Shown here piece by piece: positions 1 through 56,510 of a stretch of 56,510 bases of DNA. This DNA is from Candidatus Omnitrophota bacterium (GTDB lineage: Bacteria > Omnitrophota > Gorgyraeia > Zapsychrales > JAHFFX01): the NCBI GenBank assembly GCA_023247755.1, contig JAHFFX010000001.1, forward strand, positions 1 to 56,510. Reading direction: 5' to 3'. The position numbers were made by a program, and so were the translations under genes. Within the stretch, counting starts at the first letter, position 1. The number at the start of each line of letters is the position of its first letter. Below the pieces are notes generated by a model that searched no databases, was not told the origin of the DNA, and was given only the letters and a program-made list of their open reading frames with translations.

Positions 1-421
1 GACGGTCGGGATCGACCCCCATGATGTCGTTTATGAGGCTCGCGCCTTCATCGAGCGCCCGGCGGGCCACCTCGGATTTATAGGTATCGACCGAAATGAG
101 GACCCGTGTATGCTTCTTGATGAGTTTGAGCGTGGGCAAGATTCGGCGAAGCTCCTCTGCGGCTGATATCTTTTGCGCCCCGGGGCGGGTCGATTCCCCC
201 CCCACATCCAAGATGTCCGCGCCTTCTCTAATAAGCTCCCGTGCGCGATCAAGGTTCGCGCCGGGGTCATTCATGCCTCCGGCAAGGCAACCGTCCTGAC
301 TGAAGGAATCCGGGGTCAAGTTAAGGATCGCCATGATCCTGGTCTTTTGCCCGAGAGTTATCTTGTGGGTGCGGGCGCGCAGGACATATCCGGTTCTGAG
401 AGGGTCTTTGAGGGTATTCAC
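1..421 (-). CDS. folP: dihydropteroate synthase, N-terminal part (gene runs off the left edge)
   Basis: A minus-strand frame absent from the ORF track (no stop in window) reads VNTLKDPLRTGYVLRARTHKITLGQKTRIMAILNLTPDSFSQDGCLAGGMNDPGANLDRARELIREGADILDVGGESTRPGAQKISAAEELRRILPTLKLIKKHTRVLISVDTYKSEVARRALDEGASLINDIMGVDPDR. This carries the canonical DHPS motifs (ILNxTPDSFSDGG, D(I/V)GGESTRPG). Probable GTG start at 421-419. It lies just downstream of ftsH, a common synteny. Confidence 0.85.
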   Translation of the reverse strand, partial: MNTLKDPLRTGYVLRARTHKITLGQKTRIMAILNLTPDSFSQDGCLAGGMNDPGANLDRARELIREGADILDVGGESTRPGAQKISAAEELRRILPTLKLIKKHTRVLISVDTYKSEVARRALDEGASLINDIMGVDPDR

Positions 422-473
422 TAAACGAGGGCTGAATTGGAGGTTGCAGCTATGGGGAAACCGGCATCGGAGG

Positions 474-2369
474 TTATGATATGTGGGCCTGTAATCCTGC
501 CGGCAGGTTCAGAAGGACTCGGGCTTCTTCGATGTCGATGGTTTCTTTCTCAAGAAGTTTTTTGGCCAAGGCCTCCAGTTTTTCACGGTTTTCCATGAGC
601 ATTTTTTTGGCCCGCTGGTAACTTTGTTCGATAATGCGCTTCGTCTCTTCATCGATGAGGCGGGCGGTCTCTTCGCTGTAATCTTTTTGTTCCATCATGT
701 CGCGTCCCAGGAACACCTGGTGATGATGATGGCCGAGCGTCATGGGACCGAGCCGGTCGCTCATGCCGTAAACGCAGATCATCTTGCGGGCGATGCCGGT
801 GGCGGTCTGAAAATCGCTCATGGCCCCGGTGGTCACGTCCTGCAGGCAGATCTCTTCGGCGGCGCGTCCTCCTAGGGTGACGACCAGTCCCCCCAGCAAT
901 TCTCTTTTGGAAGAGTAATGCCGGTCTTCCATGGGCGGGGTCAAGGTGTATCCGCCGGCCATGCCCCGCGGGATGATGGAAACCTTGGTGAAGGTATCCA
1001 CTTCTTCCATCAGCATGGACAACAGCGCGTGTCCCGCTTCATGGTACGCGGTGATCTCCCTTTCTTTCTGGGAAATGTTGCGGTTCTTCTTTTCCGGCCC
1101 CATGATGACGCGCTCAATGGCCGCCTCCATCTCTTCCTGGCCGACCGCGTCTTTGGTCTTGCGGGCGGCGAGCAGGGCCGCTTCGTTGCAGACGTTGGCG
1201 AGGTCCGCCCCGGAGAAATAGACCGTCTGCCGGGCGATCTTCTTGAGGTCCACGTTGTCGGCAAGTTTGATCTTCTTGGTATGCACGCGCAGAATGGCTT
1301 CCCTTCCCATGAGGTCCGGAAGGCTCACCACGATCTGCCGGTCGAAACGTCCGGGGCGCAAAAGCGCGGGGTCCAGTGTGTCGGGCCGGTTGGTGGCGGC
1401 AACGACGATGATGCCGTATTGCGTGTCGAACCCGTCCATCTCCACCAGCAGCGCGTTGAGGGTCTGCTCCCGTTCATCGTGCCCGCCGCCGATGCCGGAA
1501 AAACGCAGACGACCCACCGCGTCTATCTCATCGATGAAGATGATGCAGCCTTTGCCGGAGGCGCGGGCTGCCTTGCGGGCCTGTTCGAAGAGATCGCGCA
1601 CCCGGGAAGCCCCCACGCCGACGAACATTTCCACGAAATCGGAACCGCTCAGGGAGAAGAACGGAACGTCCGCTTCCCCGGCAACGGCCTTGGCGAGCAA
1701 GGTCTTCCCGGTCCCGGGAGGCCCGATCAGCAGGACGCCTTTGGGGATCTTTCCCCCGAGGCGCTGGAATTTCTTCGGTTCCTTGAGGAATTCGATGACC
1801 TCCTGCAGTTCTTCCTGCGCTTCATCGACCCCAGCGACATCATTGAAGGTCACGGTGAGGGTCTTGTTGTTCATTTTGGCGCGGGATTTGCCGAACGACC
1901 AGATGCGGTTTCCCACCTGGTTGCCCCGGTAGGAAGCGAACCAGATCACGAGGAGAAAAAGAATGACCGGCATGAACGAAAAGAAGACATTGCTCCAGAA
2001 CGTTTTGAGGGGAACCACTTCGAAGACGGGCACGTTGTCGCGGACGAGGTCCAAGAGTTTATCGTCCTTTTCCGGTACGTGGACGGTGAATTTGGACCCA
2101 TCGCGCAATTTTCCCTGAAAGAGATTCTCCGTCTGGGTGAGCTCTTGGATCTCTCCGGTATTCTTATTGTTCTGCAGTAGGGCATAGAATTCGCTGTACT
2201 TGAGCTCGCGCAGGGAACCCGGCGGGTTCAGCGTGGGCTGACTGGAAATGATCATGAGAATGAAGATCACCGAAAGCCAGATCAACCAGTTGTTGTTGGA
2301 GGGTTGCTGGTTCCGAGCGGGGATCTTCCCGGCGAATTTCCGGTTCAGTTTTGGTTTGGGTTTTTCCAT
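474..2369 (-). CDS. ftsH: ATP-dependent zinc metalloprotease FtsH
   Basis: 631 aa with two N-terminal TM segments, an AAA+ Walker A (GPPGTGKT), Walker B (IIFIDEIDA), the second region of homology and a zinc-protease HEAGH motif. Confidence 0.97.
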
Positions 2370-2397
2370 ATAGTTATTCTAACTAAAATGTGGATAG

Positions 2398-2425
2398 ATT
2401 ATATCGTATCCGGAAATTTAATCAA
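2398..2425 (-). promoter_or_regulatory. candidate sigma70-type promoter for ftsH (TTGATT-16 nt-TATAAT on minus strand)
   Basis: Minus strand reads TTGATT (2425-2420), a 16-nt spacer, then TATAAT (2403-2398), about 30 nt upstream of the ftsH ATG. Read by eye only. Confidence 0.35.
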
Positions 2426-2520
2426 GCGCTATCGTTTGCGTTCCAATGTCAAAGTTTTTAATGTTCTGCTGATCCGCAGGGACTGCGGCAGAAGGCAACG
2501 GCCGGTCGCGTTCGGGGAGA

Positions 2521-3432
2521 TCAAAAGCCCTTCAATGGCGAGGATGTGGTCCAGGTCCAATCGCCGGGTCGACCCTGGAGATCTTCGAGGGCCAGTCGGA
2601 TCACCATGCGGCGCAGCGCCGGATGCAGCGAACGGAGAACATCCGTCTTCAATAAGATCTGTTTGGGTTTCGCTGCGATCCGGCATTGCGTAAGCGCCTT
2701 CTCCCCCGCTTCTTGCAGGAATTCATAATCCGCAGCACTCGTCTGGGCCAGGCGGGACAATAAAGGTTTGACGTCCTTTCCGCAGAGACGCGTAAGATAC
2801 GGCAATGCTTTAAGGCGGACCTTGTTGCGGAAGAATTCAAGGTCCCGGTTGGAAAGATCTTGCCGGTAAGGGATTCGCTCCTTCTTGAGGAAAGAAAGTA
2901 TGTCCGCTTTGGGGATCTCCAAGAGCGGCCGGACAAAGGTTGCTCCGCCGATGTTCCGCTGCGGCAGGATCCCGCGCAGGCCCATCAATCCGGTCCCCCG
3001 CAGGATCCGCATCAAGACGGTTTCCGCGAGATCATCCTGCGTGTGCGCCAGGACGATCTTGCTGCAATGCTGCTTCTTCGCCGTCTCGATAAGAAATTGC
3101 TGCCGGTATTCCCGCGCCACTTCTTCTAGGGAAGATTTGTTCTTGAGCTCTTTGACGGGAAGGTAAGCGCACGTGCAGGGGATCCCCAGCCGCCGGGCCA
3201 ACCTTTCGACGAACTTCGCGTCTTGGGCGGCTTGCGCGCGAAGCCCGTGATCGAGGTGCGCGACGTGAATATACCATCCCCATTCGCTGCGCAGGATGGC
3301 CAGGATGTGCAACAGGGCCGTGGAATCCGCGCCTCCCGAGACCCCGATGAGGATCCTTTCGCCGCAAGGTAGAAGCCGGTGCTTGCGCAGATTATTGCGG
3401 ACCTGGCTAAGGAGATTCATTTCTTGGATCAC
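2521..3432 (-). CDS. tilS: tRNA(Ile)-lysidine synthase (short form)
   Basis: 303 aa with the PP-loop motif GVSGGADSTALLHIL and the DHGLR / AHTQDD motifs typical of TilS. It lies upstream of ftsH, as in the common tilS-(hpt)-ftsH arrangement. At 303 aa it is well short of the ~430-aa E. coli enzyme. Confidence 0.85.
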   Translation of the reverse strand: MIQEMNLLSQVRNNLRKHRLLPCGERILIGVSGGADSTALLHILAILRSEWGWYIHVAHLDHGLRAQAAQDAKFVERLARRLGIPCTCAYLPVKELKNKSSLEEVAREYRQQFLIETAKKQHCSKIVLAHTQDDLAETVLMRILRGTGLMGLRGILPQRNIGGATFVRPLLEIPKADILSFLKKERIPYRQDLSNRDLEFFRNKVRLKALPYLTRLCGKDVKPLLSRLAQTSAADYEFLQEAGEKALTQCRIAAKPKQILLKTDVLRSLHPALRRMVIRLALEDLQGRPGDWTWTTSSPLKGF

Positions 3433-3989
3433 TCGCCGTGCAGGCCGCGTTGCTCGCGGCGCGCTTCCTGGTAGGCCTGCTGAAGGACGTCGACATAGGC
3501 CCGGTTCGGAGGGACGATGTTGAGCAGCGCATATCCCTGCCGCAGGACCTCGGCGTTGACAAAGGTTTTGTCAGAGAGGAACGCATACGCCAGGGTCGCA
3601 TAATTGGGGGATTTTTTATCGTAGTCGAATTCCAGACGGATTGATTTTCCTTCCAACATCTCTTTGGTGAAGTTGTAGGCTCGTTCCTCGATGGTGATCT
3701 TCGGATCGTCCACCTTGATGGGGATGCCGTATTGGTCAAAGTCCACTTTTTTCTTGGGCGGTTTGTCCGGGGCCTTCAGCCCGATCAGCTGGATCTTTTC
3801 ACCGGATTCCAGAACGAACGTATCGGCCGAGATGACCTTGGCGACCTTGACCGACTGATACCGATTCTCCGAATTCAGGAACGATTCGACCGCTTTTTCG
3901 GCGCGGGCCGCGGAACTGGTGATGCAAATTCCCAAGATTACGGATGTGAAAAACAGAAATGCCTTTGATGGGGGTTTCATATGTTTCAT
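3429..3989 (-). CDS. secreted SNase-like (thermonuclease/OB-fold) protein, catalytic residues apparently degenerate
   Basis: 186 aa with a signal peptide (FLFFTSVILGICITSSAARA). The core aligns by eye to staphylococcal nuclease (VISADTFVL.. / ..YATLAYAFL.. / NAEVLRQGYA). There are 4-nt overlaps with both neighbouring genes. Confidence 0.6.
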   Translation of the reverse strand: MKHMKPPSKAFLFFTSVILGICITSSAARAEKAVESFLNSENRYQSVKVAKVISADTFVLESGEKIQLIGLKAPDKPPKKKVDFDQYGIPIKVDDPKITIEERAYNFTKEMLEGKSIRLEFDYDKKSPNYATLAYAFLSDKTFVNAEVLRQGYALLNIVPPNRAYVDVLQQAYQEARREQRGLHGE

Positions 3990-4444
3990 TTTTTGATCCT
4001 GATGTCGAGGCTGAAAGGGCCGGGGCCGATGAACATCAAACTAAAAAAGACGATACCCAATTCGATGGCGTGCGAAGCTTTGTTAAGGCCGTCCCCGCTT
4101 CCCAAATGCATCGTGGCCGCGACCCCCATCGTGATCGCCATGAACAGGCACGCCGGGCGGAAGAACAATCCGAGAATAAGGCAAATACCGCCGAAGAATT
4201 CCGAAGCCGCGGCTAGGAGGCCGAATAAGACGGGAGCAAAATGGATGCCCAGGAATTGAGTGGCGGAGCCGATCTTGGTCCACATCTCCGGGCCGCCGCT
4301 GATTTTCGGGTAGCCGTGCAGCAGGAACATGATCCCGATGCCCACCCGAAGGATCAAAAGTCCGAAGTCCTTGTATTTGGCCAGCGATTCCATGCACATA
4401 AGGCCCACCCTTTCTTGAATGCCGTTATTATACCGAAGGGACAA
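3986..4444 (-). CDS. DoxX-family integral membrane protein
   Basis: 152 aa with 4 predicted TM helices and the DoxX-like N-terminus DFGLLILRVGIGIMFLLHGYPKI. The true start may be an internal Met (MCMESLAKY..). Confidence 0.7.
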   Translation of the reverse strand: MSLRYNNGIQERVGLMCMESLAKYKDFGLLILRVGIGIMFLLHGYPKISGGPEMWTKIGSATQFLGIHFAPVLFGLLAAASEFFGGICLILGLFFRPACLFMAITMGVAATMHLGSGDGLNKASHAIELGIVFFSLMFIGPGPFSLDIRIKK

Positions 4445-4660
4445 TTCATTGGCGAGGGAAAGTTGAAATGAAGTGTTTACGGTGGGGGAAATTGGTGGCG
4501 TCCCGGTTTTTCTGAATAAACATCATGGTAGCAGGGACAGCCACTTTCTTTCCGGCCAGTCTTATAGGTTTGTTGTAGAAAGTGGCGGCGAGTGGTCTTC
4601 TTCGCCCCAATACTTTTGTGTTGTGGCTTCGAAGGACCTTTTCTCGCCAACTCCTACGAA

Positions 4661-4684
4661 GCTCAAACGTGAAAACATTTGAGC
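4661..4684 (-). terminator. short hairpin immediately 3' of tRNA(CAT) (GCTCAAA-10 nt-TTTGAGC)
   Basis: 7-bp perfect stem, 9 nt downstream of the tRNA 3' end. There is no strong U-tract, so its role as a terminator or processing signal is uncertain. Confidence 0.3.
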
Positions 4685-4693
4685 GAAGTAGAG

Positions 4694-4766
4694 TGGCGGC
4701 GATAGGATTTAAACCTATGACCTGTCGGGTATGAACCGAATGCTCTATCAGCTGAGCTACGCCGCC
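4694..4766 (-). tRNA. tRNA with CAT anticodon (elongator Met or lysidine-modified Ile2; not initiator)
   Basis: Minus strand GGCGGCG TA GCTC AGCTGATA GAGC A TTCGG TTCATAC CCGAC AGGTC ATAGG TTTAAAT CCTAT CGCCGCC A folds into a 73-nt cloverleaf. G1:C72 is paired and there is no GGG/CCC anticodon stem, so it is not an initiator. CCA is not encoded. Confidence 0.9.
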
Positions 4767-4867
4767 AAATTCGTCTTGAAGGAAATGTGAGGAAGGCGAG
4801 AGGTCTTGTTCGTTGGCCAAAAAGTTATCAGATTCTACTGAAAACCGCCGTCCAGCGCAAGGGATTT

Positions 4868-5212
4868 TCAGATCCTCCACTCCACCAGCTTCGAATCATT
4901 GAAGTAGAGCTTCACGGGCTTAAAGTCGTTCGCCTCTTCCTTGGAGACGGGCACGTTCATGTACGTCCAAATTTCGATACTGCTCTCGGAAAAGCCGGAC
5001 TGGAAAATGTCGTTCGGTTCGCCAAAAAGCGTCCGCACCGTTGAGGGCGCGGTGCCTTTGCCGATCGTCTTTCTCTGCAGGGCCGCGATGAGATCCTCAT
5101 ATTGTTTCTTGCGGTCCTGGATCGCGGTCAGTTTCTTCTCCTTCTCATCGGTGGCGCATCCGGTCAAGGGCAGCAAGGAGAGCATTAGTAAGCACAAAAT
5201 GATTTTTCTCAT
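4868..5212 (-). CDS. small lipoprotein (possibly BamE/SmpA-OmlA-like)
   Basis: Start refined to MRKIILCLLMLSLLPLTGC (lipobox LTG|C) at 5212, with GAGGGGGG about 10 nt upstream. The mature part is ~95 aa ending ..VKLYFNDSKLVEWRI. The family assignment is tentative. Confidence 0.6.
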   Translation of the reverse strand: MRKIILCLLMLSLLPLTGCATDEKEKKLTAIQDRKKQYEDLIAALQRKTIGKGTAPSTVRTLFGEPNDIFQSGFSESSIEIWTYMNVPVSKEEANDFKPVKLYFNDSKLVEWRI

Positions 5213-5231
5213 GATCAATGCCCCCCTCGTT

Positions 5232-5537
5232 TCAAACCACAAAGAATATGATATAGACGAGCCCCAGGATGATCAGGAGGCTCATGAAATAGAAATCGTT
5301 GAAGTACAGCGCGTCGCGAACGCGTTCGGACAGGGTATATTCGAGCTGGACGTTCTCGACCGCCACGGTCCCGCTTTTGCGGATACTGAGGACCTCGTTC
5401 TTTTTGAGGCGCAAGAACTGCTCGGCGATCTTATAAGCCTTGAGATTTCCCTCTTTTACGAGGTCCATGACCTTTTTTTCGGAAATGCCCAACAGCTGGG
5501 CGGTTTCCCGGACGGTGATGAACTGGTCAGAGGTCAT
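5232..5537 (-). CDS. HTH (excisionase/MerR-like HTH_17) domain protein with C-terminal transmembrane anchor
   Basis: 101 aa. The N-terminus ITVRETAQLLGISEKKVMDLVKEGNLKAYKI matches the HTH_17 pattern. The C-terminus FYFMSLLIILGLVYIIFFVV is a hydrophobic helix. There is an ATGA overlap with the upstream bactofilin gene. Confidence 0.65.
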   Translation of the reverse strand: MTSDQFITVRETAQLLGISEKKVMDLVKEGNLKAYKIAEQFLRLKKNEVLSIRKSGTVAVENVQLEYTLSERVRDALYFNDFYFMSLLIILGLVYIIFFVV

Positions 5538-6061
5538 TTGGCCTTCCCGGTGGCCGCCCAGGAATCGATCTGATGGCGCTCAAAGACCCAGGTGTCGCCG
5601 CTGCGGCTGGCGGGGATCTTTCCGTTGTTGGCTAATTCCAGAATGGTCGGCTGGTCGATCTCGAGGTACTTGCTGAGTTCATCGAGGTCCAGGAATTCCT
5701 CCAGCATCTGGCAGCGTCCCTGGAAAATGGCGCCCTCAACGATGTTGAGCTTGGGGGTCGAGATGTTCCCGGTAAGGACCGCCGTCGGCATGAGGACCAG
5801 CATCTTTTTGGCGATGATGTCGCCTTTGACCTTGCCGGCGATCACGATGTTCTCACCGCTGATGTGCGCTTCGACGGTGGCGGCGCTTCCGATGGTGAGC
5901 GTTCCCTTGGTCTCCATGGTCCCGTTGAAGTTCCCGTTGATCTTGAGGTTCACCGGGTCCTTGAAGGACAGGGTCCCTTGCATTTGCGCGCTGATCTCGA
6001 TGACGCGTTCTTCCGGTTCCTTGATGTCTCTGCGGTTTAAGGCCATAGTCGCCTCCTTCAT
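5534..6061 (-). CDS. bactofilin-domain protein fused to a C-terminal HTH_17 DNA-binding domain
   Basis: 175 aa. Residues ~25-120 carry the repetitive beta-helix pattern of bactofilins (LTIGSAATVEAHISGENIVIAGKVKGDIIAKKMLVLMPTAVLTGNISTPKLNIVEGAIFQGRCQM). The C-terminus LDELSKYLEIDQPTILELANNGKIPASRSGDTWVFERHQIDSW is HTH_17-like. Confidence 0.7.
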   Translation of the reverse strand: MKEATMALNRRDIKEPEERVIEISAQMQGTLSFKDPVNLKINGNFNGTMETKGTLTIGSAATVEAHISGENIVIAGKVKGDIIAKKMLVLMPTAVLTGNISTPKLNIVEGAIFQGRCQMLEEFLDLDELSKYLEIDQPTILELANNGKIPASRSGDTWVFERHQIDSWAATGKAK

Positions 6062-6111
6062 GAGCCCCCTTGTTGGCGGGGCGATTGTCCCGGGAACCGG
6101 GATTACCTTGA

Positions 6112-6561
6112 TTAATGATTATTCCGAGAATATTCGAAGATCTTTTTTTCCACGGACCGCATGCCGATGAGCACGAACATTACGGTCGAGGTCACCATAA
6201 TGGCCGCTGTGTAGTCCCCGCTCCCCACGGACATCCCGATGCCGGAGACGATCCACAAAGTGGCGGCGGTGGTCAATCCCACGACCTGTTTGCCGCCGCG
6301 GATGATCGCGCCCGCGCACAAGAAGCCGATCCCCGTCACGATGTTGGAAATGATGCGCGTGGGATCGACCATGGGATTGTGCTTATATATATCAGAAATA
6401 TAAAATGAAGTCAACACGATGAGGCAGCTGCCCACGCCTACGAGAACGTGCGTGCGCAATCCGGCGTCCTTTTGCCGGATCTCGCGTTCGATGCCGATGA
6501 GGGCGGTCAGGAAGACCGTCAAGAATATTTTGAAAGTGCTGATCACGATATCGGAACCCAA
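6112..6561 (-). CDS. MgtC/SapB-family membrane protein
   Basis: 149 aa, multi-TM, with LIGIEREIRQKDAGLRTHVLVGVGSCL typical of the MgtC N-terminal domain. Confidence 0.8.
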   Translation of the reverse strand: MGSDIVISTFKIFLTVFLTALIGIEREIRQKDAGLRTHVLVGVGSCLIVLTSFYISDIYKHNPMVDPTRIISNIVTGIGFLCAGAIIRGGKQVVGLTTAATLWIVSGIGMSVGSGDYTAAIMVTSTVMFVLIGMRSVEKKIFEYSRNNH

Positions 6562-6594
6562 GGTATTCTCCTTTCTGTTCGGTGGCGCTTCCCG

Positions 6595-7626
6595 TCAAAA
6601 ATGTCTTTTGACGGCTCTGGGCAGATTTGAAGCTCTTTTCTTTCTGACCGGGGCCCGGTGGTGCAGAAGATGATGTCCCAGTCCGGCGATCATGGCGGCG
6701 TTGTCCAGGCACAACTGCAGCGGCGGAAAATGGACATCCACCATCTCTTCCTGCGCGCGGGCCGTGAGCCCCTTTCTTAAGGCGGAATTCGCCGCCACCC
6801 CACCGCCCACCAGCAAGGTTTTGATGTTCTTCTTGCGGCATACGGTGAAACATTTGTCGATCAGAACCTGCGTCACGCTTTTTTGGAAGGCATAAGCGAT
6901 CTTCTCGGTTGAGAACTCCTTCTCTTTCCGATGGGCGTTGACGTAGTAAAGCACGGCGGTCTTGATGCCGCTGAAACTGAAATCAAAGGAATCGGGAAGT
7001 TCGGCACAGGGGAATCGGATCTCGCTGTTCTCCCCTTGCTGGGCCAGCCGGTCGATGGCGGGTCCTCCCGGATAACCCAGATCAAGGATCTTGGCCACTT
7101 TGTCGAAGGCCTCCCCGGCGGCGTCATCCCTGGTCTGTCCGAGCAGCAGGCATCTGGGCCAGTGGCGCACCACAAAAAGGCTGGAATGTCCTCCCGAGAC
7201 CACCAGTCCGACCGCCGGCAGGGACGGAGGATCTTCCGCGTTGTTCGTTGCATCCAGCTTCTTAAGAAAATTGGCGTAAAGATGGGCATGGATATGATCG
7301 ACTTCGACCAGAGGTTTGCGGGTGGCACAGGCCAACGCCCTGGCGAAAGAAATCCCCACCAGTAAGGACCCCGCCAGGCCGGGCGAACGGGTGACGGCGA
7401 TGGCGTCGATGTTCTTGAGGGAAGAATGCGATTCGTCCAGCGCTTGTTCAACGACGGAATTGATGTATTCGAGCTGCCGTCGTGAGGCGATCTCCGGAAT
7501 GATCCCGCCGAATTTCCGGTGTTGCGCGAGGCTCGAAGCCACGACGTTCGAGTGGATCCATCTCCCGTCCGTGACCACGGCCGCGGAGGTCTCATCGCAG
7601 GAAGTCTCTATGCCCAGGATGTTCAT
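6595..7626 (-). CDS. tsaD: tRNA N6-adenosine threonylcarbamoyltransferase (Kae1/Gcp)
   Basis: 343 aa with MNILGIETSCDETSAAVV, VDHIHAHLY and VVSGGHS motifs. Confidence 0.95.
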   Translation of the reverse strand: MNILGIETSCDETSAAVVTDGRWIHSNVVASSLAQHRKFGGIIPEIASRRQLEYINSVVEQALDESHSSLKNIDAIAVTRSPGLAGSLLVGISFARALACATRKPLVEVDHIHAHLYANFLKKLDATNNAEDPPSLPAVGLVVSGGHSSLFVVRHWPRCLLLGQTRDDAAGEAFDKVAKILDLGYPGGPAIDRLAQQGENSEIRFPCAELPDSFDFSFSGIKTAVLYYVNAHRKEKEFSTEKIAYAFQKSVTQVLIDKCFTVCRKKNIKTLLVGGGVAANSALRKGLTARAQEEMVDVHFPPLQLCLDNAAMIAGLGHHLLHHRAPVRKKRASNLPRAVKRHF

Positions 7627-8594
7627 AAATGTTTTATCAGCTCTTGGACGGTGATGATCCTAAAGCCCTGTTGGCGCAGCAACTTGGTCTGTTCTTTGAC
7701 GATCTCAAGCGTAAGCACACGGTCGTGGCCGATCCCGACGGCGTAGCCCTTCTCCCGCGCCTCTTTGGCCAGCAATTCGAACTGTTTTTCAATGTAGCGT
7801 CGTTCGTTCTGCTTGTCAAGAAAGACGTCCCGCCGCACAAAGGGAAGTTTCACCTCCCGGGCGAGTTCCCCGCACACGGATTCGGCGGTGACATAGCTGT
7901 CCACGAAGAACAGTTTCCGGTCCCTCAAGGACTCGAAGACGATCGACATGAGCCGCCGGTCTTCCGTGGCCTTGGACCCCATGTGGTTGTTGACGCCGAC
8001 GGCATGCGGAACGCTTTTAAGGGCTTTGTCCAAAAGCTCTATGACTTTGGCTTTCGGCATCGTCGTGCGGACGATGTAATCCTTGGGATATTCATCCTGG
8101 TTCCAATGGGGCTCCATGGGAAAATGGAGCATCACTTCCTTTTTTTGTTGAAAGGCGCAATTGGCGACATCGATGGAATGGGACAGGTGCGGCAGGACCG
8201 CGACCGTGACCGGCGCTTCGATCTGCGCCAGATTCTCGCAATGACTCTCGTTGTAACCCCAGTCATCGAGGATGATGGCGATCAGGGAACTCCCTGTGGA
8301 AGATTTCAGGGCGGGAGGCGTTGCGGCTGGTCTTGGGGCCGGGGTTTGTACAGAAACAGGAGGCGACGGTTCCGCCACCTGCGGTGCGATGAGTTGGGCC
8401 GTCGGTCGGGCCGGCGGGGCGGGAACCGCAACGGTCCTTTTTGTTTTTGGCGCAGCCGCTACGGTCATCCGGTGGCCGGCTGCGCCGGGCCCTTTCTTGT
8501 GGATCAGCAGGACATAGGTTTCCACCGCCACAATGAAGGTGAGGACCAGGATGAGGAGATTGCGTTGATCCCCCCTTTTTTTCTTGACGGGCAT
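7623..8594 (-). CDS. divergent polysaccharide deacetylase (YibQ family) with N-terminal TM and Pro/Ala-rich linker
   Basis: 323 aa with IAIILDDWGYN ... VAVLPHL ... EVMLHFPMEP, which matches the YibQ/DUF610 pattern. There is a 4-nt overlap with tsaD. Confidence 0.8.
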   Translation of the reverse strand: MPVKKKRGDQRNLLILVLTFIVAVETYVLLIHKKGPGAAGHRMTVAAAPKTKRTVAVPAPPARPTAQLIAPQVAEPSPPVSVQTPAPRPAATPPALKSSTGSSLIAIILDDWGYNESHCENLAQIEAPVTVAVLPHLSHSIDVANCAFQQKKEVMLHFPMEPHWNQDEYPKDYIVRTTMPKAKVIELLDKALKSVPHAVGVNNHMGSKATEDRRLMSIVFESLRDRKLFFVDSYVTAESVCGELAREVKLPFVRRDVFLDKQNERRYIEKQFELLAKEAREKGYAVGIGHDRVLTLEIVKEQTKLLRQQGFRIITVQELIKHL

Positions 8595-8603
8595 CTTTTA
8601 GTT

Positions 8604-9962
8604 TTAGGAGGATTTGGGAAATTGTTTGTAAACCCGAATTCCTTTGATCACATTAATGGCCGCCTGCACCTGATTGTCGTCCATCAGCTTTTTATGATTG
8701 TTGTCGTCCTGCTGTGTCTCTTCGGTTTTCTTGGTATTGTCGGATTCCTGTTTTTCCACATCGTCGAACACCTTATCGACGTCGGCTTCGGCCTCCTCCT
8801 TTTTGTCGGGCTTATGGGGAATATACTTCACCTCAACGTCGGGCGCGATGCCGATCCCGTGGATGCAAACTCCGGAAGGCGTGAAATACTTGCTGGTGGT
8901 CAGGCGCAGACCCGAGCCGTCCGGCAGAGGGATCACCGATTGAACGGACCCTTTGCCGAAAGATTTCTCACCGACGATGATGGCCCGGTGGTGGTCCTTG
9001 AGAGCTCCGGCGACGATCTCGCTGCCGGAAGCGCTGCCCTCATTGACGAGGACCGTCATGGGCCAACCGATGAACTCATTGGTGTTGTTGGTGGATTTAG
9101 AAACGGAGTTCTGGGATTCACGGCGGCCTTTCGTGGAGACGATGACCTCGCCGGCCGGAATGAAATCTTCCGCGATCTTGATGGCCACGTTCAGCAGCCC
9201 GCCCGGATTGTTCCTTAAATCCAGAATAAGACTGTCCGCTCCTTGCTCTTTGAGCTTTTTTAAGGCCTCGTGCAATTCCGTGTAGGAGTCTTCCCGGAAT
9301 TCGGTGAGTCTCACGTAGCCGATATTATCGGTCAGGATCTGTGGGTCCTTGACGTCCTGAACGTGGATCACTTCGCGCGTGATGGTGAAATCATGGATCT
9401 TGTAATCGTCCTCCCGCAGGACCGTGATCCTAACATCGGTCCCCGGTGCTCCGCGCAGCTTCTTGACCGCTTCGCTCAAGGTCAGGTCCTTGGTCAATTC
9501 GTCCTCGATCTTGACGATACGGTCGCCGGCCTTGATGCCCGCTTTCCAGGCCGGGGTGTCTTCGAGCGGCGTGATGACGGTGAGGATCCCGTCCCGGATG
9601 GAGATCTCGATCCCCAGGCCTCCGAATTTTCCCTGAGTCTCGGTCTTCAGTTCCTTGTAATCGTCCGGGGTCAGGAACTGGCTGTGCGGATCGAGTCCGG
9701 CGAGCATTCCCTTGAGGGAACCGTAGATCAGGTCCTTGGGCTTCTGCTCATCCACGTACTCCGATTGAATGGTGGTGAGGGCATAGCTGAAAAGTTCGAT
9801 CTGCGAGTACAGGTCCTCTTTTCCGTTGGCCTCCTCTTTGGGAGCGGCTGGCTCGTCTTTCTTCTCTTCTTTGGTTTTACTGTCCGGCTGGCACAACGCC
9901 GCGGTAATGAAAGAGAGAACAATCAAGGGAACGAGGAAAAATTGCAAGAGTCTTCTAACCAT
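8604..9962 (-). CDS. ctpA: carboxy-terminal processing (S41, tail-specific) protease with PDZ domain
   Basis: 452 aa with a signal peptide, a PDZ domain (GGLGIEISIRDGILTVITPLEDTPAWKAGIKAGDRIVKI), the catalytic Ser region VNEGSASGSEI and the Lys region SFGKGSVQ, plus a charged C-terminal tail. Confidence 0.9.
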   Translation of the reverse strand: MVRRLLQFFLVPLIVLSFITAALCQPDSKTKEEKKDEPAAPKEEANGKEDLYSQIELFSYALTTIQSEYVDEQKPKDLIYGSLKGMLAGLDPHSQFLTPDDYKELKTETQGKFGGLGIEISIRDGILTVITPLEDTPAWKAGIKAGDRIVKIEDELTKDLTLSEAVKKLRGAPGTDVRITVLREDDYKIHDFTITREVIHVQDVKDPQILTDNIGYVRLTEFREDSYTELHEALKKLKEQGADSLILDLRNNPGGLLNVAIKIAEDFIPAGEVIVSTKGRRESQNSVSKSTNNTNEFIGWPMTVLVNEGSASGSEIVAGALKDHHRAIIVGEKSFGKGSVQSVIPLPDGSGLRLTTSKYFTPSGVCIHGIGIAPDVEVKYIPHKPDKKEEAEADVDKVFDDVEKQESDNTKKTEETQQDDNNHKKLMDDNQVQAAINVIKGIRVYKQFPKSS

Positions 9963-11391
9963 CCGTGATCCTCCTTTTGATGATGTCGCCTAATAATTTC
10001 GGATTTGCCTTGCCCTGGGTTTTTTTCATGGCCTGTCCGACCAGAAACCCCATGGCGCTGTCTTTGCCTTCTTTGATCTGAGCCACGACCTTCTGGTTCT
10101 CATTGAGGATTGCTTCTACTATCTTTTCGAGCGCTCCGGTGTCCGAGACCTGGGCCAGGCCTTTTTCGGCGATGATGGTCTGGGCGTCCTTCCCGGTATC
10201 CAGCATCATGATCAGGACATCTTTCCCGACCAGGTTGCTGACGACGCCTTGTTCGACCTTTTCAATGAGGCCGATCAGGTTCTGCGGCGGCAGCTTAAGC
10301 TCCCCGATCCCGCATTTCCGGGAGTTCATTTCCTGCTGAACGGGGCCGATGATCCAGTTGCAGATCTTTTTCCAGTCCTTGTAACTCTCCGCGCAGCGCT
10401 CGAAGAAATCCGCGATGTGCGGGTCCTGGATAAGAATATGGGCGTCGTATTCCACAAGGGAATATCTCTTAAGAAGCCGTTCGAGTTTCGCGTGCGGCAT
10501 CTCCGGCATGTCCCGGCGGACCTCTTCGACGGCGTTGGGCGCGAGGCTGAACGGGACCAGGTCCGGTTCCGGGAAATAACGGTAATCGTGGGCCTCTTCC
10601 TTGCTGCGCATCGGGAAGGTCGCGGCCTTTTCATCGTTCCATAGCCGCGTTTCCTGGACGATCTTTTCTCCCGCGAGGATCATCGCCCGGTGGCGGTTCT
10701 CCTCGAACTCAAGGGCGCTCTTGACGGCCTTGAAGGAATTGAGGTTCTTGATCTCGGCCTTGACGCCGAACTCCTTTGCCCCCTTCTGTCGAACGGAGAC
10801 ATTGGCATCGCAGCGCAAACTGCCTTTTTCCATATCGCAGTCCGAAACATCCAGATACTGCAGGGTGAGCTTAAGGGCCGTGAGATAATCATACGCTTCC
10901 TGTGGCGTGCGCAGGTCGGGCTCGCTGACGATCTCCATCAAGGGGGTCCCGGTGCGATTATAGTCCACCAGGCTGCAATTATTGGCGCCGTCGTGAATGA
11001 GCTTGCCCGCGTCCTCCTCGAGGTGCGCCCGTTTGATGCCGATCTTCTTTTCCTGTCCTGCGGTCGAAACGACGATCGAGCCGTCATGGGCGATGGGAAG
11101 ATCGTATTGTGAGATCTGATAACCCTTCGGAAGATCGGGATAGTAATAGTTCTTGCGGTCGAATTTCACGACGGGGTTGATCTGCGCGTTGAGGGCCAGG
11201 GCCACCCGGATCGCGTATCGCAGGACCTTGCGGTTTAAGACGGGCAGGCTGCCGGGCAGGCCCAGGCAGACGGGACAGGTCAAGGTGTTGGGTTCATCCC
11301 CGAACCGGTTGGCGCAGCCGCAGAAGATCTTGGTCTCGGTCTTGAACTGCAGATGGACCTCGAGTCCGATGACCGTTTCAAATTCTTTCAT
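9955..11391 (-). CDS. gatB: Asp/Glu-tRNA(Asn/Gln) amidotransferase subunit B
   Basis: 478 aa with [26 protein letters not shown]... and a C-terminal GatB/YqeY domain. It is the last gene of the gatC-gatA-gatB operon. Confidence 0.97.
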
Positions 11392-12830
11392 AGCGAGGTT
11401 CTTTCCTTGTGCCAGCCGGTGTTCTGTTCATAGGTGTAAGCGATCCGCAGGAGCGTTTCTTCGGCGAAAGGTTTCCCCAGGATCTGCAGGCCGATGGGAA
11501 GTTTCTCTTTGGAAAAGCCGCAGGGGATCGAGATCGCCGGAATGCCGGCCAGGTTCGCCGAGATCGTGTAAATGTCGGACAGGTACATGGACAAGGGGTC
11601 CGCGGCCTTCTCCCCGATCTTGAACGCGGTCGATGGCGAGGTCGGCGTGATCACCGCGTCGAACTCTTTGAACACGCTGTCGAAATCATTCTTGATGAGC
11701 GTGCGGACCTTGAGGCCACGCAGATAATAGGCGTCATAATAGCCGGAAGACAGCGCGTATGTCCCCAGCATGATGCGGCGCTTGGCCTCCCAGCCGAAGC
11801 CTTTGTCGCGCGTTTCTTCATACAGGTCGATGAGCGGGGTCTTGCGGGTCTTCTCCGGCTGCGCGCGCAGGCCGTATTGCACGCCGTCGAATCGGGCCAG
11901 GTTGGAGCTCGCTTCCGCTGTGGCCAGGATGTAATAGGTCGCCACCGCATATTCTGTGTGCGGCAGAGAAACTTCCGTAAAGACCGCTCCCGCCTTTCTT
12001 AAGACCTCCACCGCCGCATCGACGGCTTGCTTCACTTCCGGGTCCATCCCTTCGATGAAATACTCCTTTGGGATGCCGATCTTCATCCCCTTGACGTCCT
12101 TGATGAGCGCTTTCGTATAATCGGGCACCGGGACATCGGCCGAGGTGGAATCGCGTTCGTCGTGGCCGGCGATGAGGTTCATGAGGAGCGCGCAATCCGT
12201 CACGTCTTTGGTCAATGGACCGATCTGGTCGAGGCTTGAAGCGAACGCGATCAGGCCATAACGGGAAACGCGGCCATAGGTCGGTTTCAATCCCACGATC
12301 CCGCAAAAGGACGCCGGCTGGCGGATCGACCCTCCGGTGTCCGAACCGAGCGCCCAGATCGCTTCGTCGGCGGCCACCGCCGCCGCCGATCCGCCGCTCG
12401 ATCCGCCCGGGACGCGGTCCAGTCCCCAGGGGTTGCGGGTCGGGCCATAGGCCGAATTCTCCGTCGAAGAACCGAACGCGAACTCATCCATGTTGGCCTG
12501 GGCCTGGACGACACAGCCTTTCTGGCGGAGCTTCTCGATGACGGTGGCGGAATACGGCGGGCGAAAGCCTTTTAAGATTTTTGAAGCGCAGGTGGTCTCT
12601 TCCCCTTTGATGCAGATGTTGTCCTTGATGGTGATGGGCAGCGGCACGTTCGCGGCCGGATCGATCTCCGCAAGGACCGTTTTTTCGTCCCGGGTGCGGG
12701 CGAACGCTTTGACCTGCCCCTCTACGCTGGCGGTCCGTTCCGACAGGGATTGAAAGATATTCTGCGGGGTCGCGGCCTTGGACTTGATGAGGTCCAGTAG
12801 TTCGTGCGCGGTCAGCGGGAAAAGGTTCAT
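11388..12830 (-). CDS. gatA: Glu-tRNA(Gln) amidotransferase subunit A
   Basis: 480 aa with the amidase signature [13 protein letters not shown] and the catalytic region [13 protein letters not shown]. Confidence 0.97.
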
Positions 12831-13111
12831 TCGATCACCTGCGGGACCTTAAAGCTCCCTTTGGCCTGGGCCGGGGCGATCCGGAGAGCTTCCACCTTGG
12901 TTAAGGACGGGCGCGTGCGGTCCTCCCGAAAGACGTCCTGAAGCGGCAGGACGTGGCTGGTGGGCGCAATCCCGGAAACATCAAGTTTCTTAAGTTTCTC
13001 GATGTAATCCAGAATGGCCGTGAGCGTCTTTTGAAAGACTTCGATCTCCTGGTCTTTCAGATCAATCCGGGAAAGGCTGGCGATGTAGCGGACTTCTTCT
13101 TTGGAAAGCAT
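12827..13111 (-). CDS. gatC: Asp/Glu-tRNA amidotransferase subunit C
   Basis: 94 aa with [22 protein letters not shown]... . There is a 4-nt overlap with gatA. Confidence 0.9.
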
Positions 13112-13145
13112 GGGTCCTTATAAAATTATTTTTAAAAACATTTTT

Positions 13146-13174
13146 ATATTAACACTAATCCTTTTTTCTAACAA
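13146..13174 (-). promoter_or_regulatory. candidate promoter for gatCAB (TTGTTA-17 nt-TAATAT)
   Basis: Read by eye on the minus strand in the AT-rich 89-nt gap upstream of gatC. Confidence 0.3.
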
Positions 13175-13200
13175 GGTGAAACTCAACAACCGTCCGGTTT

Positions 13201-13623
13201 CTATTGCAGTCGGATTTTAAGGTCTTCGGGGATGGGCGTGGGCTTGAAGCTTTGGTTGAGGCAGGCCAGGGCGACCTCCGCATCGGCCACGAGGCGGCCG
13301 CTGGATTTCTCGGTGATGGTCTGTTTGAAGATGAGTTGGGCCACGGTGGCCTCCTTGAGCTCGGCGTTACAGATGAGCGTCTCTCCATAGCGGGCGGGGC
13401 TGCGGTAGTTGATCGTGCATTTGCGGACCGCGTACATCAATCCGCGTTGATGAAAGTCGTTAACGCTCATACCTTTTGTTTCCAGGAATTCGGTGCGGGC
13501 CTCTTCGAGGTATTTGAGGTAATTCCCGTAATAAACGATCCCGCCGGCATCGGTGTCGTGATAGAAGATTCTTTTTTCCATGTTCTTAGCGGCTCCGATT
13601 TGCAATATGTCCACTTTTAACAT
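13201..13623 (-). CDS. YbgC/4HBT-family acyl-CoA thioesterase
   Basis: 140 aa with IFYHDTDAGGIVYYGNYLKYLEEARTEFL, the hot-dog fold thioesterase signature (catalytic Asp in the YxDTD context). Confidence 0.85.
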   Translation of the reverse strand: MLKVDILQIGAAKNMEKRIFYHDTDAGGIVYYGNYLKYLEEARTEFLETKGMSVNDFHQRGLMYAVRKCTINYRSPARYGETLICNAELKEATVAQLIFKQTITEKSSGRLVADAEVALACLNQSFKPTPIPEDLKIRLQ

Positions 13624-13785
13624 TCGACCGAGAAGGTGTCAAGCAACTTCAATGTTATTTTTTGCAATTTTCTTGTTGAGGGCCCAGGGGTATGTTATAT
13701 TGCAGCCGTAATCGAGCGAATATGCTTATCTTGTTCTTACTCTAAGGGAAACAGTAAATTTGAAGGACTGCGATAAGGATCAATC

Positions 13786-14199
13786 ATGCCGGAAATAACA
13801 CCCCCGCCAGCCGCATCCGCAACTTCCTCCAACGGTCAGGACCGAAGGTATTTCCCCCGCTGGGAAGTCAATAACCGCGTGATCTACCGCAAAGGGACCG
13901 AATCGTTCTATCGCGAGTGTTGCAGCAAGGACATCTCCTGCGATGGTGCGTCGCTCTTCTGTCAGGAGCGTTTGGACGGCGATGGCATATTGGTCCTGGT
14001 GCTTTTTCTCTCAGAGGACGTTGCGATCTATGTCCAGGGCCGAGTGCTCTGGAACCAGCCTAACGGTGTCAGGAACGTTGTGGGGGTCCGTTTCAGCAAT
14101 ATCTCCGAGAAGTCGCAGGATATGATCCTCAAGCATTCATTCAATCTTAAGAAAGAGAAACTAAAAAAGGATTGGTTCGAAGGGTGGAATAAGCTTTAG
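13786..14199 (+). CDS. PilZ-domain c-di-GMP receptor (stand-alone)
   Basis: 137 aa. Both PilZ binding motifs are present: RxxxR (QDRRYFPR) and D/NxSxxG (DISCDG). This is the only plus-strand gene I accept in the window. Confidence 0.8.
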   Translation: MPEITPPPAASATSSNGQDRRYFPRWEVNNRVIYRKGTESFYRECCSKDISCDGASLFCQERLDGDGILVLVLFLSEDVAIYVQGRVLWNQPNGVRNVVGVRFSNISEKSQDMILKHSFNLKKEKLKKDWFEGWNKL

Positions 14200-14215
14200 G
14201 CGTTTGGAATCGGAC

Positions 14216-14267
14216 AGGGGCAGGCGACATTTTCCCGATGTTCTGCAGGAAAATGTCGCCTGCCCCT
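14216..14267. terminator. bidirectional hairpin between convergent PilZ gene and rsmA
   Basis: Perfect 20-bp inverted repeat AGGGGCAGGCGACATTTTCC / GGAAAATGTCGCCTGCCCCT with a 12-nt loop, between the two stop codons. Confidence 0.7.
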
Positions 14268-14276
14268 CCTGTTTCC

Positions 14277-15137
14277 CTAAGTGTTCGTCTCCGGAATTTT
14301 TAAGGCCAATTGGTTGGCCAGCCGGGAGAAATCCTTGAGGCTGAGAGTTTCACAGCGGGCTTGAGGATTTAAGCCCAGGTTTTTGAGGACGGCCCATAAC
14401 GTTTCTTTGGGCGTGTGGTCGGAAAGAGCGTTGACCAGGGTTTTTCTTCGCTGTTGGAATGCGATGCGGATCAGCTCGAAGAGTAACTTCACATCCGCGA
14501 CCTCCACCGGCGGCTGCGCGAGGACGTTCATTTCCAGAAAACAGGAATCCACTTTGGGGACGGGTTGAAAGCATCCCGCCGGGATCTTGAAAAGGATCTT
14601 CGGGGTGCAGTGGTATTGGACGAAATGAGTGAAGGCCCCGATGGTCTTGTTGCCGGGGACCGCGCAGAGGCGTTCGCCCAATTCCCACTGCACGGTGAAG
14701 AACAGGTCCCGGAAGTGTTGTTTGTTCTCCAGCAGACGCGCGATGATGGCCGAGCTGATGTAGTACGGGAGATTGCCGACGACCTTCAGGCCGTTCGGCA
14801 AATGCTGCAGGTCGAGTTTGAGGATATCGGCGTGCAGGACCGTGACGTTAGTGTCCGCAAATCTTTTCTGCAAAGTGTCGACCAACCGCCGGTCGGTCTC
14901 AACCGCCAGGACCTTTCCCGCGCGTTGCGCCAGCTGTTCCGTCAGTATCCCCTGCCCCGCGCCGATCTCGAGGACCGTTTCGGCTGAAGAGATCCGGCAG
15001 GCTTCGATGATCTTGCGGATGACGTTGGGATCATGCAGAAAGTTCTGCCCCAGGGATTTCTTTGCCGCAAATGGATTCTTTTTTTGGGAAGGCCGAGGAC
15101 GGGAACGAACTGAGGACCGGCGGCGGGAAGTGCGCAT
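14277..15137 (-). CDS. rsmA: 16S rRNA (adenine1518/1519-N6)-dimethyltransferase
   Basis: 286 aa with KKSLGQNFLHDPNVIRKI and the SAM motif VLEIGAGQGILT, plus an Arg/Ser-rich N-terminal extension. Confidence 0.95.
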   Translation of the reverse strand: MRTSRRRSSVRSRPRPSQKKNPFAAKKSLGQNFLHDPNVIRKIIEACRISSAETVLEIGAGQGILTEQLAQRAGKVLAVETDRRLVDTLQKRFADTNVTVLHADILKLDLQHLPNGLKVVGNLPYYISSAIIARLLENKQHFRDLFFTVQWELGERLCAVPGNKTIGAFTHFVQYHCTPKILFKIPAGCFQPVPKVDSCFLEMNVLAQPPVEVADVKLLFELIRIAFQQRRKTLVNALSDHTPKETLWAVLKNLGLNPQARCETLSLKDFSRLANQLALKIPETNT

Positions 15138-15144
15138 GGGGGCC

Positions 15145-16089
15145 TCAGCGGCTCAGCCGGTCCGCGAGCCGGATGGCTTCGATCATGGACCCGGGGTTGG
15201 CTTTATTCTTTCCGGCGATATTGAAAGCGACGCCATGCGCCGGCGAGGTGCGGATGAACGGCAACCCCAAGGTCAAGTTGACCAGGGATGTCCATTCGAG
15301 GGATTTGATCGCGATGAGCCCCTGGTCATGGTACATCGCGACGATGGCGTCGAAGGTGCCGGCCACTTCCGGGGTGAAGGCGGTATCGCCGGCCAGCGGC
15401 CCCGCTACGCTCATCCCGCGCCGGCGGGCCTGGCGAATGGCCGGCAGTATCTTGAGAATTTCCTCTTTGCCGATGGTCCCTCCCTCTCCCGCGTGAGGGT
15501 TGAGGCCGCAGACCCCGATGGTCGGTTTTCGGATATGGAACATTTTTTTGAGGGCTTCGTCCACCAGTTCGATGGATTCCAGAACGTTTCGCGTATTGAT
15601 GGCGGAGCTTACCGCGGATAAGGGGATGTGCCGGGTGACCAGAATGGTTCTTAGGCGTTCTCCTATGAACATCATGCCGAAGCGCCGCACTCCGAAATGG
15701 TCCGCGAGGTATTCCGTGTGCCCGTGGAACGGAAGTCCCAGCAGATTCACGGCCTCCTTGCAGACCGGACCGGTCACCAGACCGCGCAATTGTTTTCTTT
15801 TGAGCAATTCAATGGCAAAGTCGAGGGTGCGGATGGATGCCCTTGCGGCGGCTGGACTGATCTTGCCCGCGGCCAGCCGCCCTCCCGGAACACATTTAAG
15901 ATCGATGAATGTCGCGTTGCCCGGGAGCCTGCCTCCGTAACGGCGAAAGATGTCCTGGTCGCCGATGAGGACGAGATCCTTGATTTTGCGGATGGATGCC
16001 GCTCTTAACGACTTGGCGATCACCTCGGGTCCGATCCCGGCCGGGTCCCCCAGCGTGATGCCCAGCGGTCTAATTCTTGATTTCGACAT
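15145..16089 (-). CDS. pdxA: 4-hydroxythreonine-4-phosphate dehydrogenase
   Basis: 314 aa with GLNPHAGEGG, MYHDQGL and SPAHGVAFNIAGKNKANP motifs. The surA-pdxA-rsmA order matches the classical E. coli operon. Confidence 0.93.
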   Translation of the reverse strand: MSKSRIRPLGITLGDPAGIGPEVIAKSLRAASIRKIKDLVLIGDQDIFRRYGGRLPGNATFIDLKCVPGGRLAAGKISPAAARASIRTLDFAIELLKRKQLRGLVTGPVCKEAVNLLGLPFHGHTEYLADHFGVRRFGMMFIGERLRTILVTRHIPLSAVSSAINTRNVLESIELVDEALKKMFHIRKPTIGVCGLNPHAGEGGTIGKEEILKILPAIRQARRRGMSVAGPLAGDTAFTPEVAGTFDAIVAMYHDQGLIAIKSLEWTSLVNLTLGLPFIRTSPAHGVAFNIAGKNKANPGSMIEAIRLADRLSR

Positions 16090-17008
16090 AGGCTCCTTTG
16101 CGCAGTTTCGCGAGCCATTCTTCGTAGCGGGATTTGAATTTCTTCTGGAAGATCTGGTTGTAGATGGAATCCTTGACCTCTTCGAGCGGGGCGGTTTCGG
16201 CCGGGAATTTTGCTTTGACCTTCACGATGTAGACGCCTTTTTCCGTTTCCAGGGCCGAAGAAATATCTTCTGGGTTGAGCGCGAAGATGGCGTTTTCCAA
16301 CTGCGGCAGGAGCTTGCCCTTTTCCACGACGCCGATGGACGGCGCTTTCGAATACTCTTTGGCGACCTCCTCCCAGTTCGCGCCGGAGCGGAGCTTCCCT
16401 AACGCCGCATCCGCCGTGATGGCCCAGGTCTTTTTCGGTTCGTCAAACGGGATGAAGATGGATTCCAGGTCCGCCCGCTCGGGCTTGTGGAACTCTTCGG
16501 GATGGTTCTGGTAGTATTGGGTCACTTCCTGTGGATTGACGAAGATCTTCTTGCGGACTTCGCGATCGACCAGGAACTTGGCCTTGGACTGTTCGGTGAT
16601 CCTTTTGTAAAGTTCGGAGACGGTCATCCCGTCCTTGACGAGGGCATCGAGGAACTGCCTTTCCGAAGGGTATTTCTTTTTCATCCCCTGGATCTTCTCC
16701 TCGATGTACCCTTCCCTAAGGGTCATGCCGATCCGGTTGGCCTCATTGACCAGGAGCCGTTGTTCGATGAGCTTGTTGAGCCCGTCGGTCTCGAACTGGT
16801 GCATGGTGCTCTCGATGTCGGCGGGGTCCTTGCCCTCGGAAAGCAGTTGGATATACACGGCATGCAGGAAGTCCTGCAGGTCCTTGAGGGTGATGACGTC
16901 GTCATTGACGATGGCGATGATGGTGTCGTTGACGGCCCCGGCGCCCCGGCCGCCGGAAAGAAGCAACGATAGGACTAAGATCCCCCGGAAAAGCATTTTA
17001 TTTTTCAT
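16070..17008 (-). CDS. surA: SurA-like periplasmic chaperone / parvulin PPIase
   Basis: 312 aa with a signal peptide, a SurA-N-like domain (IIAIVNDDVITLKDL) and one parvulin domain. Confidence 0.75.
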   Translation of the reverse strand: MKNKMLFRGILVLSLLLSGGRGAGAVNDTIIAIVNDDVITLKDLQDFLHAVYIQLLSEGKDPADIESTMHQFETDGLNKLIEQRLLVNEANRIGMTLREGYIEEKIQGMKKKYPSERQFLDALVKDGMTVSELYKRITEQSKAKFLVDREVRKKIFVNPQEVTQYYQNHPEEFHKPERADLESIFIPFDEPKKTWAITADAALGKLRSGANWEEVAKEYSKAPSIGVVEKGKLLPQLENAIFALNPEDISSALETEKGVYIVKVKAKFPAETAPLEEVKDSIYNQIFQKKFKSRYEEWLAKLRKGAYVEIKN

Positions 17009-18893
17009 TTTGCGTGACCTTGGTTGATTTTAGGAATTCCACGGATTCTTTCAACATGCGGCAGTAAAGATCGAACCCGATGTGGCTGATATACCCGTGC
17101 TGCTGCTGGCCGAGGAGATTTCCCGCGCCCCGGATCTGCAGGTCCTCGAAGGCGATCTGAAAACCCGCTCCCAGATCGCTGAATTTCTCCAAGGCCTTCA
17201 TGCGGGACTTCGCGTCGTATGACAACACATCCTTTGGGGGCACGATGAAATAGGCGAAAGCTTTTTGAGTGAAGCGTCCGACCCTTCCCCGCAGCTGGTG
17301 CAGGTCCGCCAGACCCATCCGGTCCGCCCGGTTGACGATCAGGGTGTTTGCGTTGGGAACGTCGATGCCGGATTCGATGATCGTCGTGCATACCAGGATG
17401 TCGATGTCACCGGAAAGAAATCTTAGCATAATTTCCTCGAGTTGTCTTCCCGGCATTTGACCATGTGCGATCTCGACCTTGGCCTTGGGGACCAGGCGGC
17501 CAACGCATCTTGCCATCTTTTCGATGTCCTCCACCCGGTTGTGCAGAAAGAACGCCTGTCCTTTTCGGCGCAGTTCCTTTTCCAGGGCCAGCTGTATGAT
17601 GTCCTCGTCGAATTCGATGAGGTGGGTCATCACGGGGATGCGGTTTTGCGGCGGGGTCGTGATGACCGACATGTCCCGCGCCCCGGAAAGCGACAGGTAG
17701 AGCGTCCGCGGGATCGGGGTCGCCGTCATCGTGAGCACATCCACGAGGAGCCGGAAGTGTTTGAGCCGTTCCTTCGCCCGCACTCCGAAACGCTGTTCCT
17801 CATCGATGATGACCAGGCCCAGGTCCTTGAAACCGATGTCCTTGGAAAGCAGACGGTGCGTGCCGATGACCATGTCCACCGTGCCGGCTTGCAGGCCCCG
17901 CACGATCTCATGCTGCTCGCCGCGGGTGCGAAAACGCGAAAGCATCGCGACCTTTACCGGAAAGTCCTTCAGGCGTTTGCTGAAATTGTAATGGTGTTGT
18001 TCGGCCAGGATCGTCGTGGGAACGAGGATCGCGACCTGTTTGCCGTCCAGGACCGCCTTGAAGGCGGCGCGCAGCGCGACCTCGGTTTTGCCGTAGCCCA
18101 CATCCCCGCACAGCAGGCGGTCCATCGGATGCGGCGATTCCATATCGGTCTTCACCTCCCGCATCGACTTGATCTGGTCGGGGGTTTCTTTAAAGGGAAA
18201 TGTTTTTTCGAATTCCGCCTGCCAGGAAGTGTCCTTGCCGAAGGCGTGCCCGGGGAGGCTCGCGCGCACCGCTTGCGTGTGCAGCAGTTCCGCCGCCAGC
18301 AGCTGAATGCGTTTCTGAATATGGTTCTTGACCCGCTGCCATTCGCGGGAACCGAGCTTGTAAAGCCGGGGCGGCGTTTTGGTGAACCCGGCGTATTTCT
18401 GGACCAGGTGCATATCGTGCCGGGGCACGAACAGCTTGTCCCCGCCGCGGTATTCGATGATGAGGTGTTCCTGCAGCTTGGCGGGGGTCTCTTCCCCGGT
18501 CACTCCGAGGAATTTCCCGATGCCGTGCTGGTTGTGGACGACGTAATCGCCCTTCTCGATGTCGACGAAGAAATTGAGCGGGGTCTCGGAGGAGAAGAAC
18601 GCCGAGCGTTCCTTCTTTTTGATGGGAAGGATGAAGACGATCTGATGCGTCCAGGTGGGTTCGCCGGTGAGAAGATTGAAGCTTTGGATGGAGCTTAGGG
18701 TGTCGTCGGCCAGTTCCAGGCGCAGCGGATCATCGAAGTTGACCGGGAAGATATCGACGATCCCGCCGCGCGAGGCATACTCCCCCATCTGATTCACCTT
18801 GGTGGCTTTTTCATAACCGAGGGCGACCAGTTGGGCCAGCAATTGGTCGAGATCGAGGGTCTGCTGAGCGAAGAGCTTGAGGGATTGGAACAT
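16998..18893 (-). CDS. mfd: transcription-repair coupling factor, compact form (CarD/RID + translocase + TRG; lacks most N-terminal module and C-terminal D7)
   Basis: 631 aa. Contains [14 protein letters not shown], the CarD_TRCF/RNAP-interacting motif [16 protein letters not shown], helicase motifs ([31 protein letters not shown]) and a TRG region ([19 protein letters not shown]). It ends ~25 aa after the TRG region. Confidence 0.85.
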
Positions 18894-18921
18894 GGGTCAT
18901 TTAATAGAAGAATCTATTGGA

Positions 18922-19054
18922 AATGACCAATAACCAAATATCAAGTTCCAAACAAATCCCAATTTCCAAATTTCAAATTCCAAACAGTTGTTTTGGGGTT
19001 TGAATTTTGGTGCTTGGAATTTGTTTGGAGTTTGGTGCTTGGAATTTGGTCATT
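18922..19054. repeat. ~130-nt imperfect palindrome built from CCAAA/TTTGG-rich units, between secDF stop and mfd start
   Basis: The left arm AATGACCAA...TCCAAACAAAT...TTCAAA is mirrored by TTTGAA...ATTTGTTTGGA...TTGGTCATT. The right arm also contains a direct repeat, TTTGGTGCTTGGAATTTG, twice (19006-19023 and 19031-19048). It overlaps the secDF stop codon. Confidence 0.7.
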
Positions 19055-21257
19055 ATTTTTTATGCCACGCCAGGACCAGCGGCGACGCGATGAAAATGGT
19101 CGAATACGCGCCGCAGGTGAACCCGATCAAGAGCGTCAGGGCGAACGTGTTGAGGACCTCTCCCCCGAAGAGGAACAGCGCGATGACCGACAAAAGCGTG
19201 ACCCCGGTCGTGAGGATGGTCCGCCCCAGCGTCTGGTTGATGCTGAGGTTAATGACCTCGGCAAGATCGTTCTTCCTGGATTTTGCAAGGTTCTCCCGCA
19301 CCCGGTCATAGGTGACGATGGTGTCGCTGATGGAATAACCGGCGATGGTCATGAGCGCGGTGACGACCAGCAGATCGATCTGCCTTCCCAGCATGACGGT
19401 GACGCCGGCCGCCATGAACACGTCATGCAACAGCGCGATGACACCGGCGGTGGCGAAGTCGAAATGCTTGAAACGGAACCCGATGTAAATGAGGATCCCG
19501 GCCAGGGAAAGCGCGATCGCCCACATGGCCCGACTGCGCAGGTTCTGTCCCACCACGGGGCCCACCTTCTCGATGCGCAGGATCTCAAATGGGTTGTCGG
19601 CCAGCTTGGTCTTGAAGACTTCCGTTACCTTATTGAAGGTATCCTCCCCGGTGCGCAGGATCACGATGTCCGGCGTTTTTTCGAACTGCTGGATGATCAC
19701 ATCCTTGATGTCGGCTTCCTTAAGATACTGTCTGAGCGTTTCATCCTCGATCGGTTTCTGGAACTTGTATTCCTGGATCTGCCCTCCCGAGAAATCGATC
19801 CCGTAAGCGGCTTCTTTTTTGCTGACGATGGTGTAAAGGCTCGCGATGGTCAGCGCGATCGAGATCGCGAAGAAAAAGTAGCGTTTGGAAATGAAATCGA
19901 TCTTGGTGCTCGTGAAGAAGTGCAGCATCTTCATCGATTTGACCATCTTGAAATGGAGCAGCAGCTCCTTGATCGTTTTTGTGACGGTGATGGACGTGAA
20001 CAGGCTCGTGAGGATGCCGATGGCCAGGGTCACGGCGAACCCCTTGATCGGCCCGGAGCCGAAATTGTAAAGGATGAAGGAGGCGATCAAGGACGTGATG
20101 TGCGAATCGAAAATGGCGGAGAAGGCCCGGTTGAAGCCGGTGTTCACCGCCGCGTGCAGTGGCCTGCCGATCTCCAGCTCTTCCCGGATGCGTTCGTTGA
20201 TAAGGACGTTGGCGTCCACCGCCATACCGATGGTGAGGATGATGCCCGCGATGCCCGGCAGGGTCAGGGTCATCTGGGCGGCCGGGAGCATGGCGTTGAG
20301 GAATCCCATGGTCCCGAAGATCATCAACAAGTTAATGGCCAGGGCGATATCGGCGATGACCCCCGACAGGAGATAATAGATGGCCATGAAGATAAAGATG
20401 GCGACGGCCGCAATGAGCGTGGCGTGGATGCCGGCGGCGATTGAATCCTGTCCCAAAAGCGGGCCGATGGTGCGTTCCTCTTCAACGGTCATGGGAGCGG
20501 GTAAGGACCCGGAGCGCAATGCCAGGGACAGCAGAGAAGCTTCATCAATGCTGAACATGCCGGAGATCTCGGCGTTGCCGCTGAGGATGGCTTCCCGGAT
20601 ATTGGGAGCGGAAAGGACTTCACCATCCAGAAGGATCGCCAGGCGATGGCCGACGTTCTTTTGCGTCAGTTCACCGAAGATCCGGCTTCCTTCGGAATTG
20701 AAGCTTAAGGAAATTTTGGGTTCGCCGAAGCCTCGGGTATCGAAATCCACCCGTGCGTCCTTGACCAGTTCCCCGCTCAACGCGACCTTCTCATCGATCA
20801 GGACGGGTTCGTTCTGTTCTTTTTTAACATTTTTCAGAGCATATCCGAGCGGGACCTGGCCGGCGATTGCTTTTTTGACCTGGTCGGGGTCGGAATTGAC
20901 CAGGTGAAATTCGAGCTGGGCCACCTTGCCGATCATGGCGAGCGCCCTTTCCCGGTCGGTGATTCCCGGAAGCTGCACGATGATCTCATCGGTCCCCTGC
21001 CTTTGCAAGAGCGTTTCCCCCACTCCTAGGCCGTCGATGCGGTTGCGCAAAATTTCCATGGCCCGCAGGACCGCGTCATTGCGCTGGTTCTCGGCCACCT
21101 TTTCGGTCTGGACCCTCAGGACGAGGTGCATGCCTCCTTTTAGGTCGAGGCCCAGGTTGATATGTTTCTCGATGGGGAACGTGAAATACAATGAGGCGAG
21201 GCAGACCCCAAGGATGATGAAGATTCTGGTTCTGAGATTTTTATTCATGTCGGTCAT
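19053..21257 (-). CDS. secDF: protein translocase subunit SecD-SecF fusion
   Basis: 734 aa. The N-terminal half is SecD-like (LGLDLKGGMHLVLRV) and the C-terminal half is SecF-like (GIDFSGGQIQEYKF). 12 TM segments are expected. Confidence 0.95.
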   Translation of the reverse strand: MTDMNKNLRTRIFIILGVCLASLYFTFPIEKHINLGLDLKGGMHLVLRVQTEKVAENQRNDAVLRAMEILRNRIDGLGVGETLLQRQGTDEIIVQLPGITDRERALAMIGKVAQLEFHLVNSDPDQVKKAIAGQVPLGYALKNVKKEQNEPVLIDEKVALSGELVKDARVDFDTRGFGEPKISLSFNSEGSRIFGELTQKNVGHRLAILLDGEVLSAPNIREAILSGNAEISGMFSIDEASLLSLALRSGSLPAPMTVEEERTIGPLLGQDSIAAGIHATLIAAVAIFIFMAIYYLLSGVIADIALAINLLMIFGTMGFLNAMLPAAQMTLTLPGIAGIILTIGMAVDANVLINERIREELEIGRPLHAAVNTGFNRAFSAIFDSHITSLIASFILYNFGSGPIKGFAVTLAIGILTSLFTSITVTKTIKELLLHFKMVKSMKMLHFFTSTKIDFISKRYFFFAISIALTIASLYTIVSKKEAAYGIDFSGGQIQEYKFQKPIEDETLRQYLKEADIKDVIIQQFEKTPDIVILRTGEDTFNKVTEVFKTKLADNPFEILRIEKVGPVVGQNLRSRAMWAIALSLAGILIYIGFRFKHFDFATAGVIALLHDVFMAAGVTVMLGRQIDLLVVTALMTIAGYSISDTIVTYDRVRENLAKSRKNDLAEVINLSINQTLGRTILTTGVTLLSVIALFLFGGEVLNTFALTLLIGFTCGAYSTIFIASPLVLAWHKK

Positions 21258-21265
21258 TCCTTCGG

Positions 21266-21547
21266 TTAAGCGGCTTTGGTGACGCTGGCGACCGCGTCCT
21301 TGTTGATCTCCATCCGGGCGTTGTCATCGATGCGGATGATCAGGGTCGTGTCCTTGACGTTGACGACGGTGCCGTGAATGCCGGCGGCGGTCACCACCTG
21401 GTCGTTCTTCTTGACGCTCTCCAGCAGCTCCTTCTGTTTCTTCTGCTGTTCCTTCTGCGGCTTGATCAGGAGGAAATAAAAGATCATAAAGATCGCGATT
21501 GGCGGGATCAGGTGCACGATCGGATTTGCGGCTTGGTCGGGAGACAT
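21266..21547 (-). CDS. yajC: preprotein translocase subunit YajC
   Basis: Start refined to MSPDQAANPIVHLIPPIAIFMIFYFLLIKPQKEQQKK... (ATG at 21547, with AAGGA upstream). One TM segment plus the YajC motif RPQ/KPQ..K and GGI.G.V. The 5' extension in the ORF track crosses a repeat array and is rejected. Confidence 0.88.
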   Translation of the reverse strand: MSPDQAANPIVHLIPPIAIFMIFYFLLIKPQKEQQKKQKELLESVKKNDQVVTAAGIHGTVVNVKDTTLIIRIDDNARMEINKDAVASVTKAA

Positions 21548-21567
21548 GGGGGTATCCTTTCTTATCC

Positions 21568-21690
21568 GTGAGACGTCTGACGTCCGCTCACTGCGTTCGC
21601 TGGGACGTGGGACGTAAAAAAATTCTACGTCCAACGTCCTACGTCCGAGTGACCCGCCAACGGCAGGGGAACGAACGTCCAACGTTCTTC
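21568..21690. promoter_or_regulatory. array of nine ACGT-core motifs (mostly ACGTCC/GGACGT) in the rpsP-yajC intergenic region
   Basis: gagACGTCtgACGTCCgc ... gGGACGTgGGACGTaaaaaaattctACGTCCaACGTCCtACGTCCga ... gaACGTCCaACGTTc. Several mutually exclusive hairpins are possible. Confidence 0.6.
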
Positions 21691-21692
21691 AG

Positions 21693-21935
21693 TTATTTGC
21701 TCTTCTTCAACAAGCTGCGCACCGTATCGCTGAGGGTGGCGCCCTTTTTGACCCACGCGGCGATCTTTTCTTTGTTCAAGCCGAGCGACGCCGGTTTCTT
21801 GGACGGATCGTAATAGCCCAGAATGTCGAGGCTTCTCGTGTCCCGGGCCGCTTTTTTGCTGATGACCACGATGCGGTAATTATAGCTTTTGTTGGCGACC
21901 TTCCCTGCTTTTTGCAATCTGATACAGACTTCCAT
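21693..21935 (-). CDS. rpsP: 30S ribosomal protein S16
   Basis: 80 aa with MEVCIRLQKAGKVANKSYNYRIVVISKKAARDTRSLDILGYYDP, the S16 signature. Confidence 0.93.
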   Translation of the reverse strand: MEVCIRLQKAGKVANKSYNYRIVVISKKAARDTRSLDILGYYDPSKKPASLGLNKEKIAAWVKKGATLSDTVRSLLKKSK

Positions 21936-21972
21936 GAGTGTTCCTTTCGTTACTTTTGTTGTGTTCGATGGT

Positions 21973-23478
21973 CTACTTTTTTATATCCCGATGGGCCATC
22001 TCAATGGCCTTGATCTGCGCCTTGGCCTTATTGACCGTTTCCTGGAACTCTTTGGCCGGATGGGAGTCGGCCACGATCCCCGCGCCGGCCTGGACGTAAG
22101 CGGTCTTCCCTTCGATCACGATGGTGCGGATCGTGATGCAGGTGTCGAGGTTCCCCGAAAAGCTGAGGTAGCCGATCGCCCCCGCGTACGGCCCGCGCTT
22201 GACGTTCTCCAGTTCATCGATGATCTCCATGGCGCGGATCTTGGGCGCGCCCGAGACCGTTCCCGCCGGAAATGCGGCCTGCAGAACATCCAGGGAATCT
22301 TTTCCGAGCTTCAATCTGCCCTGGACGTTGGAAACGATGTGCATGACGTGGGAATAACGTTCGATGAGCATGAACTCGGAGATCTTCACGCTCCCCCGTT
22401 CGCAGACCCGGCCTAGGTCGTTGCGGCCCAGGTCCACCAGCATGATGTGCTCCGCCTTTTCCTTGGGGTCATTGAGAAGTTCCTTGGCGAGCGCGGCGTC
22501 CTCCGATTCGTTCTTGCCGCGCCGGCGCGTTCCGGCGATGGGGCGGGTCTCGGCCAGGCCGTCCTCGCAGCGGACCAGCAGTTCCGGCGAAGAACCGACG
22601 ATGTGCAGGCCGTTGAGGTTCAAATAATACATATAGGGTGAAGGGTTGAGCGCGCGCAGGCTCCGGTAAATGTGAATCGGATCGGCCGAAACCCCGACCG
22701 AGAACCGCTGCGAGAGCACCACCTGGATGATATCGCCGGCCTTGATGTGCTTCTTGGCCGCAAGGACGTTGCGGGTGAAATGGGTTTTGGTGACGTTCGA
22801 AACGGGTTGGGGATGTTTGGACTGCTTCGGGGCTTTGGTCGCCGGTAATGACCGTGTGAGCATGGCCATGGTGAGCGCGATCTTGGTGGTGGCCTTGCGA
22901 TAGGCGGCGCGCTTCACCGACTCCGAGGACCCGGGGTCGATCTCGACGCAGGAAACGACCTGGATCTTGTGATTGCGCTGATCGAAGATAATGAGTTCCT
23001 TGGCGAGGATCATGACCAGGTCCGGCAGTTGCAGATCGTCCTTGGGTGCGGCCGGTAGCCGTTCAAAGAACCGCACGACATCATATCCGATGTATCCAAC
23101 GAGGCCGCCGCAGAAACGGGGAAGTCCGGGGACGGGAACAAATTTGTATTTGGACATGATCTGGCGAATGAAATCAAAAGGGGTCGTCCGGATGGTGTGG
23201 CGTTCGGTCTGAGGAACCGGACCGTTGAACTTATGAATGGTGATCGTATTGCCCCGGCTTTCCAGGGCGAACTCCGGGTCCCGGGCCAGGAAGGAGTAAC
23301 GGGCCACCTTCTCCTCCCCTTCGACGGATTCCAGCAAAAAGGAATAGCGCGTTTTATCCACGAGCTTGAAATAGGCGGACACGGGTGTCTCCAGGTCGCC
23401 CAGCACCTCGCGGTAAACGGGGATCAGGTTGCCTTTTTTCGTGAGCTCGAGAAATTCTTTTTCCGAAGGGATGTGCAT
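21973..23478 (-). CDS. trpE: anthranilate synthase component I
   Basis: ~501 aa from MHIPSEKEF (ATG at 23478, 2 nt after the upstream stop; the ORF track start at 23508 is also possible). It has the LLES-x10-S feedback motif (FLLESVEGEEKVARYS) and the chorismate-binding motifs GAIGYLSFSGNLDTCITIRT and GAGIVADS. PabB cannot be fully excluded. Confidence 0.85.
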   Translation of the reverse strand: MHIPSEKEFLELTKKGNLIPVYREVLGDLETPVSAYFKLVDKTRYSFLLESVEGEEKVARYSFLARDPEFALESRGNTITIHKFNGPVPQTERHTIRTTPFDFIRQIMSKYKFVPVPGLPRFCGGLVGYIGYDVVRFFERLPAAPKDDLQLPDLVMILAKELIIFDQRNHKIQVVSCVEIDPGSSESVKRAAYRKATTKIALTMAMLTRSLPATKAPKQSKHPQPVSNVTKTHFTRNVLAAKKHIKAGDIIQVVLSQRFSVGVSADPIHIYRSLRALNPSPYMYYLNLNGLHIVGSSPELLVRCEDGLAETRPIAGTRRRGKNESEDAALAKELLNDPKEKAEHIMLVDLGRNDLGRVCERGSVKISEFMLIERYSHVMHIVSNVQGRLKLGKDSLDVLQAAFPAGTVSGAPKIRAMEIIDELENVKRGPYAGAIGYLSFSGNLDTCITIRTIVIEGKTAYVQAGAGIVADSHPAKEFQETVNKAKAQIKAIEMAHRDIKK

Positions 23479-23480
23479 CG

Positions 23481-23831
23481 TTATTTTCTTAATGGATGAT
23501 GAACGCACTCATCAATGATATTTAAGGATTGCCAATGTCCAAGCATTCCGGTCCGCGTATCAGAAGAATAAAATGGGCCAAATTCATCCCAGATCCTTTT
23601 TATCCTGACCCGACAATCCGCACTATCTGGGGCGCGATTGAGTACGGCAAGTACGTAAGAAGCCAATGCTTCCTGGTATTTCTTCTCTTTCTCCAAAGAC
23701 AGGCCTTTTTCATGCTTTTTCTGCCCCATTCTGGGAGCAATGTATTTATGTTGGACCAACAGGAATGCTATGAACAGAAGGTCCTTCAAAAACCACAAGT
23801 ATTCTAATTTTGGGTTTGCGGTGTCGGACAT
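23481..23831 (-). CDS. hypothetical small membrane protein (no recognisable family)
   Basis: 116 aa with one hydrophobic helix (YLWFLKDLLFIAFLLV). It is tightly packed between hisI and trpE and visibly lower in GC than its neighbours. Confidence 0.5.
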   Translation of the reverse strand: MSDTANPKLEYLWFLKDLLFIAFLLVQHKYIAPRMGQKKHEKGLSLEKEKKYQEALASYVLAVLNRAPDSADCRVRIKRIWDEFGPFYSSDTRTGMLGHWQSLNIIDECVHHPLRK

Positions 23832-23840
23832 GCTGTCGTT

Positions 23841-24194
23841 TCAGGCCTTTATTTTTCGATAAAAACAGCTCCCTTTCATCGTGTGACAGGCCGAACCGAT
23901 CTGGCGTACCTTGATGAGGAGCGTGTCACAATCGCAGTCGTAACGAATCTCCTTCGGGAACTGGAAATGGCCCGAGGTCTCCCCCTTCACCCAATACTTC
24001 TGCCGGGAGCGCGACCAGTAGGTGACCTTGCCGGTCTTGATGGTTTGCTTGATCGACTCGAGGTTCATGTAGGCCAGCATCAGGACCGCTTTGGTCTTGT
24101 AGTCCTGGATGATCGCCGGGATGAGCTCCTGGTCGTTGAACTTGAGCTTGGTGAGCGTTTTGGGCGTTAAGATGATCTTCTCTTCCGGTTTCAT
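23841..24194 (-). CDS. hisI: phosphoribosyl-AMP cyclohydrolase
   Basis: 117 aa with [40 protein letters not shown] and DCDCDTLL. Confidence 0.93.
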
Positions 24195-24946
24195 ATCCTG
24201 ACCTCGATGGATTTCCTTTTCAAGTGTTCTTTGACCTGGCCGACGGTGAATTCGCCGTAATGAAAGACGGAAGCGGCCAGCGCCGCGTCCGCGCCCGTTT
24301 TTTCGAAAACTTCAGAAAAATGTTCCAGCTTCCCCGCGCCTCCGGAGGCGATGACCGGGATGTTCACGGCGGCGGCAACGGCCTTGGTGAGCGCCAGGTC
24401 ATAGCCGTTCTTGGTGCCGTCGAAATCCATGCTGGTCAAGAGGATCTCTCCGGCGCCGGCGCGCTCGACCGTCCGGGCCCATTCGACGGCGTCTTTGCCC
24501 GTCGGGGTGCGCCCGCCATGCGTGAATACTTCCCAGTGGTCGCCCACTTTCTTGGCGTCGATGGCGACCACGATGCATTGGCTGCCGAAAAGGCGGCTTC
24601 CTTCTTCCACCAGTTTCGGATTTTTGACGGCCGCCGTGTTGATGGAGATCTTGTCGGCGCCGCTTTTCAACAGTTCCCGGATGTCCGCGACCTCCCGGAT
24701 CCCGCCGCCCACCGTCAGCGGCATGAACACTTTTTCCGCCGTCTGCTTGACGACGTTGAGGATGATGGCGCGCTTTTCGTGGCTCGCGGTGATGTCAAGG
24801 AAGACCAGTTCATCCGCCTGCTGCCGGTCGTAGGCCTCCGCGATCTCCACCGGGTCTCCGGCGTCCCGCAGTTTCACGAAATTGACGCCCTTGACCACTC
24901 GGCCATCCTTGACGTCGAGGCAGGGAATTATTCTTTTGGTGAGCAT
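24191..24946 (-). CDS. hisF: imidazole glycerol phosphate synthase cyclase subunit
   Basis: 251 aa with [20 protein letters not shown]... and FLDITAS. Confidence 0.97.
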
Positions 24947-25659
24947 AATCGAATCGCCTGCCGCAAGTCAAGCTTGTCCTCGTAAATCGCTTTGCCGGTG
25001 ATGATCCCCCAAAGTCCTTTGGGTTCCAGGGCCAGAAGCTTCTGAATATCCTTGATACTGGAAACGCCTCCCGAGGCGATCACCGAAAGGTGAACCGACT
25101 CCAGGATTTCCGTAAGACCTTCCAGGTTCGGGCCGCCGAGCGTCCCGTCGCGGCCGATGTCCGTATAGATGAGGCACTTGAGACCAAGTCCCTTCAATTC
25201 TTTGGCGAATTCGATGGCCCGGACGTTGGAAACTTCCGTCCAGCCGTGATGCGCGACCAGGCCGTCCTTGCAGTCGATGCTCACGATGATCTGGCCTTTC
25301 CATTCGGCCAGCACTTCCTTCAAGAATTCCCGGTTCTCGATCGCTTTGGTCCCCAGAATGACCCGGGAGACCCCCGATGTCAAATACCGCGCCAGGTCGT
25401 ATTTGTTGCGCACCCCTCCCCCCAGTTGCACCGGGATATTGACGGTGGCGGCGATCCTGGTGATGATCTCGAAATTCTTGGCGGTCCCGTGGATCGCCCC
25501 ATCCAGGTCCACCACGTGCAGCAGTTCCGCCCCGTACGACTCCCATTTCTTTGCGATCGCCACGGGATCGTCCGAATAGACCGTGATGTCCTGCTCTTTG
25601 CCGCGCAGCAGGCGCACCACCTTGCCGTCCATGATATCGATGGCCGGAATGACGATCAT
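24928..25659 (-). CDS. hisA: ProFAR isomerase
   Basis: 243 aa with [17 protein letters not shown] and LHVVDLDGA. Confidence 0.95.
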
Positions 25660-26258
25660 GCCAGCTCCGTGAAGTTCTTGAGGACCGCCAACCCCAGGGT
25701 CTGGCTTTTCTCGGGGTGGAACTGCACGCCGAAGAGCTTTTCTTTGGCGACGGCGCAGGCGAATTTGCCGTCGTAATCGGTCGTGGCGGCGGTAACGGCG
25801 CCATCTCCCGGGGCGGCGTAATAGGAGTGGCAGAAATAGAAGTTGCTGGAATCTTTGATCCCCTTAAAAAGGGCACAGTACTTCTGATCGAGCTTGATCT
25901 GGTTCCAGCCCATGTGGGGGATTTTTTTCGAAAACAGTTTCTTCACGGTTCCCTTGAGTATTCCCAAGCCAGGGGCGCCGCCGCTTTCCTCGCCTTTTTC
26001 AAAAAGCAGTTGCATCCCCAGGCAAATTCCCAGAAAAGGTTTCCCGCTGCGGATGACTTCCTTGATGACGGAAACGAGTCCCAGCGATTCCAGTTTCTCC
26101 ATCGCCGGTCCCATGGCGCCGACGCCGGGCAGCACAACCTTGTCCGCTTTCTTGATGTCGGCGGGGTCCTGGGTCACGCGGGCGTCCGCCCCGACCTTCT
26201 CGAAGGCCTTTTGCACGCTGCGCAGGTTGCCGACCCCATAGTCGATGATCGCGATCAT
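25656..26258 (-). CDS. hisH: imidazole glycerol phosphate synthase glutaminase subunit
   Basis: 200 aa with MIAIIDYGVGNLRSV, GICLGMQLL (catalytic Cys) and QFHPEKS. Confidence 0.96.
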   Translation of the reverse strand: MIAIIDYGVGNLRSVQKAFEKVGADARVTQDPADIKKADKVVLPGVGAMGPAMEKLESLGLVSVIKEVIRSGKPFLGICLGMQLLFEKGEESGGAPGLGILKGTVKKLFSKKIPHMGWNQIKLDQKYCALFKGIKDSSNFYFCHSYYAAPGDGAVTAATTDYDGKFACAVAKEKLFGVQFHPEKSQTLGLAVLKNFTELA

Positions 26259-26900
26259 TTAATCGATGAGCCCTTTGGTTGAAGGAACACCCTTGCGTCG
26301 CGGATCGACCTGGGTCGCCTGGTCCATCGCCATGCCCAGCGATTTGAACACCGTTTCCGCGACCGTATGCGTGTCCGGATTGGACCCTCGCGGGATATGA
26401 ACGGTCACGATCAGGTTCGCGCCCAGTTGTTTCGCGAACGATTCCAGGAAGTGTTCCAGGTGCTGAAGGGTGAACCCGTCCTCAGCATCTTTCATGGGGC
26501 TTATGCCCGCTTTGTCCAGGTTCAGCCGCAGGTGCCCCCGTCCGCTGATATCGATGACCGAATGTCCCAGCGTGTCCTCCATGGGCGCAAAACCGGAACC
26601 GAACCTTCGGATGCCCTTTTTATCCTTGAGGGCGTCCTTGAAGGCCTTTCCCAGAACGATGCCGATGTCCTCGTTCGTGTGGTGAATGTCGATGTGGGTG
26701 TCGCCCTTGACATCGAGCGCGAGATCGAAATATCCATGAAAACAGAAAAGGTCGAGCATGTGGCTCAAGAGTCCGATCGGAGTCTTGAGCTTGGTGACGC
26801 CCTTTCCGTCAACGTTGAGCTCTCCTTTGATGACGGTTTCGGAACTTTTTCTTTCGAATCTGGCTTTACGTGTTTTGGCGGCCATATCAATCCTTTCCAT
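26259..26900 (-). CDS. hisB: imidazoleglycerol-phosphate dehydratase
   Basis: 213 aa with ETVIKGELNVDG, GDTHIDIHHTNEDIGI and the HH/E metal motifs. The start may be the internal MAAKT. Confidence 0.95.
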   Translation of the reverse strand: MERIDMAAKTRKARFERKSSETVIKGELNVDGKGVTKLKTPIGLLSHMLDLFCFHGYFDLALDVKGDTHIDIHHTNEDIGIVLGKAFKDALKDKKGIRRFGSGFAPMEDTLGHSVIDISGRGHLRLNLDKAGISPMKDAEDGFTLQHLEHFLESFAKQLGANLIVTVHIPRGSNPDTHTVAETVFKSLGMAMDQATQVDPRRKGVPSTKGLID

Positions 26901-28131
26901 TGAACCGGACCTGCACCGAGGCCGAGTGCTTCGGCAGGCCCTCGATGCCGGCGATTTTATCGAGCGGCTCGCGGATCTTTTCGAGCGCTTTTTTTGAATA
27001 AGCGATCACGTGACTCGTTTTCATGAAATCGGAAAGACACAATCCCGAAAAAAAGCGTGCCGTTCCCAGGGTCGGCAGAACATGGCTCGGCCCCGCCACG
27101 TAATCTCCCACCGCCGTTGGGCTGTAAGGGCCGAGAAAGATCGCCCCGGCGTTGGTGATCTTCTTGGCGATGCTGAGCGGATTATTGGTCAGCACCTGGA
27201 CGTGTTCGGGCGCGATGCGGTTGGTGACCTCCACCGCTTCCTCCATGTTCTTTACAGGAATGCAGTAGCCGCGGCCGTTGAGCACCCGCGCGCGTTTTCT
27301 CACTTGCCGGATAAGTTGTTTCGACGGGCTCACCAGGATGGAAAGCCCTCCCACGTGCTCCATCTGCGCTTCGAGGTCGGCGATGACGAACTCCGGATCG
27401 CTCAAGCGGTTGGCGATGACGACCAGCTCTGTGGGCCCGGCGAGCATGTCGATGTCGACATATCCGAACAACTGGCGTTTGGCTTCGGTGACGTACATGT
27501 TGCCGGGTCCGATGACCTTGTCCACCTTGGGAATGGTCCTGGTGCCCAAGGCGAGGGCCGCGACCGCCTGCGCCCCGCCCACTTTATAAATTTCGTTCAC
27601 CTTAAGAAGGTTCGCCACCGCGAGGATATACGGATTGATGTGCCCGTTCTTATCGGGCGGGGTGGCGATCGCGATGCGCTTGACGCCGGCCACCTTTGCG
27701 GGAATGGCCGTCATGTAAACCGAGGAAACGAGCGGCGCCGTGCCCGCCGGAATATAAATCCCCACGGAATCGAGCGGCAGGATGTTCTCCTTAAGAACGA
27801 TCCCCTCGCCGTCCTTGATGCGGGCGGGTTTCTTCAGTTGTTTGCGGTAGAACGCTTCGACGTTGTTGATGATGAGCTTCAGCGAGCCAACGAAATCGCT
27901 GGTGATGTTCTGGAACGCCCCGCTGATCTCGCTTTCGTCGGCGCGGATCTGCCGCGCCGTCATCTTGCACTTGTCGAAGCGCCGCGTGTATTTGAGAACG
28001 GCGTCATCCCCGCTGTTTTTCACATCGGCGATGATCTGCCGGACCCGTTCTTCCACGTGTTTTTTACGGGAGAAAAGATTCCGGTTGTAAAGTTTTTCGA
28101 TGCCTTTGCCGTCCGGCTTGAGAATTTTCAT
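26887..28131 (-). CDS. hisD: histidinol dehydrogenase
   Basis: 414 aa with GIYIPAGTAPLVSSVYMTAIPAKVAGV, AGPTELVVIA and EAQMEH motifs. Confidence 0.96.
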   Translation of the reverse strand: MKILKPDGKGIEKLYNRNLFSRKKHVEERVRQIIADVKNSGDDAVLKYTRRFDKCKMTARQIRADESEISGAFQNITSDFVGSLKLIINNVEAFYRKQLKKPARIKDGEGIVLKENILPLDSVGIYIPAGTAPLVSSVYMTAIPAKVAGVKRIAIATPPDKNGHINPYILAVANLLKVNEIYKVGGAQAVAALALGTRTIPKVDKVIGPGNMYVTEAKRQLFGYVDIDMLAGPTELVVIANRLSDPEFVIADLEAQMEHVGGLSILVSPSKQLIRQVRKRARVLNGRGYCIPVKNMEEAVEVTNRIAPEHVQVLTNNPLSIAKKITNAGAIFLGPYSPTAVGDYVAGPSHVLPTLGTARFFSGLCLSDFMKTSHVIAYSKKALEKIREPLDKIAGIEGLPKHSASVQVRFNGKD

Positions 28132-30761
28132 GATGGGAATGCCTGTTTAATGATGTCCTTGCCGGCGCTCATTGCTGCCGCGATCTTTTGCGGACTTTTG
28201 CTGCCCGCCTGGGCGAGATCGGGGCGCCCGCCGCCGCTGCCCTCGATCAGCGGCGCCACCTTCTTGACCAGATCATTGGCGCGAATGCCTTTGGCGACCA
28301 GGTCCTCGGTCACGCTGATGAGGATGAACGCGTTATCTTCGTATTGACTGCCCAGCAGGACCACCGAGGGTTTTGCTTTTTGCCGGATCAGGTCCGAGAC
28401 CTGCCGCAGGACGTTGGCGTCCGTGTCGGTAAACGACGCCGTAACGATCTTGGCCCCGTTGACCGATTCGGCCTGGCTGATGAGCGTCTCCACGGAATTG
28501 CGAATGCTTTCGAACTGATATCTCTCCAATTGTTTTTCCAAATGTTTCAGGTGCTTGGCGACCTGGATCGTCCGTTGCACGATTTCCGTTGGGGGAGCTT
28601 TCAAGGTCTGCGCGACTTCTTCAAGCTGGGCTTCCCGGGCCCGGCTGTATTCCCAGGCGCCGGTGCCCGTAACCGCCTCGATGCGCCGGATGCCCTGGGC
28701 GACGGAACTCTCGGAGGTGATCCTAAACAGCCCGATCTGTCCGGTCATCTTCAAATGGGTCCCGCCGCAGAGCTCTTTCGAATAGCCGTCGATGGAAACG
28801 ACCCGCACGCGGTCCTTGTATTTCTCGGCGAAGAACGCCATGGCGCCGGTCTCCTTGGCTTTTTTCAGATCCATCTCTTCTTTTTGAACGGGATCACAAT
28901 TCATGATCTGGGTGTTGATGATGGATTCAATTTGTAAAATTTCATCCCGGCTGACGCCCTTGGGATGCGTAAAGTCGAAGCGCAGGCGGTTCTCATCCAC
29001 GAGCGAACCCTGCTGTTGAACATGATGGCCGAGCACCTGCCGCAGCGCGGCCTGCAGAAGGTGGGTCGCCGTATGGTTGCGCATGATCTTCAAGCGGCGT
29101 TCATCATCGATCTGCGTCTGCACAAGGTCGTCCAACTTGAAAGCGCCCCCCTCAACTTTCCCGGAATGGATGATCACGTCCGCGATCTTCTGCGTGTCGG
29201 TGACCCGGATGACCGCATCGTCCCGGATGATGCTTCCAGTATCCCCTACTTGACCGCCCGATTCGGCGTAAAACGGGGTTTTGTCGAGGACGATCTTTAT
29301 CTCGGCGCCTTGCTTCACCTCTTTGACATCTTCGTTGCCGACAAAGAGCTTGAGGACCTTGCTGGTGCTGACGAATTGTTCGTAACCCAGGAACTGGGTC
29401 TTGGGGACGTTGAGGTTGAGTTGCGCGTCCGCGAACACGTCGCCGGTCATTTTACTTGCGCCTCTGGAACGTTTTTTCTCTTCATCCATACCTTCGTTAA
29501 AAACTTTCTTTGCTGATTCTATATTGCCTGAAGATATTCCTATGTTTTTTGCAGTATCCAGAATGGACATGACTGGTACTCCAAGTGTACTGTAAGAAAA
29601 TAAAATAATTTTTCCAAGTTCTTTTGGATCATCTTGATGGACTCTTAACTTTGGTTCTATCAAGGGAAGTTTTTCTTCAAGTAATTTAATAACAGACTCT
29701 TCAGTGCTTTTTATGATGCTTGAAATGCTGTTGATTTTTGAAGTCAATTCAGGATACGGTCCATTCATTATGTTGATTACTGTTGGGACCAGCTTGTAGA
29801 TAACTGGTTTTTGTATTCCTTTCCTGACAACTATTGATGAGCATTCAACAATAAGTTTTCGTACTACATATCCCCGCCATTCGTTAGAAGGATTTACTCC
29901 GTCGTTTATACCAAAAACAATTGCGCGGATATGATCAGCAATAACCCTTTTTTCTTCTAAGCTAAGGGAATTATTCGTTTCTTCATCAATTAATTTAATA
30001 ATGGGGCCGAATAAATCTGTATCATAATTATTCTTCTTACCTTGTATTACCGCGACCAAGCGCTCGAGACCCATCCCAGTATCGATGTTCTTCGCCGGAA
30101 GCGGTTCGAGAACGCCGCCTTCCTTGCGGTTGAATTGCGTGAAGACGAGGTTCCAGACCTCGGCGAAGCGGCCGCAGTCGCAGGTCGGGTCGCATTTGTC
30201 TTTTTTCGGACAGTCGGGATTGACGCCGAAATCATAGAAGATCTCCGAGCACGGCCCGCAGGGACCGTTAGGGCCTTTTTCTTTGGCCTCGGCGGGCCAG
30301 AAATTGTCCTTGTCGCCGAGCTTGAGGATCCTTTCTTTCGGGAGTCCAATGGTCTTATGCCAGACGTTTTCGGCTTCAGAATCTTCCTTATAGACAGAGA
30401 CCCATAGTTTATCCTTCGGGATTTTGAGCACTTCAGTGAAGAATTCCCAGGCCCATTCGATGGCCTCTTTCTTGAAATAATCGCCGAAGGAGAAGTTCCC
30501 CAGCATCTCAAAGAAGGTGTGGTGGACCGGCGTCTTTCCCACCTTCTCCAGATCATCGGTGCGCAGGCATTTCTGGCTCGAGGCGGCGCGGGTGTAACCC
30601 TCGATGTGCCCCAGGAACTGCCGCTTGAACTGCTGCATGCCGGCGGTGGTGAACAGAACCGTCGGGTCGTCCTTGGGGACAACGGAATCGCTCGCCACGA
30701 TCGTGTGCCCCTTCGCGGCGAAGAATTCCAGGAATTTTTTTCGAACTTCGTTGGCGGTCAT
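28128..30761 (-). CDS. alaS: alanine--tRNA ligase
   Basis: 877 aa. It has a class II catalytic core (FTTAGMQQFK, HHTFFEMLGNFSFGDYFK, NIDTGMGLERL), an editing domain (HTATHLL, ..CGGTH) and a C-terminal DHHA1-like C-Ala domain. It contains a compositionally aberrant central segment (see findings). Confidence 0.97.
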   Translation of the reverse strand: MTANEVRKKFLEFFAAKGHTIVASDSVVPKDDPTVLFTTAGMQQFKRQFLGHIEGYTRAASSQKCLRTDDLEKVGKTPVHHTFFEMLGNFSFGDYFKKEAIEWAWEFFTEVLKIPKDKLWVSVYKEDSEAENVWHKTIGLPKERILKLGDKDNFWPAEAKEKGPNGPCGPCSEIFYDFGVNPDCPKKDKCDPTCDCGRFAEVWNLVFTQFNRKEGGVLEPLPAKNIDTGMGLERLVAVIQGKKNNYDTDLFGPIIKLIDEETNNSLSLEEKRVIADHIRAIVFGINDGVNPSNEWRGYVVRKLIVECSSIVVRKGIQKPVIYKLVPTVINIMNGPYPELTSKINSISSIIKSTEESVIKLLEEKLPLIEPKLRVHQDDPKELGKIILFSYSTLGVPVMSILDTAKNIGISSGNIESAKKVFNEGMDEEKKRSRGASKMTGDVFADAQLNLNVPKTQFLGYEQFVSTSKVLKLFVGNEDVKEVKQGAEIKIVLDKTPFYAESGGQVGDTGSIIRDDAVIRVTDTQKIADVIIHSGKVEGGAFKLDDLVQTQIDDERRLKIMRNHTATHLLQAALRQVLGHHVQQQGSLVDENRLRFDFTHPKGVSRDEILQIESIINTQIMNCDPVQKEEMDLKKAKETGAMAFFAEKYKDRVRVVSIDGYSKELCGGTHLKMTGQIGLFRITSESSVAQGIRRIEAVTGTGAWEYSRAREAQLEEVAQTLKAPPTEIVQRTIQVAKHLKHLEKQLERYQFESIRNSVETLISQAESVNGAKIVTASFTDTDANVLRQVSDLIRQKAKPSVVLLGSQYEDNAFILISVTEDLVAKGIRANDLVKKVAPLIEGSGGGRPDLAQAGSKSPQKIAAAMSAGKDIIKQAFPS

Positions 30762-30787
30762 GGCTTTGTTGGTATTTCTTTAATTTA

Positions 30788-30844
30788 GGGTCACCAGTCA
30801 CCGGTCACCAGGTCACCAGATAATTTTCGGGTGACTTTGTGACC
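30788..30844. promoter_or_regulatory. cluster of GGTNACC-type repeats between recX stop and alaS start
   Basis: Plus strand: gGGTCACCaGTCACCGGTCACCAGGTCACCag -11 nt- GGTGACtttGTGACC. That is four tandem copies plus two inverted copies. It lies 27-83 nt upstream of the alaS ATG. Confidence 0.6.
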
Positions 30845-30856
30845 TCTTCCAAAGTT

Positions 30857-31327
30857 TTAAATCTTTCTTATCGCTTTCTGAATCGCTTCCACCGAAAACC
30901 CCCGCCTGGCCAGAAAGTCGAACAGGCGTTTCTTTCTCTTGAGCGGTTCCAGTCCTTGGTAACGACCCAAGCGTTTCTTGATCACTACGCTGATGAGCGC
31001 GGCCTCATCCAGGTCTTCCGCGGCCAGCGCCAATTCCTCCCGGAGGATGTCTTCGCTCACGCCTTTCTGTCGCAGCTCGAGGCGGATCCTGGTGAGTCCA
31101 AAGGGTTTGTTCAGGCGGGATTTGATCCACCAGCGCGTGAACGCCGCATCGTCCACGAACGAATGCGTCCTCAGGAATGATAATGTTCCTTCAACGATCT
31201 CCGGCGGGAAATTCTTTCGCGCCAGGCGTTCCCGGATCTCCGCCTCGCTGCGTTGCCGCACTTTGAGGAGCCGAAAGGCCGCCGTTTGGGCGCGGATGAG
31301 GAGTTCTTTGGGATCCAGCGAACCCAT
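30857..31327 (-). CDS. recX: recombination regulator RecX
   Basis: 156 aa with three-repeat helical architecture, RQRSEAEIRERLARKNFPPEIVEGTLSFLRTHSFVDDAAF and LELRQKGV. Confidence 0.85.
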   Translation of the reverse strand: MGSLDPKELLIRAQTAAFRLLKVRQRSEAEIRERLARKNFPPEIVEGTLSFLRTHSFVDDAAFTRWWIKSRLNKPFGLTRIRLELRQKGVSEDILREELALAAEDLDEAALISVVIKKRLGRYQGLEPLKRKKRLFDFLARRGFSVEAIQKAIRKI

Positions 31328-31330
31328 CGC

Positions 31331-32830
31331 TTAGCGCTCTTTGACCACGTAAAATCCCCGCGGGGTTCGCAGCAGACAATCGCCGGAGGCTTTTTTGATC
31401 TGGGTGTTGAACTCTTTAAGGCTTTTGACCGGGACCTTATTGATGCTGGTGATGATCTCAGCTTTGCGCAGACCCGCTTCCTCGGCCGGCGAACCTTTGT
31501 CGACCTCAACGATGATGACCCCGGAGATCCCGGCCAGCATTCTTGAGGTTCGGGCAGCCGCGGGGATCTCTTTGATCGTCAACCCCCGCCAAGCGATCTT
31601 GTCCGACTTGAGCTCTTCTTCCTCCTCTTTCTTTTTCGGCGAAGAAGGAACTATGATCCTACCGCTGGCGTCCAAGGTCGGACGTTGCGCGGTCTTGATG
31701 GCCAATCCCTGGGTCTTCTTATCCCGCCAGACCTGCAGCTTGAGCTCTTTTTCCGCCTGCATCCCGCCGATCAGTTTGATCAGCGCAATGGTGTTCTTGA
31801 TGGGTTTCCCGTCGATGGATAGGATCACGTCGCCGTCCTTTAGGCCGCCCTGGTCGGCTGGACCTCCCAAAAGGACCTTATTGACCAGAACTCCTTCGGT
31901 GCTGGGCCTGCCGAAATACTGGGCCAGCCGGTCACTCACATCCTGCACGCTTACGCCGATCCAGCCGTATTCGATCTTTTTCCCTTCCACCAGGTGCGAC
32001 ACGATGCGCTGGGCCACGTTGCTGGGGATGGTGAAGCCGATCCCCTGATAGCCCCCCGACGTTGAAAAAATGGCGACGTTGATGCCGATGACCTGGCCGT
32101 TCAGATTAACGAGCGGCCCTCCGGAATTCCCCGGATTGATGGCCGCGTCCGTTTGGATGAGGTCGGTGTAATCCGTATCTCCCCGGTGGTTCCCGCCGGG
32201 CAGGTTGCGGTGAAGCGCGCTCACCACCCCCGTCGTCACGGCCGGTTCGGAATTGGCAAGGATGTAGCCGAAGGGATAGCCGATGGCAACGACCCACTGA
32301 CCGATCTTGAGTGGATCGGAGTCGCCCAATTCCGCGAAAGGCAGGTTCGGCGCGTCGATCTTGATCACGGCCAGATCCGAACGTGGATCGGTGCCCTTAA
32401 CGGTGCCCAAAAATTCCCTTCCATCGGCAAGTGTCACAGTGAGCTTGTCCGTGTCGCGCACCACATGTTCATTGGTGAGAATGTGACCCTGGCCATCAAT
32501 GATGACGCCGGAACCCAGGGAGTGGCGGTGCAATTCCCGTTCGGGCACTTCGCCGAAAAAATCGGCGAAGAATTGGTCGAGGAGATCATCCTCGAAAGGG
32601 CTGCCGTAGGACGGCGGGTACATCTGGACATGTTCGATCTTCTCCGACTGGATGGAAACGACGGCGGGGCTCACTTTCGCCGCTACCGTCTCGATGGCGG
32701 TGGTGAGCTCCGGCTCGCTTCCGGCGGGATCGATACCGGCGGAGGATCCGGAAGATGCAAGACCCTCCAACAGCAGGAACACCAGGGCGATGAGAACCGG
32801 TTTTCTCAAATAAGCGGACGGCTTCAACAT
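31331..32830 (-). CDS. htrA: HtrA/DegP-family periplasmic serine protease with two PDZ domains
   Basis: Start refined to MLKPSAYLRKPVLIALVFLL (ATG at 32830, AAGGGA upstream; the longer ORF would overlap recA by 119 nt). The catalytic triad contexts are TNEHVV, D..DLAVIKI and GNSGGPLVN. Confidence 0.92.
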   Translation of the reverse strand: MLKPSAYLRKPVLIALVFLLLEGLASSGSSAGIDPAGSEPELTTAIETVAAKVSPAVVSIQSEKIEHVQMYPPSYGSPFEDDLLDQFFADFFGEVPERELHRHSLGSGVIIDGQGHILTNEHVVRDTDKLTVTLADGREFLGTVKGTDPRSDLAVIKIDAPNLPFAELGDSDPLKIGQWVVAIGYPFGYILANSEPAVTTGVVSALHRNLPGGNHRGDTDYTDLIQTDAAINPGNSGGPLVNLNGQVIGINVAIFSTSGGYQGIGFTIPSNVAQRIVSHLVEGKKIEYGWIGVSVQDVSDRLAQYFGRPSTEGVLVNKVLLGGPADQGGLKDGDVILSIDGKPIKNTIALIKLIGGMQAEKELKLQVWRDKKTQGLAIKTAQRPTLDASGRIIVPSSPKKKEEEEELKSDKIAWRGLTIKEIPAAARTSRMLAGISGVIIVEVDKGSPAEEAGLRKAEIITSINKVPVKSLKEFNTQIKKASGDCLLRTPRGFYVVKER

Positions 32831-32840
32831 GAAGTTCCCT

Positions 32841-33911
32841 TTATCGTTTAATCCCCACTTTATCCAGGATCTGTTTTTCGATGCGGTTGGCGATCTTGGG
32901 GTTCTCCTGAAGATATTTGCGGGCGGATTCCCGGCCTTGCCCGATCTTCTCGTTCTCAAAGGAAAGCCAGGCGCCGCTCTTCTGGATGATCTCCGCTTTG
33001 GTGCCCTGGTCCAGGATGTCGCTGGTGCGCGAAATGCCTTCGTTGAAGATGATCTCGAACTCCGCGTCCTTGAACGGGGGTGCCACCTTGTTCTTGACGA
33101 CCTTGGCCTTCACCCGGTTGCCGATGATCTCTTCTCCTACTTTAATGGATTCGATCTTGCGCAACTCGAGCCGCACCGAGGCGTAGAACTTGAGGGCCCT
33201 TCCGCCCGTCGTGGTCTCGGGATTGCCGAACATGACCCCGATCTTCATGCGGATCTGGTTGATGAAGATGACACAGGTCTTGGATTTGCTGATGGCGGCG
33301 GTGAGTTTGCGCAAGGCCTGCGACATGAGCCTGGCGTGCAGTCCCATGTGTGAATCTCCCATCTCGCCTTCGATCTCGGCGCGCGGCGTGAGGGCGGCGA
33401 CCGAGTCGATGACGATCAGATCCACAGCGTTCGAACGGACCAGGGTCTCGGCGATCTCGAGCGCCTGCTCCCCCGTGTCGGGTTGGGAAATAAGAAGATC
33501 GTCCAGTTTCACGCCCACGGTCCTGGCGTAATTGGAATCAAAGGCGTGCTCCGCGTCGATGAACGCGGCCACCCCTCCCGTTTTCTGAATTTGCGAAATA
33601 ACGCTCAAGGTAAGGGTCGTTTTGCCGGAGGATTCCTGACCATAGATCTCAACGATCCTGCCGCGCGGCAGCCCTCCCACCCCCAGCGCGGTGTCCAGAC
33701 TGATCGCGCCGGTCGCAATGACGGGGATGTTGACGTTAACGCTCCCATCGAGCTTCATGATCGAACCTTTCCCGAACTGTTTTTCGATCTGGGCCAGGGC
33801 CAGCTCCAGCGCCTTCTGTTTTTGCGAGCCTTGGGGGTTCTGCTGAATTTCCACGGCTTTTTCGGTGGACTTTTCGGTGGATTTTTCCTGGGATCTCTTG
33901 TGTTCAGCCAT
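32841..33911 (-). CDS. recA: recombinase RecA
   Basis: Start refined to [10 protein letters not shown] (ATG at 33911 with GAAGGAG 8 nt upstream; the ORF-track start at 33947 is a TTG). Walker A is [10 protein letters not shown], and the protein contains [25 protein letters not shown] and [33 protein letters not shown]. Confidence 0.97.
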
Positions 33912-34041
33912 AGGTGTCGCTCCTTCTGTTGACTTGCGTTTGGACAATTTATATTAAAGTTTTGGGAGAAAACGAACGCGGAGGTAAGGGTCTTTCCTAA
34001 TGAATAATATTAATTAAATAAAGGTCTATTAAAGAGAGGTT

Positions 34042-34080
34042 ATTATAAAAGAGATGGTCCCCCTTGTCAATAAATTATAG
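34042..34080 (-). promoter_or_regulatory. consensus sigma70 promoter upstream of recA (TTGACA-17 nt-TATAAT)
   Basis: Minus strand TTGACA (34080-34075), a 17-nt spacer aggggg accatctcttt, then TATAAT (34047-34042). Both hexamers and the spacing are perfect. The predicted 5' UTR is ~120 nt and AT-rich. Confidence 0.6.
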
Positions 34081-34152
34081 CCGGAGAAAAGACCTTTAAC
34101 TTATTGATAAGTAAGCAGTTAAGTCTTGCCAAAGATAATGGAGCGGGGATGG

Positions 34153-35979
34153 CTACGGTGCCACCGGATTAATGATCGGGGAGAATTTCTGGCGGGAACC
34201 TTCCAGGTAGGGAGCGATGTAATCCCGGAGGATCGGTTTTATGCCGACGGTCGCCTCATAGTGCTCAGCCGCCTCTTCGAACTTTCCCTGGGTTTGAAGG
34301 AGGACGCCCATCCGGAAATGGGCGTCATAACTTCCGGGGGATAGATCCAGCACCCGTTGGTAGTAAGCTATCGCTTCATCGACCTCGTTCATTCTATCCA
34401 GAGAATACGCCAGGTTGTAGAGGGCATCGATGTTCTGCGGCATGAGGACGACCGTTTTCTGATAATATTCGACGGCTTTCTGATAATCCTTGTCCGCGAA
34501 ATAGGTGTTGCCGATATCGCACAGCGTCAAGGGATCATCGGGAGCGATCTGCAGCGTCTGCAGGTACTCTTCCCGGGCTTTGGCGGCCTCCCCTCTCTGG
34601 AAATACACCGTTCCGGCCCGGGAATGCTGGATGAAATCGACCACTTTCTGGTCGAAGAAGACCGGCCGGAAAATGAACATCATCATGAACACGCATCCGC
34701 CCACGATGCCCAGCGCGCGGTAATCCTTCATTTTTATCTGCTGCCACAGCCACCCAAGCGTATAGGATTCGAATAAAATGAGGAAGGGCAGGACCGAGGC
34801 CCGATGCCGGTGGGTCAAAAAGAAAATCAGGGTCATTATGAACTGACTCAAGATCAGCAGGATCGGGTAGACGGTATGCGGATAGATGCGACTGGCGAAG
34901 ATCATCCCGATGATGCCCAGCGGAGCGATCAGCAGATAGTGATTGAGGTCGAGGAGGTTCTTGAAAAACCGCTGCTGTAAAAGATCGAGGTCATAAGCGG
35001 CCTCGTTTTCCGTCCAGAAGGCCAGGAACTTCCGGCGCAGCAGGTCGAGATAGTCTCCCGGGTGCCGAGCTATGAAATTCAATCCCTCCTTCATCCAGAA
35101 CCCGGACACCTCGGAGGGTTTGAGCCGGCGTTTTAAGTTCATTTCGGCGATGATCTGCTGGTCCTCATCTTGTCCATCATGGGTGGGTCGCAAGAACAGG
35201 GGATGTTCATAGAACCCGCTGGCCTGCGGATTGTTCCCCACAAAAAAGCTCAGTCCCGACTGGGCGCTGACCGCGACCCAGTCCCCCCCGATGATCCGGT
35301 TGCGCAGGGCGGTGGCGCTCAGCACGACCGCCATCCCGATGAGAAAGGGTACGAGGATGAAAGGCCGGACCACGTACATTTCCCTTCTGAATTTCCAGGC
35401 GAGATAAAGGACCAGCAGGATCGCGAAGAACAGGAATTTCCCATCACCCAGGGTCATGATCCCGGTCAGCGTTCCCAGCAGGAACCAGCTCCGCTTGTCC
35501 TTTTTAAATTCCAGGTCCAAAATATTCTGGAGAATGAAGAGGCTGGCGGCGATGATCAGCGTCACCGGCATCATGAGCCAGTCGTAATGGATGAGATTGA
35601 AGTTGACCGCGCACAGGATGCCGGCCAGGCGTGCGACCTTCTCATCCATGAGCGAGCGCCCCAGCCGATACAAGAGCACGCAGTTCGCCGCGCCCAGCAG
35701 GACATTGACCAGGCGGATCAGGAACAATTGCCCGCCGCAAACCAGTTTGAGGACGGCCAGATAATACGGATAAAGCGGCAACCCGAAGAAGACCGAAGGC
35801 GGCCGGTTGCGGGCCAGGATGTCCTGCGCCCAGTTGAGGTAGTATTCGACGTCGCTGGCGGGATTTTCGTAGAAGAAATAGTAGGTCTTGACGGCCCACC
35901 AGTAAGCCAGCCGCAGGCCCAGGGCCAGCAGGAATAATTTGACGGGGAACGGGATCTGCGAAAGGAAGTTCTTTTTCAT
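34153..35979 (-). CDS. GT-C-type (ArnT/PMT, GT39/GT83-like) membrane glycosyltransferase fused to C-terminal TPR repeats
   Basis: 608 aa with ~12 TM helices in the first ~440 aa and a PMT/ArnT-like N-terminal layout, followed by 4-5 TPR units (..AREEYLQTLQIAPDDP.., ..KAVEYYQKTVVLMPQN.., ..EAIAYYQRVLDLSPGS..). Confidence 0.55.
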   Translation of the reverse strand: MKKNFLSQIPFPVKLFLLALGLRLAYWWAVKTYYFFYENPASDVEYYLNWAQDILARNRPPSVFFGLPLYPYYLAVLKLVCGGQLFLIRLVNVLLGAANCVLLYRLGRSLMDEKVARLAGILCAVNFNLIHYDWLMMPVTLIIAASLFILQNILDLEFKKDKRSWFLLGTLTGIMTLGDGKFLFFAILLVLYLAWKFRREMYVVRPFILVPFLIGMAVVLSATALRNRIIGGDWVAVSAQSGLSFFVGNNPQASGFYEHPLFLRPTHDGQDEDQQIIAEMNLKRRLKPSEVSGFWMKEGLNFIARHPGDYLDLLRRKFLAFWTENEAAYDLDLLQQRFFKNLLDLNHYLLIAPLGIIGMIFASRIYPHTVYPILLILSQFIMTLIFFLTHRHRASVLPFLILFESYTLGWLWQQIKMKDYRALGIVGGCVFMMMFIFRPVFFDQKVVDFIQHSRAGTVYFQRGEAAKAREEYLQTLQIAPDDPLTLCDIGNTYFADKDYQKAVEYYQKTVVLMPQNIDALYNLAYSLDRMNEVDEAIAYYQRVLDLSPGSYDAHFRMGVLLQTQGKFEEAAEHYEATVGIKPILRDYIAPYLEGSRQKFSPIINPVAP

Positions 35980-36713
35980 GAACGAAAATGGATCATGGCG
36001 GCGGCCGTTACTGTTATGGCGGCCGTGTCCACTTTAAGGACCTGGCGTCCGAGACTGATCGGGGCCGCCCCCTTTTTTTGGGCCAGTTCGACCTCCCGGT
36101 CCGTGAAATCGCCTTCCGGCCCGATGAAGAAGGTGAGCGTTTTGGGGTTGGAAAGTTTTTGCAGGGCTGTTCTGAGGTGGTGTTTTTTCTCGCCCAAGGT
36201 CGGAATGAAGGCCGCGCCATCATCGGGCAATGAGCCCACCGCTTCGGCAAAGGAGCAGATCGTGCGAATGCGGGGAACGGTGTTCCTCGCGGATTGTTTG
36301 GCGGCGTTGACGGCGACGGAGCGGTAACGTTCGGTCTTTCTTGCGATCTGTTCTTTCGGGACCTTGATGACGGTCCGCTCGGTCGTCAGCGGAATGATCT
36401 CATCCACTCCCAGCTCGGTGCATTTTTCGATGATGGTCTCGAATTTGGACTTTTTGGGTATGGCGCAGGCCAGGACGATCCGGGGTTGTGCAGTGGGCTC
36501 CACTTCGACCCTGCCGATCTGAAAGACCACTCTGGCGGGTTCGATCTTCAGGATGGTGGCCGGGGCCTGTTGCCCTTCCCCATCGAAAAGGGTCACGGCA
36601 TCGCCTTTTTTCAGCCTCAGGACATCCTTGAGGTGATGAATTTCCTGTGCGTCGGAGATCTCTCCTTGGTGAGGATTCTTAGCGAAAGCTTGAGGGAGAT
36701 AAAAACGATGCAT
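35976..36713 (-). CDS. rsmE: 16S rRNA (uracil1498-N3)-methyltransferase
   Basis: 245 aa with MHRFYLPQ..., a PUA-like N-terminal domain and the SPOUT C-terminal motif FFIGPEGDFTDREV. Confidence 0.88.
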   Translation of the reverse strand: MHRFYLPQAFAKNPHQGEISDAQEIHHLKDVLRLKKGDAVTLFDGEGQQAPATILKIEPARVVFQIGRVEVEPTAQPRIVLACAIPKKSKFETIIEKCTELGVDEIIPLTTERTVIKVPKEQIARKTERYRSVAVNAAKQSARNTVPRIRTICSFAEAVGSLPDDGAAFIPTLGEKKHHLRTALQKLSNPKTLTFFIGPEGDFTDREVELAQKKGAAPISLGRQVLKVDTAAITVTAAAMIHFRS

Positions 36714-36742
36714 GCGGGAAGCAGTATTTAAATCGAAAGGGT

Positions 36743-37159
36743 TTATTGAACCGCGCCAAAGTTGTCCGTGCCTCCCCGGGTGACCGCGGATCCGTCAAAG
36801 TTGAGCCACATTGTACTGAACCCATCCCCACCGTTGATGGTGTTACGGGTCGCGGTGATCGTGTATGCTATGTCCGCGGAGTCGATCAAGTAGGTGAAAT
36901 GGCTGCCGGGCGTGAGGCTCGGGTCTTCCACGTCCAAGGTGGTAAAGTCGGAACAGGGCCCGGTGAAGCTGACCCGCATGAGGTAACAGCGTTCCATGGA
37001 TTGGCGGATGGTGGCGATCGCGTACATCGCTTCCACCCCCCGAGCGTATTCTATCGTGCTGAAAAAACGGGGCATGGCGAGGCTCGCCAGTACGCCAATG
37101 ATGATGATGACAATCATCACTTCCAAAAGCGTGAAGCCTTTGTGATTGGTTGATCTCAT
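36743..37159 (-). CDS. type IV pilin / pseudopilin, major-pilin paralog 2
   Basis: 138 aa with the prepilin signal MRSTNHKG|FTLLEVMIVIIIIGVLASLAMP (Gly-1, Phe+1, Glu+5). It matches the pilin at 39760-40176 at 99/138 positions in a gapless by-eye alignment. Confidence 0.9.
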   Translation of the reverse strand: MRSTNHKGFTLLEVMIVIIIIGVLASLAMPRFFSTIEYARGVEAMYAIATIRQSMERCYLMRVSFTGPCSDFTTLDVEDPSLTPGSHFTYLIDSADIAYTITATRNTINGGDGFSTMWLNFDGSAVTRGGTDNFGAVQ

Positions 37160-37250
37160 TCCCCTTATCCATGTCAGAAAAAGTAAATTCTCTAGGTTGT
37201 CTGGGTTTCGGACGCTGCTGCAGGAATGGAAAATACTCCATTCTAATTAA

Positions 37251-37278
37251 ATTATAGTCGACCGGGGGGCATTTGCAA
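37251..37278 (-). promoter_or_regulatory. sigma70-type promoter of pilin paralog 2 (TTGCAA-16 nt-TATAAT)
   Basis: Minus strand TCTTTTGCAAA..16 nt..TATAATTTAATT. The same extended hexamer contexts recur upstream of pilin paralog 1 (40297-40324), while the spacer sequence differs. Confidence 0.55.
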
Positions 37279-37530
37279 AAGATTATTGAGAAATCATAAC
37301 CTAAATTGTTGCATGCGGTTGTGTGTCAAATGCTGATCCGCTCCCTTCTCTGGAAAGAATAATGGATTTGATCCGCCGGCTTTGGCAAACGGGTCGGAAA
37401 GAGGATGTTGGGAAGGTCTTCCTTGGAGGTGGATCCGGGAAAAGCGGAATTTTCCTCCTGGCGGGGAGAAGTCGGTTTGGCGAAGATCATGATCGGCTCT
37501 TTGATCTTCGGGATTTACCTGAAAGGGAAA

Positions 37531-37604
37531 TGGACCGAGGGGGGATCGAACCCCCGACCTCCTGCTTGCGGAGCAGGCGCTCTCCCAAACTGAGCTATCG
37601 GCCC
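37531..37604 (-). tRNA. tRNA-Ala (CGC) with G3:U70 and an unusual C at position 33
   Basis: Minus strand GGGCCGA TA GCTC AGTTTGGGA GAGC G CCTGC TCCGCAA GCAGG AGGTC GGGGG TTCGATC CCCCC TCGGTCC A folds into a 74-nt cloverleaf. The G3:U70 Ala identity pair is present. The anticodon loop reads U32-C33-C34-G35-C36-A37-A38. CCA is not encoded. Confidence 0.9.
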
Positions 37605-37718
37605 AAAGTATCAGAAAATATTCTAGGAATGTGGGAGTACTGAGGTGCTTATGAATGGGGTGTATAGTAGCAAATCTTTGGCGGGTTGACAAGCTTGCTT
37701 ATTCTTATGTGCGAAGAA

Positions 37719-38342
37719 CTACGGGATGATCCAGGAATGATAGCCGGGGTAAACACGGGTCTCGACATAATATTCCGGATTATTGAACGGGTCCAGCGCA
37801 TTACCAGGGATATAGCGATTACGCAAGGCGATACTGACGTAAAAAATTTGCGTGGAGGGATCGATTGGGATGGTTACGTTTATAGAGGTCGACCCTCCCA
37901 AATATCGGTCGGTGGCCAAGCATTCGCCGAAGCCTGCCCTAATACAAGTGTACAGGCTATTGTTAATGGCAACTCTTCTGTAGCAGACCCAGTTGTCATC
38001 GGAGAAGTCCGTCGGGGTATTGTTATTCACTCCTGAGGAATTTATGTCCCGCCGGACGCACAGGTCGAGGAGGGGGGCATAACAAGGATGGGAGGTCGGG
38101 ACCTGGCTGGAACGAATGCCGGGGTTGGAAAATGTTCCGGTGGCCATCGAGACGTTCTTTACGATATCGAGCATCATGGCCCCGGTCTGCATGGCCACGA
38201 GCCCGGAGCGGGTCGTCGTTTGCTGGCTTTGCTTGGTGGCGAAATCGACGGAAGCGATCCCCAGCATGATGAGGCCAACGAGAATGACCGAGACCATCAG
38301 TTCCGTCAAGGTCATTCCCCGGGATGAACGCGCTCCTATCAT
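37719..38342 (-). CDS. minor (pseudo)pilin, PilW/GspJ-like
   Basis: 207 aa with the prepilin-type N-terminus MIGARSSRG|MTLTELMVSVILVGLIMLGIASV. Confidence 0.75.
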   Translation of the reverse strand: MIGARSSRGMTLTELMVSVILVGLIMLGIASVDFATKQSQQTTTRSGLVAMQTGAMMLDIVKNVSMATGTFSNPGIRSSQVPTSHPCYAPLLDLCVRRDINSSGVNNNTPTDFSDDNWVCYRRVAINNSLYTCIRAGFGECLATDRYLGGSTSINVTIPIDPSTQIFYVSIALRNRYIPGNALDPFNNPEYYVETRVYPGYHSWIIP

Positions 38343-38752
38343 GGCTCGGTCCAGTTAACGGTGAGGTCAGCTTGCCAAAGATTGGTTCCCGACACTTGGG
38401 TTACGACATAAGCGGAAGTATAGGCTGTGCCATTGATCGTGGTGGTCCCTAGACTATGCGTTCCCACGGCCAGATCGGATCCACCATTCCAGGTGCTGGT
38501 CGCTGAAACCCAATTTCGGCCGTCGACCTTGGTGCGCAGATCGTCCAGGATCTGCCGTCCATAATAGGCCGCGGTCAGTTTTCGTTCCGAGACCATGGAA
38601 GGGCTTCGAATGGCGGCGATGGAAGCGAAAACACCAACGGCGGCGATGGCGAAGATGACGGAGGAAACCAGTACTTCTACGATCGTGAACGCGGACTGGT
38701 CGTTTCGTTTGCCGCAGGGATTCATCAAGGGTCCCCCGGGGATATCAGACAT
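38339..38752 (-). CDS. minor (pseudo)pilin, PilV/GspI-like
   Basis: Start refined to MSDIPGG (ATG at 38752, 7 nt after the upstream stop). The N-terminus is ..KRNDQSA|FTIVEVLVSSVIFAIAAVGVF, with Ala rather than Gly at position -1. Confidence 0.7.
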   Translation of the reverse strand: MSDIPGGPLMNPCGKRNDQSAFTIVEVLVSSVIFAIAAVGVFASIAAIRSPSMVSERKLTAAYYGRQILDDLRTKVDGRNWVSATSTWNGGSDLAVGTHSLGTTTINGTAYTSAYVVTQVSGTNLWQADLTVNWTEP

Positions 38753-38759
38753 AATGGGT

Positions 38760-39170
38760 TTAAGGGCATGTTCCGGCGCAGGACGGGTTCCCTCCCCCGG
38801 TGTTGATGACCGCATTGGTGACCGTCACGGTGAAGGTGGTTGCCGGCCCCCAGCGGACCGCCGTTACGGTAAAGGCCGCTGCGGTAGCGCCGGTAGAGGT
38901 GTAGGTCATGCCATTTTCGATGATGTTCAATGCCAGATTGGTGTTGATCGCGGCGGCATCTCCGGTCCCCCAGAAGGTTCCGTACGTGGAGCGGTAGATC
39001 TGTTGTGCGCCGTGAAGCGCGATCAAATTGGCTTCCGCGGTACGCCGGTAGGACCGCTCCACGGTTTTTTGGTAATTGGGAATGGCAAATCCAGCGATGA
39101 CGGCGATGATGATGACCACGATCATGAGCTCTAGGACCGTGAAAGCGGATTGGGATCTTATTTTTGACAT
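38760..39170 (-). CDS. pilin / GspG-like pseudopilin
   Basis: 136 aa with MSKIRSQSA|FTVLELMIVVIIIAVIAGFAIPNYQ (Ala at -1) and a C-terminal Cys pair, CAGTC. Confidence 0.8.
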   Translation of the reverse strand: MSKIRSQSAFTVLELMIVVIIIAVIAGFAIPNYQKTVERSYRRTAEANLIALHGAQQIYRSTYGTFWGTGDAAAINTNLALNIIENGMTYTSTGATAAAFTVTAVRWGPATTFTVTVTNAVINTGGGNPSCAGTCP

Positions 39171-39174
39171 GGTA

Positions 39175-39744
39175 TCAGTATCCGATCTTTCCGCATATGC
39201 CTCCTGCCCCTCCGGAGCAGGTTACCGTGCCGCCACGCTGGATGACCAGCGTATAAGTTCCATAGGGACCGCCGGCGGACCTCGTGATGGAAGCGGCCGT
39301 ATCCGTTGGGTTAACAGCGGCCGCAACGGTCGGAGCATCAAAATTGGGGGAAGCGGGTACGGTTAGGTCCAAATTGGCAAGGCTGTTAGTGAAGGCGCTT
39401 GCGTTCTCCAAAGCGTAACGATTTTGGGCGCCGAGAAGTGCGGTCAATATCCCCACCCCTTCTCTTGACCTTACGGTTTCCACTGTGGACTGATATCGGG
39501 GAATGGCAAGTGCCGCAAGCGCGCCGATGATGATGATGACAATTATGGTCTCTATCAAGGTGAATCCTTGATGCCGTTTGCGGTCAATGGAATTTTTCTT
39601 GATCAAACTTAGAAAATGTGAGTTACGGGAGTAAGGAAGGGTTCCGAAGGGGTGGCGAGCGTCAAATGTTATTTTAAGTTTTGAGATTTTCATGGTTGCG
39701 AAAAAGCGGGTCAGGCCGTTAGGCCTGACCCGCTTCTGGTTCAA
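39175..39744 (-). CDS. pilin-like protein (start uncertain)
   Basis: ..RKRHQG|FTLIETIIVIIIIGALAALAIPRYQ with a C-terminal CSGGAGGIC loop. The ORF-track start gives an implausibly long leader. An in-frame TTG (LIKKNSIDRKRHQG|F) would give a typical 13-aa leader. Confidence 0.75.
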   Translation of the reverse strand: MNQKRVRPNGLTRFFATMKISKLKITFDARHPFGTLPYSRNSHFLSLIKKNSIDRKRHQGFTLIETIIVIIIIGALAALAIPRYQSTVETVRSREGVGILTALLGAQNRYALENASAFTNSLANLDLTVPASPNFDAPTVAAAVNPTDTAASITRSAGGPYGTYTLVIQRGGTVTCSGGAGGICGKIGY

Positions 39745-39759
39745 ACTAACTTATCCAAC

Positions 39760-40176
39760 TTATTGCACGGCACCGAATGGACCTGTACCGCCTCTGGTAA
39801 CCACGGTACCGCTGAACATGAGCCACACCGTACCAGTACCTCCACCGCCGTCACGTGTGTTACGGGTCGCGGTGATCGTGTAAGCCGTCGCCGCGGACGT
39901 GATCGCGTAGTTGAAGTGGCTGTTGGGCGTGGTATTAGGGTCTTCCACGTCCAAGCTGGCGAAGACGGCACACGGGCCGGTGTAACTGACTCTCATAAGG
40001 TAGCACCGTTCCATCGATTGGCGAACGGTGGCGATGGCTTGCATCGCTTCCGTGGCCCTGGAATACTCTACCGTGCTGAAGAAGCGCGGCAGCGCCAAGC
40101 TGGCCAGAACACCGACAATGATGATAACGATGATGACTTCCAACAAAGTAAAACCACTACGGTTCTTAAGATTCAT
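39760..40176 (-). CDS. type IV pilin / pseudopilin, major-pilin paralog 1
   Basis: 138 aa with MNLKNRSG|FTLLEVIIVIIIVGVLASLALP and a Cys pair (ERCY..GPC). It is the first pilin gene after pilC. Confidence 0.9.
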   Translation of the reverse strand: MNLKNRSGFTLLEVIIVIIIVGVLASLALPRFFSTVEYSRATEAMQAIATVRQSMERCYLMRVSYTGPCAVFASLDVEDPNTTPNSHFNYAITSAATAYTITATRNTRDGGGGTGTVWLMFSGTVVTRGGTGPFGAVQ

Positions 40177-40296
40177 TCTATTCCCTCCTGAATTATTTAA
40201 CCCATTATCTACGTGGGAATTAGCTCAAAACTAACCTGTGCTGCTGGCACTACCTTTTGCGCGTGCGCACATCACCTCCCTTTCTTGTTCAATTAA

Positions 40297-40324
40297 ATTA
40301 TAAACGATGCGCGGTCTTTTGCAA
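40297..40324 (-). promoter_or_regulatory. sigma70-type promoter of pilin paralog 1 (TTGCAA-16 nt-TATAAT)
   Basis: Minus strand TCTTTTGCAAA-aagaccgcgcatcgtt-TATAATTTAATT. The predicted 5' UTR is ~110 nt and ends in AGGAGGGAATAGA-ATG. Confidence 0.55.
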
Positions 40325-40380
40325 AAGATATTTGGAATATTTGTAACTCGAATAAGGAGCTTTGGTTAGGACATTTTGGC

Positions 40381-41649
40381 TTACCCGCCTCCTCGGCCTA
40401 ATTGGGTGATGTTGAACATCGGAAGGAACATGGCCAAAACGATGACCCCGATGACCGCTCCCATAAAAACCAGCATAATGGGTTCCACCATTGTGGCAAA
40501 GCGCTTCATGAACGTTTCCACCTGCCTTTGATAAAAGGCCGAAACGTGTTTGAGCATTTTGCTTAACTCCCCGGTCTCCTCCCCCACCATGATCATCTGG
40601 ATGGCCATCGGCGGGAAGAAATCGCTCTTTTGCATGGGACCCACGAGCAGTTCCCCCTCCCGAACCCCTTCCTTGATATCGCCAACGATGATCTCGCAGG
40701 TTTTATTGCTCACCAAACGTTGCGTGATGTCCAGGGCGTAAAGGATCGGGACGCCGCTGTCGATAAGGATCGACATCTGTGAGGCGAATCGTTCAACGAC
40801 GATCAATTTGAACATGCGTCCGAACCCGGGCATCGCGAAAAGGAACTTCTCAAACTGCAACTGCCCATGCGGGGTGCTGATGAATTTTTTGATGAGTGTG
40901 AAAATCCCAAACCCCCCTCCCACCAGAAACAAAAGTTTTGTTTTGACGAATTTGAATACCACGAGAAGGATGACGGTGATCATCGGTAGCTTGACCCCGA
41001 ACGACTGGAAAATCGTCTCGAACTTGGGGCCGACAAAAAAGGCGAAAAAGGCAATGGCCCCGCACGCCACCGCGAACAGTATGGCGGGATAGATGATGGC
41101 CGAAATGATCGTGGAGTTGAAGGCTTCCTGCTGTTCCATGTAGAACGCGAGTTTTTCGAGAACCAGCGGCATGGTGCCGGAGGCTTCGCCGACCTCGATC
41201 AAGCTGACCCAGAACTGATTGAAGACCTTCGGATGTTTGGCCAACGCGGCGCTTAAAGAGGCGCCCTGTTCGACGTCCCGCCGGACCTCATTGAGGATTT
41301 CGGAAAAATTCTTGCTTTCGACCTGGGAGACGATGACATCGAGGCTGCGGAGCAACGTGACCCCCGCTTCCAGCATGGTGGCCAATTGGCGGGCGAAGAT
41401 CAAAAGGTCCTCTAGGACGATATTGGTGTGGGTGAAAGTTCCTGTTTTCTTGGGGGCAGGGGTTGCGGATTCTTGGGCCTTTTTGGCAGCTGCGGTTTTG
41501 GGAAGTTGGGCGCGCAGCTCCTGAACACTGACAATGAAATACCCTTGGGCTTGAAGTTTTTCGATGAGCCCTTCTTGATCATTGGCCTCGGTGGTTTCGG
41601 TGATGGGTTTGCCGTTGGCGTCTTTGGCCACATAAGTGAATCGGGGCAC
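40381..41649 (-). CDS. pilC: type IV pilus / T2SS inner-membrane platform protein (GspF/PilC family)
   Basis: 422 aa with two T2SS-F repeats, each with the ..AL.YP..L.. and ..L..GE.SG.L pattern (LIEVGEASGTMPLVLEKLA; MIMVGEETGELSKMLKHVS). Confidence 0.92.
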   Translation of the reverse strand: MPRFTYVAKDANGKPITETTEANDQEGLIEKLQAQGYFIVSVQELRAQLPKTAAAKKAQESATPAPKKTGTFTHTNIVLEDLLIFARQLATMLEAGVTLLRSLDVIVSQVESKNFSEILNEVRRDVEQGASLSAALAKHPKVFNQFWVSLIEVGEASGTMPLVLEKLAFYMEQQEAFNSTIISAIIYPAILFAVACGAIAFFAFFVGPKFETIFQSFGVKLPMITVILLVVFKFVKTKLLFLVGGGFGIFTLIKKFISTPHGQLQFEKFLFAMPGFGRMFKLIVVERFASQMSILIDSGVPILYALDITQRLVSNKTCEIIVGDIKEGVREGELLVGPMQKSDFFPPMAIQMIMVGEETGELSKMLKHVSAFYQRQVETFMKRFATMVEPIMLVFMGAVIGVIVLAMFLPMFNITQLGRGGG

Positions 41650-41677
41650 GGGTGGTGTTCCTTTCAGCGGAGGCCGC

Positions 41678-43414
41678 TTACATCATGGCGGTGATACTTA
41701 AAATCTCATCGAGACTCGTTAATCCGTCTTCCACGCGTCTGAGACCGCTCTCAAACAGCGTAAGCATACCATTTTTGCGCGCCGCGTCACGGATGTCGGT
41801 ATAAGTGGCCTTTTTGGCGATCAACTGGCGGATGGTATCATCGATCGGAAGAACTTCCGGGATGACGACCCGGCCCTTATAGCCGGTATGATTGCATTCG
41901 TGGCATCCTTTAGCCCGGTAGATGAGATCGGATTTGAATTTGAGGCCGCCGGTTTGCTCCTCAGTCGGTTCGTAAGGTTCTTTGCATTTTTGGCATAGAC
42001 GCCTCGCCAATCTTTGTGCCACGATCATGATTAACGACGGCGTCAGGAGATACGATTCAATGCCGATGTCCAGTAGTCTCGTGACCGCGGAAGAAGCGTC
42101 GTTGGTGTGCAGCGTGCTCAGGACGAAGTGGCCCGTCAGGGCGGCCCGAACGCAGATCTGCGCGGTCTCCAGGTCACGCACCTCGCCGACCATGATGACG
42201 TCGGGGTCTTGACGCAGGAAGGCCCTTAAGGCCGAGGCGAAGGTAAGACCGATTTCCGATTTGATGCCGACCTGATTGATGCCTTCGATCTTGAACTCAA
42301 CCGGATCCTCAACGGTCATGACGTTCTTTCTTGGATCGATGGTCTCATTGAGAGCGGAATAAAGGGTTGTGGATTTGCCGCTGCCGGTGGGGCCCGTCAC
42401 AAAGAACAAACCGTAAGGGGACTTTAGGGATTTGCGCAAGAGTTCCAGTTGCTGGCCGTCGAACCCCAGGCGGCTGAGCTCCAGCGGGACCGCGTCCTTG
42501 TCCAGGATACGCATGACCACCTTTTCTCCCCAGACGGTCGGGATGGTGGAGACGCGCAGATCGACGGTCCGGTTTTCCAGCTTGGCGCCGATCGCTCCGT
42601 CCTGAGGAAGACGTTTTTCAGCGATGTCGAGCTTCGAAAGGATCTTGATACGCGAGACGATCGGCAAGTGAAGATGCCGCGCCGGGGGCGGGATATCATA
42701 AAGAGAGCCGTCAATGCGATAACGCAGGCGGATCCGGTCTTTGAAAGGTTCAATGTGGATGTCGCTTGCGCGCTCATCGATCGCCTGGCGAATGATGAGG
42801 TCCACCAGTTTGATGACCGGGGCTTCTTCCGCTTTCGCAATGAGTTTGTCGAGACTGAGTTGAGCTTCTTGGGAGGATGATTCGGATTCATGCGTGAGCG
42901 CGGTGTTCGCGGTCGTTTCTGCGTCATAGGTGTTCTGTACGGCCTGCCCGAGAAGCGCGCCGCCACTGGTCTTGATGATGCCGTAAAAGGATTCCATGGC
43001 CTTGATGATGTCCGTTTTGGTGGCCAGGACCAGATTGATCTCGCAGCCGGAGATCTTCTTGAGATTGTCGTTCAGCATAAGGTCCAGCGGATCGTACACC
43101 GCGACCGTAAGAACTTTGTCGCCTGCGGAAAGCGGCAGGACGATGTTCTTTTCGGCGAACTCTCGGGGGACCAGCTTTTCCAGATTTTGATTCAATTGGG
43201 GTTTGAGAAGGTCGTTTTTCTTGGATGAATAAGGAAGCAGGAATTGAGTGGCGAGGGCCACCACGATATCATCTTCTGTGACGACCCCTTGTTTGATGAG
43301 GACCTCCCCGATGCGTCCCTTGGTCTGCTTTTGGGAAGCGATGGCCTCCTTGAGCTGATCCTCGGTAATGATGCCCTGCTGAATCAGAATCTCGCCCAAC
43401 TTTAAGTGCGCCAT
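41678..43414 (-). CDS. pilB: type IV pilus / T2SS assembly ATPase (GspE/PilB family) with N-terminal MshEN-type domain
   Basis: 578 aa with Walker A GPTGSGKSTT, Asp/His boxes, the tetracysteine CQKC...CHEC, and an N-terminal tandem 24-residue motif (see findings). Confidence 0.95.
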   Translation of the reverse strand: MAHLKLGEILIQQGIITEDQLKEAIASQKQTKGRIGEVLIKQGVVTEDDIVVALATQFLLPYSSKKNDLLKPQLNQNLEKLVPREFAEKNIVLPLSAGDKVLTVAVYDPLDLMLNDNLKKISGCEINLVLATKTDIIKAMESFYGIIKTSGGALLGQAVQNTYDAETTANTALTHESESSSQEAQLSLDKLIAKAEEAPVIKLVDLIIRQAIDERASDIHIEPFKDRIRLRYRIDGSLYDIPPPARHLHLPIVSRIKILSKLDIAEKRLPQDGAIGAKLENRTVDLRVSTIPTVWGEKVVMRILDKDAVPLELSRLGFDGQQLELLRKSLKSPYGLFFVTGPTGSGKSTTLYSALNETIDPRKNVMTVEDPVEFKIEGINQVGIKSEIGLTFASALRAFLRQDPDVIMVGEVRDLETAQICVRAALTGHFVLSTLHTNDASSAVTRLLDIGIESYLLTPSLIMIVAQRLARRLCQKCKEPYEPTEEQTGGLKFKSDLIYRAKGCHECNHTGYKGRVVIPEVLPIDDTIRQLIAKKATYTDIRDAARKNGMLTLFESGLRRVEDGLTSLDEILSITAMM

Positions 43415-43482
43415 ATCCCCTCTTAGTGCAAGTCAAAACTTCCGGTCGCCGGATTGTCCGGGTCGACCAAGGTGCAGCAAAT

Positions 43483-45009
43483 CTAATTTTCCAAGATCAA
43501 AAGGGCTTTATCAATCTCTTGTTTCCGGCGTGCGGGGATCTCCTGCTCTCGGGACAGCGGTTGATAGGGCTCTTTGGTTTTCAAGGCACTTTCAACATTC
43601 TCCTCCGCAAGTATATGCGGCGTGATAAAGATTATCAATTCCCGTTCCACTTCACTTTCATCGTTGTGCCGGAAAGCCCGGCCCAGAACGGGGATGTCAC
43701 CCAAGAACGGCACTTTGTTGATGATGGTGGTTTTATCGCTGCGCACAAGTCCGCCCAGGATGATCGTATCCCCATTGTTGACTTTTAAAATGGATTGGGT
43801 TCCCCGTTCTTCCGGATCCTTGAAGGTCTGTCCCTGGAAGGTGGCACCTTGCCTGGCTTGGATGACCCGGGGTGCGATCGCCATGGTGATCTCCCCGGTC
43901 AAGAGATTGGCTTGCGGGGTGACGGTCAGGAAAACGCCCGTTTCGACGCGTTCCGCTTCCACGGTCGTTGTTCCCGTGGACCCTCCGGTGCTGGTGGCTT
44001 CCTGGGTAACCCCGATGGCTTCATTGGTGGAAATCTTTATCTCGGCCGTTTCGTTGTTGAGGGTCAGTATCCTTGGTCGGGCGAGATTCTTGGTCTTGCT
44101 GTCCGTTTCCAAGAATTGCAAGGTCATCTCGAGACCGGAGGCATTGATGGTGCCAACGGTGTACGCTGGATCATCCGCCAGTCCTTTGTCGAGCAGCTGG
44201 TTCTGATTCCAGGGATAAAGGTGCTCTCTTTGCGCTCCTGTAAAGGTCAATGGCGTTGCCCCGAACTTTACCCCGATCAGGTCCGCAAGATTCTTGGAGA
44301 CGTCCAGCATCTCGACCTCGATCAGGATCTGGGGGATGGGAACGTCAAGTTTCGCCAGGGTCTGTTCGATCAACGGGAACTGGCTGGGGTTGTCGGTGAT
44401 GATCAGGCTGTTGGTCCGGGGGTCCTCAACGATGCTGGCCCCGGTCGTCATGACGGTCCGGAGGGCGGCGACCAGACCAATTGTGGTAGAAGTCCCTCCT
44501 GAGGAAGAAGCCGCGCCAGCTCCGCCCCCTCCCGCTTCGATCGTAAGGGTCTTGGTGATCTTGGAGGAACCAACGGATGCGTGTTTCAACCGGTATATGC
44601 GGGTGATCGTATTCTTTACGGGTCGGTCGAGCGTTTTGACGATAAAAATTCCGCTTCCCGAATCCAGTTCATAACCCAAACCATGAGCGGTGAGGATCCT
44701 TTCCAGCGCCTCCTCTACCGGGACGTCTTTTAAGAACAAGGTGATTCTTTTGTTGGCCACCTCTTGGGAACCGATGAAATTCAACCCCGACTGTTGCGAA
44801 AGGATTTTTAAAACATCGATCAGATTGGCATCCTTGAAATCCATGGAGATCTTTTGCGAGAATTCGGGATAGATGAAATGGTCAGCGGTATCGGTTTCGC
44901 TCGAATTCTCCGCTGCCATGGGCGGAGCGCCGCTCCAGCTTGCAAGCGCCCAGATGATTCCGAGCGATATTAGAAAGATCTTTGATCTACTCATGGGTTT
45001 TCCCCTCAT
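43483..45009 (-). CDS. pilQ: secretin (GspD/PilQ family)
   Basis: 508 aa with a signal peptide, an N0/STN-like domain (DFKDANLIDVLKILSQQSGLNFI) and a C-terminal secretin domain (VNNGDTIILGGLVRSDKTTIINKVPFLGDIPVLGRAFR). Confidence 0.93.
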   Translation of the reverse strand: MRGKPMSRSKIFLISLGIIWALASWSGAPPMAAENSSETDTADHFIYPEFSQKISMDFKDANLIDVLKILSQQSGLNFIGSQEVANKRITLFLKDVPVEEALERILTAHGLGYELDSGSGIFIVKTLDRPVKNTITRIYRLKHASVGSSKITKTLTIEAGGGGAGAASSSGGTSTTIGLVAALRTVMTTGASIVEDPRTNSLIITDNPSQFPLIEQTLAKLDVPIPQILIEVEMLDVSKNLADLIGVKFGATPLTFTGAQREHLYPWNQNQLLDKGLADDPAYTVGTINASGLEMTLQFLETDSKTKNLARPRILTLNNETAEIKISTNEAIGVTQEATSTGGSTGTTTVEAERVETGVFLTVTPQANLLTGEITMAIAPRVIQARQGATFQGQTFKDPEERGTQSILKVNNGDTIILGGLVRSDKTTIINKVPFLGDIPVLGRAFRHNDESEVERELIIFITPHILAEENVESALKTKEPYQPLSREQEIPARRKQEIDKALLILEN

Positions 45010-45015
45010 GGCTGG

Positions 45016-45678
45016 TTATTTGTACAGGACCTTAAACCTTTTTCCTTGGAATAGAACTTCGATGCCGAATTCATTGATATCCATAATCTCCGCGTTGTCC
45101 ACGGTGTCACCGATGCCCACCACTTTGTTGTTGATGATCGCTTGCGGTGTTGGGGAATCCCAGATGATTCCGTTGATGGTGAATGTCGGAACCCGGATCT
45201 CCACAGGCTTGACTTCCTTCTTGGGAGGCGGTGCCTCCTTTTCTTCCGGGATCTTCCCCTCCGTTTGGTTCACCGGTGGCGGCGGTGGCGGTGGCGGTGG
45301 CGGAGGTGGGGGTGCGACCGGTGATGGTAATTGTTCGATAAAAGGATTCCTCAATGCCTTGATGTCCTGGTCGGATATGTGCATGTCCTCATCGGCCGCT
45401 TGATCGGATTTCAATTCAGCTTGTTGATCCGTTTTCGGCTCGACCTGCTTACCGGAGCTCAGGTCGTCTTTCTTATCGTTCTTATCGGGCTCTTGGGTGT
45501 TTCCCTTGTCCTGCTTATCGGGTTGTATTCCCTTATCGCTCTTGCCGGATTTCCGGTCGGTTTCCTTGTCAGGATTTAAATTGGTTTCCTGGTTGGTCAC
45601 CGCTGCCTGGGTGAAAGTTTGTCCGAAAGCGATCAGGCTTCCCGCACAGATGAAGAGAAAAAGGACTCGGATGGTCAT
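45016..45678 (-). CDS. PilP/GspC-like secretin-interacting protein with Lys/Asp/Gln-rich region and 13-residue polyproline tract
   Basis: 220 aa with a signal peptide, a low-complexity middle, PPPPPPPPPPPPP, and a C-terminal beta domain TFTINGIIWDSPTPQAIINNKVVGIGDTVDNAEIMDINEFGIEVLFQGKRFKVL that resembles the PilP / GspC-HR pattern. Confidence 0.55.
   Translation of the reverse strand: MTIRVLFLFICAGSLIAFGQTFTQAAVTNQETNLNPDKETDRKSGKSDKGIQPDKQDKGNTQEPDKNDKKDDLSSGKQVEPKTDQQAELKSDQAADEDMHISDQDIKALRNPFIEQLPSPVAPPPPPPPPPPPPPVNQTEGKIPEEKEAPPPKKEVKPVEIRVPTFTINGIIWDSPTPQAIINNKVVGIGDTVDNAEIMDINEFGIEVLFQGKRFKVLYK
45275..45313. repeat. in-frame GGTGGC-type microsatellite encoding the polyproline tract
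   Basis: ggtggcggcggtggcggtggcggtggcggaggtgggggt on the plus strand (CCN codons on the minus strand). Confidence 0.8.
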
Positions 45679-46280
45679 TCTTTGGAATATTTCACTAGGT
45701 CGATATCGATCTGGGCCGAGACGGATTCCTTATCCTCCTCGGCGGAAGCGGCTTCACCGCTGTTGGTCGTTTGCGCCTTCGCGGCGCTGGTCCACCGGTC
45801 CACCCTGAGGTTCTCCGAGCTCTCTTCGATGCTCCGGATGAAAGTCACCATATCCTGGTAATTATTGGCCGTCACGTTCAGGCTTAGAATGGTTAGTGTA
45901 TGGAATTTCTTTTTGATCTCCTTGGGCGGCGAGAAATTGGAGATCTGAATGCTGTGCTCGCCGGCCAATTCCGTCACCCGGCCCATCAGGTCATCCGTTG
46001 GAAGCCCTGGGGGAAGATCGGCCAGGAACTGCGAATACTCCTTTTGAAGATCATCATGGGCTTTGATGCGGGCGACCTTTTTTCCCAATTCTTGGATCTT
46101 TTCCTGAACCTTCTTTTCTTCCAGAAGTCCGCCGGCAACAACTTTGATCAGGATGAAAAATGAAATACCGGTGATGATGAGTTGGATCAGAAGGTCGGGC
46201 TTTTGCAGAAGATTTTCCTGGATCTTCGCAAGGTCGATGTCTTTAATATTAATTTTGCTGAGATCTGAGATTTTCATCAC
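45675..46280 (-). CDS. pilO: PilO/GspM-like bitopic pilus alignment protein
   Basis: 201 aa with a short cytoplasmic N-terminus, one TM (LLIQLIITGISFFILIKVVAGGL), a coiled coil and a ferredoxin-like C-terminal region. The position between pilMN and the pilP-like gene supports the call. Confidence 0.6.
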   Translation of the reverse strand: MMKISDLSKINIKDIDLAKIQENLLQKPDLLIQLIITGISFFILIKVVAGGLLEEKKVQEKIQELGKKVARIKAHDDLQKEYSQFLADLPPGLPTDDLMGRVTELAGEHSIQISNFSPPKEIKKKFHTLTILSLNVTANNYQDMVTFIRSIEESSENLRVDRWTSAAKAQTTNSGEAASAEEDKESVSAQIDIDLVKYSKE

Positions 46281-46282
46281 GA

Positions 46283-47857
46283 TTATTCGCAGTCGATCTT
46301 AAAAGCCGTCACCTGATAATTTTCCATGGGTTGAGCATTGGCGGAGAGTTCAACCTTGTGGAAATTCTTCGCAAAGAAAGGGTCGGTTTTTAACTTCACT
46401 TTGTAGTTATTGAGGAGGCGTAGCTGTTGATTAGGGTTGCTGTCGTAAGCATAGCCGGTGAAATTCAAGGTAATCCGATAGGTCATTTTTTGTTGGTCAG
46501 CTTCCGATTCGGCCGGGAGTCCCCATAAGAAGTTGAGCTCGGCTTTGGTGATATCCACATATTGGACCTGCAGATTGCTGAGCCAAACCCCCGGGGGAAG
46601 AGTTTTCGGAATCTTGGTAAGCAGGAAAGTCATGTGGCTGGTGGTGCGGATGGTTTTATAATCGTCCAGTCTGTCCTGAACAGATTTGATCTTCTCTTCG
46701 ATCTGCTCAACGGGAAGATCTTTGAAAATCCCTCCCTGTTCGGTAAGCTTTTGCAATTTGCTTTTTGAACCGCCGATCAATAAGTTGCTTCCGACGAAAG
46801 CCATGATCAATAGCCCTGCGCAGACGCCGGCGGTCTTGGCTATCGCGAGGATATTTTCTTTTGACAGCTTGAATTGGAACTCGGATTTTGACGTTTTGCT
46901 CACCGGTTGCGTCAAAAAGTCAAACTTTATCGCGAGCGGCACCGAATCCCGCAGGCTCACGCCGAAGGCGTTGAGCAGATCGATGGAGACGACCTCCGGC
47001 AAGTTAAGGGTCTCTTTGACTCCAACGGAAGTCGCGGGGATCCCCAGATCATTGCCGATATTTTGGGCCATTTCGGCGGATTCGGTCTCTGACACGGTGA
47101 TGATGCTGGTGACCTTTTCTTGATTGTATTGGCGGCCGTAATAATCCAGCGAGATGCGGATTTCGTTGAAAAGGCGGGCGTTGGCAATCTCCGGATCGGC
47201 GTCCTCTTTGGTCTGGTTCGCCGGGGACAACTTGAAGTCCCGGATGAACTGGGGCATCCCGTGATCGACGATGGTGATTTTTCCTTCCTTCTGGTTAGTT
47301 TCCACAACGGCGATTTTCTGGTCCAGGGGAAGTTTGTTCTTGAAGATGAGAACCCGCACCAAACTTAAGGACGACGGCTCGATGAAGGTGACCTTTAGGC
47401 CGGCTTGTCCAAGGACGTTGCAGTATTTATACAGGATGTCGTTGCGGGCCGCGACGAAGAGCACGCGGATCTTGCGGATGGCCTTTTCGTTAAACGTTAC
47501 CGGATGAAATGTATAAGCAACCTCCTCCAGTTTGAAGGGGATATATTTTCTCGCTTCGAATTCGACCACGTTCTTGACCTCGCTGGCATGCACCCAGGGG
47601 ATCACAAAGGAACGGAATATGATGTCCTTGGCGGGGATCGCCAGACTGGCATCGCCGGGCAGTATCTTTTGTTCACGCAGGTTCTTTTGGATCAGGGCGG
47701 TGATGCGGATCTCCTCGGGAACGTCTTTGCTCGCAGCGCTGGGCTGCGGTTCGAAGAGACTGTGGGGGGCGGAAAAATACTTGGCCGGAGTTTGATTTTC
47801 CGACTCCACGATGGAGAAGATTTGATTGCCGAAATGGACTCCCAGCCTTTTAGTCAT
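46283..47857 (-). CDS. PilM (actin-like ATPase fold) - PilN fusion protein
   Basis: Start refined to MTKRLGVHFGN (ATG at 47857). An ~330-aa PilM-like cytoplasmic domain is followed by a single TM (ILAIAKTAGVCAGLLIMAFVGSNLLIGG) and a ~170-aa PilN/GspL-periplasmic-like domain. Confidence 0.7.
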   Translation of the reverse strand: MTKRLGVHFGNQIFSIVESENQTPAKYFSAPHSLFEPQPSAASKDVPEEIRITALIQKNLREQKILPGDASLAIPAKDIIFRSFVIPWVHASEVKNVVEFEARKYIPFKLEEVAYTFHPVTFNEKAIRKIRVLFVAARNDILYKYCNVLGQAGLKVTFIEPSSLSLVRVLIFKNKLPLDQKIAVVETNQKEGKITIVDHGMPQFIRDFKLSPANQTKEDADPEIANARLFNEIRISLDYYGRQYNQEKVTSIITVSETESAEMAQNIGNDLGIPATSVGVKETLNLPEVVSIDLLNAFGVSLRDSVPLAIKFDFLTQPVSKTSKSEFQFKLSKENILAIAKTAGVCAGLLIMAFVGSNLLIGGSKSKLQKLTEQGGIFKDLPVEQIEEKIKSVQDRLDDYKTIRTTSHMTFLLTKIPKTLPPGVWLSNLQVQYVDITKAELNFLWGLPAESEADQQKMTYRITLNFTGYAYDSNPNQQLRLLNNYKVKLKTDPFFAKNFHKVELSANAQPMENYQVTAFKIDCE

Positions 47858-48038
47858 GATTTTGCGAAGAGGTTCGGGTTTGCGACCGAAGCCAGCGGTC
47901 GATCTCTTTTTTGTCAAAACGCCAGACGCCGCCGATCTTCATGCCCGTTATCTTATTGTCGCTGAGCCAGTTATAAATCGTCTGCTTTTTAAGCTTAAGA
48001 TAGCGGGCCAATTCCCCAACGTCCATGAGATGACGCAT
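47850..48038 (-). CDS. small stand-alone HTH_17 (excisionase/AlpA-like) DNA-binding protein heading the pilus operon
   Basis: 62 aa from MRHLMDVGELARYLKLKKQTIYNWLSDNKITGMKIGGVWRFDKKEIDRWL. There is an 8-nt overlap with pilMN. Confidence 0.65.
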   Translation of the reverse strand: MRHLMDVGELARYLKLKKQTIYNWLSDNKITGMKIGGVWRFDKKEIDRWLRSQTRTSSQNHD

Positions 48039-48080
48039 AGGCACCTGTGGCGAGATTAACAAAATAATATTATTAATCTC

Positions 48081-48109
48081 ATTAGACTATAACGCTTTTA
48101 CTTTGTCAA
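48081..48109 (-). promoter_or_regulatory. candidate promoter of the HTH-pil operon (TTGACA-17 nt-TCTAAT)
   Basis: Minus strand TTGACA (48109-48104), a 17-nt spacer, then TCTAAT (48086-48081), ~45 nt upstream of the HTH ATG. Confidence 0.4.
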
Positions 48110-48127
48110 ACGGATTTCCAAATTATT

Positions 48128-48157
48128 TGCGGGAAAATGCGGGAAATTGGGGAAAAT
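48128..48157. repeat. three tandem 10-nt repeats (TGCGGGAAAA TGCGGGAAAT TGGGGAAAAT) just upstream of the candidate pil promoter
   Basis: The exact 10-nt period was seen directly. The array lies ~20-50 nt upstream of the -35 hexamer on the transcribed side. Confidence 0.6.
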
Positions 48158-48498
48158 CAATAATTGGAGGAAGTTGAAATGATGGGCAGGGTTCCGCTAA
48201 GGCCGCTGCCGGCCGTTCCGTAGCCGGCAGTTATAGTGTAATCCTTTCCGTCAAGACTCAGGGGGTAAGTGCCGCCTCCGAAGGTGATTCCTCTGTATGC
48301 CAGGTCGAAATAGTAAAGATTTATGGCGGTCTGCCACTGTTCATTCTTGATGCGGTCGATCTGGCGTTGGCCGATGGTGATCTGGCTGACGTTGGTGCTC
48401 ACGATGCCGATGACGAAGATCATCATGATCGCGGTGACGGACAGGACCGTCAGCAGGATGATTCCTTGTTTGTTCTTGGCGGAGCGTTCAGTGCTCAC
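48157..48498 (-). CDS. PilX/GspK-like minor pseudopilin-like protein (no Glu+5)
   Basis: Start refined to GTG at 48498, forming a GTGA overlap with the upstream stop. The product is VSTERSAKNKQGIILLTVLSVTAIMMIFVIGIVSTNV..., with the hydrophobic N-terminal helix typical of PilX_N/GspK, then a small Gly/Thr-rich beta domain. Confidence 0.5.
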   Translation of the reverse strand: MSTERSAKNKQGIILLTVLSVTAIMMIFVIGIVSTNVSQITIGQRQIDRIKNEQWQTAINLYYFDLAYRGITFGGGTYPLSLDGKDYTITAGYGTAGSGLSGTLPIISTSSNY

Positions 48499-48740
48499 GG
48501 TTTCCGGCCCTCTCCCGGGTTGACGGACAGATAACTTTGACAACGCGGACATACCTTCAAATGAGATCTCTGGTAGTCGAAAAACAGGTGCGTGCAATAA
48601 GGACATTGCTCCAAGAATTCGGAGCGCTCAAAGATCTCTTTGTCCCCGTTAGAATTATAAAATATCCATTTTCCAATAACAAGCGCGAGCCCAAAAAAGA
48701 TATAGCTGGAAACGGCCCAGGCCGCATCGACGGAGATCAT
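48495..48740 (-). CDS. small membrane protein with cytoplasmic CxxC-x14-CxxC zinc ribbon
   Basis: 81 aa with the TM segment AWAVSSYIFFGLALVIGKWIF followed by CPYC...(14 aa)...CPRC. There are 4-nt overlaps with both neighbours. Confidence 0.55.
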   Translation of the reverse strand: MISVDAAWAVSSYIFFGLALVIGKWIFYNSNGDKEIFERSEFLEQCPYCTHLFFDYQRSHLKVCPRCQSYLSVNPGEGRKP

Positions 48741-49156
48741 TGGGTCGTCCTCAGGGGGATGTATTCCGGGGCCGCTTCGGGGGAGTTTTGGGGGCTGGCG
48801 GGGGACTCTTCGGATCCCGTCCCGTTTTCTTCCGCTTCGGGGGAAGCGGTCTTGAGATAGGTCTTTTCATCTCGAAATTCCGGGCGTTTTTGAGCGGCCG
48901 GTTTATCCAAGCGACCCGGCTGTTGGAACGCCGCGGGGGTTTTGTCAAGTGAACGGTCTTCTCCCCGGAATTTGTCGCGCGTCCCTCCCCCATGCTCCTG
49001 AAAATCGACGTCTTGCCGCTGCAGGATGGAACCGAGAAAGGTGAAGGCCGGTCGCCGCGGCTCGCTCCGGGGCCGGAAAGTGAAGATGAAGACCGATCCG
49101 GCAAGCAGGTGGAACACGATCGAGAACAGCAGCGTATTGGTGAAATGCGGTTTCAT
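48737..49156 (-). CDS. TonB/TolA-like energy-transducer stub (N-terminal anchor + Pro/Glu/Arg-rich linker, no recognisable C-terminal domain)
   Basis: 139 aa. The N-terminal TM segment TLLFSIVFHLLAGSVFIF contains the SxxxH motif of TonB/TolA anchors. The remainder is low complexity. It sits immediately after the ExbB/ExbD-type genes. Confidence 0.5.
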   Translation of the reverse strand: MKPHFTNTLLFSIVFHLLAGSVFIFTFRPRSEPRRPAFTFLGSILQRQDVDFQEHGGGTRDKFRGEDRSLDKTPAAFQQPGRLDKPAAQKRPEFRDEKTYLKTASPEAEENGTGSEESPASPQNSPEAAPEYIPLRTTQ

Positions 49157-49170
49157 CAGGGGTGCCGGGG

Positions 49171-49575
49171 TTATTGCTCTTCGTTAGTGGCGATGTTGAT
49201 GCGCTCTATGCCGAGTTCACGGCAAAGATTCCAGACCTCAACGATCCGGCCCACGGAAGATCGCCGGTCCGCCTTGATCAGCAGCAGACGATTCTTGGAA
49301 GTGAGTTTGGCCAGTTCCCTGCGAAGTTCCTGCGAGGTCAGGATCTGGTTGTTGAAGGACAGCACATCTTCGCCGGAAATGATGACGACGATGCTTTCTT
49401 CCTTGATGATGTCGCTGGTGATCGTGCGGGGCAATTTGACGTTGATGCCTGCCTGGACCGCAAAGGCGGACGTCAGCATGAAGAATATGAGCAGTTGAAA
49501 AACGACATCTACCCAGGGGACGATGTCGATCGGTCCCAGCCCGTATTCCATGGGGGCTCGGCGTTCAAATCTCAA
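49171..49575 (-). CDS. ExbD/TolR-family biopolymer transport protein
   Basis: 134 aa with IDIVPWVDVVFQLLIFFMLTSAF (the conserved Asp-containing TM) followed by a periplasmic domain. Confidence 0.88.
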   Translation of the reverse strand: MRFERRAPMEYGLGPIDIVPWVDVVFQLLIFFMLTSAFAVQAGINVKLPRTITSDIIKEESIVVIISGEDVLSFNNQILTSQELRRELAKLTSKNRLLLIKADRRSSVGRIVEVWNLCRELGIERINIATNEEQ

Positions 49576-50254
49576 GCGAAGGTTCCCCTCTTTTGATCTT
49601 TTTAGCGTAATCGGTCTGGGATAACTGCGTTAAAAAATTGACCATCTCGGTCGCGGCCCGTTCCATCTCCAGAACTATGCCGTTGGTGCGGCTCACGCAA
49701 TAATTGTAGGCCAGGTAGGCGGGGATCGCGACCAGCAGTCCGGCCACGGTGGTGATCAGCGCCTCCCAGATCCCGCCGGCAAGATCGATCGGGCTTATCG
49801 GATTCAGGGCGGTGGCTTTCACCTGAATGGTGTGAAAACTTTCGGCAAGGCCAATGACCGTTCCCAGGAGGCCAAGCAAAGGAGCGATATGCGCGATTGT
49901 CGAAAGGATTCCCAGACGCTGTTCCATTCTCGGAATTTCGTAAAGACTGACGCTTTCCATGGCTTCTTTGATCTCTTCGGCGGTCGTTCCGGATTGCAGG
50001 ATCGCCGCTTTCAATATCTTGGCGACCGGCGAAGCATGGTCTTCACAGCGTTTTACGGCCTCTTTGGTCCGGTTGTCCTTCAGGTCGTTGAAAATGTCGG
50101 ATTTCAACTGGTTCAGGTTGCCCTTCAACGTCGAGAGATACCAGAGTTTTTCGACCATGACGGCCACGGCGAACAAGGAGCACAACAAGATCGGCGCCAT
50201 GAGTGGCCCCCCTGCTTTGATCAACTCCCAGCCGTTCATTCCCCACGCACCCAT
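49565..50254 (-). CDS. MotA/TolQ/ExbB-family proton channel
   Basis: Start refined to MGAWGMNGWELIKAGGPLM (ATG at 50254, AAAGGAGAACCT upstream). It has three TM segments and the conserved C-terminal region IAPLLGLLGTVIGL..GGIWEALITTVAGLLVAIPA. Confidence 0.9.
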   Translation of the reverse strand: MGAWGMNGWELIKAGGPLMAPILLCSLFAVAVMVEKLWYLSTLKGNLNQLKSDIFNDLKDNRTKEAVKRCEDHASPVAKILKAAILQSGTTAEEIKEAMESVSLYEIPRMEQRLGILSTIAHIAPLLGLLGTVIGLAESFHTIQVKATALNPISPIDLAGGIWEALITTVAGLLVAIPAYLAYNYCVSRTNGIVLEMERAATEMVNFLTQLSQTDYAKKIKRGEPSLEI

Positions 50255-50282
50255 AGGTTCTCCTTTAACTCCTGATGAAGTT

Positions 50283-52814
50283 TTATTGAATGCCGATGTT
50301 GGATTGGATCCAGTCGAGACGTTCCTGGGCGAATTTGACCTCATCGGTGCCCAGTGCGATGACCTTCTGGTAAATCGTTTTGGCGTTCGCCCAATCTTCC
50401 TGATTCTCGAAGATGCGGCCCACGCGTAAATAGGCCTTGGTCACCCAGTAGGTCTCTTTGGGATAGAGGTAAGGGATCTTCAGATAAGCCTCCACGGATT
50501 CGTTGGTCTTGTTCATGAGCTCATAAACGTCCCCGGTCTTGAATTGCAGTTCGGCATTGGTGATCTCGCTGAGGCCCAATTCGGAATTCAGGGCCTGCTC
50601 GAGCGCCGCCCGCGCGTCCTCGAATTTCCGGTCGGTGATGTACGCCGCGGAGATCTTCAGATACGCGTCCCGCTTCATTTCCGGGCAATTGACGGCGATG
50701 GTCTTGTAGGTCTCGATGGCGGTGGTGAGGTCCAATTCCTTGGAAAAGATCTCGGCGATGGCGAGCTTGGCCTTGGCGTACAGTTCCTTGTCCTGCGGAT
50801 CGTCGATCACTTTGTATTCATTGATGGCCTTGTCGAAAAATCCCTGTACCTGATAGGCCTGCCCCAATTTGTAATGCGCGAGGGAAAGCTGTTTGTTGTT
50901 GGGGAAGTTCGCGATGACCTGCTGATAGAAGTCGATGGCGCTCTCGAACTCGGAATTCTCCAAATAATAATCCCCCAGCCACATCATGGCGTTGAGGGCG
51001 GTTTCCGTCTGCGGATATTTGTAGATGATGATCTTGAACTTCTTGACGGCCTCTTTTGCGTCACCGGTCTTGTACAGCGCCTTGGCGCTACCCAGCTCGC
51101 TTTGCTGGGTGAGCGTCGGGTCATCCGTGAAATCCCGGATGATCTTGTCGAACGTCTTGAGGGCCCCGGCGGAATCTTCCAGGTTATACTGGGAAAGCGC
51201 GAGGATGTAATGGGCCTCGGGGATGAGTTCAGGGCTCGAGGAAGTCTCTTTAAGGAAGCTTTCCACCTGCTCCTTGGTCCTGGCCCAATCGTTTTTCTTG
51301 AAATAGGCCACCCCCAGATAATACAAGCTGTCCGTCAGAAATTTGCTTTTGGGGAAATTGGCGCGCAAGGTCTGGAAGGAAAGGGTCGCGGCATCGATCT
51401 TGCCCATCTTCAGCAACGCGATCCCCTGTCGGTACTGGACGTAATCGCTGTAAAGACTGTCGGGATAATTCTGCAGGATCCGGTCGTAAACCTCCAGCGC
51501 TTTGTCCAGATTGCCGGCGTCCTGATAGGCGTCGCCGATCTGGGTCAAGGCCGAGACCTTGACGGTCTTGTTGTCGGTACGGTCCATGATCATCTCGAAG
51601 TTTTTGATGGCCGCATCGATCTGGCCGCTTTTGAGCTGGGCCCAGGCCAGGCCGAAATACGCCTTCTCGATCAATTCCTTCTGGTCCTCCTGCGCCGCGA
51701 AATTTTGCAGGAGCGTCGTGTAGGTGGCGATGGCGGCCGGGTAATCCTTCAGCATGTACTGCATATTGGCCTTCCCGAGATAGGCGTCGACCAGGCGCGG
51801 GCTTTTGGGAAAATTGTCGATGAGGGTGTTATAGGCCTCCAGGGCCTTCGCGTGGTCGCCCATCTCGGTATAAAGACTGGCCTCCCCCAGAAAAATATCG
51901 TCGGAAAGCATTTTTTTCTCGCCCGCCGTCGCTTTGGCGTCCGCAAAGGCCTGCTGGGCGTTGGGGTAATCGCCCTTTTTGAAGAAACTCCAGCCCATGC
52001 TCACCTTGGCCATGACGACCAGTTTGGGATCGAGGGAGATCTGCGAAGCCTTGCCGTAGTAGGTGATGGCTTCCGAGTAATTGGGTTGATAGTAATAGGA
52101 TTCGGCAATGTAAAAGAAGGCCTGATCCTGGCGGTTGGATTTGGGGTACTTGATGATATAGTCCTGGAACCGTTCGATGGCCTCGGCGTAGGAACGAAGA
52201 TTGTATTCGCATTCGCCGGCCTTGAAGTGCGCGTCCTCGGTCAACTGGTGCTCGGGGAATTTCTGGATGAGTTCCTTGAAGGTGTCGAGGGCCAGGAGGT
52301 ATTTTTTCTGCTCGAAGTAGGTCCAGGCGAGCGAGTAGAAGGACTGCGGCGTGTAAGGGGATTTCGGGAAGAGATTGATGACTTCCTTATAATACTGTTC
52401 CGCCTTGGCGAAATCGGAGCCCTTGAGGTACGTTTCCCCCAGCCAGAAGAGCGTCGCGTCCTTGAACTCCTGGGAATCGGTCAGCCCCTGGAAGATCTCG
52501 AACGCTTTGAGGTATTGGGTTTTGAAGAAATAACATTGACCTATGAGCAGCTTCGCCTGCGTCTTTTTTTCCGACTCCGGATATTTTTCCAGGAAATCGT
52601 TGATGTAACGGATGGCTACGTCGTAAAACCCGTCGTCGAAGGCCCGCTGGGCGATGACGAAGAGCTCTTTCTCCTGCTCTCCCGGCGCGGCGGCCGATTG
52701 AGCGCGAACCGCCGTTGGCGATAGGAACATCAGGGCGAGAAGGATGGGAAGCGATCGGTTGCGAAGGGTGATGAACATGAGGCCCATTATAACAGGTTTG
52801 GATTCATTTTCCAA
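50283..52814 (-). CDS. large secreted tetratricopeptide-repeat (TPR) protein
   Basis: 843 aa with a signal peptide ([16 protein letters not shown]), then uninterrupted TPR-like 34-aa units (many ..A...Y..G..Y....Y..A...F..... repeats; YbgF/CpoB- or PilF/PilW-like). Confidence 0.85.
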
Positions 52815-55644
52815 CGACGACGGCGGAAGCTTTCGTGGAATGTGCCGGTGCAGGGGCCTGCAGAAATTCTTTGAGATATTTACCGGTGTGGGAAGTCCGA
52901 TGGCGGATCAGGTCTTCCGGTGAACCGGTGAAGACCACCTCTCCTCCCCGGTCGCCGCCGTCCGGGCCCAGGTCCACCACGTAGTCGGCGGTCTTGACGA
53001 CCTCCAGGTTATGTTCGATGATAAGGACCGTGTTGCCTTTGTCCACCAGCCGCTGCAGGACCGCGAGAAGTTTATCGACATCGGCAAAATGGAGGCCCGT
53101 CGTCGGTTCATCCAGGATGTACAGGGTCTGGCCGGTCGAGGTCTTGCACAGTTCCGAGGCGAGCTTGACGCGTTGGGCCTCTCCTCCCGATAAGGTGGTC
53201 GCCGACTGGCCCAGCTTGATATAACCCAAGCCCACGTCGAGCAGGGTCTGCAGGGTGTTGTTGATGCGCGGGATGTTCTCGAAGACCGTGAGGGCCTGCG
53301 CCACCGACATGTTGAGGACCTCCGCGATGTTCTTTCCCTTGAAATGGACGTCGAGGGTCTGTTCGGTGAACCGCAGGCCATGGCAGATCTCGCACTCGAC
53401 ATAAACATCCGGCAGAAAATGCATTTCGATCTTGATGATGCCGTCGCCTTCGCAGGCTTCACAGCGTCCGCCTTTGACGTTGAAGCTGAAGCGGCCCGGC
53501 TTGTATCCGCGCATCTTGGCCTCGGGCGTTTGGCTGAAGAGGTCCCGGATGGGGCCGAAGACGCCGGTGTAGGTCGCGGGGTTGGAGCGCGGCGTGCGCC
53601 CGATCGGGCTTTGGTCGACCACGATCACTTTGTCGAGCTGTTCGATGCCTTCGATCTTTCGGTGTTCGCCGGGCCGGTCTTTGGCGTGATAGATCTTTTG
53701 GGCGAGGGCTTTATAGAGAATGTCATCGATGAGCGTGGATTTTCCCGATCCCGAGACCCCGGTCACGGTGATGAACGTTCCCAGAGGCAGTTCGACGTCG
53801 ATGCCTTTGAGATTATGCTGGCGGGCGCCGAAGATCCTTAGTTTCTTCGCGGCGGTGATGTTACGGCGCTGCCGCGGTGTGGGGATGGAGAGCTCTCCCC
53901 GCAGATATTGGCCGGTGAGGGAACTCTTTGATCTCAATAGCCCGGGGACGTCCCCGGCGTAGATCACCTCTCCCCCGTATTCCCCCGCGCCGGGGCCCAG
54001 ATCGATCACGAAGTCGGCGGCGCGGATGGTCGCCTCGTCGTGTTCCACCACGACCAGACTGTTGCCCAGGTCGCGCAGGGACTGCAGGGTCGCCAAGAGC
54101 CGTTCGTTGTCTTTCTGGTGCAGGCCGATGCTGGGTTCATCGAGGATGTAAATGACGCCGACCAGTCCCGACCCCACCTGGGTCGCCAGTCGGATGCGTT
54201 CCGCCTCCCCGCCGGAGAGCGTAGCGCTGCGGCGGTCGAGCGTCAGATACTCGAGGCCGACGTTAATGCAGAAATCCAGCCGGCGGATGATCTCCTTGAG
54301 GATAGGTTCGCTGATGGTCTTCTGGTCCCGGGAGAGCGGCAGCTCATGGAAGAACCGCCGGGCCTCTTTGATGTTCAGGGCGGCGGCCTGCGCGATGTTC
54401 TTCTCGGCGATCTTAACCGCCAGGGATTCTTTTCTGAGGCGGTCGCCCTGGCAGGCCGGGCAGGGCAGGACGGACATGAACTTGGAAAGCTCGTCCTTGA
54501 GCCATTCATTGTCCGTCTCGCGGAAAAGCCGTTCCAGGTACGCCAATACCCCTTCGAATTTCCTTCCCCAGACGATGTCCTCCGAGCCGTGGAGTATTAT
54601 TTTTTTGAATCGTTTATCGAGTTTATGGAAAGGGATGTTCTGGTCGACGTCGTATTCGTGCGCGATTTCCCGGAAGACCGCTTTGTAGTAGAACATGAAT
54701 CCCCGCCGTCCGTGCGTGTAAGGAACGATGGCTTGGACCCAGGGCTTGGTCGTATCCGGCACGATCAATTCCTGATCGATCTCCATTTTGGTGCCGAGGC
54801 CGTTGCAATCCGGGCAGGCGCCATAAGGCGAGTTGAAAGAAAAAATGCGGGGCTCGATCTCGGTGAGGCTCACGCCGCAATCGACGCAGGCGTAATTTTC
54901 GCTGAAGATCTTGTCCGCGGCCTTGCCGTTGAAGTCGACGATCAAAAGTCCTTTGCCGGTCTTGAGGGCCGTTTCCACCGAGTCGGTGAGCCGTTTTTTG
55001 ATGTCCGGTTTGATGGTGAGGCGGTCCACCACCACTTCGATGTGATGGACCTTGAACTTGTCGAGCGCAAGCGTCTCTCCGACCTCCTGGATTTTTCCGT
55101 TCACCCGGATGCGGGCGAAGCCGGCTTGGGCGACCTGTTTGGGGATCTGGCGGTATTCCCCTTTGCGGCCGCGCACCAGGGGCGCCAGAAGATTGATGGC
55201 GGTGCCGGCGGGAAGCCGCAGGATCTGCCCCACGATCTCGGGAGCCGTTTGGCGTTCGATCTTTTTCCCGCATTCCGGACAATGCGGTGTCCCGACCCGG
55301 GCGAACAAAAGTCTCAAGTAGTCATAGATCTCGGTCTGGGTCGCGACCGTCGAACGGGGATTGCGGCTGGTGGTCTTCTGTTCGATGGAGATCGTCGGGG
55401 AAAGGCCTTCGATCGATTCCACGTCCGGCTTTTGCAATTGTTCGAGGAATTGCCGGGCGTAGGCCGAGAGGCTTTCGACGTAGCGCCGTTGCCCTTCCGC
55501 GTAGATCGTGTCGAAGGCGAGCGAGGATTTTCCGGAGCCGCTGAGGCCGGTGACGACCACGAGCTGGTTGCGGGGGATCTTGAGGCTGATGTTCTTAAGA
55601 TTATGTTCCTTGGCCCCGCGGATAGTGATGAATTCGCTTTGCAT
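52804..55644 (-). CDS. uvrA: excinuclease ABC subunit A
   Basis: 946 aa with two ABC ATPase modules ([14 protein letters not shown]; [11 protein letters not shown]), zinc-finger Cys clusters and the LSGGE signature twice. Confidence 0.98.
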
Positions 55645-55732
55645 GATAAGACGCCGTTGATGATAAAAGAATACTGTCCTTCAGGAGAGGGGTTTGCCTG
55701 GAGTCGGGTGGAGAACAAGCGGGTTGCAATGG

Positions 55733-55781
55733 TCTCCCGTTGTGTGGGGCTGCCTGCAAGGCGGCCCCACACAACGGGAGA
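55733..55781. terminator. 18-bp hairpin between the small repeat-protein gene and uvrA
   Basis: TCTCCCGTTGTGTGGGGC / GCCCCACACAACGGGAGA flank a 13-nt loop, 16 nt after the stop at 55797. There is no clear U-tract. Confidence 0.45.
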
Positions 55782-55796
55782 TGGATGAATCCGGAA

Positions 55797-56048
55797 CTAT
55801 TTTCTTTTGGCTGCTTTCTTCTTTTTGCCGCCTCGGACCATCTTGGCACAGGAGATATCTCCGTGCTTGTCGATGAAATAGAGGTATCCGGCCATTTTCT
55901 TGACGCCGACCTTGGCGACCTTCTTGGCCGAGCCGCCCTTTTTGGCGCCCCGGGCCATTTTGGCGCAGGAGACGTCCCCCCGCTTATCGACAAAGTAGAG
56001 ATACCCCTTTTCCTTCTTCACACCGACTTTCGCGACTTTTTGAGCCAT
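55797..56048 (-). CDS. small lysine-rich protein composed of two tandem ~36-aa repeats (unknown family)
   Basis: Start refined to MAQKVAKVGVKK (ATG at 56048, GAGGAGGAG upstream). Repeat 1 is AQKVAKVGVKKEKGYLYFVDKRGDVSCAKMARGAKK. Repeat 2 is AKKVAKVGVKKMAGYLYFIDKHGDISCAKMVRGGKK. 28/36 positions are identical. Confidence 0.7.
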   Translation of the reverse strand: MAQKVAKVGVKKEKGYLYFVDKRGDVSCAKMARGAKKGGSAKKVAKVGVKKMAGYLYFIDKHGDISCAKMVRGGKKKKAAKRK

Positions 56049-56071
56049 GTGTTTCTCCTCCTCTTGTTGGG

Positions 56072-56510
56072 TTAAGTTCCGATTTTGACCCCTTGAAGAT
56101 ATTGTTTGAGCGTTTGGATGGCCGAAAGCACGGCCAGATAGCTGGTTTTGGGATTGTCCGGACACACCACGTTATCGGTGGTCGTTACCATCCGTCCGAA
56201 ATCCCCGATCACTTCGATCTCGTGGGAATTGGTGTGAAAGATGGGTGAGGTTACGATGCGTATGGACATCTTGTTCTTGGCTCGGGCGGCCAGCGCCAGG
56301 GTCGCCGCGACGTTGATGTTTTTTGGGAAATGTTTGACCGCCGCATCGACGTCGCCTTCAAAGATGGTGGTCTCCTGGGTGATGCGGTCCAGGTCGATCC
56401 CCTTCTCCTTAATATAGGGGGTGTCGATGAATCCCGCCGGCGGTTTCCGCGTCGTCAAAGTGATCCGCTTGATGCCCACCTGGCTTGCGGCCTTGATGGC
56501 ATCAAGGCCG
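56072..56510 (-). CDS. nadX: L-aspartate dehydrogenase-like protein (NadX/DUF108 family), C-terminal part; gene runs off the right edge
   Basis: ..GLDAIKAASQVGIKRITLTTRKPPAGF...FEGDVDAAVKHFPKNINVAATLALAA...IRIVTSPIFHTNSHEIEVIGDFGRMVTTTDNVVCPDNPKTSYLAVLSAI matches the Asp-DH C-terminal pattern (FP.NVNVAA, N.H, NPKTS). The frame stays open to the window end. Confidence 0.7.
   Translation of the reverse strand, partial: GLDAIKAASQVGIKRITLTTRKPPAGFIDTPYIKEKGIDLDRITQETTIFEGDVDAAVKHFPKNINVAATLALAARAKNKMSIRIVTSPIFHTNSHEIEVIGDFGRMVTTTDNVVCPDNPKTSYLAVLSAIQTLKQYLQGVKIGT

Follow-up and report, generated by a model that had tools for sequence, protein, structure and literature searches.

A conserved Omnitrophota gene pair encoding a bactofilin fused to a winged helix and a tail-anchored winged-helix protein

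Genes at the locus

The window analyzed here, a 56,510-nucleotide stretch of DNA from an Omnitrophota genome, carries on its minus strand three closely spaced genes that we call A, B and C (Table 1). An original prediction from the sequence had described A as a bactofilin fused to an HTH_17 domain, and profile searches bore this out, with matches above the cut-offs both to Bactofilin (PF04519; E 4.8e-24, 84.9 bits against a cut-off of 27.9, profile positions 2-98 of 98) and to HTH_17 (PF12728; E 1.4e-9, 38.5 bits against a cut-off of 27, residues 123-171). The 101-aa product placed after A does possess an N-terminal HTH_17 domain, a C-terminal transmembrane segment and a start that overlaps the A stop (...GCC AAA TGA / ATG ACC...), the lipobox lipoprotein was found 19 nt beyond B, and the stand-alone HTH_17 protein said to head the pilus genes is likewise present.

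Table 1. Features of the locus and of one distant paralog in the window
Feature	Position	Strand	Remarks
tRNA-Met(CAT)	4693..4766	-	ARAGORN; just downstream of gene C
Gene C, lipoprotein	4868..5212	-	114 aa; lipobox LTGC (Cys19); ATG at 5212, 19 nt past B stop
BamE/DUF3862 (BLIP-like) type domain of C	4877-5065	-	~residues 50-112; 16-homolog profile
Gene B, tail-anchored winged-helix protein	5232..5537	-	101 aa; start overlaps A stop (ATGA)
C-terminal transmembrane helix of B	5235..5288	-	residues 84-101; Kyte-Doolittle; no extracytoplasmic domain
Juxtamembrane motif of B	5289..5327	-	E-R-x-x-D-F-(F/W)-Y-F-N-D-F-Y; ERVRDALYFNDFY in the window; predicted helical
HTH_17 domain of B	5388..5519	-	residues 7-50; PF12728
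Gene A, bactofilin-winged-helix fusion	5534..6046	-	170 aa from Met6
Open frame of A	5534-6061	-	175 aa; runs up to 6061
Acidic excisionase/BldC-type winged helix (HTH_17) of A	5549..5695	-	ORF residues 123-171; PF12728
Bactofilin beta-helix domain of A	5708..6004	-	ORF residues 20-118; PF04519
N-terminal peptide of A, MALNRRD	6026..6046	-	candidate membrane-targeting sequence; logo of 263 orthologs
Shine-Dalgarno AAGGAGG	6052..6058	-	5 nt upstream of A Met6 ATG; read from sequence
mgtC-family membrane protein gene	6112..6561	-	PF02308, E 2.1e-38; 50 nt upstream of A
tsaD	6595..7626	-	PF00814, E 1.4e-82; heads conserved tsaD-(mgtC)-A-B string
Stand-alone HTH_17 paralog	47850-48038	-	PF12728, E 6.7e-16; directly upstream of PilM-/PilO-family genes

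While the open frame of A stands as first called, its start probably does not. Given the perfect Shine-Dalgarno sequence and the fact that 98% of 267 A orthologs begin at the same column, Met6 (ATG 6046-6044) is most likely the true start, rather than position 6061.

A is the sole bactofilin found in a profile search of this genome. Its AlphaFold2 model (pLDDT 80.9, pTM 0.60) predicts both a beta-helix and a winged helix, with a pLDDT of ~90 across residues 15-110, and in Foldseek searches the predicted fold aligned with BacA of C. crescentus (2n3d; TM 0.87, rmsd 1.7) and TtBac of T. thermophilus (6rib; TM 0.77), consistent with a right-handed beta-helix of the BacA/TtBac kind. Phe113 of A aligns with Phe105 in the polymerization interface of TtBac, and among the 267 orthologs this position is F in 58%, L in 31% and I in 10% (F/L/I in 99%); the hydrophobic residue of the C-terminal polymerization interface is thus preserved. 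Known non-polymerizing bactofilin mutants include TtBac F105R and BacA F130R. In the window's order only ~4 residues lie between the beta-helix and the winged helix of A, a spacing that could be an obstacle to the C-terminal interface.

With the canonical bactofilins (BacA, 2n3d; TtBac, 6ria/6rib) A shares the beta-helix core and the hydrophobic interface residue, and it has a similar short basic N-terminal peptide with a hydrophobic residue, but where they have a short, disordered and poorly conserved C-terminal tail A has a folded and highly conserved winged helix. It differs as well in having an obligate membrane-anchored partner gene, and in an N-terminus that reads MA[F/L]KKK rather than MFSKKKK, the global consensus of the bactofilin membrane-targeting sequence, which combines a hydrophobic residue with lysines (PMC12448750). 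The ortholog consensus is M-A-(F/L)-(K/R)-(K/R)-(K/R)-K (logo of 263 sequences), and in 76% of the orthologs one of positions 2-4 is hydrophobic and ~3 K/R come next, while in some classes the N-terminus reads MAKKK and the hydrophobic residue is missing. Judged by its residues, the peptide resembles the canonical targeting sequence in a weaker form.

The C-terminal transmembrane helix is a constant feature of B, being predicted in 300/300 orthologs (Kyte-Doolittle, 19-residue window > 1.6, last 32 residues). Column conservation in the juxtamembrane motif preceding it is 74-99%, and in an ortholog model the motif coincides with a helix (267-277, pLDDT > 80).

The signal peptide of gene C ends in L-T-G-C19, with the cysteine invariant in 16 homologs. 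In its size (~100 aa), lipobox and motif G-x-T-x-x-x-(I/V)-x-x-x-(F/Y)-G-x-P-D ... W-x-Y ... (I/V)-R-L-Y-F the protein is like the BamE, DUF3862 and DUF3192 lipoproteins, the motif fitting DUF3862 (PDB 3d4e) and, more weakly, BamE. The profile of the 16 homologs matched 3d4e with E 5.8e-6 and OmlA (2pxg) with E 0.58; DUF3862 (PF12978) matches 14/16 of them (best E 2.3e-5), BamE and DUF3192 4/16 each, and the window's own protein matches BamE (PF04355) with E 0.14 and 12.4 bits (cut-off 23.2), all of these matches lying below the Pfam gathering scores. Gene C was found in the window's order only, and of the three-gene cassette that had been proposed it is therefore the A-B core that is conserved, the lipoprotein being order-specific. 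Upstream, mgtC precedes A in ~40% of 322 loci, so that this synteny is frequent rather than constant. Scanning the minus strand from tsaD to the tRNA gene for promoters and terminators gave nothing convincing, and we therefore infer the operon limits.

Two winged helices and their DNA-contact positions

The modeled winged helix of A has the order H-H-beta-beta-H, and its best Foldseek matches were to BldC (6ama/6amk; TM 0.75-0.80, rmsd 1.5-1.7 A), with further matches to RdfS, Pukovnik Xis, CbpM, RacA and pSK1 Par. The topology beta-alpha-alpha-beta-beta-alpha is common to A, Streptomyces BldC, RdfS (8dgl), Pukovnik Xis (4j2n) and Tn916 Xis, and BldC and the excisionase/RDF proteins act as oligomers or filaments of such units. 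Precedents within this fold for protein contacts or oligomerization are CbpM, the BldC oligomers and BacR, the last being bound by bactofilins.

B matches HTH_17 (PF12728) with E 1.5e-8 and 35.2 bits (cut-off 27), and its profile matches Pukovnik Xis (4j2n) with E 2.8e-6. The original prediction had taken this membrane-anchored neighbor for a paralog, and indeed hhalign related the winged helices of A and B with 98% probability at 17% identity; both proteins also score above the cut-off of TIGR01764 ('excise'). Two other identities were rejected as generic HTH_17 similarity, namely a defense-system reading from the NCBIfam MADS1/MAD1 match on the HTH (42 bits, cut-off 80) and the identification of B as MamR (25.7 bits, cut-off 100).

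BldC touches DNA with K26, T27, T29, R30, W31 and K33, and with H46, R47 and R48 of the wing. At the equivalent positions A orthologs keep W31 in 64% and a K/R for R48 in 65% (Val in the window), the base-reading Arg30 is Glu/Asp in 87%, and the phosphate-contacting T27, T29 and K33 are absent from both A and B. Whereas BldC is basic, A is acidic: counted simply by residue, which is not a surface calculation, the net charge of its winged helix is -6 in the window over the matched domain segment (-5 over residues 124-171) and averages -2.8 among 267 orthologs, with a maximum of +1. The A domain thus lacks the BldC-type contact set, of which only the Trp and in part one wing base are left, and by this count it is not electropositive; its features suggest docking on proteins rather than binding of DNA.

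An internal comparison was provided by three stand-alone HTH_17 paralogs of the same genome, with net charges of +5, +5 and +2, which retain the equivalents of T27, W31 and R48 of BldC and have Tyr at the T29 position; the one in the window (charge +5) has the recognition helix K-K-Q-T-I-Y-N-W.

Of the contact residues B has only K26 (57%) and the wing arginine, its invariant Arg43 standing at the position of BldC Arg48 (R48 equivalent, 100%), while R30 has given way to D/E in 67% and W31 to Leu. The net charge of its winged helix averages +1.75 (range -5 to +6), K/R residues are found at 36, 45 and 46, and the wing Y-K-I-G-G-x-Y-L-R-F-K-K is conserved. Given the invariant wing arginine and the basic wing, B may have some capacity for binding DNA.

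One alternative is that B, or a BldC-type head-to-tail array of A and B winged helices, binds chromosomal DNA. With A polymerizing and B anchored in the membrane, such an arrangement would fasten or organize the nucleoid at the membrane without a nucleotide cofactor. The fold is of the class found in DNA-architectural proteins (in the Foldseek matches BldC, the chromosome anchor RacA, pSK1 Par and the Xis/RDF proteins), B has the basic wing residues just described, BldC itself needs cooperative head-to-tail multimers to bind DNA, and a polymer would present its winged helices periodically. Moreover, the Myxococcus BacNOP-PadC-ParAB system demonstrates that bactofilins can organize chromosome segregation (PMC5703909). 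In that M. xanthus system and in RacA-DivIVA of B. subtilis, as would be the case for A-B, a polymer acts as scaffold and sets the place of DNA-binding proteins or of the chromosome, and the RacA winged helix is a structural neighbor of the A domain; in both, however, the adaptor is one protein and the DNA binder another, the DNA-binding surfaces are basic and intact, and no ParA/PadC-like gene was found in the A-B neighborhood.

Set against DNA binding are the acidic character of the A domain throughout its orthologs, the acidic residues that replace Arg30 in A (87%) and B (67%), the loss of T27, T29 and K33 from both and of W31 from B, and the canonical HTH_17 form that the paralogs of the same genome show, unlike A and B. 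The genome also encodes ParB, so that the standard segregation system is not missing, and a role for A-B as a ParABS substitute is not supported. We regard the binding of chromosomal DNA by B or by an A-B array as doubtful. As for the scaffold tethering DNA to the envelope that had been proposed, a membrane-linked scaffold is still the most economical reading, while direct tethering of DNA by the fused A domain is unlikely given its acidic orthologs, the E/D at Arg30 in 87% and the lost Thr/Lys contacts.

Distribution across Omnitrophota

A full-length A ortholog was found in 357/401 Omnitrophota genomes, in a single copy in nearly all, and identity across the window's order is 52-87%. B follows directly in 302/302 loci whose downstream sequence is 345 nt or longer, often with an ATGA or a short overlap. 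Within Omnitrophota A was never found without B, while lineages devoid of bactofilins have B by itself, with the synteny unchanged; A thus depends on B and not the reverse, and B has a role independent of A. Since A has been lost from several lineages, the module is not indispensable.

The A-B architecture is genuine and complete, is strongly selected for, and constitutes a strongly conserved, unstudied gene pair of this uncultured phylum. It had been allowed that the architecture might prove common and already functionally annotated; it is common within one phylum, where annotation goes as far as domain names, and our literature search found no paper naming both 'bactofilin' and 'Omnitrophota'.

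On the other hand, the two winged helices need not work together. The one in A might recruit some other client or pack on its own beta-helix to regulate polymerization, B being a mere operon neighbor with an unrelated membrane role. Consistent with this, a divergent bactofilin-HTH_17 fusion (P0180, 32% identity) has no neighboring B, B survives the loss of A, and the pTM of the A model by itself (0.60) leaves room for the winged helix to pack to some degree on the beta-helix. But an adjacency of 302/302 across the phylum, frequent start/stop overlap, homologous domains and the absence within Omnitrophota of A without B all speak against independence, which we consider highly improbable.

Omnitrophota are uncultured and mostly ultra-small, and a search for FtsZ/tubulin gave no match in 399/401 of their genomes. 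In organisms of this kind, essentially without FtsZ, a near-universal cytoskeletal module is a prime candidate for the division or cell-organization machinery. It is conceivable, if improbable, that the single, near-universal bactofilin of this FtsZ-poor phylum is a positioning device in its own right, in which periodic BldC-like winged helices, arranged head-to-tail with B, bind the nucleoid or division-site components. Were that so, it would be the first known case of a bactofilin polymer carrying its own array for binding nucleic acid or a partner, with a role in FtsZ-independent division or chromosome anchoring.

A candidate membrane-associated scaffold

Known bactofilins are bare scaffolds that recruit their clients via poorly defined surfaces or disordered tails. 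Given the acidic, homologous domain on A and the membrane anchor on B, the reading that we favor, tentatively, is a membrane-associated bactofilin scaffold in which the A winged helix docks on that of B. A and B would form a two-part cytoskeletal module specific to Omnitrophota, A polymerizing via the ends of its beta-helix and binding the membrane via its N-terminal peptide. The C-terminal winged helix of A would be a degenerate, acidic descendant of an excisionase/BldC-type HTH_17 domain that docks rather than reads DNA, and its likeliest partner would be the homologous and more basic winged helix of B, which is translationally coupled to A and would be held at the membrane through its C-terminal tail anchor. 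The polymer would thereby cluster or position B, along with whatever B binds, at the membrane. The opposite charges of the two winged helices (mean -2.8 in A, mean +1.75 in B) are consistent with such a contact, and PbpC provides an example of a membrane-bound bactofilin client able to replace the membrane-targeting sequence.

We looked for the contact by applying mean-field DCA to 267 A+B pairs, all of them non-identical (Neff ~187). The two clear outliers, B12-B23 and A81-A99, are both intra-protein and plausible, while the inter-protein signal is mostly one clade split, A143 W/L with B38 G/A (WG 160, L/M-A 88, WA 19, LG 0). Among the five highest-ranking co-variation pairs between the winged helices, the leading two, A135-B39 and A143-B38, sit on the BldC head-to-tail interface (V23/W31 vs L43'/G44'; p ~0.009, post hoc). 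Tree-based independent contrasts for A143/B38 numbered only 3, with 2 in the same direction and 0 opposite and hence no power, and a phylogeny-aware test found no association for A135/B39. Given that one deep clade split explains the co-variation equally well and the overlap is post hoc, we do not count it as evidence. An AlphaFold2 read-through model joining A, the stop, a linker and B was built for ortholog L078, in which the genes are in frame, with the stop read as Gly; the result (pLDDT 86.7, pTM 0.52) fits a floating B and a complex alike.

The opposite charges would also fit a regulator switch, with B a membrane-tethered DNA-binding or transcription factor that has a function of its own and whose DNA-binding face is covered by the acidic A winged helix, keeping B inactive or clustered. 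In B. subtilis the bactofilins BacE and BacF bind BacR (YhbD, DUF4004) near its HTH, diminish its binding to DNA and draw it to the membrane (PMC13649987). BacR is like A-B in being an HTH protein of a bactofilin operon, but it is a separate, soluble DUF4004 protein, whereas at this locus one HTH is part of the bactofilin protein and the other belongs to a tail-anchored one, and neither A nor B matches DUF4004 among Pfam matches with E up to 0.1. Such a switch would further accord with the presence of B without A, in the same synteny, in bactofilin-free lineages and with CbpM, a MerR-fold protein inhibitor. However, the B sequence offers no release mechanism (neither an extracytoplasmic sensor nor an evident protease site), the canonical DNA contacts are missing from its recognition helix, and a permanently tail-anchored B could reach DNA only at the membrane. 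Sequestration of a regulator, as suggested in the original prediction, therefore has a precedent in BacR and runs counter to the loss of DNA contacts in B; we judge it unlikely.

For the docking scaffold that we favor, RodZ-MreB provides a parallel: RodZ is bitopic in the membrane, and the target of its cytoplasmic HTH is a cytoskeletal polymer rather than DNA. In RodZ the HTH is an XRE-type HTH_25, the transmembrane segment lies mid-protein and a RodZ_C domain follows in the periplasm, while B has HTH_17 and a terminal tail anchor, and profile searches found no HTH_25 or RodZ_C match in B. B as a substitute for RodZ was ruled out, since the genome encodes MreB and, on another contig, a genuine RodZ (HTH_25 + RodZ_C).

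Throughout a whole phylum, then, a folded adaptor domain has been built onto the only bactofilin and paired with a dedicated membrane-anchored partner, and a DNA-binding fold of the excisionase/MerR type has turned acidic and was probably re-used for protein-protein contacts. With its two genetically defined components, A-B offers a way to dissect client recognition by a bactofilin, and both proteins, at 170 aa for A and 101 aa for B, are small and amenable to tests in E. coli and in vitro. In the window's order, the BamE-like lipoprotein encoded together with them hints at an envelope-related role.

Gene layout and predicted fold of the fusion

Three closely packed genes on the minus strand encode the bactofilin-HTH_17 fusion (A), an HTH_17 protein with a C-terminal transmembrane (TM) helix (B) and a lipoprotein (C). 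As originally predicted, A matches both Pfam profiles, Bactofilin at residues 20-118 (E 4.8e-24) and HTH_17 at residues 123-171 (E 1.4e-9; numbering of the 175-aa ORF). Its TGA overlaps the ATG of B, whose HTH_17 match (residues 7-50, E 1.5e-8) precedes a hydrophobic helix at the protein's end, and the lipobox gene and the stand-alone HTH_17 gene heading the pilus genes were likewise recovered.

Positions of the fusion gene, its neighbours and the stand-alone HTH_17 gene
Feature	Position	Strand	Description
A	ORF 5534-6061	minus	175 aa; Bactofilin PF04519 + HTH_17 PF12728
B	ORF 5232-5537	minus	101 aa; HTH_17 + terminal hydrophobic helix
C	start ATG 5212	minus	19 nt past B; lipobox LTGC lipoprotein
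Stand-alone HTH_17	47850-48038		E 6.7e-16; precedes pilM/pilO

Because the Met6 column is the start in 98% of 267 A orthologs and a perfect Shine-Dalgarno sequence, AAGGAGG, lies 5 nt upstream of the Met6 ATG, inside the extra codons, A is most likely a 170-aa protein starting at 6046; the longest ORF over-calls the start by five codons (region 6044-6061). In the 50 nt that separate mgtC from A (6062-6111) there is a short GC palindrome, CCCGG-TT-CCCGGG, which has no T-run and which we did not call a terminator. The same strand carries a tRNA-Met(CAT) (4693-4766) directly downstream of C.

Modelled with AlphaFold2 from an 82-row alignment (mean pLDDT 80.9, pTM 0.60), A consists of a beta-helix, with pLDDT about 90, followed by a winged helix of beta-alpha-alpha-beta-beta-alpha topology, with pLDDT about 77. 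Foldseek comparison of this predicted model with the PDB bore out both folds: the first domain matched the bactofilins BacA of C. crescentus (TM 0.87) and TtBac of T. thermophilus (TM 0.77), and the second the Streptomyces winged-helix protein BldC (TM 0.75-0.80), with further matches to the excisionases RdfS, Pukovnik Xis and Tn916 Xis and to CbpM, RacA and pSK1 Par. Phe113 of A aligns to TtBac Phe105, where the mutation F105R stops polymerisation, and the position is F, L or I in 99% of orthologs.

The ortholog N-terminus, M-A-(F/L)-(K/R)-(K/R)-(K/R)-K (e.g. MAFKKKL; MALNRRD in the window), is close to the bactofilin membrane-targeting sequence, which has the global consensus MFSKKKK and depends for its function on two lysines and the hydrophobic residues at the N-terminus (PMC12448750). 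Given this resemblance, A may reach the membrane by itself through its N-terminal peptide, in which case B would act as a client or co-anchor and not as the only anchor. A parallel is PbpC, which when over-produced can replace the membrane-targeting sequence of BacA.

Distribution and synteny

Proteins with both Pfam domains were the top matches in a search of 5.8 billion proteins; those named were all from Omnitrophota, under the database names 'polymer-forming cytoskeletal protein' or 'excisionase family DNA binding protein' only. Exhaustive HMMER over 1.84 billion 50%-identity representatives gave 20 clusters with an E-value no higher than 1e-30, and by our count there are roughly 25 clusters with the full-length fusion; a scan of species-representative genomes gave more than 575 A loci, titled nearly all as Omnitrophota or with generic MAG labels. 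The architecture is globally rare and concentrated in Omnitrophota, where A is full-length in 40 of 41 close relatives (identity 52-87%) as well as in 357 of the 401 genomes that sample the phylum as a whole, in single copy in nearly all; it is alone in the 91%-complete genome of the window, which has no second bactofilin. A literature search found no paper combining 'bactofilin' and 'Omnitrophota'.

Four routes together yielded 322 loci around A. Of these, 302 extend 345 nt or more beyond A on its downstream side, and every one of them has a same-strand B ortholog after A. Each of the 300 extracted B proteins has a C-terminal TM helix; mgtC lies upstream of A in about 40% of loci, and greA and acpS come after B in other classes. 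Among 20 genomes lacking A, 18 are devoid of any bactofilin domain and 13 retain a match to B; in nine or more of the 13, B is full-length and keeps its usual place, tsaD-(mgtC)-B. Since A was never seen without B among Omnitrophota loci informative downstream, whereas B does occur alone, B has a role independent of A, and the role of A appears to need B. The tsaD-(mgtC)-B order with A lost is seen at loci L324 and L326-L332 (genomes G253, G147, G295, G126, G308, G103, G131 and G055). One family lacking A has a B with a longer N-terminal extension, and the B ortholog at L036 (G081) carries in its HTH-TM linker a tandem repeat, SFWERS three times and then SFWDR.

The genome of the window encodes MreB, a genuine RodZ and ParB; no FtsZ/tubulin-family gene (PF00091) was found in it. 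A PF00091 match was absent from 399 of 401 Omnitrophota genomes, against 13 of 14 control genomes matched; in the other two Omnitrophota genomes the matches are to atypical tubulin-like proteins whose N-terminus is rich in lysine. Surveys have counted Omnitrophica among the FtsZ-bearing PVC phyla from very few genomes (PMC5147048, PMC12283558). The absence of such matches makes a near-universal cytoskeletal module in this phylum more interesting, although a role in division is not thereby shown.

Winged helices and the proposed coupling of A to B

The original prediction took the domain fused to the bactofilin for a DNA binder. In the BldC-DNA structure K26 and R30 read bases, T27, T29, K33 and W31 contact phosphates, and the minor groove is occupied by H46, R47 and R48; binding is lost in R30A or H46E (PMC5859096). 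Profile alignments transferred these positions onto 267 orthologs. In A, the R30 position is Glu/Asp in 87% and K26, T29 and K33 have no conserved counterpart; Trp is kept at W31 in 64%, and the R48 position is basic in 65% (Val in the window). The net charge of the domain averages -2.8 and never exceeds +1. Three other HTH_17 domains of the same genome, found with A's profile (E 4e-19 to 1e-11) and serving as an internal control, have net charges of +5, +5 and +2 and keep both the wing Arg and, in the recognition helix, the T-x-Y-x-W pattern. As these paralogs are positive and canonical, the winged helix of A is, from its sequence, clearly a relative of ordinary HTH_17 domains after charge reversal, and canonical DNA binding by A is unlikely.

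The winged helix of B is homologous to that of A (hhalign 98%, 17% identity), with a mean net charge of +1.75. It keeps K26 in 57% and has an invariant Arg at R48, alongside Asp/Glu at R30 (67%), Leu for W31 and Glu/Asp for K33, so that the case of B is ambiguous, and any DNA binding would at most be through the wing. We consider a tether between DNA and the membrane unlikely.

The nearest functional precedent for A-B comes from B. subtilis, where bactofilins bind the co-encoded HTH protein BacR near its HTH, which lowers its DNA binding and shifts it to the membrane (PMC13649987). Sequestration of a regulator after this fashion would give B a DNA-binding role, for which its contact positions are equivocal, and seems rather improbable.

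Mean-field DCA on the paired A-B alignment (Neff about 187) picked up credible contacts within domains; the signal between the proteins follows a single deep split between clades. Among pairs linking the two winged helices, A135-B39 ranked first and A143-B38 fifth, corresponding to BldC V23/W31 and L43'/G44', the residues that build its head-to-tail interface (PMC5859096). The chance of this overlap for random position sets is about 0.009, in a comparison made post hoc, after the pairs were seen, and a tree-based independent-contrast test could not separate it from shared ancestry. AlphaFold2 folded all parts of an ortholog's natural read-through A-linker-B protein well (pLDDT 86.7), with a pTM of only 0.52, which fits a free-floating B as well as a complex. 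That the two winged helices are not coupled at all, against which the invariable A-B order speaks, we regard as quite improbable. We take the finding as real: a bactofilin scaffold that has a degenerate winged helix built in as an adaptor and is paired with an obligate tail-anchored protein. We tentatively favour a membrane-associated scaffold in which the two winged helices dock on each other.

The lipoprotein and divergent members

A test of the conservation of the three-gene cassette had been suggested; conservation holds for A-B and fails for C, which was detectable in the window's order only (33 loci). A profile of 16 C homologs matched PDB 3d4e (E 5.8e-6), a DUF3862, BLIP-like 'putative beta-lactamase inhibitor protein'; DUF3862 was matched by 14 of the 16, and BamE and DUF3192 by 4 each. 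These matches point to a small BamE/DUF3862-type lipoprotein of one order only, and C is accessory, outside the core A-B module.

A divergent fusion of 187 aa (32% identity, N-terminus MKFFPQKKR) lies at 1743-2306 of a Logan contig (SRR22388329, L335) in a different gene context; no B-like neighbour was found there, and the next gene encodes a membrane protein that weakly matches MS_channel. Four A orthologs (G037:C1, G415:C12, G373:C10 and G392:C4) carry one in-frame stop each (TAA, TGA, TGA and TAG, respectively) and are otherwise intact; assembly errors, pseudogenes or recoding are possible. Many module-bearing MAGs in L043-L122 are titled 'uncultured Planctomycetales bacterium', and L117 'Lysobacterales bacterium', probably as placeholder or wrong taxonomic labels. 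A 231-aa protein of the representative library (P0164) consists of three tandem canonical HTH_17 domains, each of the form ...EVA.Y(V/L).(L/I)S.(P/L).(V/I)YKLAK.G+I...G+.WEF.+.E(I/V)D.WK...

What the first reader, a model, noticed from the sequence alone, without database searches (positions are those of the whole stretch)
29460..30048. AT-rich compositional island inside alaS that coincides with the tRNA-recognition domain (mosaic gene?)
Within an otherwise GC-rich alaS, a ~590-bp stretch drops sharply in GC. I counted three 60-nt lines by eye:
- 29581-29640: 18/60 G+C;
- 29701-29760: 21/60 G+C;
- 29101-29160 (flank): 32/60 G+C.

The supplied ORF track has no off-frame ORFs of 60 aa or more between ~29595 and 30042, unlike the rest of the gene. 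That fits AT-richness.

The island maps to residues ~238-434. It starts right after the class II motif-3 region (NIDTGMGLERLVAVIQG) and ends before the editing domain, so it spans the tRNA-recognition mid-domain. The frame and the homology are both preserved (..NYDTDLF.., ..VIADHIRA.., ..DGVNPSNEWRGYVV..). However, normally conserved stretches are divergent, for example RGYVLRRILRRA-like becoming RGYVVRKLIVEC.

This pattern suggests an intragenic replacement of a whole structural domain from an AT-rich donor, or strongly relaxed or altered selection on that domain.
Basis: seen in the sequence. Interest (0 to 1): 0.6.

Follow-up and report, generated by a model that had tools for sequence, protein, structure and literature searches.

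The report
AT-rich swapped tRNA-reading domain in alaS
The only alanyl-tRNA synthetase gene of this uncultured Omnitrophota bacterium has a sharply AT-rich block that is exactly its tRNA-recognition domain, most likely a recombined-in cassette, and related genomes and a second synthetase gene (MetRS) show similar blocks.

Summary
alaS (28128-30761, minus strand, 877 aa) carries a block at 29468-30049 (codons 238-437). Its GC is 0.335 against 0.569 for the rest of the gene, and its GC3 is 0.27 against 0.75. It is the strongest intragenic composition break among about 1,770 long ORFs of this 2.4-Mb Omnitrophota MAG.

The block is the complete helical tRNA-recognition mid-domain. It is bounded by the motif-3 end and the RSRxxSKMTG motif.

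- **Shift is block-wise:** invariant and variable codons are equally AT-rich, and the equally divergent C-Ala domain stays GC-rich.
- **Source composition:** codon dialect and amino-acid composition fit a source of about 36-38% GC.
- **Domain looks functional:** it keeps 34 of 38 conserved positions and models with pLDDT 84-96. It has lost the near-universal Asp (E. coli D400) that reads G3:U70.
- **Phylogeny:** the flanks place the gene firmly in its family. The mid-domain has no relative above 48% identity anywhere.
- **Relatives:** two other lineages that group with this family by the flanking domains carry different AT-rich blocks starting at the same left boundary. Mid-domains are demonstrably exchanged in the order. 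MetRS shows the same pattern in its anticodon-binding domain.

Best reading: recurrent cassette replacement by recombination (about 0.55).

The parts
28128..30761 (-). alaS, alanine--tRNA ligase, 877 aa. It is the only AlaRS match in the 91%-complete genome. It lies in the conserved htrA-recX-alaS-hisD arrangement.
   Evidence: ORF. Pfam tRNA-synt_2c + tRNA_SAD + DHHA1. Single match in the own genome. Same gene order in the relative L067.
30051..30761 (-). Aminoacylation domain, residues 1-237. Host-type composition (GC3 0.74). 79-82% identical to same-family relatives.
   Evidence: The N+C tree places it as sister to L002 (SH-aLRT 96) plus L003 (98).
29451..30050 (-). AT-rich island, the tRNA-recognition mid-domain, residues 238-437. 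GC 0.335, GC3 0.265. All-helical.
   Evidence: Change points. Collinear with A. aeolicus AlaRS 237-426. pLDDT 84-96 over about 240-430. AlaRS fragments are the top fold matches.
30036..30074 (-). Left junction, residues 230-242 (GMGLERLVA|VIQGK). GC3-rich codons switch to AT3 codons between GCG (Ala237) and GTA (Val238), directly after class II motif 3.
   Evidence: Codon print-out. The same boundary is used by AT-rich blocks in G004, P0201/L067, L025 and L013.
29442..29471 (-). Right junction, residues 431-440 (RSRGASKMTG). This motif is conserved in nearly all relatives, and composition returns to host type within it.
   Evidence: S432, S436, M438 and G440 are invariant.
29574..29594 (-). 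Acceptor-stem (G3:U70 minor-groove) reading motif YSTLGVP, residues 390-396, equivalent to E. coli Y399-D400-T-Y-G403-F-P. The Asp is replaced by Ser391.
   Evidence: Alignment. Asp is present in 238 of 252 homologues. F387L, D391S and L395V are three of Q's only four departures from near-invariant mid-domain columns. The role of Asp400 is described in PMC6055181.
29883..29885 (-). Asn293 in PSNEWRGY, equivalent to E. coli Asn303 (the major-groove U70 reader). It is retained.
   Evidence: N293 is invariant in alignment A1. PMC6055181.
28131..29450 (-). Editing domain and C-Ala domain, residues 438-877. Host-type composition (GC3 0.74). The C-Ala part is as divergent as the island but remains GC-rich.

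Best explanation
The island is a real mosaic segment. The whole tRNA-recognition mid-domain of a native, vertically inherited alaS was replaced in frame by a homologous domain from an AT-rich gene pool. That pool was most probably an unsampled low-GC (about 36-38%) Omnitrophota lineage.

The crossovers lie in the two most conserved stretches that flank the domain: the end of motif 3, and RSRxxSKMTG.

This is one instance of a recurrent process in this order. The AlaRS mid-domain behaves as an exchangeable cassette whose history is decoupled from the catalytic, editing and C-Ala domains. The anticodon-binding domain of MetRS in the same genome behaves likewise.

**Shown:**
- the block-wise composition break;
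- its coincidence with the domain borders;
- the native placement of the flanks;
- the orphan status of the domain;
- exchange of mid-domains among relatives;
- preservation of fold and of most conserved residues.

**Inferred:** the act of recombination in this lineage, its direction, and the nature of the donor.
For: 1. **Block-wise shift.** GC3 inside the island is 0.23-0.29 at variable and at invariant amino-acid sites alike. Outside it is 0.66-0.81. The C-Ala domain is as poorly conserved as the island yet keeps GC3 0.62-0.82.
2. **Source composition.** The codon dialect (TTA/CTT, ATT/ATA, GGA, GAA, AAA) matches the alaS genes of AT-rich Omnitrophota and is opposite to the rest of the gene. 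K/(K+R) = 0.72 and the FYMINK fraction = 0.67 are 3.9 and 4.8 residual SD above the expectation for a 56% GC host. They imply a source of about 36-38% GC.
3. **Native flanks.** N+C group with the same-family relatives L002 and L003 with support 96 and 98. In the mid-domain tree the sequence has no supported partner and a terminal branch of 0.69 against 0.17 in N+C.
4. **Episodic divergence.** In undisturbed pairs M is as conserved as C: L019-L020 0.83/0.83, L016-L027 0.66/0.57, L011-L013 0.70/0.64. In pairs with close flanks M falls to the 0.44 floor: Q-L002 C 0.67, L010-L014 C 0.75. So the divergence is episodic, not a constant high rate.
5. **Direct exchange in relatives.** L012 shares M with L029 (0.60, clade support 100/97). 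Its flanks group with family f5 (98), and its C identity to L029 is only 0.46.
6. **Independent AT-rich blocks.** G004 (same family) and P0201 (L067; groups with this family by its flanking domains, family not assigned) carry AT-rich blocks that begin at the same left boundary. Their mid-domains are only 45-48% identical to Q and to each other. The P0201 allele was assembled on four contigs.
7. **Loop form.** Q has the short form of the loop at residues 373-384. All the other family-group sequences with a native-looking M have the long form.
8. **Independent assembly.** The identical 877-aa protein sits on a second contig of different length in an ENA assembly.
9. **Second synthetase.** MetRS in the same genome repeats the pattern: anticodon-binding-domain GC3 0.36 against 0.81, and identity 0.48-0.53 where the catalytic domain is 0.75-0.80.
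Against: - **No donor found.**
  - The best mid-domain identity is 42-49% among 1.84 billion cluster representatives.
  - It is 48% among 117 Omnitrophota homologues.
  - No hit above 54% over residues 200-480 turned up in the 5.8-billion-cluster search.
  - Nothing closer was found in phage records, IMG/VR or the GTDB species genomes.
- **Vertical descent not rejected.** The AU test does not reject keeping Q with L002 and L003 in the mid-domain tree (p = 0.17).
- **Weak global tests.** The N, editing and C-Ala trees also reject one another (delta lnL 131-228). The M tree is rejected only 1.5-3.6 times more strongly.
- **One-sided shifts.** The GC3 shifts in relatives only go downward (-0.49 to +0.07). 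Random exchange among lineages of different GC would not predict this by itself.
- **Mechanistic difficulty.** RecA-type recombination between a GC3 0.75 recipient and a GC3 0.27 donor would find almost no stretch of nucleotide identity at the junctions (inference).
Confidence: 0.55

Rival explanations
1. In-situ compositional decay. The mid-domain was inherited vertically but sits in a segment that escapes whatever keeps this genome GC-rich. That force could be GC-biased gene conversion or selection acting through homologous recombination with conspecific alleles. The segment would escape it because it is too divergent between strains to recombine. AT-biased mutation then drives the block to the mutational equilibrium of about 35% GC, while the recombining conserved flanks stay GC-rich.
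For: - GC3 shifts in the mid-domain of relatives are always downward.
- AT-rich mid-domains sit at about 0.34-0.39 GC whatever the host GC (0.43-0.56).
- The boundaries coincide with the conserved-to-variable transitions.
- The AU test does not reject vertical placement (p = 0.17).
- In G004 the AT-rich block includes the editing domain. That domain has ordinary within-family identity (0.60-0.64), so it is AT-rich without being phylogenetically foreign.
- MetRS shows the same pattern.
Against: - The C-Ala domain is equally divergent at order level but GC-rich.
- Family members L002, L003 and L004 have equally saturated mid-domain divergence without any AT shift. Divergence and AT-richness would therefore need two separate causes.
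- Invariant codons are as AT-rich as variable ones, and the amino-acid composition has fully re-equilibrated. That requires a very long local process with knife-sharp edges.
- The family's other mid-domains are at GC3 0.45-0.57, not 0.27, so the block is not an ancestral remnant.
Confidence: 0.25
2. Assembly or binning artefact. The contig is an A-B-A chimera in which reads from a co-occurring AT-rich Omnitrophota population were joined into alaS at conserved sequence.
For: - The genome is a 232-contig MAG with 2.7% estimated contamination.
- Both junctions lie in highly conserved motifs.
- The MAG holds 42 low-GC (450-nt GC below 0.40) stretches, mostly whole-gene islands that could in principle include foreign sequence.
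- Read support could not be checked.
Against: - An A-B-A chimera needs two joins. With GC3 0.75 against 0.27, the two versions would share no k-mer of assembler length, even at the conserved motifs (inference from the codons).
- The identical 877-aa protein is on a second contig of different length (34,028 against 56,510 bp) in an ENA assembly.
- No source of the 'B' sequence exists among 15 billion proteins, although the supposed abundant donor should have been assembled too.
- Analogous AT-rich mid-domains occur in independent MAGs, one of them assembled four times.
Confidence: 0.08
3. Burst of adaptive or relaxed protein evolution confined to the mid-domain, with AT-rich rare codons selected to slow translation of this segment.
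For: - Q departs from near-invariant mid-domain columns more than any of 29 relatives (4 of 38).
- Three of the four changes cluster in the acceptor-stem reading loop.
- Residues 361-400 are only 24% identical to relatives where the relatives' consensus level is 55%.
Against: - Protein-level selection does not explain GC3 0.29 at invariant residues over 200 consecutive codons.
- The domain keeps 34 of 38 conserved positions and folds confidently, so constraint is not relaxed.
- Q's terminal branch in the mid-domain tree (0.69) is within the range of its relatives (up to 0.84).
Confidence: 0.07

Closest known systems
Mosaic chromosomal genes made by interspecies homologous recombination (penA / pbp type; e.g. 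PMC10926701, and the methods paper PMC3241670 on partial HGT)
   Same: An in-frame block inside an essential chromosomal gene carries a foreign composition. It has sharp breakpoints, native flanks and unchanged synteny.
   Different: - In penA-type mosaics the donors are identifiable close relatives, and an antibiotic supplies the selection.
- Here the block is exactly one structural domain.
- It is only 42-49% identical at the protein level to anything known.
- The difference in GC3 is 0.48.
- No donor or selective agent is known.
Horizontal transfer of whole aminoacyl-tRNA synthetase genes (established knowledge; seen here for MetRS, where four relatives are about 70% identical and the rest 43-50%)
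   Same: Synthetase genes move between lineages more readily than most informational genes. The phenomenon also affects this order of Omnitrophota.
   Different: Here only the tRNA-binding module is replaced. The catalytic, editing and C-Ala domains keep the organismal phylogeny.
Canonical bacterial AlaRS tRNA-recognition domain with the Asn303/Asp400 G3:U70 readers (E. coli 3HXU, A. aeolicus 1RIQ; PMC6055181)
   Same: - Collinear alignment with E = 2e-117 to 1RIQ.
- TM-score 0.74-0.78 to AlaRS catalytic fragments.
- The Asn303, Tyr399 and Gly403 equivalents are present.
- The genome's tRNA-Ala(GGC) and tRNA-Ala(CGC) keep G3:U70.
   Different: The Asp400 equivalent is Ser391. In E. coli, D400A and D400N lower kcat/Km about 25-fold (PMC6055181). 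Asp is present in 238 of 252 homologues, and a few other Omnitrophota AlaRS have Gly at this position.
Modular or split AlaRS (Nanoarchaeum equitans AlaRS-alpha/beta; PMC11392972)
   Same: It shows that AlaRS parts are separable modules that can be encoded and combined independently.
   Different: That case is a gene split, not an exchange of a homologous module within an intact gene. I did not analyse it here and cite it from its abstract only.

Membership tests
Bacterial class II alanyl-tRNA synthetase (AlaRS) | Domain architecture: tRNA-synt_2c (catalytic + tRNA recognition), tRNA_SAD (editing), DHHA1 (C-Ala) | tested here: met
   Precomputed Pfam hits PF01411, PF07973 and PF02272 on the exact protein.
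Bacterial class II alanyl-tRNA synthetase (AlaRS) | Catalytic fragment, including the helical mid-domain, collinear with solved AlaRS structures | tested here: met
   phmmer gives E = 2.2e-117 to 1RIQ over residues 2-429 with no large gaps in the island. In the AlphaFold model the mid-domain has pLDDT 84-96. Foldseek top hits are all AlaRS, with TM 0.74-0.81.
Bacterial class II alanyl-tRNA synthetase (AlaRS) | Asn (E. coli N303) reading U70 from the major groove | tested here: met
   N293 in PSNEWRGY is invariant in 29 sequences. Its role is described in PMC6055181.
Bacterial class II alanyl-tRNA synthetase (AlaRS) | Asp (E. coli D400) reading the 2-amino group of G3 from the minor groove | tested here: not met
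   Ser391 sits in YSTLGVP, anchored without gaps by the Tyr399, Thr, Gly403 and Pro equivalents. Asp occurs in 238 of 252 homologues. Whether Ser substitutes functionally has not been tested.
Bacterial class II alanyl-tRNA synthetase (AlaRS) | Cognate tRNA-Ala with the G3:U70 identity pair in the same genome | tested here: met
   ARAGORN finds tRNA-Ala(GGC) and tRNA-Ala(CGC), both with G3:U70 (acceptor stems read by hand).
Mosaic gene by intragenic recombination / partial HGT | Sharp in-frame break in composition and codon usage, independent of site conservation | tested here: met
Mosaic gene by intragenic recombination / partial HGT | Segment and flanks have significantly different phylogenetic placement | tested here: inconclusive
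   For this gene the flanks sit with L002/L003 (support 96 and 98) and the mid-domain is unplaced, but the AU test gives p = 0.17. For relatives the criterion is met: L012+L029 has support 100/97 in M against L012+f5 at 98 in N+C. Global AU tests are unspecific.
Mosaic gene by intragenic recombination / partial HGT | Identifiable donor lineage closer in the segment than in the flanks | tested here: not met
   Best mid-domain identity is 42-49% in every collection searched.
Mosaic gene by intragenic recombination / partial HGT | Junctions supported by reads, so that a chimeric contig is excluded | not testable with these tools
The only indirect support is the identical protein on a second ENA contig.

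The most novel reading that the evidence does not exclude
The tRNA-binding modules of aminoacyl-tRNA synthetases (the AlaRS mid-domain and the MetRS anticodon-binding domain, and perhaps others) form a pool of exchangeable, persistently AT-rich cassettes in Omnitrophota. They would turn over under diversifying selection, for example an arms race with factors that target the synthetase-tRNA interface. The cassette in this genome would read the universal G3:U70 identity pair with a non-canonical loop, Ser in place of the Asp that is otherwise conserved across all domains of life.
Probability: 0.15. Interest if true: 0.8.

Novelty: new variant of a known kind. Interest (0 to 1): 0.55.

Why it matters
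Synthetases are treated as stable markers of vertical descent, and their tRNA-recognition surfaces as among the most constrained in biology. This case has four notable features:

- A complete tRNA-recognition domain of an essential single-copy synthetase has a history and composition different from the rest of the gene.
- The same thing happened independently in related genomes, at the same boundary.
- A second synthetase in the genome shows it too.
- The imported domain lacks the Asp that reads the alanine identity pair.

If the cassette reading is right, three things follow. alaS and metG are unsafe as single-gene phylogenetic markers in such lineages. Domain-level recombination can operate at about 45% protein identity. 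Natural variants also exist for testing how G3:U70 can be read without Asp400.

Tried and rejected
- **Donor search:**
  - Exhaustive HMMER of the mid-domain against 1.84 billion representatives.
  - Region-restricted search of 5.8 billion clusters.
  - tblastn against phage records.
  - IMG/VR.
  - GTDB species genomes.
  - None gave anything above 49% identity for the mid-domain (54% over residues 200-480), so a phage or plasmid donor has no support.
- **Low conservation as the cause of the dip:** rejected. GC3 is equally low at invariant sites, and the C-Ala domain is a counter-example.
- **Ancestral remnant:** rejected. The family's other mid-domains are not AT-rich.
- **Global AU incongruence tests:** M against N+C gave p = 5e-7. 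The control showed that N, editing and C-Ala trees also reject each other, so I do not rely on this test.
- **Genome-wide scan artefacts:** many apparent 'N-terminal islands' were stop-to-stop ORFs running into the upstream gene out of frame. They were removed by requiring GC-rich flanks on both sides.
- **Mobile-element hallmarks:** there are no flanking direct or inverted repeats of note and no excess of promoter-like sites in the island.
- **Diversity-generating retroelement:** I did not pursue this beyond the repeat search. No near-identical template repeat turned up within 29200-30300, the only stretch searched; a template elsewhere in the window or genome was not looked for. The block is also four to five times longer than known variable regions (my own knowledge).
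- **Population variants:** the protein's 90% cluster has a single member, so strain-level comparison was impossible.
Full report
**1. What is there**

The window is contig C108 of a 2.42-Mb, 232-contig genome. It is 91% complete with 2.7% estimated contamination and 56.2% GC. Its AlaRS homologues are labelled Candidatus Omnitrophota.

alaS occupies 28128-30761 on the minus strand (877 aa). It sits between recX (30857-31327) and hisD (26887-28131, 4-nt overlap). A relative has the same gene order. It is the only AlaRS match in the genome.

**2. The observation**

- 18/60, 21/60 and 32/60 G+C in the three lines.
- No off-frame ORF of 60 aa or more between 29595 and 30042.

Change-point fitting puts the block at nt 29468-30049 (GC 0.335 against 0.569) and at codons 238-437 (GC3 0.265 against 0.75, LLR 77). 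GC1 and GC2 fall as well.

In a scan of about 1,770 long ORFs of the genome, this is the strongest internal AT-rich block with GC-rich codons on both sides, with LLR 74.5 against 33 for the next. Most of the genome's other 41 low-GC stretches cover whole genes.

**3. Anatomy**

The block is the helical tRNA-recognition mid-domain.
- It aligns without large gaps to A. aeolicus AlaRS residues 237-426 (E = 2e-117 for the catalytic fragment).
- AlphaFold models residues about 240-430 at pLDDT 84-96 as an all-helical domain.
- Foldseek returns only AlaRS catalytic fragments at the top, with TM 0.74-0.81.

The left edge falls between Ala237 (GCG) and Val238 (GTA), directly after motif 3 (GMGLERLVA|VIQGK). 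The right edge falls inside RSRGASKMTG, which is conserved in nearly all relatives.

There are no flanking repeats and no excess of promoter-like sites.

**4. Block-wise, not site-wise**

- Inside the island GC3 is 0.26, 0.28, 0.23 and 0.29 for columns of rising conservation. Outside it is 0.66-0.81.
- The C-Ala domain (721-877) is as divergent from relatives as the island (identity 0.33-0.46) but keeps GC3 0.62-0.82. Low constraint is therefore not the cause.
- The codon dialect of the block (TTA/CTT, ATT/ATA, GGA, GAA, AAA, ACA) is that of the alaS genes of 34-38% GC Omnitrophota. The rest of the gene uses CTG/CTC, ATC, GGC, GCC and ACC.
- The amino-acid composition of the block (K/(K+R) 0.72, FYMINK share 0.67) lies 3.9 and 4.8 residual SD above the regression on 29 relatives. 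It implies a source of about 36-38% GC.

**5. Phylogeny**

With the island removed, the gene is sister to L002 (SH-aLRT 96) and then L003 (98). Both are same-family genomes.

The mid-domain alone gives a star-like tree in which Q has no supported partner. Its terminal branch is 0.69, against 0.17 in the flanks. However, the AU test does not reject keeping Q with L002 and L003 (p = 0.17).

The best identity of the mid-domain to anything is low in every collection:
- 42-49% among 1.84 billion representatives.
- 48% among 117 Omnitrophota homologues.
- At most 43% in the GTDB species genomes.
- At most 34% in phage records, and nothing in IMG/VR.

**6. The order-wide pattern**

Mid-domain divergence is episodic.
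- **Undisturbed pairs:** M is as conserved as the C-terminal half. Examples are L019-L020 0.83/0.83, L011-L013 0.70/0.64, L016-L027 0.66/0.57 and L023-L029 0.58/0.60.
- **Pairs with closer flanks:** M sits at the floor of about 0.44. Examples are Q-L002 (C 0.67), L010-L014 (C 0.75) and L010-L024 (C 0.71).
- **A clear exchange:** L012 groups with L029 in M (support 100/97, identity 0.60). Its flanks group with family f5 (98), and its C identity to L029 is 0.46.

The global AU tests look dramatic. The control shows that N, editing and C-Ala trees also reject each other, although less strongly than they reject the M tree. I give those tests little weight.

**7. Other AT-rich blocks at the same boundary**

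- **G004 (same family):** its alaS has GC3 0.14-0.43 from residue about 241 to about 720, against about 0.5-0.7 elsewhere.
- **P0201 (L067, GCA_900206355.1):** it has GC3 0.23-0.37 over residues 241-450. That protein is recorded on four contigs. Its family was not assigned; its flanking domains resemble this family's.
- The hosts are about 45% GC.
- The three AT-rich mid-domains are only 45-48% identical to each other.
- Milder dips with the same left edge occur in L025, L013, L024 and others. Shifts are never clearly upward (-0.49 to +0.07).
- Q has the short form of the loop at residues 373-384. All the other family-group sequences with a native-looking M have the long form.

**8. A second synthetase**

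The next strongest internal island in a recognisable gene of the genome is in MetRS (C118:9312-10898). It covers the anticodon-binding domain (residues about 336-480, GC3 0.36 against 0.81).
- Against the four relatives that share this MetRS type, the catalytic domain is 75-80% identical but the anticodon-binding domain only 48-53%.
- G021 and G038 show similar dips.
- IleRS has a milder dip in its CP1 region.

Earlier notes of this scan report AT-rich in-frame patches in synthetase genes of other phyla. I treat these as unverified leads.

**9. Function of the domain**

Q keeps 34 of 38 near-invariant mid-domain columns. It is nevertheless the most deviant of 30 sequences (10.5% missed against a median of 2.6%). 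It is ordinary in N and C.

Three of the four changes (F387L, D391S, L395V) lie in the loop YSTLGVP. This loop is equivalent to E. coli Y399-D400-T-Y-G403-F-P.
- Asp400 bonds the 2-amino group of G3.
- D400A and D400N lower kcat/Km about 25-fold in E. coli.
- The paper calls Asp400, Tyr399 and Gly403 strictly conserved in the three enzymes it compares (PMC6055181).
- Asp is present in 238 of 252 homologues. A handful of other Omnitrophota enzymes have Gly there.

The Asn303 equivalent is kept. The genome's tRNA-Ala(GGC) and tRNA-Ala(CGC) have G3:U70. Since this is the only AlaRS found, the enzyme must work. How it reads G3 is an open question.

**10. Explanation**

I favour cassette replacement by recombination from an AT-rich gene pool (0.55). 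A single process plus later amelioration accounts for four things:
- the orphan, saturated mid-domains in lineages with and without AT shifts;
- the shared boundaries at conserved motifs;
- the source-like codon and amino-acid composition;
- the documented exchanges in relatives.

Its weak points are the missing donor, the non-significant AU test for this sequence, the one-sided direction of the shifts, and the mechanistic difficulty of homologous crossover between sequences so different at third positions.

The main rival is in-situ decay of a recombination-cold segment towards the mutational equilibrium (0.25).
- **For it:** it explains the one-sidedness and the roughly constant 35% GC. The AT-rich but phylogenetically ordinary editing domain of G004 also favours it.
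- **Against it:** it needs a separate cause for the divergence, and the GC-rich C-Ala domain contradicts it.

A chimeric contig (0.08) is unlikely for three reasons:
- The two versions would share no assembler-length k-mers.
- The same protein was assembled on a second contig of a different length.

**11. Novelty**

Mosaic genes and synthetase gene transfer are both known. I found no description of domain-precise, recurrent turnover of the tRNA-recognition module of AlaRS (and of MetRS), nor of a natural AlaRS lacking the Asp400 equivalent, in the literature searches I ran. I rate it a new variant of a known kind and of moderate interest.

Noticed in passing
G000 contig C118:9312-10898 (minus strand; outside the window): MetRS has an AT-rich anticodon-binding domain: residues about 336-480 have GC3 0.36 against 0.81 in the catalytic domain. 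That domain is only 48-53% identical to the four relatives whose catalytic domains are 75-80% identical. G021 (0.69 to 0.30) and G038 (0.54 to 0.23) show similar dips.
   Followed up: partly
Relatives G001-G040, MetRS loci L033-L061: MetRS identity to the query is bimodal across the order. Four genomes (three of family f1, plus G021 of f5) are at about 70%, and all the others, including four f1 members, are at 43-50%. This indicates whole-gene replacement of metG in part of the order.
   Followed up: no
G004:C5:6492-9230 (L062, L068): A same-family genome's alaS has an AT-rich block (GC3 0.14-0.43) that starts at the same post-motif-3 boundary. It runs through both the mid-domain and the editing domain to about residue 720. 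The editing domain has ordinary within-family identity (0.60-0.64).
   Followed up: partly
L067:1501-4203 (GCA_900206355.1, contig OBEQ010213748.1): AlaRS P0201 has an AT-rich mid-domain (GC3 0.23-0.37 over residues 241-450; host about 45% GC). It is 48% identical to the window's mid-domain. The protein is recorded on four contigs from NCBI, JGI and ENA.
   Followed up: partly
G000 contig C184:14465-17626 (minus strand): IleRS has a milder low-GC3 stretch (0.40-0.48 against about 0.7-0.88) in the CP1/editing insertion, ORF codons about 316-448.
   Followed up: no
G000 contigs C157:3-15062 and C73:2-22504: Giant ORFs of 5,020 and 7,501 codons, open at the contig ends, contain internal AT-rich blocks of about 180-280 codons (GC3 0.41-0.44 against 0.66-0.73).
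   Followed up: no
Proteins P0166, P0173, P0181, P0190, P0257, P0258 (Omnitrophota AlaRS homologues): Six other Omnitrophota AlaRS have Gly instead of the Asp400-equivalent (motifs such as RGTHGLS, SGTYGVS, QGTFGLP). Loss of this otherwise near-universal residue therefore recurs in the phylum.
   Followed up: no
Whole alaS, window 28128-30761: The amino-acid composition of the native N and C parts (K/(K+R) 0.66, FYMINK 0.53) fits a genome of about 47-50% GC, not 56%. GC3 is already 0.75. This suggests the lineage's GC content rose recently.
   Followed up: no

Follow-up and report, generated by a model that had tools for sequence, protein, structure and literature searches.

The window, the whole 56,510-nt stretch of DNA that we analyzed, belongs to a MAG of an uncultured Omnitrophota bacterium and carries on its minus strand the six genes that the first-pass annotation had placed in front of a pilus and secretin locus. 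All six are real and their family assignments hold, although some starts and junctions had to be corrected. The gene order is uvrA-TPR-ExbB-ExbD-stub-ZnR-pilin-like-(HTH)-pilMN-O-P-Q-B-C-pilins, and we refer to the six genes from TPR to pilin-like as the module. The features are as follows.

52804-55644, minus strand: uvrA, directly upstream of the TPR gene, its position equally conserved
50283-52787, minus strand: secreted TPR protein, 834 aa, first gene of the module (TPR_6, E = 1.5e-78)
49565-50254, minus strand: ExbB/TolQ-type proton-channel subunit, 229 aa (MotA_ExbB, 3.6e-32)
49171-49575, minus strand: ExbD/TolR-type subunit, 134 aa, TTG start at 49575 (ExbD, 3.8e-23)
48737-49156, minus strand: TonB homolog without a C-terminal domain (CTD), the stub, 139 aa, with S12-x3-H16 in a single TM helix
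48495-48740, minus strand: membrane zinc-ribbon protein (ZnR), 81 aa, with an N-terminal TM helix and CPYC-x14-CPRC; ATGA overlap with the stub gene
48157-48498, minus strand: pilin-like protein of GspK/PilX type, 113 aa, GTG start at 48498; GTGA overlap with the ZnR gene
48081-48109, minus strand: invariant 29-nt motif TTGACAAAGTAA-N5-TTATAGTCTAAT, within a 118-nt gap, on the pil side of the Exb genes
47850-48038, minus strand: HTH_17 (excisionase/MerR-like) DNA-binding protein, 62 aa, first gene of the pil operon (HTH_17, 9.7e-16)
46283-47917, minus strand: PilM-PilN fusion, 544 aa (PilM_2, 8.5e-16; TIGR01175, 3.8e-20)
45675-46280, minus strand: PilO-like protein, 201 aa (PilO, 9.8e-7)
45016-45678, minus strand: protein in the PilP position, 220 aa, with a 12-proline run and a weak GspB-like C terminus (T2SSB, 3.9e-4, under the Pfam cut-off)
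43483-45009, minus strand: secretin, domain order STN (N0), Secretin_N, Secretin
40381-43414, minus strand: PilB ATPase (41678-43414) and PilC platform protein (40381-41649)
36743-40176, minus strand: six pilin genes with a canonical G/A↓F(M)T..E leader, comprising two ComP_DUS-type major-pilin paralogs and four minor pilins

The starts of the TPR gene (52787) and the ExbB gene (50254) are gene calls. The earlier description of a secreted TPR protein stands, but 834 aa (ATG at 52787) is a likelier length for it than 843 aa; the ExbB family assignment holds as well, with the product shortened from 259 to 229 aa by an ATG start at 50254. The ExbD/TolR assignment needed no change, its TTG start giving a conserved RFKR N terminus that agrees with relatives. 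The uvrA stop lies 16 nt from the TPR gene start, and the ExbB and ExbD reading frames overlap by 11 nt. Of the last three junctions, all described as 4-nt overlaps, stub/ZnR and ZnR/pilin-like are such overlaps, but ExbD/stub is a 14-nt gap. The gap of about 95 nt reported in front of the HTH gene is 94 nt when measured to a TTG but 118 nt to the conserved ATG at 48038. The 29-nt motif in this gap is identical in loci L002, L003, L004, and L015/16, is absent from loci lacking the HTH gene (which is present in about half of related loci), and had no matches in 100 shuffles; it is likely the promoter or operator of the HTH-pil operon.

The TPR protein carries a signal peptide (...AVRA↓QS) with no lipobox Cys and about 10 YbgF/CpoB-like three-TPR units (TIGR02795, 270.9 bits, 10 stretches), and its length is conserved in relatives (827 to 849 aa). 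The earlier suggestion that it serves as a pilotin in the manner of PilF, PilW, or Tgl was rejected, as it has no lipobox and scores far under the cut-offs of those families. ExbB is 52 to 62% identical in Omnitrophota relatives, and the window's ExbD keeps the transmembrane Asp in alignments (VPWVDVVF); with this Asp retained, the two subunits look, from their sequences, like a working proton-driven stator. This essential proton-binding Asp is replaced by Asn, Ser, or Gly in 9 loci, and PMF coupling is therefore not kept universally; the replacement is enriched with short TonB (7/26 short-TonB loci versus 2/40).

In NCBIfam, the motor subunits match TolQ and TolR best, ahead of ExbB and ExbD (for ExbB, 101.9 bits with the TolQ model and 66.8 bits with the ExbB model), and the best match of the TPR protein is the YbgF/CpoB TPR unit. 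These matches favor an independent Tol/CpoB-type envelope-maintenance system, in which TolQ/TolR-like ExbB and ExbD, a short TolA-like anchor, and a giant CpoB-like TPR protein would act in peptidoglycan/outer-membrane homeostasis or cell division, the pilus-gene neighborhood being inherited gene order without function. However, both scores fall far under the cut-offs (TolQ, 101.9 versus 221; TolR, 60.4 versus 127.3). As claimed earlier, TolB, Pal, and TonB-dependent receptors are encoded nowhere in the window, and TolB and Pal are also absent downstream of the four pil-less loci that were read (L059, L072, L086, and L088).

The stub has no Pfam or NCBIfam match. Its description as a 139-aa protein with an SxxxH anchor and no CTD proved accurate, and the anchor is conserved as S/A-x3-H in 17 of 17 family members. 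In the AF2 model, residues 3 to 26 form a helix and there is no other fold; the periplasmic arm is predicted to be disordered and bears the conserved motifs KPxFxFLGSILQxQD, KP, EKxxLK, and, at the C terminus, PYxPLRL. Relatives encode at the same position a TonB of 205 to 238 aa with a CTD. By hhalign, the stub matches the 205- to 231-aa TonB of the same locus (Prob 97.7, E = 1.7e-12) and TonB_C-bearing forms (Prob 95.2, E = 2.5e-8), and the long forms are themselves tied to Pfam TonB_C via locus L008 (3.9e-12) and by hhalign (Prob 98.9). The first ~60 residues of the stub are shared with full-length TonB, and its end corresponds to the first motif of the CTD, that is, to where this domain would begin. 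Judged by these alignments, the stub is a true TonB homolog whose CTD was lost in evolution. Such truncation occurred at least two independent times, as seen in L064/L068/L070 against their 224-aa relative L069.

An alignment to normal TonB had been anticipated as a possible sign of an assembly or frameshift error. The stub does align to TonB, as an evolutionary truncation, but we give virtually no credence to an artifact of this MAG and rejected it: 23 distinct loci carry a short form (119 to 159 aa), the stub family is always 112 to 157 aa with no member longer than this among 1.84 billion representatives, the next gene overlaps the stub stop codon and this overlap is conserved, and separate assemblies encode an identical protein. 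The dN/dS of the stub (0.17 to 0.23) indicates purifying selection on a conserved family.

The CxxC-x14-CxxC ribbon reported for the 81-aa TM protein was confirmed, and its four Cys residues (C46/C49/C64/C67) are invariant. ZnR belongs to a family of 203 clusters and, in Ratteibacteria-like loci, is also encoded after a full-length TonB; an excess of K/R beyond the TM helix predicts that the ribbon is cytoplasmic.

For the pilin-like gene, the start is GTG 48498 rather than 48606. The PilX/GspK-like assignment made earlier holds for the family, in which Pfam PilX_N matches 12 of 41 members (best E = 7.4e-8), but the copy in the window scores worse than E = 0.1 with PilX_N. Its N terminus (...KQG↓IILLTVL) has no Glu at +5; in this it resembles GspK/PilX and stands alone among the pilin-like genes of the locus, all others of which encode Glu5. 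The AF2 model shows one long helix and a three-stranded sheet (pLDDT 86.7); Foldseek gave no significant match, and a PDB profile search gave none. The case for its being a pilin is weak. It is fused in frame to ZnR in one lineage (P0155) and to DUF2582 in L086, and these fusions to cytoplasmic domains, which give a cytoplasmic domain-TM-periplasmic head topology, argue against a conventional cleaved pilin. The dN/dS of the gene is 0.04. In short-stub loci read gene by gene, it lies -17 to +39 nt from the ZnR gene and 94 to 270 nt from the HTH or pilM gene. It was undetected in the pil-adjacent loci L053, L064, L068, and L075, and in L086 it stays with the Exb genes though the pil cluster is absent.

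The gene order recurs in about 40 distinct, divergent loci ranging from 36% to 55% GC, so the arrangement is not due to chance, and the linkage to pilM and secretin genes is conserved across many Omnitrophota. None of the papers searched describes a TPR-ExbB-ExbD-stub-ZnR-pilin-like layout beside pilus genes, in agreement with the first-pass annotation, which knew of no characterized system of this exact architecture. Nor did the data reached show any of the three findings it had named beforehand as fatal to its reading: a canonical tolB-pal or TonB-dependent transporter set clearly pairing with these genes elsewhere, a lack of conserved linkage to pilus genes in relatives, or a stub truncated by assembly or frameshift error.

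Adjacency itself is weak evidence, because a block of about 20 kb is conserved whole (aminotransferase-HPPK-panC-AspDH-x-uvrA-module-pil), including uvrA, panC, HPPK, and the aspartate dehydrogenase gene; the proximity of the module to pil may thus be frozen synteny. As a control, uvrA abuts the TPR gene as tightly as the module genes abut one another, and synteny alone is uninformative at this locus. The short TonB occurs only beside pil genes (23/23 loci, against 13/20 for long TonB; P = 0.0024, uncorrected for phylogeny). The 13 pil-adjacent loci with full-length TonB indicate that pilus adjacency is possible without truncation, and in the other 7 relatives with full-length TonB only housekeeping genes lie downstream, with no pil genes nearby. 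Deeper relatives are arranged as TPR-(OM barrel)-ExbB-ExbD-TonB-ZnR-DUF2582, and almost every long-TonB locus has, after ZnR, a DUF2582 winged-helix gene that is absent from the window's lineage. These comparisons indicate that the module is older than its adjacency to pil, and they show that the window's copy is, by gene content, a reduced form, specific to its lineage, of a conserved TonB-type module, the TonB CTD and DUF2582 having been lost.

The pil-less deeper relatives, the equal synteny of the unrelated uvrA, panC, and HPPK, and the separate conserved promoter motif of the pil operon would all suit a Tol/CpoB-type system. Against it, the outgroup form combines TonB_C with a TonB-dependent-receptor-type barrel, which points to Ton, not Tol, ancestry, and the pilin-like gene, its fusion to ZnR, and the restriction of CTD loss to pil-adjacent loci would be left unexplained. 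We consider a Tol/CpoB-type role somewhat less likely than a role in support of the pilus.

Stepwise losses across lineages (the barrel, the CTD, DUF2582, the ExbD Asp, and in some loci TonB and ZnR altogether) could also mark a classical TonB uptake system in decay that, with receptor barrel and TonB CTD gone, has no specific function in this lineage and is heading for loss. This is very improbable: dozens of divergent genomes keep all six reading frames unbroken, dN/dS values are 0.02 to 0.23, the stub keeps its motifs and invariant residues along its whole length, ExbB is well conserved across the phylum, and small, streamlined genomes would seldom retain 5 kb of useless genes.

Improbable, though less so, is a trans-envelope signaling device through which a signal from the periplasm or the cell surface would control gene expression, for instance that of the adjacent HTH-pil operon, much as in FecA-FecR-type TonB-dependent transducers or ToxR-like regulators. 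Such a device would join a Ton-type motor to membrane-anchored cytoplasmic domains, namely the zinc ribbon and, in relatives, the DUF2582 winged helix, each of which also occurs fused with the pilin-like TM protein. The predicted location of the ribbon, the fusion topology, the placement of DUF2582 after ZnR, the HTH gene and invariant operator-like motif directly downstream, and the secretin STN domain, common to transducer receptors, fit this proposal. The argument is nevertheless one of topology; there is no sigma/anti-sigma pair, ZnR does not match anti-sigma zinc fingers, the window's lineage lacks DUF2582, and the HTH gene and motif are missing from roughly half of the module-bearing loci.

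The module is a variant TonB-type system. As its most likely role we favor support of the pilus, similar to that given by PocAB-TonB3, with a rough probability of 0.37. The STN/N0 domain of the window's secretin, the tight junction of the pilin-like gene with ZnR and their fusion in P0155, and the repeated, independent CTD truncation confined to pil-adjacent loci suggest a working link between module and pilus. Observations on the other side are the promoter-like motif that lies between the Exb genes and the pil operon, the pil-less variants of the module, the pil-adjacent loci without a pilin-like gene, and the 9 loci with a replaced ExbD Asp.

As a pilus accessory, the module would have ExbB and ExbD as its proton-driven stator, on which the stub should still dock, since it has lost neither the S-x3-H anchor nor the first ~60 residues that it has in common with full-length TonB. 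Without a CTD, the motor would be unable to act on TonB-dependent receptors. Most likely it would reach periplasmic partners through the disordered arm, in which short motifs are conserved, and the 834-aa CpoB-like TPR scaffold encoded in the same module is the first of two candidates. CpoB binds TolA, and the proposed contact between the stub arm and the TPR scaffold would parallel this interaction. A second candidate is the pilin-like subunit, which may dock in the inner-membrane platform of the adjacent type IVa pilus machine. We infer that the module may act mechanically on the pilus or secretin, aiding assembly, envelope insertion, or positioning of this machine.

Such a role would be similar to that of PocA-PocB-TonB3, known genetically in Pseudomonas aeruginosa. 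[quoted passage not shown] In A. baumannii, loss of TonB2 lowers type IV pilus-dependent transformation (PMC8811193).

The window encodes on the minus strand, between uvrA and a type IVa pilus operon (pil), a module consisting of a TPR protein, ExbB, ExbD, a TonB-like stub, a zinc-ribbon protein (ZnR), and a pilin-like protein. Pfam and NCBIfam assign uvrA and the first three module proteins; the last three are without a curated family. The remainder of the window carries housekeeping genes.

52804-55644, minus strand: uvrA
50283-52787, minus strand: TPR protein
49565-50254, minus strand: ExbB
49171-49575, minus strand: ExbD
48737-49156, minus strand: stub, 139 aa
48495-48740, minus strand: zinc-ribbon protein (ZnR), 81 aa
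48157-48498, minus strand: pilin-like protein, 113 aa
118-nt gap between the pilin-like gene and the HTH_17 gene
47850-48038, minus strand: HTH_17 gene
Downstream, minus strand, in order: PilM-PilN fusion, PilO, PilP-position protein, secretin (STN/Secretin_N/Secretin), PilB, PilC, and six pilins

Gene starts in the first-pass annotation were replaced, giving a TPR protein of 834 aa, an ExbB of 229 aa, and a pilin-like gene that begins at GTG 48498. Two of the three 4-nt overlaps it had claimed hold, those between stub and ZnR (ATGA) and between ZnR and pilin-like gene (GTGA), and the third junction does not; the stub gene begins 14 nt past the ExbD stop, the place it also has in all related loci. 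Its statement that no TolB, Pal, or TonB-dependent receptor is encoded in the window agrees with our own search.

Several features of the surrounding genes were recorded. PilM and PilN form a single fused 544-aa protein (46283-47917, minus strand), and the PilP-position protein (45016-45678, minus strand) contains a 12-proline run and has only a weak C-terminal GspB (T2SSB) match, with no PilP match. Two near-alike 138-aa ComP_DUS-type major-pilin paralogues (39760-40176 and 36743-37159, minus strand) flank the minor-pilin genes. Just past the pilin cluster and rsmE lies the gene for a 608-aa protein (34153-35979, minus strand) that combines C-terminal TPRs with a PMT_2 domain of the dolichyl-phosphate-mannose-type glycosyltransferases and may glycosylate pilins or the envelope. 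A small, very basic open reading frame (55797-56165, minus strand), flanked by uvrA and the aspartate dehydrogenase gene, has no Pfam match and is internally duplicated (KKVAKVGVKK..GYLYF.DK.GD.SCAKM.RG.KK, twice); an unannotated 79-156-aa gene occupies its position in related loci. A 175-aa protein (5534-6061, minus strand) joins a bactofilin domain to a C-terminal HTH_17 of the same type as the regulator preceding the pil operon.

ExbB carries a MotA_ExbB domain (Pfam, 3.6e-32) and ExbD an ExbD domain (Pfam, 3.8e-23). The best-scoring named models are TolQ for ExbB (101.9 bits against a cut-off of 221) and TolR for ExbD (60.4 bits against 127.3). PADLOC gave ExbB just a marginal, generic ZorA/MotA match, and a Zorya-type defense system was rejected. 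The transmembrane Asp of ExbD, which is essential in ExbD, TolR, and MotB, is kept in the window (VPWVDVVF) and replaced in nine related loci, by Asn in L003, L004, L017, L034, L056, L068, and L070, by Ser in L066, and by Gly in L082. These replacements are enriched in loci with a short, stub-length TonB (7/26, versus 2/40; p = 0.023).

The TPR protein begins with a signal peptide (ending AVRA|QS), and TIGR02795, the YbgF/CpoB unit, matches it in 10 separate places (270.9 bits in total against a cut-off of 90.1). The first-pass annotation had raised the idea of a PilF/PilW/Tgl-type pilotin, which we reject: pilotins of this type are small TPR lipoproteins of about 250 aa, and the protein has no lipobox Cys and scores far under the pilotin cut-offs (Tgl, 65.4 versus 225; PilW, 27.8 versus 154). 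The CpoB-type repeats and the TolQ/TolR ranking are both compatible with an envelope function of Tol/CpoB-like kind, independent of the pilus. Neither tolB nor pal is present in the window or in the downstream regions read in related loci L059, L072, L086, and L088, and we regard such a function as the foremost alternative to the reading favored below, though less likely than not. Identity with Tol-Pal itself was rejected, given the lack of TolB and Pal in the window and the subthreshold TolQ/TolR scores.

The stub carries S12 and H16 (S-x3-H) in a single N-terminal transmembrane helix and matches neither TonB_C nor any other Pfam or NCBIfam model, in agreement with the earlier description of a TonB/TolA-type anchor lacking a C-terminal TonB_C/TolA_III domain. 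No significant match came from Foldseek or from PDB sequences, and a word-index search returned only the stub itself. In the AF2 model the transmembrane helix spans residues 3-26 and no fold is predicted after residue 44; the arm is predicted to be extended, unstructured, and periplasmic. Among 1.84 billion proteins, the stub family comprises 18 representatives of 112-157 aa, bar one repetitive 455-aa protein that matches over an 18-residue stretch only. The His is invariant, Ser or Ala stands at -4 in 17/17 members, and conserved motifs extend over the full length (KPxFxFLGSILQxQD, KP, EKxxLK, and a terminal PYxPLRL).

Longer proteins occupy the same position elsewhere. In metagenome loci these include 205-231-aa proteins with a divergent C-terminal domain, and there are 215-238-aa proteins, several of which (e.g., those of L059 and L076) match Pfam TonB_C weakly as single sequences. 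The 205-215-aa forms have no such match as single sequences, and their C-terminal domain is tied to TonB_C by profile-profile comparison; the TonB of the Ratteibacteria-like outgroup matches TonB_C at 3.9e-12. With hhalign, the long forms align with each other over 195 columns (Prob 98.9, E = 2.3e-17), and the stub aligns locally with the 205-231-aa form across the transmembrane helix and FLGSIL region (Prob 97.7, E = 1.7e-12) and with the TonB_C-bearing forms (Prob 95.2, E = 2.5e-8). Homology is confined to the first ~60 residues, and a global-mode alignment places the final motif of the stub on 'LPYHFLLYF', the stretch that opens the C-terminal domain. Against three outgroup TonBs alone, hhalign gives a weak match (Prob 5%) and an HMM of nine stub sequences gives none; the homology is clear because the metagenome scan supplied intermediate forms. 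Since profiles link the stub to full-length TonB and it ends where the C-terminal domain begins, the stub is, by profile comparison, a TonB whose receptor-binding domain has been lost.

An assembly artefact, to which we attach next to no credence, is ruled out as the cause of the short stub by independent assemblies in which the protein is identical, by 23 distinct loci with the short form (119-159 aa), and by the size range of the family. A second, independent truncation of the C-terminal domain is present in L064, L068, and L070, whose relative L069 encodes 224 aa, and TonB forms across the loci range from a full through a divergent C-terminal domain to a truncated protein and complete absence. 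Loci L062, L067, and L077 (also L061, L079, and L094) are without TonB or stub and ZnR genes and have a gene for DUF2582, a winged-helix protein, directly after ExbD; the pilin-like gene follows DUF2582 in the first three, and the HTH and pil genes then follow in L062 and L077, whose contigs reach that far. Decay of a former TonB system would be compatible with these losses and with the replaced ExbD Asp. The dN/dS ratio is ~0.2 for the stub and 0.04, indicating strong constraint, for the pilin-like gene, both rough values given saturated dS, and we consider decay quite improbable.

The ZnR family comprises at least 203 clusters with no prior annotation. Its gene always lies 3' of the TonB or stub gene, Ratteibacteria-like loci included, and the ribbon is predicted from charge distribution to be cytoplasmic. 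A DUF2582 gene lies 3' of ZnR in nearly all long-TonB loci and is absent from the short-stub lineage, the window included.

The pilin-like family (~45 clusters) likewise has no prior annotation, and all members with a named source come from Omnitrophota. All members have an N terminus of GspK/PilX type, with Gly at -1, a hydrophobic segment, and no Glu5; among the seven pilin-like genes of the locus, this one alone is without Glu5. PilX_N matches 12/41 family members (best E = 7.4e-8), the window copy not among them, and NCBIfam GspK matches the window protein at E = 0.057. No significant match was obtained against PDB sequences. The AF2 model (pLDDT 86.7) consists of a helix (4-68) and a three-stranded sheet; its best Foldseek E-value, 0.48, is not significant, and a pseudopilus chain first appears at rank 25.

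In short-stub loci read gene by gene, the pilin-like gene lies -17 to +39 nt from ZnR and is followed by a gap of 94-270 nt. Two fusions were also found: ZnR and pilin-like protein are joined in frame (189 aa) in P0155, a 132-kb ENA contig, and DUF2582 and pilin-like protein are joined (180 aa) at L086:8215-8757. L086 has no pil cluster and continues directly with rsmE, a gene located past the pilins in the window. From spacing and fusions we conclude that the pilin-like gene belongs with the Exb genes and not with the pil operon. Both fusion proteins have a cytoplasmic domain-transmembrane-periplasmic head topology, as in anti-sigma or ToxR-type proteins, and a conventional short pilin leader is unlikely in such lineages. 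A signaling role via the cytoplasmic domains would suit this topology; DUF2582 is absent from the window, and we consider such a role rather improbable.

Among one-genome-per-species contigs, ExbB has its closest relatives in Omnitrophota MAGs, some labeled 'Planctomycetales'. Six of these MAGs keep the full order uvrA-TPR-ExbB-ExbD-stub-ZnR-pilin-like-(HTH)-pilMN-O-P-Q-B-C, with ExbB 52-62% identical and PilMN just 27-52%. The same order occurs in seven further loci found via the ZnR and pilin-like families, which also share upstream genes for an aminotransferase, HPPK, panC, and aspartate dehydrogenase, and a metagenome scan with the ExbD alignment supplied 80 more loci. This recurrence indicates that the arrangement is phylum-wide, and the neighborhood comparison suggested in the first-pass annotation thus finds the module conserved beside pilus genes in related Omnitrophota. 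Because the conserved block includes functionally unrelated genes, adjacency alone is uninformative on function.

Ratteibacteria-like loci have the order TPR-barrel(TonB_dep_Rec_b-barrel)-ExbB-ExbD-TonB-ZnR-DUF2582 and no pilus genes. In L008 (6468-7979) and L014 (6541-7893), both Ratteibacteria-like, the protein between the TPR gene and exbB is a 450-503-aa outer-membrane protein; its match to the TonB-dependent-receptor barrel model is confined to the C-terminal half of that model, and it has no plug-domain match.

Short TonB occurs next to pil in 23 loci and away from it in none, and long TonB next to pil in 13 and away from it in 7 (Fisher p = 0.0024, a value that ignores kinship of the loci). 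The 13 pil-adjacent loci with full-length TonB led us to reject the idea that the C-terminal domain was lost upon arrival beside pilus genes. We counted gene order, the fusions, confinement of short TonB to pil-adjacent loci, and the STN/N0 domain of the secretin in favor of a coupling between module and pilus. A genetic precedent also counts in favor: Pseudomonas aeruginosa requires PocA-PocB-TonB3 to assemble and place its type IVa pili, with a proposed contact to the PilQ N0 domain (PMC5285504); in Acinetobacter baumannii, TonB2 affects pilus-dependent transformation (PMC8811193). Against coupling we counted synteny frozen over the entire block, a separate start for the pil operon marked by its own promoter-like motif, a module older than its pilus neighborhood, some pil-adjacent loci without a detectable pilin-like gene, and the replaced ExbD Asp, which the window keeps.

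The promoter-like motif, 29 nt long (TTGACAAAGTAA-N5-TTATAGTCTAAT; 48081-48109, minus strand), precedes the HTH_17 gene. Five divergent Omnitrophota loci, with unalignable intergenic DNA on either side of the motif, carry it unchanged; it co-occurs with the HTH gene and is absent where that gene is missing. The motif probably serves as an autoregulated promoter/operator (-35 TTGACA, 17 nt, TCTAAT). A sigma-70 and terminator scan returned nothing above shuffle expectation; it missed this motif because the -10 element is TCTAAT. Between this motif and the start codon of the HTH gene, an 8-bp inverted repeat (GAGATTAA-N13-TTAATCTC; 48039-48080, minus strand) was read by eye in the window. PADLOC gave a mad1 match (E = 1.9e-10) to the HTH protein, which is not part of the module.

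Together, these results define a Ton-type stator with a TonB that is unable to bind TonB boxes, coencoded with a large periplasmic TPR protein and two membrane proteins, the zinc-ribbon protein with its predicted cytoplasmic ribbon and the pilin-like protein. We favor the reading that the module is a pilus accessory of the PocAB-TonB3 type, at a probability of roughly 0.37. The stub would dock on ExbB/ExbD via its conserved N-terminal 60 residues, and its disordered arm may offer short motifs to periplasmic partners. CpoB binds TolA, and by analogy the TPR scaffold would be the obvious candidate partner of the arm; the pilin-like subunit may provide a route to dock in the pilus inner-membrane platform. 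A stronger proposal makes the ExbB/ExbD stator a physical part of the type IVa pilus machine, with stub, ZnR, and pilin-like protein plugged into the platform and the TPR protein connected to the secretin, so that proton-motive force and ATP would both serve assembly, secretin insertion or gating, or retraction. We think this proposal unlikely.

Type IVa pili are considered central to the way in which ultrasmall, host-dependent Omnitrophota attach to or prey on other cells (PMC10066038). The survey that catalogued these pili mentions neither TonB nor ExbB, although the Ton-type module directly adjoins the pilus genes in our loci. Full-text literature searches returned no description of the module architecture. 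Should the module serve the pilus, the unexplained Pseudomonas PocAB-TonB3 phenotype would gain genomic backing from a distant phylum, and the pilin-like protein, ZnR, and the TPR scaffold would become specific candidate connectors. Independently of the pilus, the loci form a natural TonB reduction series, in some lineages also without the ExbD Asp, which could reveal what the N-terminal 60 residues and linker of TonB do alone. Two unannotated protein families, ZnR and the pilin-like family, are defined, and the module, conserved in this uncultured phylum, offers a testable hypothesis.

Among known systems, the uncharacterized module of Ratteibacteria-like and deep Omnitrophota-like loci is orthologous in TPR protein, ExbB (47% identity), ExbD, and ZnR and has the same order; unlike the window, it keeps TonB_C, a receptor-type barrel (L008 and L014), and DUF2582, and it has neither a pilin-like gene nor a downstream pilus operon. 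The pilin-like protein resembles GspK/PilX in its basic leader to Gly, missing Glu5, PilX_N matches in 12/41 members, and modeled long helix with small sheet. It differs in its head of ~45 residues, compared with a GspK of ~300 aa, in a gene placed with the Exb genes apart from the other six pilins, and in its fusions to cytoplasmic domains in some lineages.

The module shares with Tol-Pal/CpoB the TolQ and TolR models as best scoring, a TPR protein of CpoB-type units, and a short TolA-like S-x3-H anchor. It differs from Tol-Pal in its sub-cut-off equivalog scores, in lacking TolB, Pal, and TolA domains II/III in the window, and in the Ton ancestry of the outgroup (TonB_C and barrel). CpoB/YbgF consists of an N-terminal coiled coil and one C-terminal TPR domain (~260 aa). 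The TPR protein of the window is about three times longer than CpoB and encoded upstream rather than downstream.

Escherichia coli-type TonB-ExbB-ExbD has the same exbB-exbD-tonB order, MotA_ExbB and ExbD domains, and ExbD transmembrane Asp, and its TonB likewise has a single transmembrane helix with S-x3-H and an extended, unstructured periplasmic arm; the stub shows profile-level homology to full-length TonB. In contrast, the stub lacks TonB_C and hence any known TonB-box binding, the window has no TonB-dependent receptor and encodes three extra proteins (TPR, ZnR, and pilin-like), and the module has a fixed place ahead of the type IVa pilus operon. The module therefore belongs to the TonB-ExbB-ExbD family by descent, without the defining functional feature of that family, TonB_C.

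PocA-PocB-TonB3/TonB2 are, like the module in the reading we favor, ExbB/ExbD/TonB paralogues tied to type IVa pili and not to nutrient uptake. The Poc genes are not known to share an operon with pilMNOPQ, TonB3 retains its C-terminal domain, and that system has no known zinc-ribbon, pilin-like, or TPR partner. In the Poc/TonB mutants, pili are missing or mislocalized (PMC5285504; PMC8811193). The pilus link is genetic there and genomic alone here, and the likeness between the two systems is functional and genomic.
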